This document shows positions 1 to 32,000 of a stretch of DNA of 32,000 nt, piece after piece. Position numbers and translations under genes: made by a program. Numbering within the stretch: the first letter of the stretch is position 1; each line of letters starts with the position of its first letter. Origin of the DNA: Promethearchaeum syntrophicum (GTDB lineage: Archaea; Asgardarchaeota; Lokiarchaeia; Sigyniarchaeales; Promethearchaeaceae). The notes under the pieces were generated by a model that searched no databases, had not been told where the DNA came from, and worked only from the letters and a program-made list of their open reading frames with translations. The DNA lies in contig NZ_CP042905.2 in NCBI RefSeq assembly GCF_008000775.2, positions 2,760,001-2,792,000 on the forward strand, given 5' to 3'.

Positions 1-2883
1 TTTTTAAAAAAATATTTAAGAGATAGTCAATTCACAAGTTATTTTAAAGAAAATACATATACTGGAGATAGTATTAGACAATTACTTTCAGATGATATTC
101 AAAATAAAGTTGATTTAAAACTACAAAAAGAAAAAATAGTTAAAGAACTTGAATCAAAAAAAAAAAAAGATATCTTGGACTTAGAGAGAAAAAAAAAAAA
201 ACTTATTATTACTGAAAAAAAGAAGAAAGAAGAAATAAAAACATATTTTGAAGAAAAAGAAAAAAATTTTAAATCAATTATCGATGAATCTAAAGAAGAA
301 TCAGTCGAAAAATTAATAAATTCATACAAAAAAAAATCCAAACCATTTTATTGCTCTGAAGAATGGTGGGAAAGGCTAAATCTTGACGCAAATCCATTTC
401 CAGGAAATAACATTGGATTACAAGGAATTGATAAGTCCTTATATGAAGAAATTATAATTAAACTCCCTATATATGACAAATATACAAATATTATTGTTAA
501 TAATCGAAAAAATCTTTTTGGAAAATCTATTTTTCTTTATGCCGATTATGGTGGAGGTAAATCAACTTTTTTTGATTATTTAAATATTGAAATTTTAAAT
601 GCTGATATTTTACCAATTAAAATATTAATAGATCCAGATATTGATGCTTTCGATATAAAAAAAAATTTTCGAAAACGTTTATACTACAAAATTTCGAAGG
701 AATTTATTAAAAAATTTGGAGTTTTACCCGATAATGATTATAATATAGAAAATACAGTAAAAAAAATGCAACAACTTATTGATTCAACATTTTATTCTGG
801 ATTTGTTATCTTTATCGATGGAATTCACAAAACAACCAACCCCAAAGCATCTTTGGAATTTTTGAAGTTGCTTCAAAATACTATTGAATATTTTTTTGAT
901 GAAGATTTAAAAGTATGCTTAATCGTAGCAGGTAAAAAGGAATGGATAGATCAATTAAAGAAAGGTGGTGAATATTCAGGATCATTTACTATATTTGAAG
1001 AAATGCAAAATCCAAATCCAATACAAGCTTATGAAATGATATATAAAAGATTGAAAGCTTTTTCAAATTCTGAACTATCTTTTGAGAGATATATAAATGA
1101 AAATGATATAAAAAACTTAATTCAAATTATCAGAGAAGAATACAAAAGAAATATTACATTTAGAGATATTATCCAAGAATTCACAGAAAGAATTAAAACT
1201 GATAAACTGGGTCAAATAAAATTATATCTCCGTTTAAATGAAAATGATTTATTTAAAATTTTAGAAAGATTCAAGGTAAATGAAGAAATTTTTTCAAGTT
1301 TAAAAGAAATCTCTCCAAAAAACTACCCAAAAGAAATTTTAAATCTCTTAGGGATAATTGATCAAGAACAAGGGATTCACGAAAATTCAGATTGGTTTAA
1401 AGATAACATAGATTTATTTTCAATACTCTCTAAAAATAACTTAATAATGAAGAAATCTTCTTCTTCTTCGTTTAAATGGATTTTAAAGAAAAAATTTGGA
1501 AAATTGGTTAAAAATATTGAAGAAGATTATGGATACCAATTGAGGCATTATATAAATGATCTATTTACTCTTAGAAAACCGGATCATCAATCTTTTGAAA
1601 ACCAAGTGTTTGAAGAATTAGAAAAACTGAAAAAACTTGCCTATGCTATTGAGCCTTATAAATCTGATTTACTAAATACATACAATTATATAAATGAACC
1701 TTATATGAAGTTATTAAAAGCTTTAAAATATGAAACCTCCTATAAAAATGAAGGATATAAAGGAATTGTTGAACATTCAGAATTTATTTTAATGAGACTT
1801 CTTAATAATATTAAAAAAATAACAAACGAATACGTTTCCCCAGATATTACCCCTGATTTAATTCAAGATTTTAGTCAATCATGGTTATCTAACCAATATT
1901 TAACTGATTTCATTATAGAATTAAATGATCTTAAATCCAAACAGATTTTAATAAAATCTGAAAGAGAAAAATATCTTGTTTCATTTAAAAAATGCTTTAC
2001 TTCTTTAATCCGTTGCATTGAAACACAGAATGCTAGAAACTCAATTACAATAATTGGAAATTCATATTTATCTAATAATGATAAAAGAATTTTGGACGAA
2101 TGTCGAAGATTCTATTTAATCCAAGATTACACCAACACAATTAATATTTTGTGGAAATATTTTGAAGAAAAAACACGCTTGTTCATTTTCAATATCTATA
2201 CTATTCTATATGGACAAAAATGGCAGAGTATTATTGGAAAACCTATATTGGAAGATATTAGAAAACAAATGAATCAAGAAAAAAAAACAGGAATGGACTT
2301 ATCCTTAACAGAATTGAATATTTTATTTTTTGCTGATCGAAAGCATTATCAAGATATCATTAGTCCAAATTGGAAAACAGTTTTTGGATACATTTTTCGA
2401 TCGTTCAAAGACAAAAAAGAATTTAATATATTCATAGAAGATCTAAGAAATTTAGCAACAAAAGAAGTTCATAATCGTCCATATGAAATAATTCGACAAG
2501 AACACGAGAAATTAAGGACAGTTTTGACCAATTCTGTCAAATTTTTTAAAGATTTAAATAACTCCTACAACCTATTTTTAAAAGAAGAAAGCTTCCTTAG
2601 AGACGATAATAAAATTAGTTTTAGTTTACATAAATTCCTTGATAGTCAACATCTTACTCAATATATTTGCCAACCTAGCAATATTAATCAAGTAGAGAAA
2701 GAATTTAATAGATTGATAAAGAACAATCGAAAAATTGATATATCTTCCCAAGAAGATATTCAGAATATTTTAAACTGTGATTATAGAACATTTTTTGTGG
2801 TATTATTTTTAGGGGTTCAAAATAACCTTTGGACTTTTAAAATCTCACAGGGAACAATTCTTACTTTGAAAAACATTAAATAA
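1..2883 (+). CDS. Large P-loop NTPase with an AAA+/Orc1-Cdc6-like ATPase core and a long unassigned helical C-terminal region; the 5' end is truncated by the window edge
   Basis: Frame 1 is open from nt 1 (FLKKYLRDSQFTSYF...), so the TTG at 175 in the ORF track is probably not the real start. Walker A-like LYADYGGGKST lies at nt ~547-567 and Walker B-like GFVIFIDG follows. CLIVAGKK and AYEMIYKRLKAF resemble sensor/lid elements of Orc1/Cdc6-type AAA+ proteins. The N-terminal part is Lys-rich and encoded by two A13 runs. About 600 aa of the C-terminus has no motif I can name. Confidence 0.55.
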   Translation, partial: FLKKYLRDSQFTSYFKENTYTGDSIRQLLSDDIQNKVDLKLQKEKIVKELESKKKKDILDLERKKKKLIITEKKKKEEIKTYFEEKEKNFKSIIDESKEESVEKLINSYKKKSKPFYCSEEWWERLNLDANPFPGNNIGLQGIDKSLYEEIIIKLPIYDKYTNIIVNNRKNLFGKSIFLYADYGGGKSTFFDYLNIEILNADILPIKILIDPDIDAFDIKKNFRKRLYYKISKEFIKKFGVLPDNDYNIENTVKKMQQLIDSTFYSGFVIFIDGIHKTTNPKASLEFLKLLQNTIEYFFDEDLKVCLIVAGKKEWIDQLKKGGEYSGSFTIFEEMQNPNPIQAYEMIYKRLKAFSNSELSFERYINENDIKNLIQIIREEYKRNITFRDIIQEFTERIKTDKLGQIKLYLRLNENDLFKILERFKVNEEIFSSLKEISPKNYPKEILNLLGIIDQEQGIHENSDWFKDNIDLFSILSKNNLIMKKSSSSSFKWILKKKFGKLVKNIEEDYGYQLRHYINDLFTLRKPDHQSFENQVFEELEKLKKLAYAIEPYKSDLLNTYNYINEPYMKLLKALKYETSYKNEGYKGIVEHSEFILMRLLNNIKKITNEYVSPDITPDLIQDFSQSWLSNQYLTDFIIELNDLKSKQILIKSEREKYLVSFKKCFTSLIRCIETQNARNSITIIGNSYLSNNDKRILDECRRFYLIQDYTNTINILWKYFEEKTRLFIFNIYTILYGQKWQSIIGKPILEDIRKQMNQEKKTGMDLSLTELNILFFADRKHYQDIISPNWKTVFGYIFRSFKDKKEFNIFIEDLRNLATKEVHNRPYEIIRQEHEKLRTVLTNSVKFFKDLNNSYNLFLKEESFLRDDNKISFSLHKFLDSQHLTQYICQPSNINQVEKEFNRLIKNNRKIDISSQEDIQNILNCDYRTFFVVLFLGVQNNLWTFKISQGTILTLKNIK

Positions 2884-2905
2884 TTTTTTAAAATTTTTAG
2901 TTATT

Positions 2906-4009
2906 TCAAGTAATTCTTTTTCGATTAAAACTGATTTTTTTAAAGTAATTCAAACAATTTTGATAATGCAACTTCAATAACTGGTTGAAATTTGAAATAT
3001 GGAATTTTAGATCCTCAAAATCACCAAAGAAGCGATTTATAAACTCATTATCAAGATTTCGTTCTAAAACCCTACCTAAATATTCTTCATTGACAATAAA
3101 GTTCCTTTTTTTCCGATTGCACTCTTGACAAGCACCTACAATATTCCAAATTTTTGAATCAAAAAGATAATCATACGGTACAAAATGATCTGCCTCGGGA
3201 GTATTACTCATATCATCCCCGCAATAAAAACATCTGTTTTCCTGATAAGAATATAGCTTTTTTTTCTCAATTGCTGATATATTCCGCATTTTGGTGTACG
3301 TTCGATCAGCAATCATAAGCTTCTTCTGAAGATTCGGAATTAAATTCAGTGTTTCTAAAAAAATCGCCAAATTGGCTAAAATTGCACTTTCAAGTAAAGG
3401 TCTTTGTGTTTCTATAAAGTGAACTATGTTTTCTGGGATGCCAATATATTTGATATCGACCCAATGTTTTCCCAGGTCCTTAAGAACCCTATTAAATTCC
3501 ATCTCGTCCTTTAGATTCTGTTTAATATCTATAATATTTAAATTAACATCATAAAAATCATAGATATACATATCTTTTCGTAAGAGATAAATCACATTAC
3601 GAAAAAGTTGTTTCATTATTTGTTTTATACATCCATCTGGAATATTTTGGGGAATTTTCTCGCCTGAATCATTTGGAAAATATTCGTCAATTATCTCATA
3701 GAGTTTAACCGAACGATTTTTAGACCTCAATTGCTTCAGTTTGAATTTCTTATACAATACAAAATTAAACCTGAAAAAATATCGGGCTATCTGCTCTATA
3801 GAAATGAAATGAATCTGATTTTCTTTGTCAAGTTTGTGAAGTTTGGTAAGTTTACCTTTTTTTAGGTAGTATATAATAGATTTAAACAGAATGGGCTTAT
3901 AACTCGATGTAAGCGAACCACGGTGGAAAAACTTTGAAAACTCCTGTGCAATTTGCTGATAATCATAACTATTTATTTGCATTATTTTAAATCTCCATTT
4001 ATTACCCAT
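2906..4009 (-). CDS. HNH-family nuclease with an unassigned ~250 aa N-terminal domain
   Basis: The C-terminal HNH/zinc-finger signature is CFYCGDD...EADHFVPYD...WNIVGACQECNRKK (aa 260-303, nt ~3101-3232). An internal ATG at nt 3982 overlaps the stop of the upstream PD-(D/E)XK gene as TAATG. The real start may therefore be 3982 (358 aa), with translational coupling. Confidence 0.75.
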   Translation of the reverse strand: MGNKWRFKIMQINSYDYQQIAQEFSKFFHRGSLTSSYKPILFKSIIYYLKKGKLTKLHKLDKENQIHFISIEQIARYFFRFNFVLYKKFKLKQLRSKNRSVKLYEIIDEYFPNDSGEKIPQNIPDGCIKQIMKQLFRNVIYLLRKDMYIYDFYDVNLNIIDIKQNLKDEMEFNRVLKDLGKHWVDIKYIGIPENIVHFIETQRPLLESAILANLAIFLETLNLIPNLQKKLMIADRTYTKMRNISAIEKKKLYSYQENRCFYCGDDMSNTPEADHFVPYDYLFDSKIWNIVGACQECNRKKRNFIVNEEYLGRVLERNLDNEFINRFFGDFEDLKFHISNFNQLLKLHYQNCLNYFKKISFNRKRIT

Positions 4010-5163
4010 ATGTCACATTTTGGGTCGTAATCTTCAAATTTTCCGCTAAAACTACTACTCGATCGATTATCACTGAATTTTATGGAACACAGAATTCCCA
4101 AATGCAGTAATTGGATTTTAAAAGCGAAATATATGTTTCGATTTAGATTTTTTTCAAGTATCTCTCTAGATTTTAATTTTTCGTAGTCTCCTTCCTGGTA
4201 ATATTTTCTAATTTCCTCAAAATCCATCTTCTTATTACAAAATATATTAATATACATAGTGGGGTATGATTTGATAACGACTTCTAAAATTTCATCCATT
4301 GAAATCTCAGTACGGTTAAAACTATATAGAATCTTCAGAAATTGCTGATATTCAATTTTTCGTTCATAGAGAGTTCTGATCATATAGGCTAATTCAGGTT
4401 CTTCATCGTATAGTTTTTTATTTCCCTTCAATGATTTCTTAATTTTAATCAATATCTTATTATTATATCCCATTTTTAAGAGAGATTTGCAAAATCCTTC
4501 ACCAAGGGGAGTAAGAGAAAAATTATTGTTTGCTTCTTGAAGAAGCCCTAAATACAGACATCCATTTATGACATGAGAATCTTTAAATAAATCAACACCC
4601 CAATCTCTGGTAATAATTGTTTGTAATGATGATTTTTCAATGGGATTTGATAAGGATGTATAGAATATGGGAGAAATATAATTCAATACCTGTGTTTTTC
4701 CGAGTTTAACTAATCTTATAGATGGCTTTTTTTCCGCAAGAAGAAGCTCTATAGTATTTGAGACATCATTTAAAAATATTGGAGCATAGGAAAATCGTGG
4801 CTCGATTTGTTCTATATTTCCAGATTCATCAACTAAAAATAGCCCCAATCCAATAGATTCAATTAAATCACGGTATCGTTTTAGCTTAAATCGTGCAGCT
4901 GCAATATAGGAATACATAACACCTTTTTTATAGATTAATGCTTGACCGATGGCTTTTTCAATGTTATCAATACCTTTTGCTTCTATTGCAAAAACTCGAT
5001 TATATTTATCGACACCAAAGATATCTGGAGCATGCCCATCGATATTTAAACGGAATTTATTGAAGGAAAGATGTTTCAATGTTGGATGTGTATCGATCCA
5101 AAAATGAGTGGTATTTTTCTTCAAATGATTGCAAACAGACTCGATTACAAATGGTTCGTTCAT
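3982..5163 (-). CDS. PD-(D/E)XK-fold nuclease (putative restriction endonuclease subunit) with a helical C-terminal region
   Basis: The N-terminal signature is HAPD47IFGV...FAIE61AK63G followed by QALIYK (nt ~4975-5025), the classic PD...ExK arrangement. The gene lies directly downstream of the C5 methyltransferase on the same strand, and its stop overlaps the HNH gene start. Confidence 0.6.
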   Translation of the reverse strand: MNEPFVIESVCNHLKKNTTHFWIDTHPTLKHLSFNKFRLNIDGHAPDIFGVDKYNRVFAIEAKGIDNIEKAIGQALIYKKGVMYSYIAAARFKLKRYRDLIESIGLGLFLVDESGNIEQIEPRFSYAPIFLNDVSNTIELLLAEKKPSIRLVKLGKTQVLNYISPIFYTSLSNPIEKSSLQTIITRDWGVDLFKDSHVINGCLYLGLLQEANNNFSLTPLGEGFCKSLLKMGYNNKILIKIKKSLKGNKKLYDEEPELAYMIRTLYERKIEYQQFLKILYSFNRTEISMDEILEVVIKSYPTMYINIFCNKKMDFEEIRKYYQEGDYEKLKSREILEKNLNRNIYFAFKIQLLHLGILCSIKFSDNRSSSSFSGKFEDYDPKCDIWVINGDLK

Positions 5164-5323
5164 CTCTTATGATTACCTTATCACTTTTTGTTATAAATGC
5201 TTTTCTACTTTAGAATACTGTGCTATAGTAAACAAATAGTGTAAATGATAAAAAAAATTCCAGATCTTTATAAGGTTTTTACATGTTCAAAATTAAATAA
5301 TTTTAGAAGAACATACCGAACGA

Positions 5324-6592
5324 TTAATAAAAATCTTCAAAATGCCGATATTTCAGAATTTTTTTTGAGAAATATATTCTTTTCGTGGTAATTTTATCGA
5401 GTATTTCATATTTAATTAGTTTCCGAAACGATTTCTTAAAATCTAAATAATGCAAATTAAAATCTTTACATACGTTTTCTAAAGATTGAATAGGAATAAT
5501 TCCTGTTTTTGAAATATAATTTCCAATTAATAAGATTTTAAGTACTTGATATTCCAATTTGGAAAGATCATTAAACTTTTTGATTTTTCTTTCATAGATA
5601 TCTTTTTTCACAATGGAAAAATGTTTATATATCTCATTCCCGATTTGATTTATAACTGGTACAGATACAGTATTTCCTATTTGTTTGTATTGCTCTGTTT
5701 CCGAGATATTTTCTGGAAATGTAAAAGTACTTGGAAATCCTTGGACTTTTAAAAATTCATTTGGAGTTAATCGACGTATTAATTCTGAATTTCTCATTGA
5801 TGGTTTATATATACCAATTTTTTCCCATTTTATATTTTCTTTGCTTTCTTTTATTAAATTACGTTCTCTACCCATTCCTCCACATACAATAGTATTTGCA
5901 ATTCCGCTTTTAGGAATGACTTGAAAACCAAATCCATTTCCTTTTTCTTGATGTCTTTTTTTATGTTTTTTTAATCCGTTAAGATATCTTTGAGATAATA
6001 AATATTTTGAAGATATTTGTTTTTTTAAGCAGTTTTTGAGTTGGATTTCTCTTCTAACGGGTTCAGGAAAAGTAAAATCCGTATAATTTTTAAAACAAAC
6101 GATATAAAGTCTTTCTCTTTTTTGAGGTACGTTATAATTGGCAGAATTGAGAACCTTAAAAAAGACATAGTATTCAAGAAAATATTCAAGTTGGTTCAAA
6201 ATCCATAGAAATGTTCTTTTCTTATTATGGGTTTTTAGGAACTTTACGTTTTCAAAAAAAACAACTTCAGGTTTTTTGATATTTATAATATCAAATACTT
6301 TAAAAACCAACCTGCCTCTTTCGTCCAGAAATCCTTTACGTTTACCTGCAATGGAGAATGCTTGACATGGAAAACCAGCTAGCAAAATATCAAAATCTGG
6401 GATTTTTTTAGGTTTAATTTCTAATATATCTGTGTTTTCGGGTTCATGATTAAAATTATGAAAATAAGTTCTACGCGAATATTCGGATTTTTCACTAGCA
6501 TATATAATTTTTATATTCTCTCCGAAAGCTTGTTCGATTCCAAGCCGAATTCCTCCAATTCCCGCAAACAAATCAATCGCTTTTATAACCAT
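5324..6592 (-). CDS. DNA (cytosine-5)-methyltransferase
   Basis: All canonical C5-MTase motifs occur in order: I DLFAGIGG, IV GFPCQAFS, VI ENV, VIII QKRERLYIV, IX RRLTPNEFLKVQGFP, X YKQIGNTVSVPV. An extra ~95 aa C-terminal tail follows motif X. Confidence 0.92.
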   Translation of the reverse strand: MVIKAIDLFAGIGGIRLGIEQAFGENIKIIYASEKSEYSRRTYFHNFNHEPENTDILEIKPKKIPDFDILLAGFPCQAFSIAGKRKGFLDERGRLVFKVFDIINIKKPEVVFFENVKFLKTHNKKRTFLWILNQLEYFLEYYVFFKVLNSANYNVPQKRERLYIVCFKNYTDFTFPEPVRREIQLKNCLKKQISSKYLLSQRYLNGLKKHKKRHQEKGNGFGFQVIPKSGIANTIVCGGMGRERNLIKESKENIKWEKIGIYKPSMRNSELIRRLTPNEFLKVQGFPSTFTFPENISETEQYKQIGNTVSVPVINQIGNEIYKHFSIVKKDIYERKIKKFNDLSKLEYQVLKILLIGNYISKTGIIPIQSLENVCKDFNLHYLDFKKSFRKLIKYEILDKITTKRIYFSKKILKYRHFEDFY

Positions 6593-6626
6593 TATTTAAT
6601 CATTTACAATAATTTTATTTAATAAC

Positions 6627-7292
6627 CTATTGGTTTATATGATTCAGAAAATTGTAACAATTTTCTTTTAATTTACAAATGGAACAATGGGGATTTAAAG
6701 GTTTACATATAATTGCTCCAAAATCGATTAAAGAATAATTATATTTTTTAAAGTTTTTTTCCGGTAAAAGTCTTTCGGCTAAATTCCAAAATATCGGATC
6801 GTATTTATGATTTTTATTATCATTGGTTAAAAAGAAAAATCTTTTGAAAATTCTTATTATGTTGGAATCAACTAAGGGAAGCTTAATATTTTTACCAAAA
6901 CAGATTATTGCATGAGCCGAATATTTACCAATTCCTGATAATTTTAAAAAATCAGCAATTTTGAAGTCCCTGAAAGATTTCTCATTGTTTCTTATTGAGT
7001 TTATTGCATTTTTTAGAAATGTGGCCCTTTTTATTAATCCCAATTTCTTAAAAAAATCGGTAAAATCACCTTTATAAAGGAGTAATGCATTAATATTTGG
7101 GAAAATTTGAATGAATTTGTTATAAGACTCAATAATTTGAGATGCTTTTGTTCGTTGTAAAAAAAATTCGCTTATAAAAGCTTTATATACATTCGGATTA
7201 ATACGCCATGGAAATGATCTTAGATTATCAGAACCCCAATTGAGTATTTGTGTTGTAAAAAATATCTTATTAGATACACTTAAAATCATCAT
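6627..7292 (-). CDS. HhH-GPD DNA glycosylase with a 4Fe-4S cluster loop (endonuclease III/MutY/Mig superfamily; probably a Mig-type T/U:G mismatch glycosylase)
   Basis: The helix-hairpin-helix is LSGIGKYSAHAIICFG and the catalytic Asp region is LPLVDSNIIRIF. The C-terminal cluster is CKPLNPHCSICKLKENC, with spacing C-x6-C-x2-C-x5-C. The gene sits immediately upstream of, and on the same strand as, the C5-MTase. Confidence 0.8.
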   Translation of the reverse strand: MMILSVSNKIFFTTQILNWGSDNLRSFPWRINPNVYKAFISEFFLQRTKASQIIESYNKFIQIFPNINALLLYKGDFTDFFKKLGLIKRATFLKNAINSIRNNEKSFRDFKIADFLKLSGIGKYSAHAIICFGKNIKLPLVDSNIIRIFKRFFFLTNDNKNHKYDPIFWNLAERLLPEKNFKKYNYSLIDFGAIICKPLNPHCSICKLKENCYNFLNHINQ

Positions 7293-7361
7293 TTTTCAAA
7301 ATAATAATCAATAATCAATAAAGGTTTTTAAGAATTAAACTAAAAATAATTATATAATAAA

Positions 7362-8372
7362 ATGCAAAAATTCCAAAATAGAATAATTATTGATCCCAAA
7401 TTTTTTTTGTCAATAGAAGAATTATCAAAAAAAAATATAGATCTTTCCAGCAATTTTGAAAAATTTCCACTATATTCTGGTGAATTCCTCAATGAAGGAA
7501 GTCTATCTTTTAATAGTATCGAAGTAAAAAATCTATCAGTAGAAAAAGGCCAAAAAATATCCAATGACTACATTATCGGAGCATATGATGAATCTATAAA
7601 TAAATATAATGGATTGGCAGGAAATGCGTATTTAATATCTCATACATATGTATATATTGGAAACAAAGACTACATCCCAGCAATTTATTTAAGTTTTTTT
7701 TTCTTTTCAAGATCCAAAGAAATAGCAGTGAACAATACTAACTTGATATATTCAAAAGATTTGGAAAGTGAAGCAAGGAAGTTAATGCATATTCAAATGT
7801 TGGAGTTTTTAAAGGAAAATTCAATAAAAAATAGTATATTATTGATAGACGGCCCAATTTTCACGGGTTCATTATCTACCAAAACGATCGATTTTAACGA
7901 ATATATGGTTGAAAAAAATATTCTACCAATCTATATTGTAAAAAATAGTATAAGCAATCTAGTAAGTGATAATGTTTTTTCATTAAAAAATAAATATAAT
8001 AGCGATATGCATTGGGCATATAAATTTTTGAAACCAGGTCAAAGATCGAATTTTTTCATTTATGAGGAAAAAAAAAGCAAGAGAAGAACAAAAGTATTTT
8101 GTTATCTAAAAACTTTTGATATTAGTCCAGTCAGAATTGAAGTTTACAAAAACATTTATTTAGGAAAACAAGAATTAGTTGAAAATCTTATGCATCTGAT
8201 TTATTTTCTCATTATAGTTCAAGGAGAAAAACAAAATCCCCAACCCAGACCTATTATAATAGCGGAAAGGTTTTCAAGAGAAAGTATTAAATTATTCAAT
8301 TTAAATAAACTAATGAGGAAAATAGGTATAGAAGGAATTATGAATCAAAATAGAAATATGGTGAATTTTTAA
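7362..8372 (+). CDS. nurA: NurA-like 5'-3' nuclease
   Basis: NurA-type motifs occur in order: IIGAYDES (first acidic motif), ESEARKLMHIQMLEF, ILLIDGPIF, IVKNSISNL, SDMHWAYKFLKPGQRSNFF, KVFCYLKTFDISPVRIEV, RPIIIAERFSRESI. The gene ends 2 nt before the HerA-like gene. Confidence 0.7.
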   Translation: MQKFQNRIIIDPKFFLSIEELSKKNIDLSSNFEKFPLYSGEFLNEGSLSFNSIEVKNLSVEKGQKISNDYIIGAYDESINKYNGLAGNAYLISHTYVYIGNKDYIPAIYLSFFFFSRSKEIAVNNTNLIYSKDLESEARKLMHIQMLEFLKENSIKNSILLIDGPIFTGSLSTKTIDFNEYMVEKNILPIYIVKNSISNLVSDNVFSLKNKYNSDMHWAYKFLKPGQRSNFFIYEEKKSKRRTKVFCYLKTFDISPVRIEVYKNIYLGKQELVENLMHLIYFLIIVQGEKQNPQPRPIIIAERFSRESIKLFNLNKLMRKIGIEGIMNQNRNMVNF

Positions 8373-8374
8373 AA

Positions 8375-9916
8375 ATGAGTTGGATCGTTTTAGGGGAAGA
8401 TAAGGGAGAAATTAGTCTTGTATCTTCAAGGGAAATTGATGGTATTGCACCGAAAGGAACTTATCTCACAGTAGAAAATGAGAAGAAAAAATATATTGTT
8501 AGAGTCACGAAAAGCTTTCAGACTCAACCATACAATCCTTCACCCTTGTTGATAGATATGAATTTAGAGGGTTTAGAAGCGGATAAAAAATGTCAAAATA
8601 TAATTAAAGCAGTCAGAATTAAAGATATTTCCGATAGAGATGATGGATTAATTGATTTTATACGCCCTCAATTAAAAGCCAGAAGGTCTACAGTTCAAGA
8701 AGTAAAAGATGCGGTAAAAGATAAGAAAGACGGTATCCCAATATTTTTATCTACGGTATTTGCAAATTCCATTCAAATTTTAAAGGACAACAATAAAAAT
8801 CCGATACATATTAATTTGCATGATGACATTTTTTTTCATCAAATACTGATATGTGGAAAAACTGGAAGGGGAAAAACGGTGGCTTCGAAATATTTAGCAC
8901 AATTTTTTGTGGAAAAAATAAAAGGTGCGGTTTTAGCAGTTAATGTAAAAGAAACAGATTTAATTAAGATGTATAAGAAATCTGAAACAAAGGATGCTTC
9001 GATTTTAAAGGAATGGGATGCTATTGGAGAATCAGCTCATGGAATGTTTAATTTTCAAGTGTATTATCCTTCGAATACATCATATTCCCCCGATTTGGAC
9101 ATAGATAGAACATATTTTAAACCAATAACATTGAATATTAATGAAATCGACCCTGAATCTTTAAAAGGGATTTTAAATAACATTACAGATATTGCTGCTC
9201 ATCACCTTCCTGATATTTTTAGACATTGGAAGGATTTTCAAACTTCTGACGATTATAAATTTATGGACTTTTATAATTATTTTTCAAGAAATGATAATCG
9301 AGAATTCCCAACTTTAAATTTAAGAGGGGATGAAGCCCAAATTAAATTACCTTATGGGACCTATCAAAATATTTTGAGAAATTTAAATTCCGCTGCAGAA
9401 TTCTTCGATGATCCTGATGGTGAATTTATAACCGAAAATAATATTCTAAACAGAGAAACAATGAGTGTTATTGATGTGGCAAATAAAAATGGGATTAATT
9501 TCGGAGCGATTTTATTACGGGACTTATTAAAAAGAATAGAAAAAGCAAAAACTGAAGGAAAATCGAATGTACCAATTTTGATAATCATAGATGAAGTACA
9601 TCAATTTTATAAAAATGCAAATTCTGCTGAAGCTTTAGGAGATCTTGATGTTATATGTAGAACAGGGAGAAGCAAGAAAATTGGTGTAATTTTTTCATCT
9701 CAAAATCCTAATGATATTCCAAAAGGATTGGAATCGGTCATTAACACTAAAATTTTCTTCGGATCGGAACACTCAGTTATTAAAAAATTCGGTTTTAATG
9801 TTTCTGAGAATGAAATAGAAAATTTGGAAAGAGGATATGCTCTAGCTACGATTTATGGTACACCTCAGGTTAAATTTATAAAATTCCCTCTTTCTTTTTC
9901 AGGTGTTTTCACATAG
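8375..9916 (+). CDS. herA: HerA/FtsK-type hexameric ATPase (DUF87-like)
   Basis: The N-terminal beta-barrel-like segment is GEISLVSSREIDGIAPKGTYLTVENEKKKYIVRV. Walker A is ICGKTGRGKT (nt 8855-8878) and Walker B is ILIIIDEVHQF. The Arg-finger/sensor region CRTGRSKKIGVIFSSQNPNDIP is typical of HerA. Confidence 0.8.
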   Translation: MSWIVLGEDKGEISLVSSREIDGIAPKGTYLTVENEKKKYIVRVTKSFQTQPYNPSPLLIDMNLEGLEADKKCQNIIKAVRIKDISDRDDGLIDFIRPQLKARRSTVQEVKDAVKDKKDGIPIFLSTVFANSIQILKDNNKNPIHINLHDDIFFHQILICGKTGRGKTVASKYLAQFFVEKIKGAVLAVNVKETDLIKMYKKSETKDASILKEWDAIGESAHGMFNFQVYYPSNTSYSPDLDIDRTYFKPITLNINEIDPESLKGILNNITDIAAHHLPDIFRHWKDFQTSDDYKFMDFYNYFSRNDNREFPTLNLRGDEAQIKLPYGTYQNILRNLNSAAEFFDDPDGEFITENNILNRETMSVIDVANKNGINFGAILLRDLLKRIEKAKTEGKSNVPILIIIDEVHQFYKNANSAEALGDLDVICRTGRSKKIGVIFSSQNPNDIPKGLESVINTKIFFGSEHSVIKKFGFNVSENEIENLERGYALATIYGTPQVKFIKFPLSFSGVFT

Positions 9917-9936
9917 TAAATAATGGGGTTTAAAAA

Positions 9937-10086
9937 ATGTTAGATGAAGAAAAAAAAATGTTTGGTAATTTAATAGATAGTTTGCACCCTAATGATTTAG
10001 AAAGAAAAATAATTATGTTGCTTCACGAAAAGAAGAATTTTGATGAAATAATTGATATTTTATTGGAAAATGATGTGGATGATTGA
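9937..10086 (+). CDS. Untracked 49-aa acidic helical micro-protein (hypothetical)
   Basis: I translated this by hand: MLDEEKKMFGNLIDSLHPNDLERKIIMLLHEKKNFDEIIDILLENDVDD*. It starts with ATG 21 nt after the HerA stop. Its stop at 10084-10086 overlaps the likely ATG (10079) of the next gene within ATGATTGA. It is below the size cutoff of the ORF track. In such AT-rich DNA a 49-codon ORF can occur by chance. Confidence 0.4.
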   Translation: MLDEEKKMFGNLIDSLHPNDLERKIIMLLHEKKNFDEIIDILLENDVDD

Positions 10087-12178
10087 AATTAATTACAAGT
10101 TGGAAAGAATAGAAAATGGTGAGGTGATTTCTTCTTATAATGTTCCCAAAGAAATACAAGCAATCCCCCGATTTTCTGTTATAGAAGCACCCAATTCTTC
10201 AGGAAAAAGTACTCTTTTTCATATTATTTCTATAGCATTTGGAGGTACTACTGATAAATCCATTCCTGATTCTTTAAAAACAAAAATGAAAAATTTATTG
10301 GATAGAAATCATCATAATTTAGAGTTTGAAATAAAAATCTTTGAAAATGATGAAGTTTTACTACGATCCTGGAAATCAAAAATGGATACAGTTCCTAATA
10401 TCGAATGTCGTATAATGAATTCGTTAAAAGTAACCAATCTGATTAATTTTAAGGAAAAATTTAAGTTGATCTATGATATTCCTGAGGATCCTATTGGAAG
10501 ATTGAATGCAATGATTCCTGATATAAAATTCTTCTTCTCCGAAATAATGAATAAATTAAAACACTTTTTAAGAAATATTAACGACCTTCAAAAGGAATTA
10601 AAGAAATACGATAAAGAGATTTTGAACAAAAAAAAGAAAAAACTGGAAGAAAATAGTGAATTAATGAAAAGAATGAATTTAAAACTAGATAAAGATGAAA
10701 AATTTATAAACGACTTGGAAAAAGCATTTATTTTTAAATATTATAGGAAATATGAAAGGGAAAAGAAAGAATGCGAGAAAGATATAAAAATACTAGAAAA
10801 AGATGAACGAAAATTAATGAAAGCTGGAACTCAGAAAAAATCGAATTTAAATGCAATGGAAATACAGCTTAAATCGTCCTATGTAAATTTAAAAAGTAAT
10901 CTATACAAAATTTTAGAGGATTTGGATGGAAAAATTGAGAAGAAACAATTAATAGAGTTGAAAGAAATTGAATTTTTAGATTATAGTGACAATAAAACCC
11001 TCCCGAATAATTTCAAAGAAAACTTGGGAGTTATTGAAGAATGTTTAAACGAAAAGCAGAAAGAAATTCCACAAGAAGATATTAAAAAAATTAAATTATT
11101 TTCCGAATTATTGAAAATATTAGAGAATTACAAGAAATATGAAATAGAAATGCCTGGAAAAATACAACTTAAAATTTTCATGAGTGATCTGGAAAAAAAC
11201 TTGAAAGATTTACATAATATCCAAAAAAAAAATAGTTTTTTTTCAGAAAAAATAAAAAATATTAATGAAATTAAGAAAACTTTTATTAAAACAGAAGAAA
11301 AATTAGAGAAATATCATAGTAAAAGAATTGAATACACGAAAGCTGATTTAAAAAAACAGGAAAATATTATTGATGATTTACTTGCAAAAAAAAAAAAAGA
11401 ATGTAAAAAAATTACTAATGTTTTTCTACAATATGAAAAAAGATATAATATTTTAGGAAGACCTGTTGGAATTGACATTATTCCAATTAGTACAAAAAAA
11501 TTTAATGATTATCAATATTTGGATGAAAAATCCCTCGAAAAGGCAATTAGAGATTTTAAAAATACAAATTCAAAAAAACATAATGAAATAAATAATTTGA
11601 AATCTCAAAATAAGGATTTAAGTAAAGATATAGAAGATATGGAAGAAAAAGGACCTCATAAGTATCAGAAACATGAAGAAAAAATAAAATCAATTAGAGA
11701 AGTGGCTGCAAAACTTACAAATTCATATGAAGAAAAATATGTTAAATTTTTTGATGATATTCAAAATAAAAACGTGAAAAAACTAATTAGAGAAGAGAAA
11801 CTAAAATTTTTTGAAATTATTTTTAGCTTTTTAGGTAAAAGAATTAAGCAAGTTAAGCATGAGGATAAAATATATGAAATTAAATCAATGGATTTAATTA
11901 AAGAAGAGATAATTACTAGTAAAGGAGAAAAAATTAGATTCATTGATATGGGAACGGGTCAATCTCAAAGTGCTTATTTACGAAGTAAACTTACTACTAC
12001 AGATAATAAAAAAATTATTGCATTATTTGATGAAATCTCAAATATGGATAATAAATCACTTGAATTGTTATATTCTAAAATAAATGAAAATTTTTTAAAG
12101 AAAAAACAGTTAATATGTCTATTAAATCAACCAGATATTCATAATCAAGGTGTAATAACAGTTAGGAGTCTGGAGTAA
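10052..12178 (+). CDS. SMC/Rad50/RecF-class ABC ATPase with a long coiled-coil insert and no zinc hook
   Basis: Walker A is EAPNSSGKSTLF (nt ~10190-10213). About 450 aa of Lys/Glu-rich heptad-like sequence follows. The signature-like motif is DMGTGQSQSAYL (nt ~11944-11980) and Walker B/D-loop is KIIALFDEISNMD. No CxxC occurs in the coiled coil. The tracked TTG start at 10052 is doubtful; the ATGs at 10070/10073/10079 are better (MIEINYKLERIENGEV...). Confidence 0.75.
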   Translation: MIFYWKMMWMIEINYKLERIENGEVISSYNVPKEIQAIPRFSVIEAPNSSGKSTLFHIISIAFGGTTDKSIPDSLKTKMKNLLDRNHHNLEFEIKIFENDEVLLRSWKSKMDTVPNIECRIMNSLKVTNLINFKEKFKLIYDIPEDPIGRLNAMIPDIKFFFSEIMNKLKHFLRNINDLQKELKKYDKEILNKKKKKLEENSELMKRMNLKLDKDEKFINDLEKAFIFKYYRKYEREKKECEKDIKILEKDERKLMKAGTQKKSNLNAMEIQLKSSYVNLKSNLYKILEDLDGKIEKKQLIELKEIEFLDYSDNKTLPNNFKENLGVIEECLNEKQKEIPQEDIKKIKLFSELLKILENYKKYEIEMPGKIQLKIFMSDLEKNLKDLHNIQKKNSFFSEKIKNINEIKKTFIKTEEKLEKYHSKRIEYTKADLKKQENIIDDLLAKKKKECKKITNVFLQYEKRYNILGRPVGIDIIPISTKKFNDYQYLDEKSLEKAIRDFKNTNSKKHNEINNLKSQNKDLSKDIEDMEEKGPHKYQKHEEKIKSIREVAAKLTNSYEEKYVKFFDDIQNKNVKKLIREEKLKFFEIIFSFLGKRIKQVKHEDKIYEIKSMDLIKEEIITSKGEKIRFIDMGTGQSQSAYLRSKLTTTDNKKIIALFDEISNMDNKSLELLYSKINENFLKKKQLICLLNQPDIHNQGVITVRSLE

Positions 12179-12180
12179 AA

Positions 12181-13116
12181 ATGGAAATTGAAAATTCTAT
12201 TACCGATGATCAGCTTTCGATTTTAGAATATTATTATATAAAATTAAGGGGAAAAATCAAATTAGCAAAAAAAAAATCATTGTATACCTATTTCTTAAAA
12301 GCAAGTTTAAATAGAAATTTTAAAATTATTCAAAGTTCAGTAGGTTTTTTCCCTGAAAAATTCTCAAATACTGCTTTAGAAGAACTAATTGATAAGAAAT
12401 TAATTTATGAAATGAAATTTAGAAATAAATATACGATCTCAGGAAAAGGCATTTTCTTTTATGAATTAGCAATCAATAAATTATCTGTTATAGATTTAGT
12501 CGATAATCTTGAACGTTTTTTTGATTTCGATAGTAAAGCCCAAGAGAAATTGAAGGAATCCGAAAAAATAATTTTAACTATGATGTTATGTCTAAGATCA
12601 TTTTCTAGTGAAGAAAAAATATCAATCAAAGACAACCTTCACTTGGAATCGTTAGATAATTTAATTGGAGATATTATCAAATTTCTGTCAGATGAAGAGA
12701 TCACTAAAAAAATTAAAACTAAAAATGAGTTTTATAAATCAAAAAAAAAAAGAATTGAAACTGAAACTGATTACGGTCCATTAGTTGATGAATACATACT
12801 ATACGAAGCTTTTCATAATAAAACCAGGGATTTGCCAAAAAGAAGTGAATATATTTTCTGTTCTACAGGAAACAAAGAATATTATTTGAATTTAACTGAT
12901 GAATCAATGAATCTAAGTTATGAAAAAATTGAATTTCTAATTAATAAGATATTGAATTCAGTGCCTACAAATAACAAACATGCTAATTTAAAAAGATATT
13001 TGGAGTTTTTAGAAGAAAAATCATTAGAGAAGATATCATCAATTATGGCAAGTAATAAATTCAATAAGATTGAAGTTTCGGAAAATATTAGAAATAAAAT
13101 CTTATTTGGATTATAA
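12181..13116 (+). CDS. Hypothetical protein with an N-terminal winged-helix-like domain; last gene of the NurA/HerA/SMC-like operon
   Basis: The gene starts 2 nt after the SMC-like gene stop. LSILEYYYIKLRG ... ALEELIDKKLIYEMKFRNKYTISGKGIFFYE looks like a helix-turn-helix plus beta-wing. It has no calcineurin-type phosphoesterase motifs (DxH, GDxxD, GNHD/E), so it is not Mre11. Confidence 0.5.
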   Translation: MEIENSITDDQLSILEYYYIKLRGKIKLAKKKSLYTYFLKASLNRNFKIIQSSVGFFPEKFSNTALEELIDKKLIYEMKFRNKYTISGKGIFFYELAINKLSVIDLVDNLERFFDFDSKAQEKLKESEKIILTMMLCLRSFSSEEKISIKDNLHLESLDNLIGDIIKFLSDEEITKKIKTKNEFYKSKKKRIETETDYGPLVDEYILYEAFHNKTRDLPKRSEYIFCSTGNKEYYLNLTDESMNLSYEKIEFLINKILNSVPTNNKHANLKRYLEFLEEKSLEKISSIMASNKFNKIEVSENIRNKILFGL

Positions 13117-13336
13117 CAAAGGGAAGCTGTGATTATGAAATATCCATATCTTTTTCGAAATTTTATCTTTTAAGAACTATATTGTGTGATAAAGCACTTT
13201 TGTCTCAAATAATAACTATAATTACTCTTGAATCTGAATATATTTTATCTATTCCAATGAACGGAATTATGTATGAAAATAGGAATTTGGAATAATTTAG
13301 AAAGATTTTTTAAATTTACTGGGAGAATATCTATTA

Positions 13337-14605
13337 ATGGAAGAGACTGATGTTAAATTTAAATTTTATTCTAAAATTTTTCACGTTAATGGAGATGAAT
13401 TAATTAGTAATGATTTTATAGCGATTTCTGAATTAGTGAAGAATAGTTTTGATGCGAAAGCAAAAAGAGTAGAAATAATTTACGAAGAATCAAAAGGCGA
13501 AACAGGAGACACTAATGGAAGATTTATTATAGAAGATGATGGAGAAGGTATGGATAAAGATATTATTATTGATTATTGGATGGGAGTAGCAGGAGATTAT
13601 AAAGAAGAATTAAAAAAAAAAGGTAAAACATTATTGGGTGATAAAGGAATAGGTAGATTGGCAGCATCACGTATTTCCAATCAATTGATTATGATAACTA
13701 GACCAAAAAAAAAAAATATTGAATACAAAATCAAAATAAATTGGAATAAAATATTTGAAGAACGGTATGCAACGGATTATTCTACGAAATTAAGAGAATA
13801 TTTACCAGAAAACTTTCGAAAAAAAAGTGGAACAAAGTTAATATTAGAAAATATTAAACATAAATGGAATGAGACAAAATTAAAAGAATTAAAAAATCAT
13901 TTATCAAGATTAATTAATCCATTAAATCCAAGTATTGATAAAAAAATTCGTTTAACTCTTCCAGATAAATATAAATCTCTTTCTGGATATATTTTTTCTT
14001 CTAAAATTATAAAAACTCCAATGTATTCAATCAAAGGAAGAATTGATGAGTCAGGAATAATTACTTTTTCAGCTTCATGTAAATTAATTGAGGAATCAAG
14101 ATTAGAAGAATTTTCGAATAAAAAAGAAAAAATTCAAATGGAAAAATTTGCCAAATTTCAGTTTGAATATAGATACTGGGATTTTGATGATCCTTTGCTT
14201 AATAAATTGTCTAATATTATTGACTATGTAAAAACAGAAATTCGAAAAAATATAATATATCACTCAGGAATAAGTGTATATCGTGATAATTTTCGAGTTA
14301 TGCCATATGGTGATTATAATTTAGATTGGCTTGATTTAAATACTAGAAGAATTAAGCGATTGTCAGATTTCATTCAAAATGACCATATTATTGGAGCAAT
14401 TTCATTTTCTTCAAAAGATAATCCAGATTTAAAGGATCAATCAAATCGTGAAGGTTTTGACAAAAATATTGAATTTCAAATATTTAAGGATACGGTCATC
14501 AAGACAATTTCAATTTTAGAAAGATTTCGACATATTTTTCTAATGGAAATAAAAAAAAAAAAAAAGAAGCAAAAAAAAAGAAACAAAAAATCGATGAACT
14601 TTTAA
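13337..14605 (+). CDS. GHKL (Bergerat-fold, MORC/HATPase_c_3-like) ATPase; probably the N-terminal part of a longer frameshifted gene
   Basis: The N-box is ISELVKNSFDAKA, the G1 box is IEDDGEGMD and the G2 box is GDKGIGRLAASR. A conserved-looking GISVYRDNFRVMPYGD...DWLDL segment follows. The last 17 aa (KKKKKKQKKRNKKSMNF) are read through A15 and A9 tracts and look like out-of-frame translation. Confidence 0.7.
   Translation: MEETDVKFKFYSKIFHVNGDELISNDFIAISELVKNSFDAKAKRVEIIYEESKGETGDTNGRFIIEDDGEGMDKDIIIDYWMGVAGDYKEELKKKGKTLLGDKGIGRLAASRISNQLIMITRPKKKNIEYKIKINWNKIFEERYATDYSTKLREYLPENFRKKSGTKLILENIKHKWNETKLKELKNHLSRLINPLNPSIDKKIRLTLPDKYKSLSGYIFSSKIIKTPMYSIKGRIDESGIITFSASCKLIEESRLEEFSNKKEKIQMEKFAKFQFEYRYWDFDDPLLNKLSNIIDYVKTEIRKNIIYHSGISVYRDNFRVMPYGDYNLDWLDLNTRRIKRLSDFIQNDHIIGAISFSSKDNPDLKDQSNREGFDKNIEFQIFKDTVIKTISILERFRHIFLMEIKKKKKKQKKRNKKSMNF
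14551..14565 (+). repeat. A15 homopolymer at the junction of the GHKL and histidine-kinase reading frames (followed by an A9 run at 14571-14579)
   Basis: I counted this directly in the sequence. It is the longest A-run I found in the window, and the only long run that coincides with a change of open reading frame. Confidence 0.9.
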
Positions 14606-14655
14606 TTTATCAAAAAAGAAAAAAGAAAAAGACTCAGCAACGTCGAAAAGATGAA

Positions 14656-15564
14656 TTGGTCAAAGTCAAAAATTTAAAAGAAAATATTGTTAATATTTCA
14701 AAATTAACAAGCACAAGCGATCTTAAAACAGCGTCCAAAAAGATTGAAAAATCTTTAACGATCTTTGAAAATTCTATAAAAAATTTACAAAAAGAAGAAG
14801 TAAAACAAATCCAAGATGAAATGGAATTAGTAAAAAATACAATTAGTGAAAATAAGAAAGAAAAGAAAGAAATTAAAGAATTAAAAGGTTTATGTTCAAT
14901 CGGACTTCAAGTTGAAACTTTGATACATGATGGTAATAGCATTTTATATCATTTATCTAATATTGTAAGTGATAGCAAAGATGAATTCGAAAATGAAGAA
15001 AAAGTTCTATCTAAATTGAATAATATATCTGATGAAGTAAATTCTTTACAGTTTGTCTTAGATAGGATAAACCCTATAACAAAGAAAGGTTATAACAAAA
15101 AAATATCAATAAATTTAAGTGATTTTTTAAAGAATTATGTAAATAAATGGAAAAATCAATTAAAAACTGATCAATTTACAATTAATGTTGATATTCCTAA
15201 AAGAGATATAAAAATATCTTTGATGCAAGGTGAAATTTGTACTATAATTATGAATTTGCTTGATAATAGTATATTTTGGCTTGCACAAGATAAAACAAAT
15301 CATAATAAAAAAATTGTTATAGATATTCAATCTAAAAAAAAAAACTTGCATCTAATTTTTTCTGACAATGGTAAAGGTGTTCCTAAATCGGAACAAAAAA
15401 GGATATTTGAACCCAGAATATCTTTAAAACAAGATGAAGGATGGGGACTAGGATTATATATTATAAGAGAAATTTTGGATGAATTAAATGGGGAAATACA
15501 ATATCGTGATTCACCACTTCCTGGAGCAAATTTTATAATAATAATACCAAAAATTGTGTTGTGA
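14656..15564 (+). CDS. Histidine kinase core (HisKA_3-like DHp plus HATPase_c catalytic domain)
   Basis: The candidate phospho-His is in ETLIH91DGNSILYHL (nt 14926-14928), resembling the LHD motif of HisKA_3. The N-box is IIMNLLDNSIFW, G1 is SDNGKGVP and G2 is GWGLGLYIIREI. The only in-frame start is a TTG. The frame is open upstream to nt 14488, which suggests fusion with the upstream GHKL ORF. Confidence 0.75.
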   Translation: MVKVKNLKENIVNISKLTSTSDLKTASKKIEKSLTIFENSIKNLQKEEVKQIQDEMELVKNTISENKKEKKEIKELKGLCSIGLQVETLIHDGNSILYHLSNIVSDSKDEFENEEKVLSKLNNISDEVNSLQFVLDRINPITKKGYNKKISINLSDFLKNYVNKWKNQLKTDQFTINVDIPKRDIKISLMQGEICTIIMNLLDNSIFWLAQDKTNHNKKIVIDIQSKKKNLHLIFSDNGKGVPKSEQKRIFEPRISLKQDEGWGLGLYIIREILDELNGEIQYRDSPLPGANFIIIIPKIVL

Positions 15565-15570
15565 TTAATT

Positions 15571-16680
15571 ATGGTAAAGTTTTCGTTACTTTATATTGAA
15601 GATAAAATAGATATGATAGGAGATTTAGAAACTCCACTAAAAAAACGATATGATAAAGATATTGAATTTTCATTTGAATCAGATTTTGACGTAGCTAAAA
15701 ATACTGTAAATGATAAGATCTTTGATATTGTTGTGATAGATGTTAAAGATGGATTAGGTAATTATTCTGGGCTTGACATATACGAAAAAGTATTAGAATA
15801 TGGCTTAGTTCACACTATTTTTTTTACTGGGTTCCTTTCGGATATTAAAAAAACAAAAATTGAAGAATCTGATTATTGTTCAATTATTGAAAAAAATACT
15901 AGTGGAAGAGATAATATTTTGAAAAAGATTGATGAAATCATAAATTCAGAACTATTTCTATTTAAGAAAGAAATCATTATTTTAACAAACAAATCTATCA
16001 GAGAATCAATAGATGTCCTTTTTAATCTTTGGCAAAATAGTAATTTTACTAAAGATGAAAAAAAGAAATTAATAATCAATAGGCTTTCACATACTGTACT
16101 CAATAATAATAATTTTGATAGGAAATCAAATTCTGATTATTTCATTTTTCCACCGTTAAAAAATTCAAATGCAAATTTTCAGATGGGAGATATTGTATAT
16201 CCGAAAAGTGAGAATGAAATGCCTCAAAATCAAAGGAATTATTACATTATTCTCAATAGAGATTGTTCATTAACACTAGTTAATCCACGAAAAGGAAAAG
16301 AACCTTTACCAAAAACGGAAAAGATATTATTTGCTTCTATTTTCGAATTACGTGAATTATGGGAAAATTATTATACTCGGTTAGAAATAAAAACAAAAAA
16401 AAGAAAAAGTAAAAAATCATTCCTAATGGAAATTTTAGCCCAAAAGATATCGAGATTCTTTCTAATTCCTTTTGATTTCATTTCCAATAAAGTTCTTATT
16501 GATTTTGAAAATTTAACCAGTTTGGATTACGTCCATTTTTCAAATGAGTATGAAGTGATTACTAGTTTAGTTGATGATTTTCGACATAGAATTAATCAAA
16601 GATTTTCACTACATTATTCCTCAATTGGCTATGCAGATTTTGATGAAAATACATTAATTCAAAGTTTATTAGATCCCTAA
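15571..16680 (+). CDS. Response regulator: canonical receiver (REC) domain fused to a ~240 aa unassigned output domain
   Basis: REC landmarks sit at CheY-like positions: E10-D11 (LLYIED), D57 (DIVVID57V), T86 (IFFT86G), K108 (SIIEK108). The gene starts 6 nt after the kinase stop. The C-terminal region (GDIVYPKSENE...YYIILNRDCSL...ILFASIFEL...) has no motif I can assign. Confidence 0.7.
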   Translation: MVKFSLLYIEDKIDMIGDLETPLKKRYDKDIEFSFESDFDVAKNTVNDKIFDIVVIDVKDGLGNYSGLDIYEKVLEYGLVHTIFFTGFLSDIKKTKIEESDYCSIIEKNTSGRDNILKKIDEIINSELFLFKKEIIILTNKSIRESIDVLFNLWQNSNFTKDEKKKLIINRLSHTVLNNNNFDRKSNSDYFIFPPLKNSNANFQMGDIVYPKSENEMPQNQRNYYIILNRDCSLTLVNPRKGKEPLPKTEKILFASIFELRELWENYYTRLEIKTKKRKSKKSFLMEILAQKISRFFLIPFDFISNKVLIDFENLTSLDYVHFSNEYEVITSLVDDFRHRINQRFSLHYSSIGYADFDENTLIQSLLDP

Positions 16681-16798
16681 TTTGGTCCTAGCATTATTCG
16701 CAGATGTACTTATAATTTTTTCCCTTGATTTCTTTTTTTTTTAACAATCGAAAGCTAATGCTATTAACTTTATTATCAAAAAATTATCTCTAGATATT

Positions 16799-18166
16799 TT
16801 ACATTGTTTTATGTTTAACTGTTTCCTCATATTTATCAATATAATATTTTAACAGAATAAACGTGAGTATTGTATCTACAACAATCCCTATACTAAAGAG
16901 AATCGCAATGGAATCCAGAGTTGGAACGAAAATATTCATTTGAAAGAGCACAAAAGCCGTTCCATACACTACCACGTTGGTGATAATTGTTTGGATTGCG
17001 AGTGATTCGGTTTTCCCGATAGCATAGAAAAGGGCATCCGCAACGGTATTGTACACAAATGAAATATACGCCGGGAGCAAAATTACCACTAATCGGAACA
17101 CAACTTGAGCGTTATCTACATTCAAGACTGTGCTAAAAAACCAGGACCATCCGGGCATTGTGATTCCCCAGAGAAAAATGACCCCCGTGCAGACTAAATA
17201 ATACGGTTTCATGATTCCTGTTAATTTTTTGGGGGATGTGGTTGCAATCGATTGTTTAACTATATCCGTGAGGGGGTAGACAGGAAGTAGCAACCAAGTC
17301 CAAATGAAGTTATTCGCGACCCAGTAGGTCCCTTGTTCTGCAATAACATTCATCATCCGGATTATAAAAATCATATAGAAGAGATTGCGAATAAAAGAAT
17401 CAACGGCGGAGTATCCACCTACTTTTCCCCATTCTTTGAACCACGTATAATTCGTTTTTTCCCGTAATTCATGCTTTTTGATATCAAATTCTTTGAGAGT
17501 GCTTCTAATCGTAATTATGACTAAGATGAAAAAGGTAATAATGTTGGAGAAAGCAATCCCATTCACCCCTAAATTTAATGAAACGGGCAAACTACTTATA
17601 AAAAGAGTATCTAAAAGAACAGAACATACCATTTGCACAATCAATAATATATAAATGGTTTTTCGCTTCGAATAAAGAATAAACAGTATGAACATAAATT
17701 TGAAGATACTTCTCAAGAGTAAAGCAATGAGTTCCAAGCGGATGTATTCGATTGTAGAAGCAATTAGCAAAGGATCTTGAGCCATAAGCTCAACAAAGAA
17801 TTTTGCGAAGATTCCAACTATAATCAAAATAAGCAGATGGATACATACCGTAAAGATTAATCCGGATTTTACTTTGTTAATTGTTTCTTGTCGATTCTGA
17901 ACCGTTTTTCCAATAATATAGAAAAGGGGCAAAATGAGACCTTCTTGGATCACTTCTAAAATTAAGCTGATCCAAACCAGTTGCGAGGCAATATTAACTC
18001 CCCATGCATTGGGAAGGTCGCCTAAGAAATAAATTCGTAAAGTTAAATATAACGTTGGGAGTAAATTCGTTAGAAATACTGAAAGATATAACTTCCAGGG
18101 TAAATTTTTCACAGATGATAATATTGGTGATTTTTCTTTTAAGTTTTTATTTTTCATAGTAATCAA
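16799..18166 (-). CDS. Polytopic membrane transporter, probably MATE/MOP superfamily (about 12 TM segments)
   Basis: The protein is 455 aa and hydrophobic throughout, with about 12 predicted helices. Its size and N-terminal pattern (LPTLYLTLRIYFLGDLP...GVNIASQLVW) are typical of MATE/MOP exporters. GC looks clearly higher than in the block to the left. Confidence 0.5.
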   Translation of the reverse strand: MITMKNKNLKEKSPILSSVKNLPWKLYLSVFLTNLLPTLYLTLRIYFLGDLPNAWGVNIASQLVWISLILEVIQEGLILPLFYIIGKTVQNRQETINKVKSGLIFTVCIHLLILIIVGIFAKFFVELMAQDPLLIASTIEYIRLELIALLLRSIFKFMFILFILYSKRKTIYILLIVQMVCSVLLDTLFISSLPVSLNLGVNGIAFSNIITFFILVIITIRSTLKEFDIKKHELREKTNYTWFKEWGKVGGYSAVDSFIRNLFYMIFIIRMMNVIAEQGTYWVANNFIWTWLLLPVYPLTDIVKQSIATTSPKKLTGIMKPYYLVCTGVIFLWGITMPGWSWFFSTVLNVDNAQVVFRLVVILLPAYISFVYNTVADALFYAIGKTESLAIQTIITNVVVYGTAFVLFQMNIFVPTLDSIAILFSIGIVVDTILTFILLKYYIDKYEETVKHKTM

Positions 18167-18283
18167 TCTTACTTTTTTAGTTGTTTGAGTAAATTAAAAA
18201 AAGATTGGATTGCTCCAATCATAATGGAAATTAGAAATTTATTTTATTTTGGAATTATTCTTCGATATACATTCCATTTTCAA

Positions 18284-18466
18284 TTACTTCGATCTTTTGT
18301 ATTCTGGATGATTGGGATTCAATTGATTTGCTCGATTATCCCGACTTGCCTTTTCCGCATTATTATTTGGATTGAAGTTATCAGATCGATCGTCATTTGA
18401 ACTTCTTTTTTGTTCAGTCATTTTCTTATACACCTCCTTCAGAGTTAGTTTAAAAGTTTCAATCAT
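18284..18466 (-). CDS. Small hydrophilic protein with a duplicated Asn-Pro-Asn motif (hypothetical)
   Basis: ...SNDDRSDNFNPNNNAEKASRDNRANQLNPNHPEYKRSK contains two copies of N-x-NPN(N/H). An alternative start at Met16 gives MTEQKR..., 45 aa. It overlaps a hydrophobic plus-strand ORF (18185..18400, TTG start), which I consider less likely. Confidence 0.35.
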   Translation of the reverse strand: MIETFKLTLKEVYKKMTEQKRSSNDDRSDNFNPNNNAEKASRDNRANQLNPNHPEYKRSK

Positions 18467-18486
18467 CTCATATCAAAGTTGAATTA

Positions 18487-18708
18487 TCAATTGTTTCGAT
18501 AATGATATTTGATATTGATTTCAGACTTTTTTCCCCAGCGTAAAAAGGCATTCAAATTTTCAGGATCGGCTTTATCACATTTATTATAGACTGAATAAAT
18601 CAATTCTTTTAATAGATCTAGTATATTATTCTTTTTTTCTATTCTCATGATATACACCTTGATGTACTGGTTATTACCTATGAGATTAAGTCTATCATGA
18701 TTTACCAT
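18487..18708 (-). CDS. Hypothetical small protein
   Basis: The only evidence is the ORF itself (73 aa, or 53 aa from the internal MRIEKKNN...). It is on the same strand as, and just upstream of, the NPN-motif ORF. No motifs were seen. Confidence 0.2.
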   Translation of the reverse strand: MVNHDRLNLIGNNQYIKVYIMRIEKKNNILDLLKELIYSVYNKCDKADPENLNAFLRWGKKSEINIKYHYRNN

Positions 18709-19181
18709 AAGTTTCTAATTAACATCAGAAACTGACCTAATCTAACATATATGTAAATTTGAGATATATAAATTTTATGTTAATTTCAAATCAGGTTAGT
18801 TTCGTTAAAGATTAATAAAAAGTTCAGATAAAAATTTAAATTCAATAATTTTAAAGAATTAAATAAATTCTGTTAAAAAATTATTCTGAAAACCAAAAGA
18901 TTGCCCAATTATTATTGGAAAAGAAAATTATTAAGCCTTCTTCAAAGTATATTTTGGTTGATCCAACATTCTGCCTGGTGTGCGAGGTTCAAAATTTGAA
19001 TTCAATTGAATGCTACTGAAATTGCTTTTATTTTATTAACATCTTTTTTTCCTTATCTCGTCAACTCCTTATGTAATTATTCTTTAGGAGAAAATCTAAA
19101 TCACTAAACTAAAATCAATGAAATTAGGCAATCTATGATTAAATCGAAAAAAAAAAGAAATCGAAAAAAGGAGTACGCGGG

Positions 19182-20168
19182 TTACTTATTTCTTATTTTC
19201 ATCAACCTAGTATTGAAAGCTGCTTGGGATTCTGTTAAAATCATAATACCTTCAATTAATCCAAGTAAACCGGGAATGAAAGTCCAAGATAGGCAAAAAT
19301 AGACAATTCCTAAGGTTGTATCTCCCATATAAAATTTATGGACACCTAAATCACCAAATAATAGTGCCAATAATCCAGATACATTTTGTTGTGGATCGGA
19401 AGATTGAAGGGGGTTTGTTGAAGGTGTGGTAGGAGAATAATTAGGAGGAATTATTGTATTTTGAGAAGAGATATCTTGTTGTTGATGAGATTCTGGAGGA
19501 TTTTGAACTGCATCCTTCCCGATAAGCAACTCCCATTTTATCTCATCGAATCGACCGATTATGTATCCATCATGAATTTTCTTCAGAATGATTTTCTTGG
19601 CTTTTAATGGAGCAATATTACATGATATAGCCAGATTATTAATCTGAATTACTTTTTCGGTTTGTATTAATTCCATTAATTTTTTATCAAAGCAAGATTT
19701 CTTTCCAAATGCCATTGTCTTAATTTCTTCATTATTTAGTTTAAATAGCGAATGATAGGTTTTATACCAATAAAAGTATATTATAAAGGTTGGTAAGAAG
19801 GGTAGAACCCCAAACGCAATTATTCCTGCCCAAAAATTAATTCCTGAGCAATAATCTATTATTTTTATAATATCCCAAATAAAAACTGCTGGAAAAAAGA
19901 TTCGTAGAATTATTTTGATCTGGTTAATGATTATTTTTGATACACCTTTTGTTGTTAGAACTAGATTTAAAATAATGAGGTATGTAATCAAAATAATATA
20001 TAATGAATAACTGGGAGGAGGAGTAGGAGAAAGAACATAAATAAATTTAAACAGAATTATAAAGACGATATTTATAAAAAAAAATACAATAATCGACTTT
20101 TTCGGGATTATTATAGAAGAGGGTGATATATTTTTTTTTGTGGACATTATTATGCACTTTTTAATCAA
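19182..20168 (-). CDS. Multi-pass membrane protein with a central wHTH-like module, a Pro/Ser/Thr/Gln linker and a C-terminal TM2 domain (paralog A)
   Basis: The C-terminal TM2-type motif is GLLALLFGDLGVHKFYMGDTTLGIVYFCLSWTFIPGLLGLIEG. Alignment with paralog B (30035..30961) indicates the real start is Met8 at nt 20147 (MSTKKNISPSS...). Confidence 0.75.
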   Translation of the reverse strand: MIKKCIIMSTKKNISPSSIIIPKKSIIVFFFINIVFIILFKFIYVLSPTPPPSYSLYIILITYLIILNLVLTTKGVSKIIINQIKIILRIFFPAVFIWDIIKIIDYCSGINFWAGIIAFGVLPFLPTFIIYFYWYKTYHSLFKLNNEEIKTMAFGKKSCFDKKLMELIQTEKVIQINNLAISCNIAPLKAKKIILKKIHDGYIIGRFDEIKWELLIGKDAVQNPPESHQQQDISSQNTIIPPNYSPTTPSTNPLQSSDPQQNVSGLLALLFGDLGVHKFYMGDTTLGIVYFCLSWTFIPGLLGLIEGIMILTESQAAFNTRLMKIRNK

Positions 20169-20190
20169 TAATATTAGCTAATAATTCACT

Positions 20191-20204
20191 TTAATGTATT
20201 TAAT
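20191..20204 (-). promoter_or_regulatory. Conserved upstream element TTAATGTATTTAAT (plus-strand reading) shared by both TM2 paralogs; candidate BRE/TATA promoter
   Basis: The identical 14-mer occurs at 20191-20204 and 31004-31017. It lies 44 and 43 nt upstream of the aligned ATGs (20147 and 30961). On the coding strand it reads ATTAAATACATTAA. Confidence 0.4.
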
Positions 20205-20299
20205 ATTTATTCAATTTGATTTTTGAAGTCTTCATATTCCAGATTTGTAATTTTGATGATATTTTTCACAGATTATGACTTCTTTAGTAAATTATTGAA

Positions 20300-20791
20300 T
20301 TAGGAATCTTTCCCCCGAGTTATTTGTCTGTAAAAGCGAATTGATAATACCATCACTAAGACCAAACTGAGAATTGCTAAAATCAGCCCAAAATTCCATA
20401 GCCCAAGCAATATTATCACACCCTCAGATATTAAAGTGTTACCAATCAAGAAAATCAAGAAAAAGACACTGGGAACGAATTTATTACCAATAATATAATG
20501 ATTCATTACTACCTTGAGTGGAACTTGGCGAATTTCAGCATATTTCTGATGAATTCGATATTTACTTCCTTGCAATTTTTCAATTGCGCCTTTTTCCAGC
20601 AATTTTTGGATATGCCAATGCGTACTCCCGACACTTGTAAAATCAACCCCCCGTTTTATTTCACGGACTCCGACAGGTGTTTTTTGGGTGCGTAAAAAAA
20701 GAAAAATTCTGGTCACTTGTTCATTTACCAGAATTTGACTTAAAGCGGAGCTAATTTCTCCATCATGGGCCACGTACTCGGATTGTGCCAT
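20300..20791 (-). CDS. Membrane-anchored winged-helix (ArsR/TrmB-like) transcriptional regulator
   Basis: The N-terminal wHTH is RIFLFLRTQKTPVGVREIKRGVDFTSVGSTHWHIQKLLEKGAIEKLQGSKYRI. Two C-terminal hydrophobic helices follow (FVPSVFFLIFLIGNTLI, LILAILSLVLVMVLSI). Confidence 0.6.
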   Translation of the reverse strand: MAQSEYVAHDGEISSALSQILVNEQVTRIFLFLRTQKTPVGVREIKRGVDFTSVGSTHWHIQKLLEKGAIEKLQGSKYRIHQKYAEIRQVPLKVVMNHYIIGNKFVPSVFFLIFLIGNTLISEGVIILLGLWNFGLILAILSLVLVMVLSIRFYRQITRGKDS

Positions 20792-20812
20792 TATCCATCA
20801 CATCATAATTGA

Positions 20813-21346
20813 TTAGAAAATCCCCAAGAATTTGGTAATTAAAACATTATCCCGAGCAGATGACGTAGTATCTCGTTCATCAAAGTTCATGGCACGTGCT
20901 TCAAGCCCAATCATATATGAATCAGGAATAAAATTATCTGCGGAATTACGAATGCTAATGGTATCTCCAGAGATTTCTACATAAGAGCCATAATTATATT
21001 CCCGTTCTGCTTCCACATCGATATCGACATAATAGACATGTGCGCCTTCATTGGCAGCAGATTTAGCCACAATAAAGAGTTGGTAGGTCGCGTTGGTTTC
21101 ACTAATAATTCCATCAACGATAAGATAAAGTATTAATTGGTCGTCTTCAAGATACGAGCCATATTCGATGATATCGATATTTGGATCTAAGGCGTCTCCA
21201 GATTCATCATATAGCTGATGAGTATAGTTATGTTGTGGAACCATCACAAATGCAGGGTTGATTGCATAGCTTGTCCCGATTGCGGCGGAGAATATCAAAG
21301 TCGAAACGATGATACTTTTCAAATAGGTCAATGAAATGGAGTTCAT
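20813..21346 (-). CDS. Secreted or membrane-anchored acidic protein of unknown function
   Basis: The N-terminal signal or anchor is MNSISLTYLKSIIVSTLIFSAAIGTSYA. The remainder is acidic and looks beta-rich. The gene ends 21 nt upstream of the wHTH gene on the same strand. Confidence 0.55.
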   Translation of the reverse strand: MNSISLTYLKSIIVSTLIFSAAIGTSYAINPAFVMVPQHNYTHQLYDESGDALDPNIDIIEYGSYLEDDQLILYLIVDGIISETNATYQLFIVAKSAANEGAHVYYVDIDVEAEREYNYGSYVEISGDTISIRNSADNFIPDSYMIGLEARAMNFDERDTTSSARDNVLITKFLGIF

Positions 21347-21677
21347 TAAAAATGAAGAGTCATGTTTTCTATATAAATGTATACTCTAAACAGGTCCGTC
21401 TAGAGTCTGAACATACAATCGAATAATGTAGATTAACAATGAATTTGATAACCGCTTATAAAATTTAGAAAAGCTGCAAAAAAGTTGAAAAAATTGGAGA
21501 GATTAAAAATTTAAAAGTATCAAAAAAAAAAATGAAATAAAATCGCGTTCAATCCTGTCATTTACGAAAAAATCGAGCAGTGAAGAAATTAAAATGGAGA
21601 TCTGCACGTTTATTTAAACATAAATTATTGAGAACAAAAAACGAAGCTCTTTTTAACAAAATTGATAAATACTACCT

Positions 21678-22637
21678 ATGAATAAAAAGCCAAGTGATGA
21701 ACAGTGGTTGTTAAATCCAAAGGGAATTCGATCGATAACAGTTAAAGACGACATTCTTGTATCGGGAAGTGAAGCTGGAGAGATAATGATATGGCCTTGG
21801 CCTTTAAAACCATCATCTTCGCGTAAACAAAAAGTATCCTTTGATTTTGGACGCCGTACGTTTGGAAAACCGAAACAGCAGAAGACTGTGAAATGTTTGG
21901 TACCGCAAATGCGCGCGAGTTATATTGTCACCCAGAATGGAGAAGAATTTATTAATGCCATAGATATCGCAGGGGATAAAATTGCGGTAGCGTCGGGTGA
22001 TTATATGGCGCGAATTTATAATAAATCTTCTAATGAGTTAGTAGCGGATTTTTGGACAATGAAACCAATGCATTCGGTGGCCATTTCTGACAAATATTGT
22101 GCCTATTCTTCCCGAGAGGGGAGTGGAATTGTCACATTACCAACTATGGAGGTAATTGATGAATCTCATGATTTTTACGGGAAATATTACTTACGGAATT
22201 TGGCGATCAAAAATGAGTGGGTTATTGGCGGATCGTATGAGGGGATAACAGTTTTTGATATCAAAAGTGGGGAGTTGGTCTATAACCTGACCACGGGGAT
22301 AGAAGAAAGCGAACAAAGATCTTTTGTGCAAAAGTTTTCAATTAATGGAGATTATATTGTTGGAAATGGAACCCAAAATCAAATTTTCATCTGGGATTTA
22401 AATACAGGAGATCAAGTTACGAAATTTCCAGGTCCTCCGATTCATATCTCTTCAGTGATAATGGGAGGAGATCTAGTAGCAGCAGCTAATATCGATGGAA
22501 AGGTGTTTGTCTGGGATTTAAAAACTGGAGAAAAAATTGCTGAATTAGAATCGACTTTAGGATTTTGTAATGATTTGTTGATACATACGGGGAAATTGGG
22601 ACTGGCGAGTTCAATTTTGGAAATCTGGAATTTATAA
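21678..22637 (+). CDS. WD40/beta-propeller-like protein (tandem paralog 1)
   Basis: About 320 aa with repeated blade-ending motifs (GEIMIWPW, QIFIWDL, GKVFVWDLKTGEKI, LEIWNL). By eye it is about 65-70% identical to the next gene. Confidence 0.7.
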   Translation: MNKKPSDEQWLLNPKGIRSITVKDDILVSGSEAGEIMIWPWPLKPSSSRKQKVSFDFGRRTFGKPKQQKTVKCLVPQMRASYIVTQNGEEFINAIDIAGDKIAVASGDYMARIYNKSSNELVADFWTMKPMHSVAISDKYCAYSSREGSGIVTLPTMEVIDESHDFYGKYYLRNLAIKNEWVIGGSYEGITVFDIKSGELVYNLTTGIEESEQRSFVQKFSINGDYIVGNGTQNQIFIWDLNTGDQVTKFPGPPIHISSVIMGGDLVAAANIDGKVFVWDLKTGEKIAELESTLGFCNDLLIHTGKLGLASSILEIWNL

Positions 22638-22754
22638 GTTGCCTTTTAAATAATCTATAAAAAACTGAGAAAAGGTGAATCAAATATTGGCATTGATAGT
22701 AAAAAAAAAAAATCCCAAAAGTATAAAGTAAAAAAATAAAGCCTTTTTTAAAAG

Positions 22755-23738
22755 TTGAACAAAATAATTACTATGAAAAAAAAGACAAGTGATGAACAAT
22801 GGTTATTAAATCCCAAGGGAATTATGTCAATTGCAGCAAAAAATGACATTCTTGCCTCAGGGAGTGGAGTTGGACATATGATGACATGGTTTTGGCCTTT
22901 AATACCACGAACTTCACGGAAACAGAAAGGAATTTTTGAATATGGGCGTCGAACATACGGAGCCCCGCAACAAACTAAGACCATTGATTGCCAATTACCT
23001 CGAATGCGCAATAGTTATATTGTAACCGAAGAACAAGAAGAATTTATCAATGCTATTGATATTGCAGGAGATAAAATTGCAGTTGCTTCTGGGGATTATA
23101 TGGCACGGATTTTTAATTCCACAACAGGAGAAAAAGTTACAGATTTCTGGGCGATGAAACCGATGCATTCAGTCGCAATTTCCGATAAATATTGTGCTTA
23201 TTCTTCACGAGATGGGTGCGGGATAGTAGCAATACCATCTATGGATGTGATTGAAAGTGATCAAGATTTTTATGGAAAGTATTATCTGAGAAATTTAGCA
23301 ATTAAAGATGAATGGTTAATCGGTGGATCCTTTGGAGGAATAACAGTTTTTAATATAAAAAATGGGGATTTGATATATGATCTTAAAACTGGATTGGATC
23401 AAAGAGGAATGGGATCTAATCAACAGAATCTAGCTGTAAATGGAGATTTTATTGTAGGAAATGGCTTTCAAAATCAAATTTGTGCTTGGAATCTAAAAAA
23501 TGGAGAACAAATAGGTAAATTTCAAGGTCCTCCTGGTTATTTAGATGCGGTAGCTATTGAGAATGAAATAGTTGCTGCAGCTAATCTTGATGGAGCGGTG
23601 TTTGTGTGGAACTTAAACTCTGGAGAAAAAATTGCTGAACTGGAATCTTCATTGGGATATTGCAATAGATTGCTTATAGACAAAGGGAAAGTAGGAGTGG
23701 CGAGTTTTATATTAGAAATTTGGAATTTTGATAAGTAG
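22755..23738 (+). CDS. WD40/beta-propeller-like protein (tandem paralog 2)
   Basis: Same architecture as 21678..22637. The tracked start is a TTG. The ATG at 22773 (MKKKTSDEQWLLNPKG) aligns with the start of paralog 1 (MNKKPSDEQWLLNPKG) and is more likely. Confidence 0.7.
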   Translation: MNKIITMKKKTSDEQWLLNPKGIMSIAAKNDILASGSGVGHMMTWFWPLIPRTSRKQKGIFEYGRRTYGAPQQTKTIDCQLPRMRNSYIVTEEQEEFINAIDIAGDKIAVASGDYMARIFNSTTGEKVTDFWAMKPMHSVAISDKYCAYSSRDGCGIVAIPSMDVIESDQDFYGKYYLRNLAIKDEWLIGGSFGGITVFNIKNGDLIYDLKTGLDQRGMGSNQQNLAVNGDFIVGNGFQNQICAWNLKNGEQIGKFQGPPGYLDAVAIENEIVAAANLDGAVFVWNLNSGEKIAELESSLGYCNRLLIDKGKVGVASFILEIWNFDK

Positions 23739-23779
23739 GATTAAAAAAAAAATATCTAAATAAACCTCAAAAAAAAAAT

Positions 23780-26700
23780 CTAGGATCTTCTTATTTTTTC
23801 TTCTATAATTTTCTCCAAGTGATCAAAAGTGGCAGGGGAGAAGTTAGGAGATGGTTTAAATAGAGAGTATTCTTTAACAATATTCGGATCAGAGCATTTA
23901 AAATATTTAACATTCGTTCCGAAAATGGATTTTACAATAAATTCCGCAATATAAATTGGAGATTCTTTTGATGGAATGACTACTAAAACCATGAGATCAT
24001 CCCTTCTTTTCCCTTTAAAAATCCAAAGAATTTCTGAATTAGCTCTAAAAAAATTCCATATCTTCTCTAAATCACTATATCTTCCGAGTTCATAATTCCA
24101 AAGATATCCCATAAGAATTTCATAAAGTTGAGTAAAAATGGATACTTCAAGATCATTTCTGTTCATTTCTGCAATGTTTGGATTAAAATAAACAAGTTTA
24201 TCAAAATTAGATTTTTTGTTGAATAGAAAAATTGGAAGTTTAAAGATTTCCATCATTTTTATTGGATGATTATAGAGTTTCTGCCAATCAGATCCATCTA
24301 TAAAAATAGATAACGAATTTTGCTTATTCGTAGTCACTTGATCTATACATTTTTTTATTGTTTGCTTATTTTCTAGTGAAAATACTAGTTCTTGATTAAG
24401 TGTATCAAGAATTTTTACAAATTTTTGTTCTTGGGTAAATTCTGATGGAAAATGTTCTGTTTTCGATGGAATTGTTGATATATCATTCAAAACTCTCAAG
24501 TGATGTTTATTACGTAATAAATTTTTAAATTTTTCAATTTCTAGTTCAAAAACATGTTCAATTTCTTCAAAGGGACATCCATATTTATTGGATTCTACAA
24601 AAATTTGTTGTGCATCTAAATTCCATGGATTTCCATATATATATAAACTATATAGCTTATTTAATTCACTTAAACAATTGGGTAATATTTGAAATTTATT
24701 ATTACCAATGTTTAAAGTCAATAAATTCTGGAGATTTGCAAAAGAGTCGGGTAAAGCAGATAAATCATTAGAATATAAGTCCATTTTGCGAAGATCTTTC
24801 AGATTTTGGATCTCTTTTGGAATTTTCTTTATATTTATCTCTGTAAGTGTCAAGTTTTGTAGATAGGGAAAATTTAAAATTTGCTTTGGAAAATCACCAA
24901 TTAATTTCTTATTTATTGTTATAGAAGTTACGTGATTGTTTTTGGTTGTAAAGTAAAAATCATCAGAATCACCATAATCATCTGGGTCTAAGAAGTGGAT
25001 ATCTTCACCAACTTTTTTTGATAATTGGATTAATTCCCGTTTTTCATCACTTGAAATTCTCGCCCCTTGATAAATATAGGAAGAATTTTTTTCTAATTCG
25101 GAATAATTGGGATTTTTTCCATAGTGAATATAATTTAAGGCATCTAGATCATCAATATAACCGGGAAGGGAATCCAGAGAAAGAGAAGGGAAATATAATG
25201 AAGAAATTCGTCCGAAATTAGAACTAACACACTCGTCAGGTAAACCACCTAAATCTGATTCTAATTTGCGCAATATTTGGACATCTTTTGAAAAAAGACG
25301 CATTCCTTGAAAAAATTGGTTCTTCAGTGATTCTGAGAGACACTGTTTTTCATTAATTTCTAATCGCACTAAATTAGGCATATTCAATAGAGACTCAGGT
25401 AAAGAGAGAAGGGGATTTTCCCATAATTCAAGAACAGCAAGTGATTGAAGATGGTCAATACAGGATGGTATTGATGATATTTTATTTGAACTTAAATTTA
25501 ATGTTCTTAATTCTTTCAATTTTTGAATATGTTCAGGGATTTCCGTAAGGGAATTTTTAGAAAGATCTAAATCATGTAAGTTAGGAAATTTGAAAATCAT
25601 TTCGGGAATAGTTTCTAGATTTAAATTTGATAATTTGAGTCTTTCAACACGATTATCTCTGATTTCTGCAAAATCATGAAATTTTTTAATTTCTAATCCC
25701 AAAGATTCAGATAAAAGCTTCAAATTTTGATATTCATCCTTTTTCTCAAACTCATATAACCCTTTTAACCATAGATAAATACGTTGTGGTTCAGTTGCTT
25801 CGAGTTGTTGGTAATCTAATCCTCGAATTGGATTAGATTTAAGGCTCAAAAAACTTAGATCGGCAAAATTAAAAAGATATTCAGGTAAAATTTCGAATTT
25901 ATTGTAATCTAAATTAATATTAATTAATTTTCTTAATTTCTGAAAAGACGCGGGAAATTCAGTTAAATTATTACTTGTTAGGTCAATTTTTTGAAGATTA
26001 GAAAAGTTACCGATAGAATCCGGAAGGGTAGTCAATTTTTTCCCACATATAGCAAGTTCAATAACATGCCCATCTCTTAATGTGAAGTGAAAAGGATGAT
26101 ATGTACTAGAGCGCATTCCTGAAAAAGGATTATTAGAACTAATTGCAGGAATTTCTTCTCCAAATAAATCTTCGAGATCAAGTAAAGCATCAACTTCTGG
26201 TGCGAATAATTTTAGATCGTAGTAGAATTTCATTTTTTGAACTGTTTTTTTTTGATTAATCAATTCTTCATGATCCAGTATCTTTGAAATATAACCTAAG
26301 TGTGCTTCAGCCAGATAGATTTTAGAATCGATAGATATTACTTTCTCAAAATTTGATTTAGAGGCTTTAAAATCATTTAAAATAAAATAATTAATTCCTA
26401 AATAATAATATGAAATCCAATTTTTGGGATTTAATGAAATACTTTTATTAAATGCCAGAATGCTTTTTCTATATTGAAATTGGTAGATATAATATTTTCC
26501 CTTTATTAATGATAAGGTTGCTTGAAATGTATTATAAAATTCATTTTCAATTTTTTGAGTAATAAAGGAGTCTTGATTATTCTTTTCTATTTTCTCAATT
26601 ATATTCAATGCTCTTTGAAATTGATTAAGATTTAGATAGGTTTCAGCAGAAATTAATAGAATAATTAAATCATTTGGATTTTCTTGAAGAACTTGATCAA

Positions 26701-29098
26701 AACATTTAATTGCATTTATATAATTTGCAGTTTGAAAATAGAAAAATCCATATTTTCTACATAAATCAATATTCCCTAAAATTTTTCCAATATTTTGACC
26801 ATTAACAGGAAAATCAGTCAAATATCCATATTTTTTTTCATCTAACTTAATTAATGATTGTAATGTATCTACATCAAGATAAATTGAGAAAGATTTAAAA
26901 AGACAGAGCTCAGAATCCTTCGAATTTCCACGCGCCATAAGCAACTTTCCCAATTCAAACCATAAATGGTGATTATCAGGATTATTATGCAATCCTCGTA
27001 GGAAATAATTTACGGCTCTATGATAATTACTCCGTTGAATTTCTAATAAACCTATTTCTAAATAAATTTCGTCCTTTCTAACACTTAGAATCAAGGATTG
27101 TTCTAAATTATTTAACGCTTTTTCATATTGACCATTATTGAGGAAAATTCTTCCAAGAAAGAAATTTACTCGGCTAAGATCCTCCTTAATTTCGTTGCTA
27201 ACTTGGACATAGGGCTGGGATTGAATTTTAAAATCTAGAAGTTTCAAAGATTGATTAAAATACTGCTTTGAATTATCTATTTCGCTTGAATTAAACTCAA
27301 AAACTCCATAATTTAACCATATTTTATAATCATTCGGAAACAATTTAATACATTTCTCGTAGAGTTCTCTAAGTTCAAAATTCTTTTTCTGCTTAGTTAA
27401 CAAATTTAATTTCAATTTTAATCCGAAAACATTCTTGGGGTCTTTTATTAATATTTTTTTAATTTTCTCCTCAGTAGATTGGAAATCGTTTAGATGAAAG
27501 TAAATCTGAGCCTGTAAAAAGTCAATTTTTTCTTCGGGGATTAAAATCGGCGATTTACTCTGAAGTCCGATTGTTGCTCTTTTTTGAAGCCCTTTTTTTA
27601 GATGAATTAAAGCTTCTTCATAATTTCCTTCATGGAAGAACATTTGTCCAAGTATTATATCATAATACCTTAAATTTGGATCATATTTTGTCAAGATTTT
27701 ATAGTATGGAATTGCTTTGAAATCAAATCCTAATTTCTGATAAAGATCCCCTAATTCCACAATTATTGCAATATTATCTGGTTTTAATTTAATCGCAGAT
27801 AACAGCATATCTTCAACTCCATCTAATTCATTTTTTGTCATTAATATGCTAGCAAGGACAGATATCGCTTCATAATGATTGGGATCTTTTGATACTAATG
27901 TTTTAAGAACCGCCTCTGCAAAATCAGTATTTTTATTTTGTAATGCACTCATAGCCATTACAAAAGAGGTCTGAGGATGAAAAAAATTCCGCAATAAGGA
28001 ATTTTCTTGTGGGTAATCAACAAATTTAATGATATCTTCATAATGGGGTAATTCTTCAAAGCGAAGATTTTCATATTTTGAGTTTATATTATTTTCATTT
28101 GTTTCTTCGTTGTATTCAAATTTTTTATCTTGCATCTTTATTTTTTTAATTGCTTTTTGGTAAATTTTAGGAGAATAGTATGTTTCAGAAACTTTTTTTG
28201 CGTCTTCAAATAAAGAAAGCGCTTCTCTTAGATCTTCTAAATTATCTGATTCCGTCAAAGTCGAAGCCATTAGATCTTTGGCATAACATATCATTTTTTC
28301 ATTCTTGATACTTTCTGCTAATTTTAACATTGTTTCCGCAATTTGGCCTGAGAATCCAATGAGTTCATTAGAAAGAAATTGCCATCCTAAATCATTTAAT
28401 TGGATTAATATATTTTCTCGCAAATCTGGTTCTTCTTTAAAAAGTACAGCGTATTTATCAATGATTGCTTCAACTGAAAGGGGATCATTTAAGCCTAAAA
28501 TTTGATTTCTTTTTTCAATTTTTTTTGAAGCTTCTTTATTTTTTCCTAAATTTTTAAGCGAATATGCCCAATATTCCAAAGTTCCGCAATTTTCTGGATC
28601 TAGCTTGTGAGTTTTTTCAAAATATGATATTGCTTCAGCGTGATTTTTTTTTTCATAATTAATTACACCTAACATATGTAATGCAGCAGCATAATTTGGG
28701 TCGATATTTAAACAGATTTTAAATTCTTTTTCTGATTTCTCATCAGATTTTTGTAAGAAAAATATATGTCCAAGATAAAAATGAGCTAATAGATGATTTG
28801 AATCGATTCTGATAATATTTTCAAAACACTTTTGAGATTCGGTGTAATTTTTTCGGTGTAGGTAATCCCTTCCCCATCGAAGCCATCCTTTGATAGTTGA
28901 GGGTTTTCTATATTGCCGAATTATAGGAATTCTTGAAATATAATCACTTAAAAACTGATTGTCCTTATCATTTTCCCCAAACCTAAAATTAAATTTTTCT
29001 GGAATTTCTTTATTTTTTGATTTTTTTATTAATTCGTTAATTTTTTTATTTATCTCTTCATTTTCTTCATTTTCTTCATTTTTGCCTGATAAACTCAT
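23780..29098 (-). CDS. Giant TPR plus leucine-rich-repeat protein with an unassigned ~270 aa C-terminal domain
   Basis: The single ORF is 1772 aa. Aa ~60-950 contain many TPR-like units (e.g. AHFYLGHIFFLQKSDEKSEKEFKICLNIDPNY, ALHMLGVINYEKKNHAEAISYFEKTHKLDPEN). Aa ~965-1495 contain four cassettes of canonical LRRs (LxxLxLxxNxLxxLP, e.g. NLQKIDLTSNNLTEFPASFQKLRKLININLDYNKFEILP). I found no GxxxxGK[ST] P-loop anywhere. Confidence 0.85.
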   Translation of the reverse strand: MSLSGKNEENEENEEINKKINELIKKSKNKEIPEKFNFRFGENDKDNQFLSDYISRIPIIRQYRKPSTIKGWLRWGRDYLHRKNYTESQKCFENIIRIDSNHLLAHFYLGHIFFLQKSDEKSEKEFKICLNIDPNYAAALHMLGVINYEKKNHAEAISYFEKTHKLDPENCGTLEYWAYSLKNLGKNKEASKKIEKRNQILGLNDPLSVEAIIDKYAVLFKEEPDLRENILIQLNDLGWQFLSNELIGFSGQIAETMLKLAESIKNEKMICYAKDLMASTLTESDNLEDLREALSLFEDAKKVSETYYSPKIYQKAIKKIKMQDKKFEYNEETNENNINSKYENLRFEELPHYEDIIKFVDYPQENSLLRNFFHPQTSFVMAMSALQNKNTDFAEAVLKTLVSKDPNHYEAISVLASILMTKNELDGVEDMLLSAIKLKPDNIAIIVELGDLYQKLGFDFKAIPYYKILTKYDPNLRYYDIILGQMFFHEGNYEEALIHLKKGLQKRATIGLQSKSPILIPEEKIDFLQAQIYFHLNDFQSTEEKIKKILIKDPKNVFGLKLKLNLLTKQKKNFELRELYEKCIKLFPNDYKIWLNYGVFEFNSSEIDNSKQYFNQSLKLLDFKIQSQPYVQVSNEIKEDLSRVNFFLGRIFLNNGQYEKALNNLEQSLILSVRKDEIYLEIGLLEIQRSNYHRAVNYFLRGLHNNPDNHHLWFELGKLLMARGNSKDSELCLFKSFSIYLDVDTLQSLIKLDEKKYGYLTDFPVNGQNIGKILGNIDLCRKYGFFYFQTANYINAIKCFDQVLQENPNDLIILLISAETYLNLNQFQRALNIIEKIEKNNQDSFITQKIENEFYNTFQATLSLIKGKYYIYQFQYRKSILAFNKSISLNPKNWISYYYLGINYFILNDFKASKSNFEKVISIDSKIYLAEAHLGYISKILDHEELINQKKTVQKMKFYYDLKLFAPEVDALLDLEDLFGEEIPAISSNNPFSGMRSSTYHPFHFTLRDGHVIELAICGKKLTTLPDSIGNFSNLQKIDLTSNNLTEFPASFQKLRKLININLDYNKFEILPEYLFNFADLSFLSLKSNPIRGLDYQQLEATEPQRIYLWLKGLYEFEKKDEYQNLKLLSESLGLEIKKFHDFAEIRDNRVERLKLSNLNLETIPEMIFKFPNLHDLDLSKNSLTEIPEHIQKLKELRTLNLSSNKISSIPSCIDHLQSLAVLELWENPLLSLPESLLNMPNLVRLEINEKQCLSESLKNQFFQGMRLFSKDVQILRKLESDLGGLPDECVSSNFGRISSLYFPSLSLDSLPGYIDDLDALNYIHYGKNPNYSELEKNSSYIYQGARISSDEKRELIQLSKKVGEDIHFLDPDDYGDSDDFYFTTKNNHVTSITINKKLIGDFPKQILNFPYLQNLTLTEINIKKIPKEIQNLKDLRKMDLYSNDLSALPDSFANLQNLLTLNIGNNKFQILPNCLSELNKLYSLYIYGNPWNLDAQQIFVESNKYGCPFEEIEHVFELEIEKFKNLLRNKHHLRVLNDISTIPSKTEHFPSEFTQEQKFVKILDTLNQELVFSLENKQTIKKCIDQVTTNKQNSLSIFIDGSDWQKLYNHPIKMMEIFKLPIFLFNKKSNFDKLVYFNPNIAEMNRNDLEVSIFTQLYEILMGYLWNYELGRYSDLEKIWNFFRANSEILWIFKGKRRDDLMVLVVIPSKESPIYIAEFIVKSIFGTNVKYFKCSDPNIVKEYSLFKPSPNFSPATFDHLEKIIEEKIRRS

Positions 29099-29304
29099 AA
29101 TATGGATTACCTTTGACTTTTTTTGATTATATTATTATTAATTCTTTGAGTATAAAAAAAAGACGATTTTTTCTAAAAATCAGGTAAACAAGATTATCGC
29201 TAAAAAATTTGGAAATTAAACAAATTCAAACAAAAATCTATAGTTAATGAATGTCAAATTAGGATCTCAAAAAATCCCTAAAAAGGAAAAAATTAGATGG
29301 AATC

Positions 29305-29958
29305 GTGCATATTGGTAGCTTAATGCCAGAAAATACTTCCGTTGATGCGGATGAACAATACACGTACGAGATTCAGAATGTCGTTGCGACAGTAATTGCA
29401 GAGATAAAGGAAAAGATCGATTTAAAAATAATTGCGAGCGCGTATCCTGATGTGGAGTATAATCCAGAACGTTTCCCCGGCTTAGTAATGCGGATTATTA
29501 AACCAAAAGCGACAGGGCTTATTTTTTCAACCGGAAAAATGGTCATCACGGGAATGAAGCGCCCCACGGAAGCCCCCTCAGTTGTAAAGCAAATTATCGC
29601 CCGGGTAAATAAATGTAAAGTTGATATAAAAAATCCTATCATTACTATTCAAAATTTTGTGGTGTCGGGGGATATTAAATGCGGGATAGATCTGAATAAA
29701 GCGACAATAGTCATGGAAAATGTGATGTATGAACCGGAGGTCTTTCCCGGATTGATTTATCGGATGAAAAACCCAAAATCAGTTTTATTACTATTTTCAA
29801 CAGGAAAAATTGTATGTACGGGAGTTAAAGATGAAGAAACGGTAAAGCTCGTGTTTGATAAACTTTATCGAGTCGTGCGTGAATATGAAGTGAATATGGA
29901 TCCCTCAAAATTTGGAGAGTTTGAAGAATCTGAAGAAGAAGAAATGTTATTTTTATAA
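29305..29958 (+). CDS. tbp: TATA-box binding protein (archaeal TBP)
   Basis: Two TBP direct repeats are present: IQNVVATV...EYNPERFPGLVMRI...LIFSTGKMVITG and IQNFVVSG...MYEPEVFPGLIYRM...LLFSTGKIVCTG. The acidic tail is EFEESEEEEMLFL. The tracked start is a GTG; the ATG at 29323 (MPENTS...) is more plausible. Confidence 0.93.
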   Translation: MHIGSLMPENTSVDADEQYTYEIQNVVATVIAEIKEKIDLKIIASAYPDVEYNPERFPGLVMRIIKPKATGLIFSTGKMVITGMKRPTEAPSVVKQIIARVNKCKVDIKNPIITIQNFVVSGDIKCGIDLNKATIVMENVMYEPEVFPGLIYRMKNPKSVLLLFSTGKIVCTGVKDEETVKLVFDKLYRVVREYEVNMDPSKFGEFEESEEEEMLFL

Positions 29959-30034
29959 TAGACATAATTTTTTGTTAATTTTTCCGAAAATGGATAGGTG
30001 TAAATTAAGAACCAAAAAAATAGAATCATTTCAT

Positions 30035-30961
30035 CTATTTATTTCTTATATTACTCAATCTCTTTTCGAAATCTGTTTTAGATTCAGTTAAAATCATTAT
30101 TCCTTCAATAAAACTAAGTATACCTGGAATGAATGTCCAAGATAGGCATAAATAGATAATTCCTAATGTTGTATCACCCATATAAAATTTATGGACACCT
30201 AAATCACCAACCACTAATGCTAATAATCCAGATATATTTTGTTGTGGGTCGGAAGATTGAAGTGGATTTGGTGAAGATGTTGTAGGTCTAAAATTTGGAG
30301 GACTGGTTGTATTTAGAGAAGAATTATCTTGATGTCGATAATTTTCTGAAGAATTTTGAAATGCATCCTTCCCGACATGTAACTCCCATTTTATTTCATC
30401 AAATTGACCGATTATATATCCTTCCCGAATTTTCTTCAGAAGTTTTTTCTTTGCTTTTAATGGCTGAATATTACAGGAAATGGCAAGTTGGTTTATCTGA
30501 ATAACTTTTTCGGTTTGGATCAGTTCCATTAATTTTTGTTCAAAAATTGATGTCTGCTTAAATACCCATTGATAATTTTTGATCCAGAAAAGGTATACAA
30601 TAAAATTTACGACGATAGGAAGGAAAATTAGCGTTATTGAAGCAAAAAGATCTTGATGACTAAAAGTAATGATTAATCCCAATAAAAAGGTTAATGGGAA
30701 CAGAATCTTTAAAATGAAATTGATTTGTTTAATAAAGCCTTCTGATACACCTTTTTTTGCATAAGATTGATTTAAAATAAAGAGGTAAGCAATGAAAATT
30801 GTTTGATATAAAAATGGGGAGAGGAAAGGTCCTAATCTTATATTAATTATCCCAAAATATGAAGAAAAAAGAAAAAATGCGGTATTGAGAAAGAAAAAGA
30901 CGATAATTGTTTTTTTTGGAACTTTCTCATGAGTAGAAGTTAAAATTTTGTTTGTGTTCAT
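30035..30961 (-). CDS. Multi-pass membrane protein with a central wHTH-like module and a C-terminal TM2 domain (paralog B)
   Basis: It is collinear with 19182..20147. Shared segments include KLMELIQTEKVIQIN(N/Q)LAISCNI(A/Q)PLKAKK, DEIKWEL, PLQSSDPQQN(V/I)SGLLAL and GDLGVHKFYMGDTTLGI. By eye the C-terminal third is about 80% identical at both DNA and protein level. Confidence 0.75.
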   Translation of the reverse strand: MNTNKILTSTHEKVPKKTIIVFFFLNTAFFLFSSYFGIINIRLGPFLSPFLYQTIFIAYLFILNQSYAKKGVSEGFIKQINFILKILFPLTFLLGLIITFSHQDLFASITLIFLPIVVNFIVYLFWIKNYQWVFKQTSIFEQKLMELIQTEKVIQINQLAISCNIQPLKAKKKLLKKIREGYIIGQFDEIKWELHVGKDAFQNSSENYRHQDNSSLNTTSPPNFRPTTSSPNPLQSSDPQQNISGLLALVVGDLGVHKFYMGDTTLGIIYLCLSWTFIPGILSFIEGIMILTESKTDFEKRLSNIRNK

Positions 30962-31003
30962 ACTTTTTCACGTTTTAGCTAAATAATTATAAAATAATCT
31001 ACC

Positions 31004-31017
31004 TTAATGTATTTAAT
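31004..31017 (-). promoter_or_regulatory. Second copy of the conserved TTAATGTATTTAAT element upstream of TM2 paralog B
   Basis: The 14-mer is identical to 20191-20204 and lies at the same distance from the aligned start codon. Confidence 0.4.
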
Positions 31018-31154
31018 TTTTTTCCTATTTCCTAATTGAAATACAGAAATTTCCAGAAAAGTAATATTAATTAAGCTAATAGCAATTTTTTTTTATTTTC
31101 GTTATTTTTAAAATTAAAAATATGGAAGTTTTAAATTAATAAAATAATAATTTT

Positions 31155-31529
31155 TTGAAAAAGAATTTTCTTAAGAAGAACTGCTATTTTTATAAACGAA
31201 ATATATTTTTATACTTGTGTTTACTAGTATATTATGATATGTCAATTGTGAAAATTACGAACAAACAATATTTAGATGAATTAATTGCCAAAATCACGTT
31301 AAGATTAGGGAGGAAACCAACCCAGCAGGAAATTTTAGATCACTGTGTAAGATTGGGGCAAGATCATTTTGATGAGCTAATTCAGAGAATAAATCCAAGT
31401 CCTATTTTTGATGATAAAAAGCTCCAAGACATAATCGATATGCGGGAAAAACTTTCAAAGATCAAATGGTATCCTGCTGAACGAGATAATTTTATTAATG
31501 AAGAGGATGCGGATATTTACACCGCTTAA
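31155..31529 (+). CDS. Putative ribbon-helix-helix-type antitoxin (VapB-like)
   Basis: The tracked TTG start gives an implausible Phe/Tyr/Leu-rich leader. The ATG at 31239 gives 96 aa, MSIVKITNKQYLDELIAKITLRLGRKPTQQEILDHCVRLGQDHF..., with a beta-strand/helix/helix layout. The gene lies 65 nt upstream of a PIN-domain gene. Confidence 0.5.
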   Translation: MKKNFLKKNCYFYKRNIFLYLCLLVYYDMSIVKITNKQYLDELIAKITLRLGRKPTQQEILDHCVRLGQDHFDELIQRINPSPIFDDKKLQDIIDMREKLSKIKWYPAERDNFINEEDADIYTA

Positions 31530-31594
31530 AAAAACAATCAAACGCATATAATTATTTAGATTTAAAATTGATTTAACAAGGATAGATAAAAAAA

Positions 31595-32000
31595 ATGGCA
31601 ATCTTCTTAGATACGGGATTTTTTTTAGGATTGGTATATCCCAGTGATCCTTATTACAAAAGAAGTGAGGAATTATTAAAAATCCTAAAAACGGGTAAGC
31701 ATGGGCAAATTTTTACTTCAACCTTTATAATAGCAGAGACATTAACTTTGGTGGCTGTTCGATCAAGGAATAATTCAGTGGTGTTGAAAGAAATTGATAA
31801 ATTTTTCAAAGGGGATAAACAGATAGCGATTATTTTGAGACCAGATGAGCAAATTGAAGACGAATCTATCAAATTATTTTTAAAGGTAAATAAAAATTCA
31901 AAAAATAAGACAGTCTCCTTTGTTGATTGTTCGAATATAATTTTCTGTAGAAGGCGTGGAATAGACTCTATTTTGGCATATGATAAGCATTTTGATGCTT
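31595..32000 (+). CDS. vapC: PIN-domain ribonuclease toxin (VapC-like); the 3' end is truncated by the window edge
   Basis: This gene is not in the ORF track because it has no stop within the window. Hand translation from the ATG at 31595 gives MAIFLDTGFFLGLVYPSDPYYKRSEELL...FTSTFIIAETLTLV...VSFVDCSNIIFCRRRGIDSILAYDKHFDA. The PIN acidic residues are in their usual contexts (FLDTG, IIAE, FVDCS, YDKHFD). The frame is open to nt 32000. Confidence 0.75.
   Translation, partial: MAIFLDTGFFLGLVYPSDPYYKRSEELLKILKTGKHGQIFTSTFIIAETLTLVAVRSRNNSVVLKEIDKFFKGDKQIAIILRPDEQIEDESIKLFLKVNKNSKNKTVSFVDCSNIIFCRRRGIDSILAYDKHFDA

Follow-up and report, generated by a model that had tools for sequence, protein, structure and literature searches.

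Locus organization

Five plus-strand genes lie at positions 7362-13116 in the ORF listing of the window, by which we mean the whole 32,000-nucleotide stretch of Promethearchaeum syntrophicum MK-D1 DNA analyzed here. The gene order is NurA, HerA, a 49-aa micro-protein, a Rad50/SMC-like ATPase, and a 311-aa fifth protein. The features and the evidence for each are as follows.

5324..6592, minus strand: C5 cytosine DNA methyltransferase (Pfam DNA_methylase, 1e-79; PADLOC MTase_II, 1e-105)
6627..7292, minus strand: HhH-GPD glycosylase or nicking enzyme (Pfam HhH-GPD, 1e-7; PADLOC PDLC03398)
7293..7361, no strand: divergent AT-rich intergenic region, 69 nt, between the HhH-GPD gene (minus) and NurA (plus) (sequence reading)
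7362..8372, plus strand: NurA-family nuclease, 336 aa, first cassette gene (Pfam NurA PF09376)
8375..9916, plus strand: HerA/FtsK-clade hexameric translocase ATPase, 513 aa (Pfam HerA_C and DUF87)
9937..10086, plus strand: acidic two-helix micro-protein, 49 aa (alignment and HMM across loci)
10079..12178, plus strand: hook-less Rad50/SMC-fold ABC ATPase, 699 aa (UniRef match, AF2 model, Foldseek)
12181..13116, plus strand: fifth protein, 311 aa, new family (family profile, AF2 model, co-divergence)
13117..13336, plus strand: spacer of 220 nt after the fifth gene, with T-runs ctttttcgaaattttatctttt (sequence reading)

The genes are tightly packed, with a 2-nt gap from NurA to HerA, a 20-nt gap from HerA to the 49-aa ORF, an 8-nt overlap between the stop of that ORF and the start of the ATPase gene, and a 2-nt gap from the end of the ATPase gene (12178) to the 311-aa ORF. 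The initial annotation had read this spacing as one operon, and we reproduced every gap and the overlap exactly, as expected of an operon-like cassette. The overlap is valid for the ATG at 10079, which yields a 699-aa ATPase and agrees with the orthologue N-termini (MIEYDY); the length of 708 aa given earlier belongs to a longer ORF from TTG-10052, a trivial inconsistency. The promoter presumably lies in the 69-nt region, and the operon probably ends in the T-run spacer. Recurrence of the same five genes, colinear, in 40 other distinct loci puts the arrangement far outside what chance would produce.

Components of the cassette

NurA matches Pfam PF09376 (E 9e-9, 35.6 bits, cut-off 21). HerA matches both HerA_C (1.6e-9) and DUF87 (8e-6) above cut-off, so the original assignment of the first two genes holds. 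Residues Y75-D76-E77-S78, D163-G164 (the IDGP block), N213-S214-D215-x-H217-W218, E260, and E302 are invariant in 39 cassette NurA orthologues, which have a mean pairwise identity of 45%. Since the NurA profile finds no match in the PDB at E<=1, this NurA is, at the profile level, very divergent from solved NurAs; nor does any PADLOC model recognize it. HerA is the most conserved component (55% identity), with Walker A (G161..K167-T168), Walker B (D406-E407), R429/R432, and S442-Q443-N444 invariant in 37 orthologues. It is also matched by the PADLOC HerA models and mad8, and weakly matches VirB4, TrbE, and CedD-type transfer ATPases. Against the NCBIfam canonical HerA equivalogs, it scores only 22-29 bits, where the cut-offs are 800-970.

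The ATPase is a 100% match to DSAG12_03020 (699 aa), named "Rad50/SbcC-type AAA domain" in UniRef. Conserved across the family are Walker A (PNSSGKST), a signature-like MGTGQSQ, Walker B (IIALFDE), the D-loop MD, and the elements LIYDIPEDPxxR, EPHxYQ, and Q684. The AF2 model (pLDDT 81) has a split head and ~420 residues of coiled coil, comprising an N-head (1-133), a coiled coil running up (145-282) and down (379-562) around a small apex (283-378), and a C-head (590-699). A Foldseek search with this model returned Rad50 (7zr1, E 1e-8), LmuB (9hqx, 4e-7), and MukB (7e-7), as well as Smc5/6, and the predicted structure most resembles Rad50 and LmuB in size and fold. The CxxC zinc hook is absent from all 45 family members, in keeping with the first description of a hook-less Rad50/SMC-class protein carrying GTGQSQ. 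A PADLOC LmuB model is matched by 13 of 16 family members (best E 4e-12), mainly over the N-terminal head.

The micro-protein could be aligned across 7 loci and was detected by HMM in 22; direct reading of the HerA-ATPase gaps gave equivalent ORFs of 40-58 aa in 12 further loci, and in one other (L031) the gap holds only an interrupted frame. Its pI is 4.4 in P. syntrophicum and 4.0-5.1 in 16 of the 19 sequences of the alignment. We found no relative in Pfam, PADLOC, or the PDB.

The fifth protein likewise has no sequence match in Pfam, PADLOC, or the PDB, even with a 150-sequence profile, and by these searches it is a new family. Of 1.84 billion cluster representatives, 375 belong to that family; the best 150 of the 375 are all stand-alone proteins, with complete copies of about 290-310 aa. 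Both extra proteins noted at the outset are thus real, conserved families. The label "wHTH" for the 311-aa protein fared less well. Its Foldseek matches are mostly winged helices (MarR, GntR, F-93, MUS81), but none is significant, and the AF2 model, almost all helical with two small hairpins, is poor (pLDDT 49). We take it, on the weak basis of a low-confidence model, for a probable partner of the ATPase, serving as a winged-helix DNA-binding protein or an adaptor. Nothing in the protein suggests a calcineurin/Mre11 fold or the corresponding motifs, and profile searches found no Mre11 or Metallophos match in any cassette product, which bears out the reported lack of Mre11.

Distribution and evolution

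Counting P. syntrophicum, the colinear five-gene cassette occurs in 41 loci. Hosts include Asgard archaea, methanogens (Methanosarcinales), DPANN, Bathyarchaeia, Thermoplasmatota, Bacillota, Chloroflexota, Bacteroidota, Cloacimonadota, CPR, and Dialister hominis, yet only 34 of 185,579 species genomes carry it. This extreme patchiness across both domains, together with locus GC contents from 0.25 to 0.61, indicates spread by horizontal transfer. Searches of 72,556 plasmids and of the viral contigs in IMG/VR did not find the cassette, and one copy (L041) appears decayed.

Catalytic and ATPase motifs are invariant across the family in NurA, HerA, and the SMC-like ATPase. NurA and HerA form a conserved pair, whereas the ATPase (26% identity), fifth protein (26%), and micro-protein (30%) diverge faster; the ATPase and fifth protein co-diverge (rho 0.90). 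We found no description of the five-gene combination in the literature, as had been supposed.

Genomic neighborhood and DNA modification

Flanking genes are unrelated from locus to locus and rich in defense and mobile genes, among them AbiE, GmrSD, AbiTii, a WYL regulator, a NERD helicase, toxin-antitoxin genes, PDC-M02B, and R-M genes. An integrase fragment and IS1595 lie in the vicinity of one cassette (L005). Across loci, we found no integrase, relaxase, or replication gene recurrently adjoining the cassette, and no synteny with repair or housekeeping genes. The neighborhood-conservation check proposed earlier thus placed orthologous operons in variable or defense regions of many unrelated genomes of both domains.

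The defense-island context described for the window is also there, with the C5 methyltransferase and an HNH gene upstream and GHKL and HK-like genes downstream, although the GHKL genes accompany the cassette in no other locus. GC content is lower at 1-16 kb of the window than further along. The HhH-GPD gene is a full-length match to the PADLOC "Type II nicking endonuclease" PDLC03398 (E 1e-31); an HhH-GPD enzyme is the usual mismatch-repair companion of a C5 methyltransferase. The methyltransferase itself belongs to a series of minus-strand genes that also includes a 393-aa ORF and the HNH nuclease, which could be its own restriction partner, and the arrangement is the same in another Promethearchaeum sp. 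(L008). Because it sits in what appears to be its own R-M operon, its standing as a possible modification partner of the cassette is ambiguous here.

Of 40 distinct loci, 23 have a DNA-modification-type gene adjoining the cassette; this gene often shares the cassette's strand and lies at -22 to +130 nt. Most often it encodes a D12 adenine methyltransferase; in the remaining cases the product is an N4/N6 or C5 methyltransferase or a B12-radical-SAM protein. Elsewhere, the D12 methyltransferase has a Type II restriction enzyme immediately upstream in 48 of 78 loci (PADLOC REase_II, 3e-74); beside the cassette-linked D12 methyltransferases, there is none (0/16). The difference gives Fisher p-values of 2e-5 to 2e-6, which are optimistic because the cassette loci are not phylogenetically independent. 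The initial annotation had treated the R-M genes as context; the frequency of adjoining modification genes and the missing restriction enzymes instead point to R-M-like self-marking, beyond Lamassu-type end sensing alone. Defense islands are enriched in methyltransferases in any case, and the enzyme is not dedicated: the cassette is present in only 2 of 80 metagenomic loci of the same methyltransferase clade, about 40% of whose metagenomic members are orphans anyway. Methylation cannot be obligatory, because a modification gene is missing from about six loci whose flanks are good.

Comparison with known systems

The cassette is distinct from Lamassu, MADS, MANTIS, and the canonical repair operon. 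The canonical archaeal order is herA-mre11-rad50-nurA. Like that operon, the cassette encodes NurA, HerA, and a Rad50-fold coiled-coil ABC ATPase together, keeps the sub-order herA-[gene]-rad50, and has NurA and HerA of canonical sizes. Unlike it, the cassette lacks the Mre11 phosphoesterase, and the micro-protein takes its place ahead of the ATPase; that ATPase is without a zinc hook and has GTGQSQ replacing the canonical signature; a ~300-aa protein is added; and HerA falls far below the equivalog cut-offs. The operon is broadly conserved in archaea, whereas the cassette is patchy and apparently horizontally transferred.

Lamassu (LmuA-LmuB-LmuC, including Vibrio DdmABC) is a documented descendant of the SbcCD/Rad50-Mre11 repair complex (PMC12663957). 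In both Lamassu and the cassette, the ATPase derives from Rad50, lacks the hook, and is about 600-700 aa long; a small HTH-like partner is encoded just upstream; and a nuclease effector is coupled. However, the cassette effector is a separate two-protein motor-nuclease, NurA-HerA, with no LmuA carrying a C-terminal docking domain; a modification enzyme often adjoins it, which is no Lamassu feature. With no LmuA or LmuC equivalent detected and only weak LmuB profile matches confined to the head, we rejected Lamassu membership.

SIR2-HerA (Nezha) and DUF4297-HerA also combine a HerA hexamer with a degradative effector in defense islands, but here the effector is NurA, HerA's ancestral partner, and three further obligatory proteins are present, the SMC-like ATPase included. 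BREX, DISARM, MADS, and MANTIS/Gao_RL resemble the cassette in placing a methyltransferase beside large ATPases and a nuclease, although the cassette methyltransferase is facultative and variable in class. MANTIS consists of an AAA+ ATPase, a co-regulator, a methyltransferase, and an SF2 helicase-nuclease, and the only MADS models matching the cassette are mad8 and mad3, at the ATPase level. DndD-DndE, a "DNA-scanning apparatus" that can recruit methylases (PMC10853773), is a co-evolving pair of coiled-coil ABC ATPase and DNA-binding protein, comparable to our ATPase and fifth protein, and in DndH, HerA/FtsK domains have been recruited into restriction. None of BREX, DISARM, MADS, MANTIS/Gao_RL, or DndD-DndE contains NurA. 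Wadjet (JetABCD) and MukBEF share an SMC-superfamily ATPase, small winged-helix partners, and nuclease coupling. However, the cassette ATPase resembles JetC and MukB less closely in structure than it does Rad50 and LmuB, is much shorter, and has no hinge; no kleisin, KITE, or Toprim nuclease (JetD) was detected in the cassette. No PADLOC model recognizes the micro-protein or the fifth protein.

Proposed mechanism and alternatives

We infer a defense function from these sequence patterns. The reading we favor, at somewhat better than an even chance, is a horizontally mobile, DNA-targeting defense cassette in which a sensor module would steer a NurA-HerA motor and host DNA would often be marked as self by methylation. 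NurA and HerA would form the conserved effector module; by analogy with solved archaeal and bacterial complexes, a HerA hexamer would pump double-stranded DNA into a NurA dimer, which would shred it. The hook-less ATPase, the ~300-aa probable winged-helix protein, and the ~50-aa micro-protein would form a second, fast-diverging and internally co-evolving module, an ATP-dependent DNA sensor or loader that chooses the DNA handed to the motor. Such a complex would sense unmodified or foreign DNA and degrade the invader, while the modification enzyme adjoining more than half of the loci would protect host DNA by marking it as self; at those loci, the cassette would take the restriction enzyme's role. 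In Lamassu structures, hook-less Rad50 derivatives with an HTH-like partner sense DNA ends (PMC12663957), defense systems that join HerA to a nuclease or NADase effector are well established (PMC11291478, PMC11472057), and HerA-NurA itself has been considered for a possible antiviral role (PMC12977600).

A Lamassu-type abortive infection system, along the lines of the earlier proposal of a Lamassu-like sensor, in which the ATPase and its small partners sense phage DNA ends or replication intermediates and NurA-HerA attacks all DNA, host included, would fit the Rad50- and LmuB-like fold, the LmuB profile matches, the missing zinc hook, as in short LmuB (PMC12663957), the small gene directly upstream of the ATPase, as LmuC lies upstream of LmuB, and the well-flanked loci with no modification gene. 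We nevertheless think it unlikely: no effector carries the LmuA C-terminal domain, neither small partner matches LmuC, LmuB similarity is mainly to the head, and the methyltransferases would be unrelated to the system, which leaves the missing restriction enzyme beside every cassette-linked D12 methyltransferase unexplained. That same absence, along with the rarity and patchiness of the cassette, its variable, defense-rich contexts, the low HerA equivalog scores, the fast-evolving sensor module, and the decayed L041 copy, makes an accessory double-strand-break repair or end-resection machine distinctly improbable. Such a machine would be an Mre11-independent, horizontally spread variant of HerA-Mre11-Rad50-NurA. 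In its favor, the cassette has counterparts of three of the four canonical components, circularly permuting the canonical order gives nurA-herA-[small]-rad50-like, and in Deinococcus, bacterial HerA-NurA acts in recombination without Mre11-Rad50 (PMC12977600).

More doubtful still, and in our view very improbable, is that the genes serve an integrated mobile element's own DNA processing, segregation, or transfer, as an FtsK/HerA-type pump with an SMC-like protein and no part in host defense. The transfer-ATPase matches of HerA, the integrase fragment and IS1595 near L005, and the lower GC at 1-16 kb of the window lean that way, but mobility or replication genes do not recur beside the cassette, plasmids and viral contigs gave no matches, and DNA transfer fits poorly with a processive nuclease whose active-site residues are intact. 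If the favored reading of a sensor-directed NurA-HerA defense cassette is true, these genes would make up an immune system that degrades DNA and is built from DNA-repair parts.

Organization of the cassette

The initial annotation placed five plus-strand open reading frames (ORFs) here, separated in turn by 2 nt, 20 nt, an 8-nt overlap, and 2 nt. Our reading of the ORFs gives exactly these positions and spacings:

7362-8372, plus strand, NurA
8375-9916, plus strand, HerA
9937-10086, plus strand, micro-protein of 49 aa
10079-12178, plus strand, hook-less Rad50/SMC-like ATPase of 699 aa, its ATG overlapping the stop of the micro-ORF; 100% identical to DSAG12_03020
12181-13116, plus strand, fifth protein of 311 aa; 100% identical to DSAG12_03021

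The longest ORF for the ATPase opens at TTG 10052 and would encode 708 aa (window 10052-10086). We prefer the ATG at 10079 because the N-termini of orthologs and the public annotation agree with it. NurA and HerA are referred to below as the effector module, and the other three products as the second module.

The NurA and HerA proteins

The cassette NurA scores 35.6 bits against Pfam PF09376, above the gathering threshold of 21. This broad Pfam family is all that it reaches, as there were no NCBIfam matches, and a profile built from the cassette NurA proteins reaches none of the solved NurA structures. The protein is of canonical length with no added domain. Seven residues are invariant among 39 orthologs (D76, E77, D163, D215, H217, E260, and E302), and we infer that they map to the catalytic site. 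HerA matches both HerA_C (37.4 bits, threshold 22) and DUF87 (26.5 bits, threshold 23.2), and its invariant positions include GxxGxGKT, DE, R429/R432, and S-Q-N at 442-444. Walker A and B motifs, a sensor Q, and an arginine finger are the hallmarks of the HerA/FtsK clade (PMC10853773), and the cassette HerA has all of these along with both domains. It scores far below the cut-offs of the curated equivalogs, at 28.6 bits against 970 for NCBIfam helicase_HerA and 21.6 against 800 for HerA_Thermprot. Judged by these profiles and motifs, both proteins are true, yet very divergent, members of their families.

The hook-less ATPase

At the sequence level, the ATPase resembles Rad50, SMC, and LmuB at the P-loop only. 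An AlphaFold2 model built from 16 homologs is fairly confident (pLDDT 81). In it, the two parts of a split ABC head are joined by an antiparallel coiled coil of ~420 residues with a small apex. A Foldseek search with this model returned Rad50 (E 1e-8), Lamassu LmuB (4e-7), and MukB (7e-7), followed by Smc5/6 and condensin, with a probability of 1.00 for Rad50, LmuB, MukB, and Smc5/6. On the strength of the model, the protein is a member of the Rad50/SMC superfamily, with Walker A in the N-terminal part and the signature, Walker B, and D-loop in the C-terminal part. The family keeps Walker A, an invariant LIYDIPEDPxxR block, EPHxYQ, Walker B, and the D-loop. Its signature-like motif is GTG[QEH], and a Q occupies the usual switch-His site. 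None of the 45 family ATPases has a CxxC zinc hook. Of 16 family members, 13 are recognized by the PADLOC LmuB model PDLC03859, at best with E 4e-12; in the window protein, the match covers residues 32-128 only.

The micro-protein and the fifth protein

The micro-protein HMM is positive in 22 loci, and 12 more have an ORF of 40-58 aa in the gap between HerA and the ATPase that is usually acidic and two-helix. In one locus (L031), this gap holds only an interrupted frame. We considered whether the micro-protein is a relic of the C-terminal Rad50-binding helix-loop-helix of Mre11. A 19-sequence profile gave no significant PDB match and none to Mre11, which leaves this idea as speculation.

Of 1.84 billion cluster representatives, 375 belong to the fifth-protein family. 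The 150 best of these are all stand-alone proteins, and complete copies are ~290-310 aa long. No Pfam, PADLOC, or PDB relative was found, even with the 150-sequence profile. The AlphaFold2 model is poor (pLDDT 49) and depicts an almost entirely helical protein with two small hairpins; its Foldseek matches are non-significant and are mainly to winged-helix DNA-binding proteins. An Mre11, or calcineurin-like, fold in this protein was one result that the initial annotation said would overturn its reading. We saw no sign of such a fold in motifs, profiles, or the model, low in confidence as that model is, and no conserved D/H metal-binding motifs were seen. Assignment as a kleisin or as LmuC was likewise rejected, as Pfam and PADLOC were empty and a weak ScpB match was non-significant. 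The micro-protein and the fifth protein are real families. The fifth gene is tandemly duplicated on an uncultured Methanosarcinales contig (L014, 5938-6822 and 6832-7713).

Distribution and divergence of the cassette

The same five-gene order occurs on contigs that carry ATPase homologs, namely a deltaproteobacterial MAG and five metagenomic contigs, and the neighboring genes are different in every case. A genome scan with the NurA profile identified 34 loci among 185,579 species genomes. The equivalent scan with the ATPase profile confirmed nothing and was uninformative, its candidates being mostly generic Walker A matches. Archaeal carriers include a Promethearchaeum sp., Atabeyarchaeia, Methanosarcinales/Methanoperedens, Nanoarchaeia, Woese-, Pace-, and Micrarchaeota, as well as Bathyarchaeia, Thermoplasmatota, and Methanosuratincola. 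Bacterial carriers are Bacillota, Neomarinimicrobiota, Cloacimonadota, Anaerolineae/Chloroflexia, Peribacteria, Melioribacter, Bacteroidaceae, and Dialister hominis. HMMs for the five components showed a colinear cassette on every contig that was long enough. The loci range in GC from 0.25 to 0.61, and PLSDB and IMG/VR held no matches on plasmids or viral contigs. Together, the patchy spread, the wide GC range, and the absence from these two databases mark the cassette, at the sequence level, as a rare set of chromosomal island genes spread by horizontal transfer rather than a housekeeping system.

We compared identities and distances over 26 complete loci (22 for the micro-protein). HerA (55% mean pairwise identity) and NurA (~46%) are more conserved than the ATPase (26%), the fifth protein (~27%), and the micro-protein (30%). 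Distances of the ATPase and the fifth protein correlate tightly (rho 0.90), those of NurA and HerA less so (0.53), and those across modules at ~0.4. Defense systems usually show this pattern, in which the effector is conserved and the sensor or specificity module evolves fast, its parts changing together. That the ATPase and the fifth protein co-diverge so tightly suggests a physical partnership between them.

Six loci (L011, L013, L019, L021, L028, and L034) form a divergent subclade, found in Methanoperedens/Methanosarcinaceae, Atabeyarchaeia, Thermoplasmatota, and an uncultured archaeon. Here, the ATPase signature is GTGH and the micro-protein is shorter (41-46 aa), with NurA and HerA still well conserved. 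Since the MK-D1 and Atabeyarchaeia copies fall in different subclades, their sequences suggest that the two Asgard copies were acquired separately. A Chloroflexia copy (L041, 10161-15592) is split into many short ORFs and is either a decaying, pseudogenized cassette or the product of indel errors in a long-read assembly.

Genomic context in the window

The cassette is flanked in the window by the following genes:

2906-7292, minus strand, series of HhH-GPD protein, C5 methyltransferase, 393-aa protein without assignment, and 367-aa HNH nuclease
5324-6592, minus strand, the C5 methyltransferase of this series, divergently adjacent to the cassette
13337-16680, plus strand, three-gene GHKL/histidine-kinase-like module directly downstream of the cassette
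19182-20168 and 30035-30961, minus strand, two TM2-domain paralogs
21678-23738, two WD40 beta-propeller paralogs
23780-29098, minus strand, TPR+LRR protein of 1772 aa
29305-29958, TBP

In the upstream series, the HhH-GPD protein matches a nicking or mismatch enzyme (PADLOC, 1e-31), and the HNH nuclease is PDC-M01B/PtuB-like and overlaps the 393-aa ORF by 28 nt. The series may be a self-contained restriction-modification operon with a deamination-repair companion, which makes any link between a methyltransferase and the cassette ambiguous in the window. Downstream, the GHKL ATPase has an N-terminus like BbrUII/HgiDII-type restriction enzymes (NCBIfam, 4e-20) and a weak MzaB match. The HATPase_c protein is histidine-kinase-like with no HisKA domain detected, and the third protein (369 aa) is without matches. 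These genes may form another defense module. We excluded them from the cassette because they accompany it in no other locus.

The genes at 19182-31529 are typical Asgard-style genes with a GC of 0.26-0.37. GC is lower in the first 16 kb (0.22-0.31), and the left part of the window is therefore consistent with an acquired island.

Neighborhoods of other loci and a possible methyltransferase link

The initial annotation would have abandoned a defense role if orthologous operons never occurred in variable or defense regions. Their flanks hold many defense and mobile genes, including AbiEi/AbiEii, two GmrSD genes, HNH, AbiTii, YopA, an integrase fragment with IS1595, PemK, HicA and PIN toxins, a WYL regulator, a NERD helicase, Fic/RhuM, RadC, and PDC-M02B. 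One signal dominates a bulk scan of 148 flanking ORFs (L008-L041), with 14 D12-class adenine methyltransferases, 5 N4/N6 enzymes, and 1 C5 enzyme; no restriction-enzyme family recurs among these ORFs. In many cases, the methyltransferase directly borders the cassette on its own strand, at -22 to +130 nt, in front of NurA or behind the fifth gene. A modification-type gene lies within 1.5 kb in 23 of the 40 distinct loci. In a Nanoarchaeia genome, PDC-M02B (5e-55) lies just upstream of the methyltransferase-cassette unit (L012, 7539-8639). A further, unrelated ATPase gene of the HerA-like (DUF87) kind lies no more than a few kb from the cassette at two loci (L003, 1038-2327; L021, 16518-17993).

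Some cassettes have no methyltransferase. Three of these carry a homologous B12-binding radical-SAM gene (396-466 aa) in corresponding positions, before NurA or after the fifth gene:

L001 13100-14500, same strand as the cassette, B12-binding radical-SAM protein
L004 5888-7078, same strand as the cassette, B12-binding radical-SAM protein
L005 5831-7090, same strand as the cassette, B12-binding radical-SAM protein

The radical-SAM protein could be an alternative modification enzyme.

Eleven of the cassette-adjacent D12 methyltransferases share 46-59% identity, and we considered whether they form a dedicated clade that co-evolves with the cassette. We dropped this reading because only 2 of 80 same-clade metagenomic methyltransferases (51-63% identity) adjoin a cassette, the other 78 loci having none. 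Among these 78 cassette-free loci, 48 have a ~365-aa Type II restriction enzyme directly upstream of the methyltransferase (PADLOC REase_II, E 3e-74); one cassette-free locus has PbeA, like PDC-M02B above a known or candidate defense gene, beside the methyltransferase (L046, 2601-4667; PADLOC 4e-187). The 16 cassette loci with a D12 methyltransferase all lack that restriction enzyme, and it is NurA or the fifth gene that borders the methyltransferase there. The difference (0/16 vs 48/78) has a Fisher p of 2e-5 to 2e-6, a value made optimistic by the non-independence of the loci. In addition, roughly 40% of the methyltransferases in this clade are orphans even without a cassette. The simplest reading of these neighborhoods is that the cassette can stand in for the restriction enzyme, with methylation marking self, although not universally. 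A methyltransferase without its restriction enzyme shifts the likely logic of the system toward modification-linked restriction.

Relationship to known systems

The closest housekeeping comparison is the canonical HerA-Mre11-Rad50-NurA operon, which has Mre11 and a Rad50 with a CxxC hook, whereas the cassette has neither. No Metallophos/Mre11 match was found in the cassette products or recurrent neighbors, and the cassette HerA is sub-threshold for the curated equivalogs of that operon. With the micro-ORF taking the position of mre11, the order nurA-herA-[micro-ORF]-rad50-like can be derived from herA-mre11-rad50-nurA by circular permutation. This permuted order suggests an origin in the archaeal repair operon, but the micro-protein profile has no sequence match to Mre11. 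Lamassu offers a different comparison. The initial label "Lamassu-like" holds as an analogy but does not extend to membership: PADLOC matches none of the five products to LmuA, which in Lamassu carries a C-terminal domain. The likeness to LmuB is mainly to the head, with a structural match at the superfamily level. LmuC had no PADLOC match to the micro-protein or to 8 fifth-protein orthologs (E<=5), although LmuC families are very diverse and a distant homology may have escaped these models.

MADS (mad1-mad8) is an eight-gene set with a kinase, a nuclease, a methyltransferase, and ATPases, and the cassette shares matches with it at the ATPase level only. Specifically, mad8 matches HerA (4.6e-12) and also the ATPase at the P-loop, mad3 matches 4 of 16 ATPases, and the other mad models have no matches to cassette proteins (PADLOC). 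MANTIS (Gao_RL) comprises an AAA+ ATPase (MtsA), MtsB, a methyltransferase (MtsC), and an SF2 helicase-nuclease (MtsD). Its description names no HerA, NurA, SMC, or Rad50, and the cassette has no SF2 helicase-nuclease. Model matches and the composition of MANTIS thus rule out both identities. Wadjet gives a weaker fold match to the ATPase, and kleisin, KITE, and JetD were not detected in the cassette. Searches of the open-access and bioRxiv literature turned up neither a defense cassette of NurA, HerA, and an SMC-like protein nor one of NurA, HerA, and a methyltransferase. Comparative genomics supports the proposal, made from the sequence at the outset, of an apparently undescribed defense-type system that joins NurA-HerA to a hook-less SMC/Rad50-like ATPase.

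Proposed mechanism and implications

A NurA dimer degrades the duplex DNA that a HerA hexamer drives into it (see PMC12977600 for a review of the structures), and HerA/FtsK domains have repeatedly been recruited into restriction (PMC10853773). In published structures of Lamassu, which evolved from SbcCD, a Rad50 derivative lacking the hook works with an HTH-like partner to recognize DNA ends and activate a nuclease (PMC12663957). In Dnd systems, an ABC ATPase and a DNA-binding protein that co-evolves with it serve as a DNA-scanning device linked to modification (PMC10853773). By analogy, the ATPase, fifth protein, and micro-protein would act as an ATP-dependent sensor or loader that recognizes foreign DNA, either unmodified or free-ended. 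The sensor would then hand this DNA to NurA-HerA for processive destruction, and the adjacent modification enzyme, where present, would protect host DNA. We infer these steps beyond what gene content, folds, and motif integrity provide.

A more specific scenario, which we put forward tentatively and consider rather unlikely, is a new class of modification-linked restriction exapted from the archaeal herA-mre11-rad50-nurA operon. Here, Mre11 would have been lost or reduced to the two-helix micro-protein, and the Rad50 derivative with a new winged-helix specificity subunit would form the sensor of foreign or unmodified DNA that loads NurA-HerA. A Rad50 repair machine would then have been converted to immunity a second time, independently of Lamassu and in parallel with its origin from SbcCD.

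The pairing of a methyltransferase with no restriction enzyme predicts that the cassette is toxic or inactive without the methyltransferase and that restriction is methylation-sensitive. If true, the cassette would be a defense system with a complete NurA-HerA end-resection motor as its effector, which would put a definite role behind the suggestion, made more than once, that HerA-NurA can act against foreign DNA. It would also add a second Rad50-type repair machine turned immune sensor, besides Lamassu, and one that probably arose in archaea and later passed into bacteria, human-gut species among them. Two uncharacterized families, one of ~300 aa and the other the ~50-aa micro-protein, gain clear genetic partners. 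Finally, the presence of the cassette in the cultured Asgard archaeon MK-D1 is relevant to the evolution of eukaryotic genome-maintenance and immunity proteins.

Follow-up and report, generated by a model that had tools for sequence, protein, structure and literature searches.

Among the described systems closest to the locus analyzed here, Detocs consists of the kinase DtcA, the receiver buffer DtcB, and DtcC, an effector in which a receiver is joined to a PNP domain (Rousset et al. 2023, bioRxiv 10.1101/2023.01.24.525353). HEF_HK/Response_reg_2 pairs, known from bacteria, have been tied to restriction–modification (R-M) systems and paraMORC ATPases (Bellieny-Rabelo, Pretorius & Moleleki 2021, PMC8011034). 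That study, purely computational and covering bacteria only, found the pairs to be overrepresented next to C5 methylases, Vsr, and R-M genes, proposed that they regulate R-M, and left the C-terminal output domain undescribed. In the paraMORC and MORC GHKL proteins of R-M systems, the ATPase is coupled to helicases or nucleases (Iyer, Abhiman & Aravind 2008, PMC2292703). GHKL-Shedu (paraMORC3, VcSduA) unites the ATPase and a DUF4263 PD-(D/E)xK nuclease in one protein (PMC12137116). Our literature searches found no experimental study of the MORC-kinase/receiver architecture, the sole paper on it being the computational one (PMC8011034).

The stretch of DNA analyzed here, hereafter ‘the window’, spans 32 kb of the genome of Promethearchaeum syntrophicum, an Asgard archaeon. 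Three consecutive plus-strand open reading frames make up the module: ORF1 (13337-14605, 422 aa, its zero frame closing at the stop codon 14603-14605), ORF2 (14656-15564, 302 aa), and ORF3 (15571-16680, 369 aa), with gaps of 50 nt between ORF1 and ORF2 and 6 nt between ORF2 and ORF3, exactly as a first-pass annotation of this DNA had claimed. The kinase/receiver pair is surrounded by a low-GC block of defense-type genes, in line with the defense-island-like setting proposed there. Family HMMs detected neither a second receiver nor Vsr in the 32-kb window, which agrees with the reported lack of a stand-alone REC buffer protein.

ORF1 and ORF2 together are predicted to encode a MutL/MORC-like GHKL ATPase fused to a DHp + CA histidine kinase. 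The 5′ part of the gene (13337..14605, +) comprises a paraMORC-type GHKL ATPase and a conserved middle domain, and the 3′ part (14566..15564, +) a Lys-rich linker, the DHp helix with H531, and the CA domain. ORF1 matches HATPase_c_3 in Pfam (E = 9e-21) and holds the N-box (E32/N36), G1 (D67-G69-G71), and G2 (G101-K103-G104-G106) invariants, as expected of the Bergerat-fold GHKL ATPase that had been recognized; the middle domain, described earlier as conserved-looking, contains D330 and R371, both invariant across the alignment. The N-terminal ~170 residues of ORF1 also match the NCBIfam model of the BbrUII/HgiDII restriction enzymes (NF050001, E = 2e-19), with a score of 69 bits that lies far under the family cut-off of 550, and the top PDB sequence matches of the MORC-like part, MORC2 and PMS1, are weak (E ~0.4). 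ORF2 matches HATPase_c (Pfam, E = 2.6e-16), so the complete HATPase_c of the earlier description holds, but its HisKA_3-like H-box does not: the DHp+CA profile aligns with solved HisKA-type kinases (ZraS, ThkA, FixL, and HK853; E = 1e-27 to 1e-37). The phospho-accepting histidine H531 in fused numbering (H91 of ORF2, codon 14926-14928) is invariant in a 38-sequence alignment and followed by an aspartate (LIHDG), and the CA domain carries the motifs N640/N644, D677-G679-G681, and G704-G706. In the same alignment, the window protein keeps every invariant catalytic residue of the two ATPase domains, and the kinase is predicted to be catalytically competent. It has no membrane segments, i.e., it is soluble, and a MORC/MutL-type GHKL module does sit in the place of a sensor, as the first reading of a second ATPase domain there had it.

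As assembled, the kinase is out of frame. The interruption, located by three-frame translation of the sequence (14551..14566, +), coincides with a run of 15 adenines (14551-14565), over which the zero-frame codons are ATA AAA AAA AAA AAA AAG; this places A_AAA_AAG, a −1 slippery heptamer, at 14560-14566 in the correct phase. Beyond the run, the −1 frame reads EAKKKKQKIDELL and then continues into the kinase. Adding one A to the run yields a fused protein of 742 aa. More than 100 bacterial proteins of ~700 aa carrying PF13589 and PF02518 cover 97-100% of its length in alignments. Because these uninterrupted homologs match it from one end to the other, ORF1 and ORF2 are one gene, which the first-pass annotation had considered probable. 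In a relative, L005, the stretch ahead of TTG 14656 is kept as coding in the kinase frame, which there too lies at −1 across a poly-A tract, a parallel that is weak evidence because the site sits at a contig edge. Elsewhere in the window, runs of A10-A13 leave their ORFs unbroken.

Judged by its reading frames, the gene would yield a full-length kinase only with a −1 shift at A_AAA_AAG. Programmed ribosomal frameshifting could supply it, and transcriptional slippage or an error in homopolymer length explains the sequence equally well. Without the shift, the products would be a MORC-like protein of 422 aa and, perhaps, a kinase fragment on its own. Frameshifting by −1 is known at A_AAA_AAG in E. 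coli dnaX and at A_AAA_AAT in Sulfolobus fucA1. The site in the window shares with these the heptamer class, the correct phase, and a position at the junction of two overlapping frames, and differs from them in being known from sequence alone; for an Asgard archaeon in culture, it offers a clean candidate for such frameshifting.

ORF3 is divided into a receiver (REC) domain (15571..15945, +), assigned using AlphaFold, Foldseek, family Pfam matches, and a residue table; a helical linker of two long helices seen in the secondary structure of the model (~residues 127-178; 15946..16116, +); and a C-terminal output domain of mixed β-strands and helices, delimited by conservation and the model (~190 residues, ~183-369; 16117..16680, +). 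Each of E10, D11, D57, T86, and K108 falls on its conserved counterpart in the family (acidic pair, phospho-Asp, Thr/Ser, and Lys), so that every phospho-relay residue listed in the earlier annotation is in place. The window receiver protein alone has no Pfam match, although 45 of the 63 representatives that form our receiver family sample match Response_reg (PF00072). The AlphaFold model of the 369-aa protein has a pLDDT of 90.9 and a pTM of 0.80. With the whole model as a query, i.e., receiver and output domain together, Foldseek superposed it on solved receiver domains at an rmsd of 2.7-3.1 Å (target TM-scores of 0.75-0.80), the alignment to PorX running on through the PorX helical linker.

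For the output domain (residues 183-369), Pfam, NCBIfam, PHROGs, and PDB sequences gave no significant match, in keeping with the earlier remark that it holds no recognized motif, and the lack of any PNP match bears out the view that it is not obviously a PNP nucleosidase. The Foldseek comparison, a check proposed with the first-pass annotation, returned receiver-level matches only from PDB and BFVD, with no HTH or winged helix, which rules out an ordinary DNA-binding output as far as these tools show. One residue of the domain, C232 (codon 16264-16266), is invariant, with further conservation at G206/D207, P300, and G353; at positions 191, 230, 233, and 351, the window copy carries F, R, S, and S in place of the Y, P, D, and R of most members. 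F191 and S351 are found in other family members, and positions 233 and 351 covary (D/R, H/S, S/S), so the S233/S351 pair does not look like decay. The invariant cysteine and conserved acidic/basic positions, as read from the alignment, suggest chemistry more than DNA reading. A MazF/PemK fold, brought up by the motif pattern and by a single weak BFVD match to a PemK-like protein (E = 5e-3), found no support in an hhalign comparison of the C-terminal profile with a 71-sequence MazF alignment (probability of 1%). Deaminase-like, PD-(D/E)xK-like, and sortase-like motifs, sought by eye in the conservation table, were likewise unsupported, with the candidate His/Glu residues unconserved and no ExK, and DUF4263 gave no match to the domain in Pfam or PDB. 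The output domain may be a new effector fold.

Full-length relatives of the fused kinase occur in at least 576 species-representative genomes from many bacterial phyla, as well as in three archaeal MAGs. The window receiver protein is a full-length homolog of the gene downstream of the kinase in bacterial cassettes (E = 1e-16), and among the 77 loci with downstream sequence, the gene right after the kinase belongs to the receiver-X family in 71 (class 1 in 57, class 2 in 14), the two classes being homologous and sharing the same output domain (hhalign probability of 97.7%, E = 1.5e-12). E. coli genomes searched with an enterobacterial cassette returned nothing. PADLOC models of named defense systems matched neither the window proteins nor their relatives, apart from weak SduA hits in 4 of the 63 receiver proteins (E ~1e-3). 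The HEF_HK (PF19191) and Response_reg_2 (PF19192) models, whose presence in the library is unconfirmed, had no match in the window ORFs (E up to 0.1) or in 9 kinases, 63 receiver proteins, and 19 class-2/other partners (E up to 0.01; presence again unconfirmed); since these Pfam HMMs gave no match, identity with the published family is inferred from architecture and context. The window pair belongs to a family already described computationally. The claim of a new system falls, because the family is widespread and its architecture was published in 2021 (PMC8011034).

The defining context of the family, missed by the first-pass annotation, is a DNA methylase, which outside this genome is almost always a neighbor of the pair. 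In the homolog neighborhoods, which that annotation had suggested examining, a C5 methylase occurs in 56 of 83 loci, directly upstream in 30, and Vsr in 35. Where a C5 methylase is lacking, the upstream gene was an N6/N4 methylase in all 10 loci tested. Many cassettes are tight operons that hold nothing beyond a methylase, in some cases Vsr, and the kinase and receiver genes, and the closest relatives of the window kinase sit in Vsr-methylase-kinase-receiver operons. This context points to a methylation-based, restriction-like logic rather than an infection sensor of the Detocs type.

No methylase adjoins the module in the window. The nearest, a C5 cytosine DNA methylase 6.7 kb off on the opposite strand (5324-6592, −; PF00145, E = 1e-79), belongs to a different operon that includes an HNH gene, and a separate four-gene cassette stands between it and the module. 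Together with an HhH-GPD glycosylase (6627-7292, −; HhH-GPD, E = 1e-7), it spans 5324..7292 (−), 6 kb from the module on the opposite strand. Homologs of this glycosylase (E = 1e-25 to 1e-30) replace Vsr in the kinase cassettes L011, L013, L027, L042, and L055; the C5 methylase has no special kinship with the cassette methylases. The two are a possible modification/mismatch-repair partner of the module. Upstream, the genes for NurA, HerA, a 708-aa ATPase, and a 311-aa protein were set aside as part of the system, as ~20 metagenome loci carry them without kinase or receiver; they are a separate conserved cassette. Another HerA lineage, distinct from that of the window cassette, is embedded in some kinase operons.

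We propose, with a probability of roughly 0.55, that this widespread two-gene signaling module is a methylation-dependent, restriction-like switch that runs from sensing through relay to effector. The methylase would mark the host’s own DNA, and the MORC-like module would engage DNA without the mark, upon which the kinase would autophosphorylate on H531 and the phosphoryl group would move to D57 of the receiver; receiver-driven dimerization via the helical linker would then turn on the C-terminal effector, which would damage the invader or the cell. The scheme connects the observed homology, intact catalytic residues, gene order, and methylase linkage of the module with a putative DNA-sensing step, a predicted phosphotransfer, and a presumed toxic or nuclease activity of the output domain. 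DNA sensing is suggested because one family kinase carries an N-terminal EcoRII-N DNA-binding domain and the GHKL part resembles the BbrUII/HgiDII enzymes. Counting against the switch are the output domain, which has no recognizable nuclease or toxin motif, and the window copy itself, which has no adjacent methylase and a kinase out of frame as assembled.

Alternatively, the pair could be a two-component system adjusting how strongly R-M genes are expressed or how active they are, in which case the C-terminal domain would have a regulatory or binding role instead of a toxic one. The authors of PMC8011034 favor this idea, most response regulators are indeed regulators, conventional R-M nucleases lie near some loci, and no library searched gave the output domain a nuclease, toxin, or enzymatic signature. 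However, the many tight methylase(+/−Vsr)-kinase-receiver operons hold no separate restriction gene to regulate, and such a partner would be superfluous for a methylase that faces no cognate hazard; the confidently predicted structure without HTH or winged helix, its receiver-level Foldseek matches, and the chemistry suggested by the invariant cysteine and the acidic/basic positions also speak for an effector, and we consider a purely regulatory role unlikely.

The window module might also be a decaying remnant without function, having a frameshifted kinase, a lost methylase, and an effector short of conserved residues: the frame is broken as assembled, neither methylase nor Vsr is adjacent, and the output domain departs from consensus at Y191F, P230R, D233S, and R351S. 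Yet comparison with the 82%-identical L005, which carries the same output-domain substitutions, gives dN/dS values of 0.21 (kinase part), 0.26 (receiver protein), and 0.30 (C-terminal output domain) at a dS of about 0.36-0.41, so that the window copy is under purifying selection. Moreover, the catalytic and phospho-relay residues are all intact, F191 and S351 recur in the family and 233/351 covary, the kinase frame is open and conserved beyond the poly-A tract in both genomes, and the break falls on a canonical slippery heptamer while other long A runs leave ORFs whole. Decay is therefore quite doubtful. The archaeal copy was probably acquired from bacteria.

Membership in Detocs (DtcABC) as a divergent branch is very improbable and was rejected. 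Both share the broad scheme of a kinase acting, in a defense setting, on a receiver whose fused output is not a DNA-binding one, and 28-29 of the 63 bacterial receiver proteins weakly match the PADLOC candidates PDC-M60B and PDC-M60C (E = 1e-5 to 1e-6, probably via the receiver domain). However, none of the PADLOC models, that of Detocs among them, hit the window kinase or its receiver partner at E up to 0.1; a stand-alone receiver DtcB, a PNP domain or any other known Detocs effector, and a TPR sensor are all absent; and the methylase linkage that is the rule in the MORC-kinase family goes unmentioned in the Detocs description, so that the first-pass term ‘Detocs-like’ survives as an analogy only.

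Returning to the restriction-like switch, a bolder version is tentative: the trio of methylase, MORC-kinase, and receiver-X could represent an unrecognized class of methylation-dependent immunity, in which a MutL/MORC-like DNA clamp would turn the detection of unmarked DNA into a His-to-Asp relay and thereby activate a new cysteine-dependent effector fold, with the ratio of stand-alone MORC protein to full-length kinase in the Asgard lineage set by programmed −1 frameshifting at A_AAA_AAG. If true, frameshifting there would be a built-in damper or phase switch on the Asgard module. If the proposed logic is right, a phosphorelay would stand in for the ‘restriction enzyme’ of a restriction-type system, linking two-component signaling to MORC/MutL-type ATPases, which are also active in eukaryotic chromatin silencing. 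The family is present in hundreds of species, and the archaeal copy is evidence that the module passes from one domain of life to another and can be maintained with no methylase next to it.

Compared with GHKL-Shedu, in which a GHKL ATPase is likewise thought to control a defense effector, the window output domain lacks the DUF4263 match and the ExK motif. The paraMORC/BbrUII-HgiDII enzymes share the N-terminal GHKL of the HATPase_c_3 type and neighborhoods rich in cytosine methylases and Vsr, whereas PMC2292703 mentions no kinase or receiver. The likeness to Detocs lies in a His-to-Asp phosphorelay, read in the window from sequence, as a direct immune switch, with the receiver fused to an effector rather than a DNA-binding domain; the window module differs in having no DtcB, PNP ATP nucleosidase, TPR sensor, or HMM match, and the MORC-kinase family in using a MORC/MutL-type ATPase as the sensor and in carrying a DNA methylase in the cassette. 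From the pairs of PMC8011034, the window copy differs in being archaeal, frameshift-split, and without an adjacent methylase. It has their architecture, namely a soluble kinase with HATPase_c_3, a DHp in which an acidic residue follows the His, and HATPase_c, and an adjacent receiver protein without a known output domain, and its relatives show the same strong linkage to C5 methylases, Vsr, and R-M genes.

Three consecutive plus-strand ORFs, spaced by 50 and 6 nt as the first-pass annotation had placed them, occupy 13337-14605 (ORF1, 422 aa), 14656-15564 (ORF2, 302 aa), and 15571-16680 (369 aa). Judged by sequence, they form a divergent member of a widespread, methylase-linked family of MORC-kinase/receiver pairs that is known from one computational paper only; the window copy departs from the usual pattern in two ways, being interrupted at a slippery A-run and having no methylase of its own. 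ORF1 encodes a HATPase_c_3 GHKL ATPase (Pfam, E = 9e-21) and ORF2 a HATPase_c domain (Pfam, E = 2.6e-16). Adding one A to a run of 15 A (A15) joins them into a fused protein of 742 aa; more than 100 proteins, each about 700 aa long and carrying both of these Pfam domains, align with 97-100% of it (E down to 1e-100). Invariant columns in a 38-sequence alignment include the ATP-binding motifs of both ATPase domains and a single histidine, H531 in the fused numbering, all kept in the window kinase. This invariant residue is H91 of ORF2, i.e., the predicted phospho-histidine named at first sight, while the description of its H-box as HisKA_3-like has to be revised: the DHp and CA half matches the solved HisKA-type kinases ZraS, ThkA, FixL, and HK853 (E = 1e-27 to 1e-37). 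The GHKL portion is similar to the N-terminal part of restriction enzymes of the BbrUII/HgiDII family (E = 2e-19), with a score far under the family cut-off.

The A15 run (14551-14565) overlaps the 3' end of ORF1, and the ORF2 frame is open backwards through it. In the zero frame the codons are ATA AAA AAA AAA AAA AAG, which places a slippery heptamer, A_AAA_AAG (14560-14566), in phase at the overlap of the two kinase frames, and the -1 frame runs straight on into conserved kinase sequence; the predicted fusion peptide across the A15 junction would contain ...MEIKKKKKEAKKKK.... A full-length window kinase would need a -1 shift. The frame break may stem from a homopolymer error, from slippage in transcription, or from frameshifting by the ribosome; A10-A13 runs elsewhere in the window leave ORFs unbroken. 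In an 82%-identical relative (locus L005, MAG GCA_030613185.1), a poly-A tract lies at the same place with the kinase frame at -1, and the region 5' of the annotated TTG start shows coding conservation, both weak evidence, as that contig starts ~65 nt upstream. Provided that the genome truly has 15 A here, the expected products would be a MORC-like protein of 422 aa and, upon a -1 shift, the 742-aa fusion.

A sequence search identified the 369-aa protein as Promethearchaeum syntrophicum DSAG12_03023 (100% identity), encoded on a 4.32-Mb contig. By itself, it matches nothing in Pfam, NCBIfam, or PADLOC, and a word-indexed search retrieved only the protein itself and one 82%-identical relative. 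An exhaustive HMMER search yielded 63 representatives of what we call receiver-X, a receiver fused to an output domain without a library match, and genes 3' of bacterial kinase loci are full-length homologs of the 369-aa protein (E = 1e-16). An AlphaFold model built from the 63 sequences (pLDDT 90.9, pTM 0.80) consists of a receiver, two long helices, and a mixed alpha/beta domain at ~183-369. Foldseek aligns residues 1-125 with receiver domains at an rmsd of 2.7-3.1 Å, Response_reg is matched by 45 of the 63 members, and the phospho-relay residues listed initially (D11, D57, T/S86, and K108) are kept family-wide and in the 369-aa protein.

For the output domain, neither 33 single sequences nor a profile matched anything significantly in Pfam, PDB sequences, PHROGs, or NCBIfam. 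Foldseek searches of PDB and BFVD with the whole model, in which the output domain was queried together with the receiver, returned receiver-driven matches only. The model and these searches, free of any DNA-binding fold, agree with the original reading of an output unlike the DNA-binding type. Its sole invariant residue with chemical potential is C232 (59/59); other conserved positions are G206-D207, K248, D311, P300, and G353. A MazF-like fold, prompted by the motif pattern, obtained a probability of 1%, and no PD-(D/E)xK, deaminase, or sortase signature stands against the conservation table. Weak PADLOC matches to SduA (DUF4263, Shedu nuclease) occur in four of the 63 receiver-X proteins (E ~1e-3), and weak matches to the candidate models PDC-M60B and PDC-M60C in 28-29. 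The window copy carries F191, R230, S233, and S351 where the majority has Y, P, D, and R; F191 and S351 are found in other members. Positions 233 and 351 covary (D/R; H/S in four loci; S/S in the window copy), which looks like a paired contact rather than loss of function.

A scan covering one genome per GTDB species counted at least 576 relatives of the kinase. Among the matches listed, they are spread over most phyla of Bacteria and also occur in three MAGs of archaea (Woesearchaeota, Methanobacteriota, and Nitrosopumilus). Directly 3' of the kinase, frequently with an overlap of a few bases, the receiver-X profile is matched in 57 of the best 80 loci. In 14 more, the downstream protein measures 410-465 aa (one copy being shortened by a contig end) and is homologous to receiver-X from end to end (hhalign probability 97.7%, E = 1.5e-12); intermediates match both profiles. 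Receiver-X or this homolog thus lies beside the kinase in 71 of 77 loci (the best 80 minus three ending at the kinase), mostly with a DNA methylase. Of 83 loci, 56 have a C5 methylase, in 30 cases immediately 5' and in the same orientation, and 35 have Vsr; loci lacking a C5 methylase have a gene of 412-478 aa directly 5', which is an N6/N4-type DNA methylase in 10/10 tested. The nearest kin of the window kinase (33-35% identity) all lie within Vsr-methylase-kinase-receiver operons. Examples of compact bacterial cassettes are locus L004 of Pontibacter fetidus (JAAEAA010000034.1; Vsr, methylase, kinase, receiver) and locus L080 of Citrobacter freundii. In one family kinase of 864 aa (P0099), the GHKL module is preceded by a fused EcoRII-N (B3-like) DNA-binding domain (E = 1.5e-19), which would fit a kinase reading DNA sites.

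The first 17 kb of the window are densely filled with defence-type genes and have a GC content of 22-31% vs 27-37% in the remainder. A 902-aa ORF (175-2883, plus strand) has only a weak AAA_22 match, and its start adjoins two A13 runs (156-168 and 189-201); a 1772-aa ORF lies farther on, on the minus strand (23780-29098). No methylase adjoins the module. A minus-strand operon at 2906-7292 encodes an HNH protein, a 393-aa protein without matches, a C5 cytosine methylase, and an HhH-GPD glycosylase, the last two (5324-7292) being of kinds also found in kinase cassettes. Homologs of this glycosylase replace Vsr in five cassettes (L011, L013, L027, L042, and L055, loci in other genomes), while the methylase shows no special kinship with cassette methylases and shares its operon with the HNH gene; the operon looks, from its gene content, like an R-M system with a T:G mismatch glycosylase in Vsr's place.

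The plus-strand block directly before the module (7362-13116) encodes four proteins: NurA (336 aa), a HerA-like ATPase of 513 aa, an ABC/SMC-like ATPase of 708 aa, and a protein of 311 aa. We regard it as a separate system because ~20 metagenome loci (L172-L193) carry these four genes together in an unchanged order, and none of them has a kinase or receiver gene. HerA reaches 47-56% identity in these loci; E-values are 1e-27 to 1e-80 for NurA, 1e-13 to 1e-61 for the 708-aa protein, and 1e-7 to 1e-14 for the 311-aa protein in those loci where it could be detected. With only weak PADLOC matches (mad8, HerA, LmuB, or PtuA), this cassette looks like an uncharacterised defence candidate by itself. 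In a sub-type of kinase cassette (L027 3050-10942; L052 2499-10234; also L195, L196, L198, and L199), two genes lie between methylase and kinase: one for a 358-aa protein with an IDGT motif and no detectable similarity to the window NurA, the other for a HerA-like ATPase 24-27% identical to the window's. The order of this tight operon is methylase, 358-aa protein, HerA, kinase, receiver-X, then glycosylase or Vsr.

The kinase/receiver module was probably acquired horizontally. Compared with L005, the kinase part has a dN/dS of 0.21 and the receiver protein one of 0.26 (0.30 when only its output domain is counted), at dS 0.36-0.41, so both genes have been under purifying selection. The family most likely works by a restriction-like methylation logic, as suggested by the near-constant methylase, the minimal cassettes, the MutL/MORC-type ATPase as sensor, and the occasional EcoRII-N fusion. 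The ATPase module would sense unmarked DNA, the signal would pass from H531 to D57, and the phosphorylated receiver would activate its own C-terminal domain. The main rival, a purely regulatory role, sits poorly with an output domain that has no DNA-binding fold and with cassettes that hold no other gene to regulate. Both the function of the family and its output domain are worth testing.

The first-pass annotation, whose observations were confirmed, had read the module as a new, Detocs-like system. This was partly right: the predicted phosphorelay, the non-regulatory-looking output, and the defence setting stand, but novelty and closest relative do not, as the family was already known. Bellieny-Rabelo et al. 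2021 described a soluble HATPase_c_3, DHp, and HATPase_c kinase beside a receiver-like protein devoid of further known domains (PMC8011034). Over 644 bacterial regions, they found 91.6% linkage of the two, with C5 methylases, Vsr, and type II R-M genes enriched; the study was purely computational, covered bacteria only, and left the output domain untreated. HEF_HK (PF19191) and Response_reg_2 (PF19192) match neither the window ORFs nor the scanned kinase and receiver relatives, so the window pair is filed under that architecture by anatomy and context. Our literature search found no experimental study of it. Iyer et al. 2008 reported paraMORCs in R-M contexts, with no mention of a kinase or receiver (PMC2292703). 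Detocs, in contrast, shares with the window module the general idea only: it is defined by a kinase (DtcA), a receiver (DtcB), and a receiver-effector (DtcC), mostly with a PNP effector, and its models match neither the window kinase nor its receiver protein, whereas the window module has no stand-alone receiver and belongs to a family in which a methylase, unmentioned in the Detocs description, is the rule.
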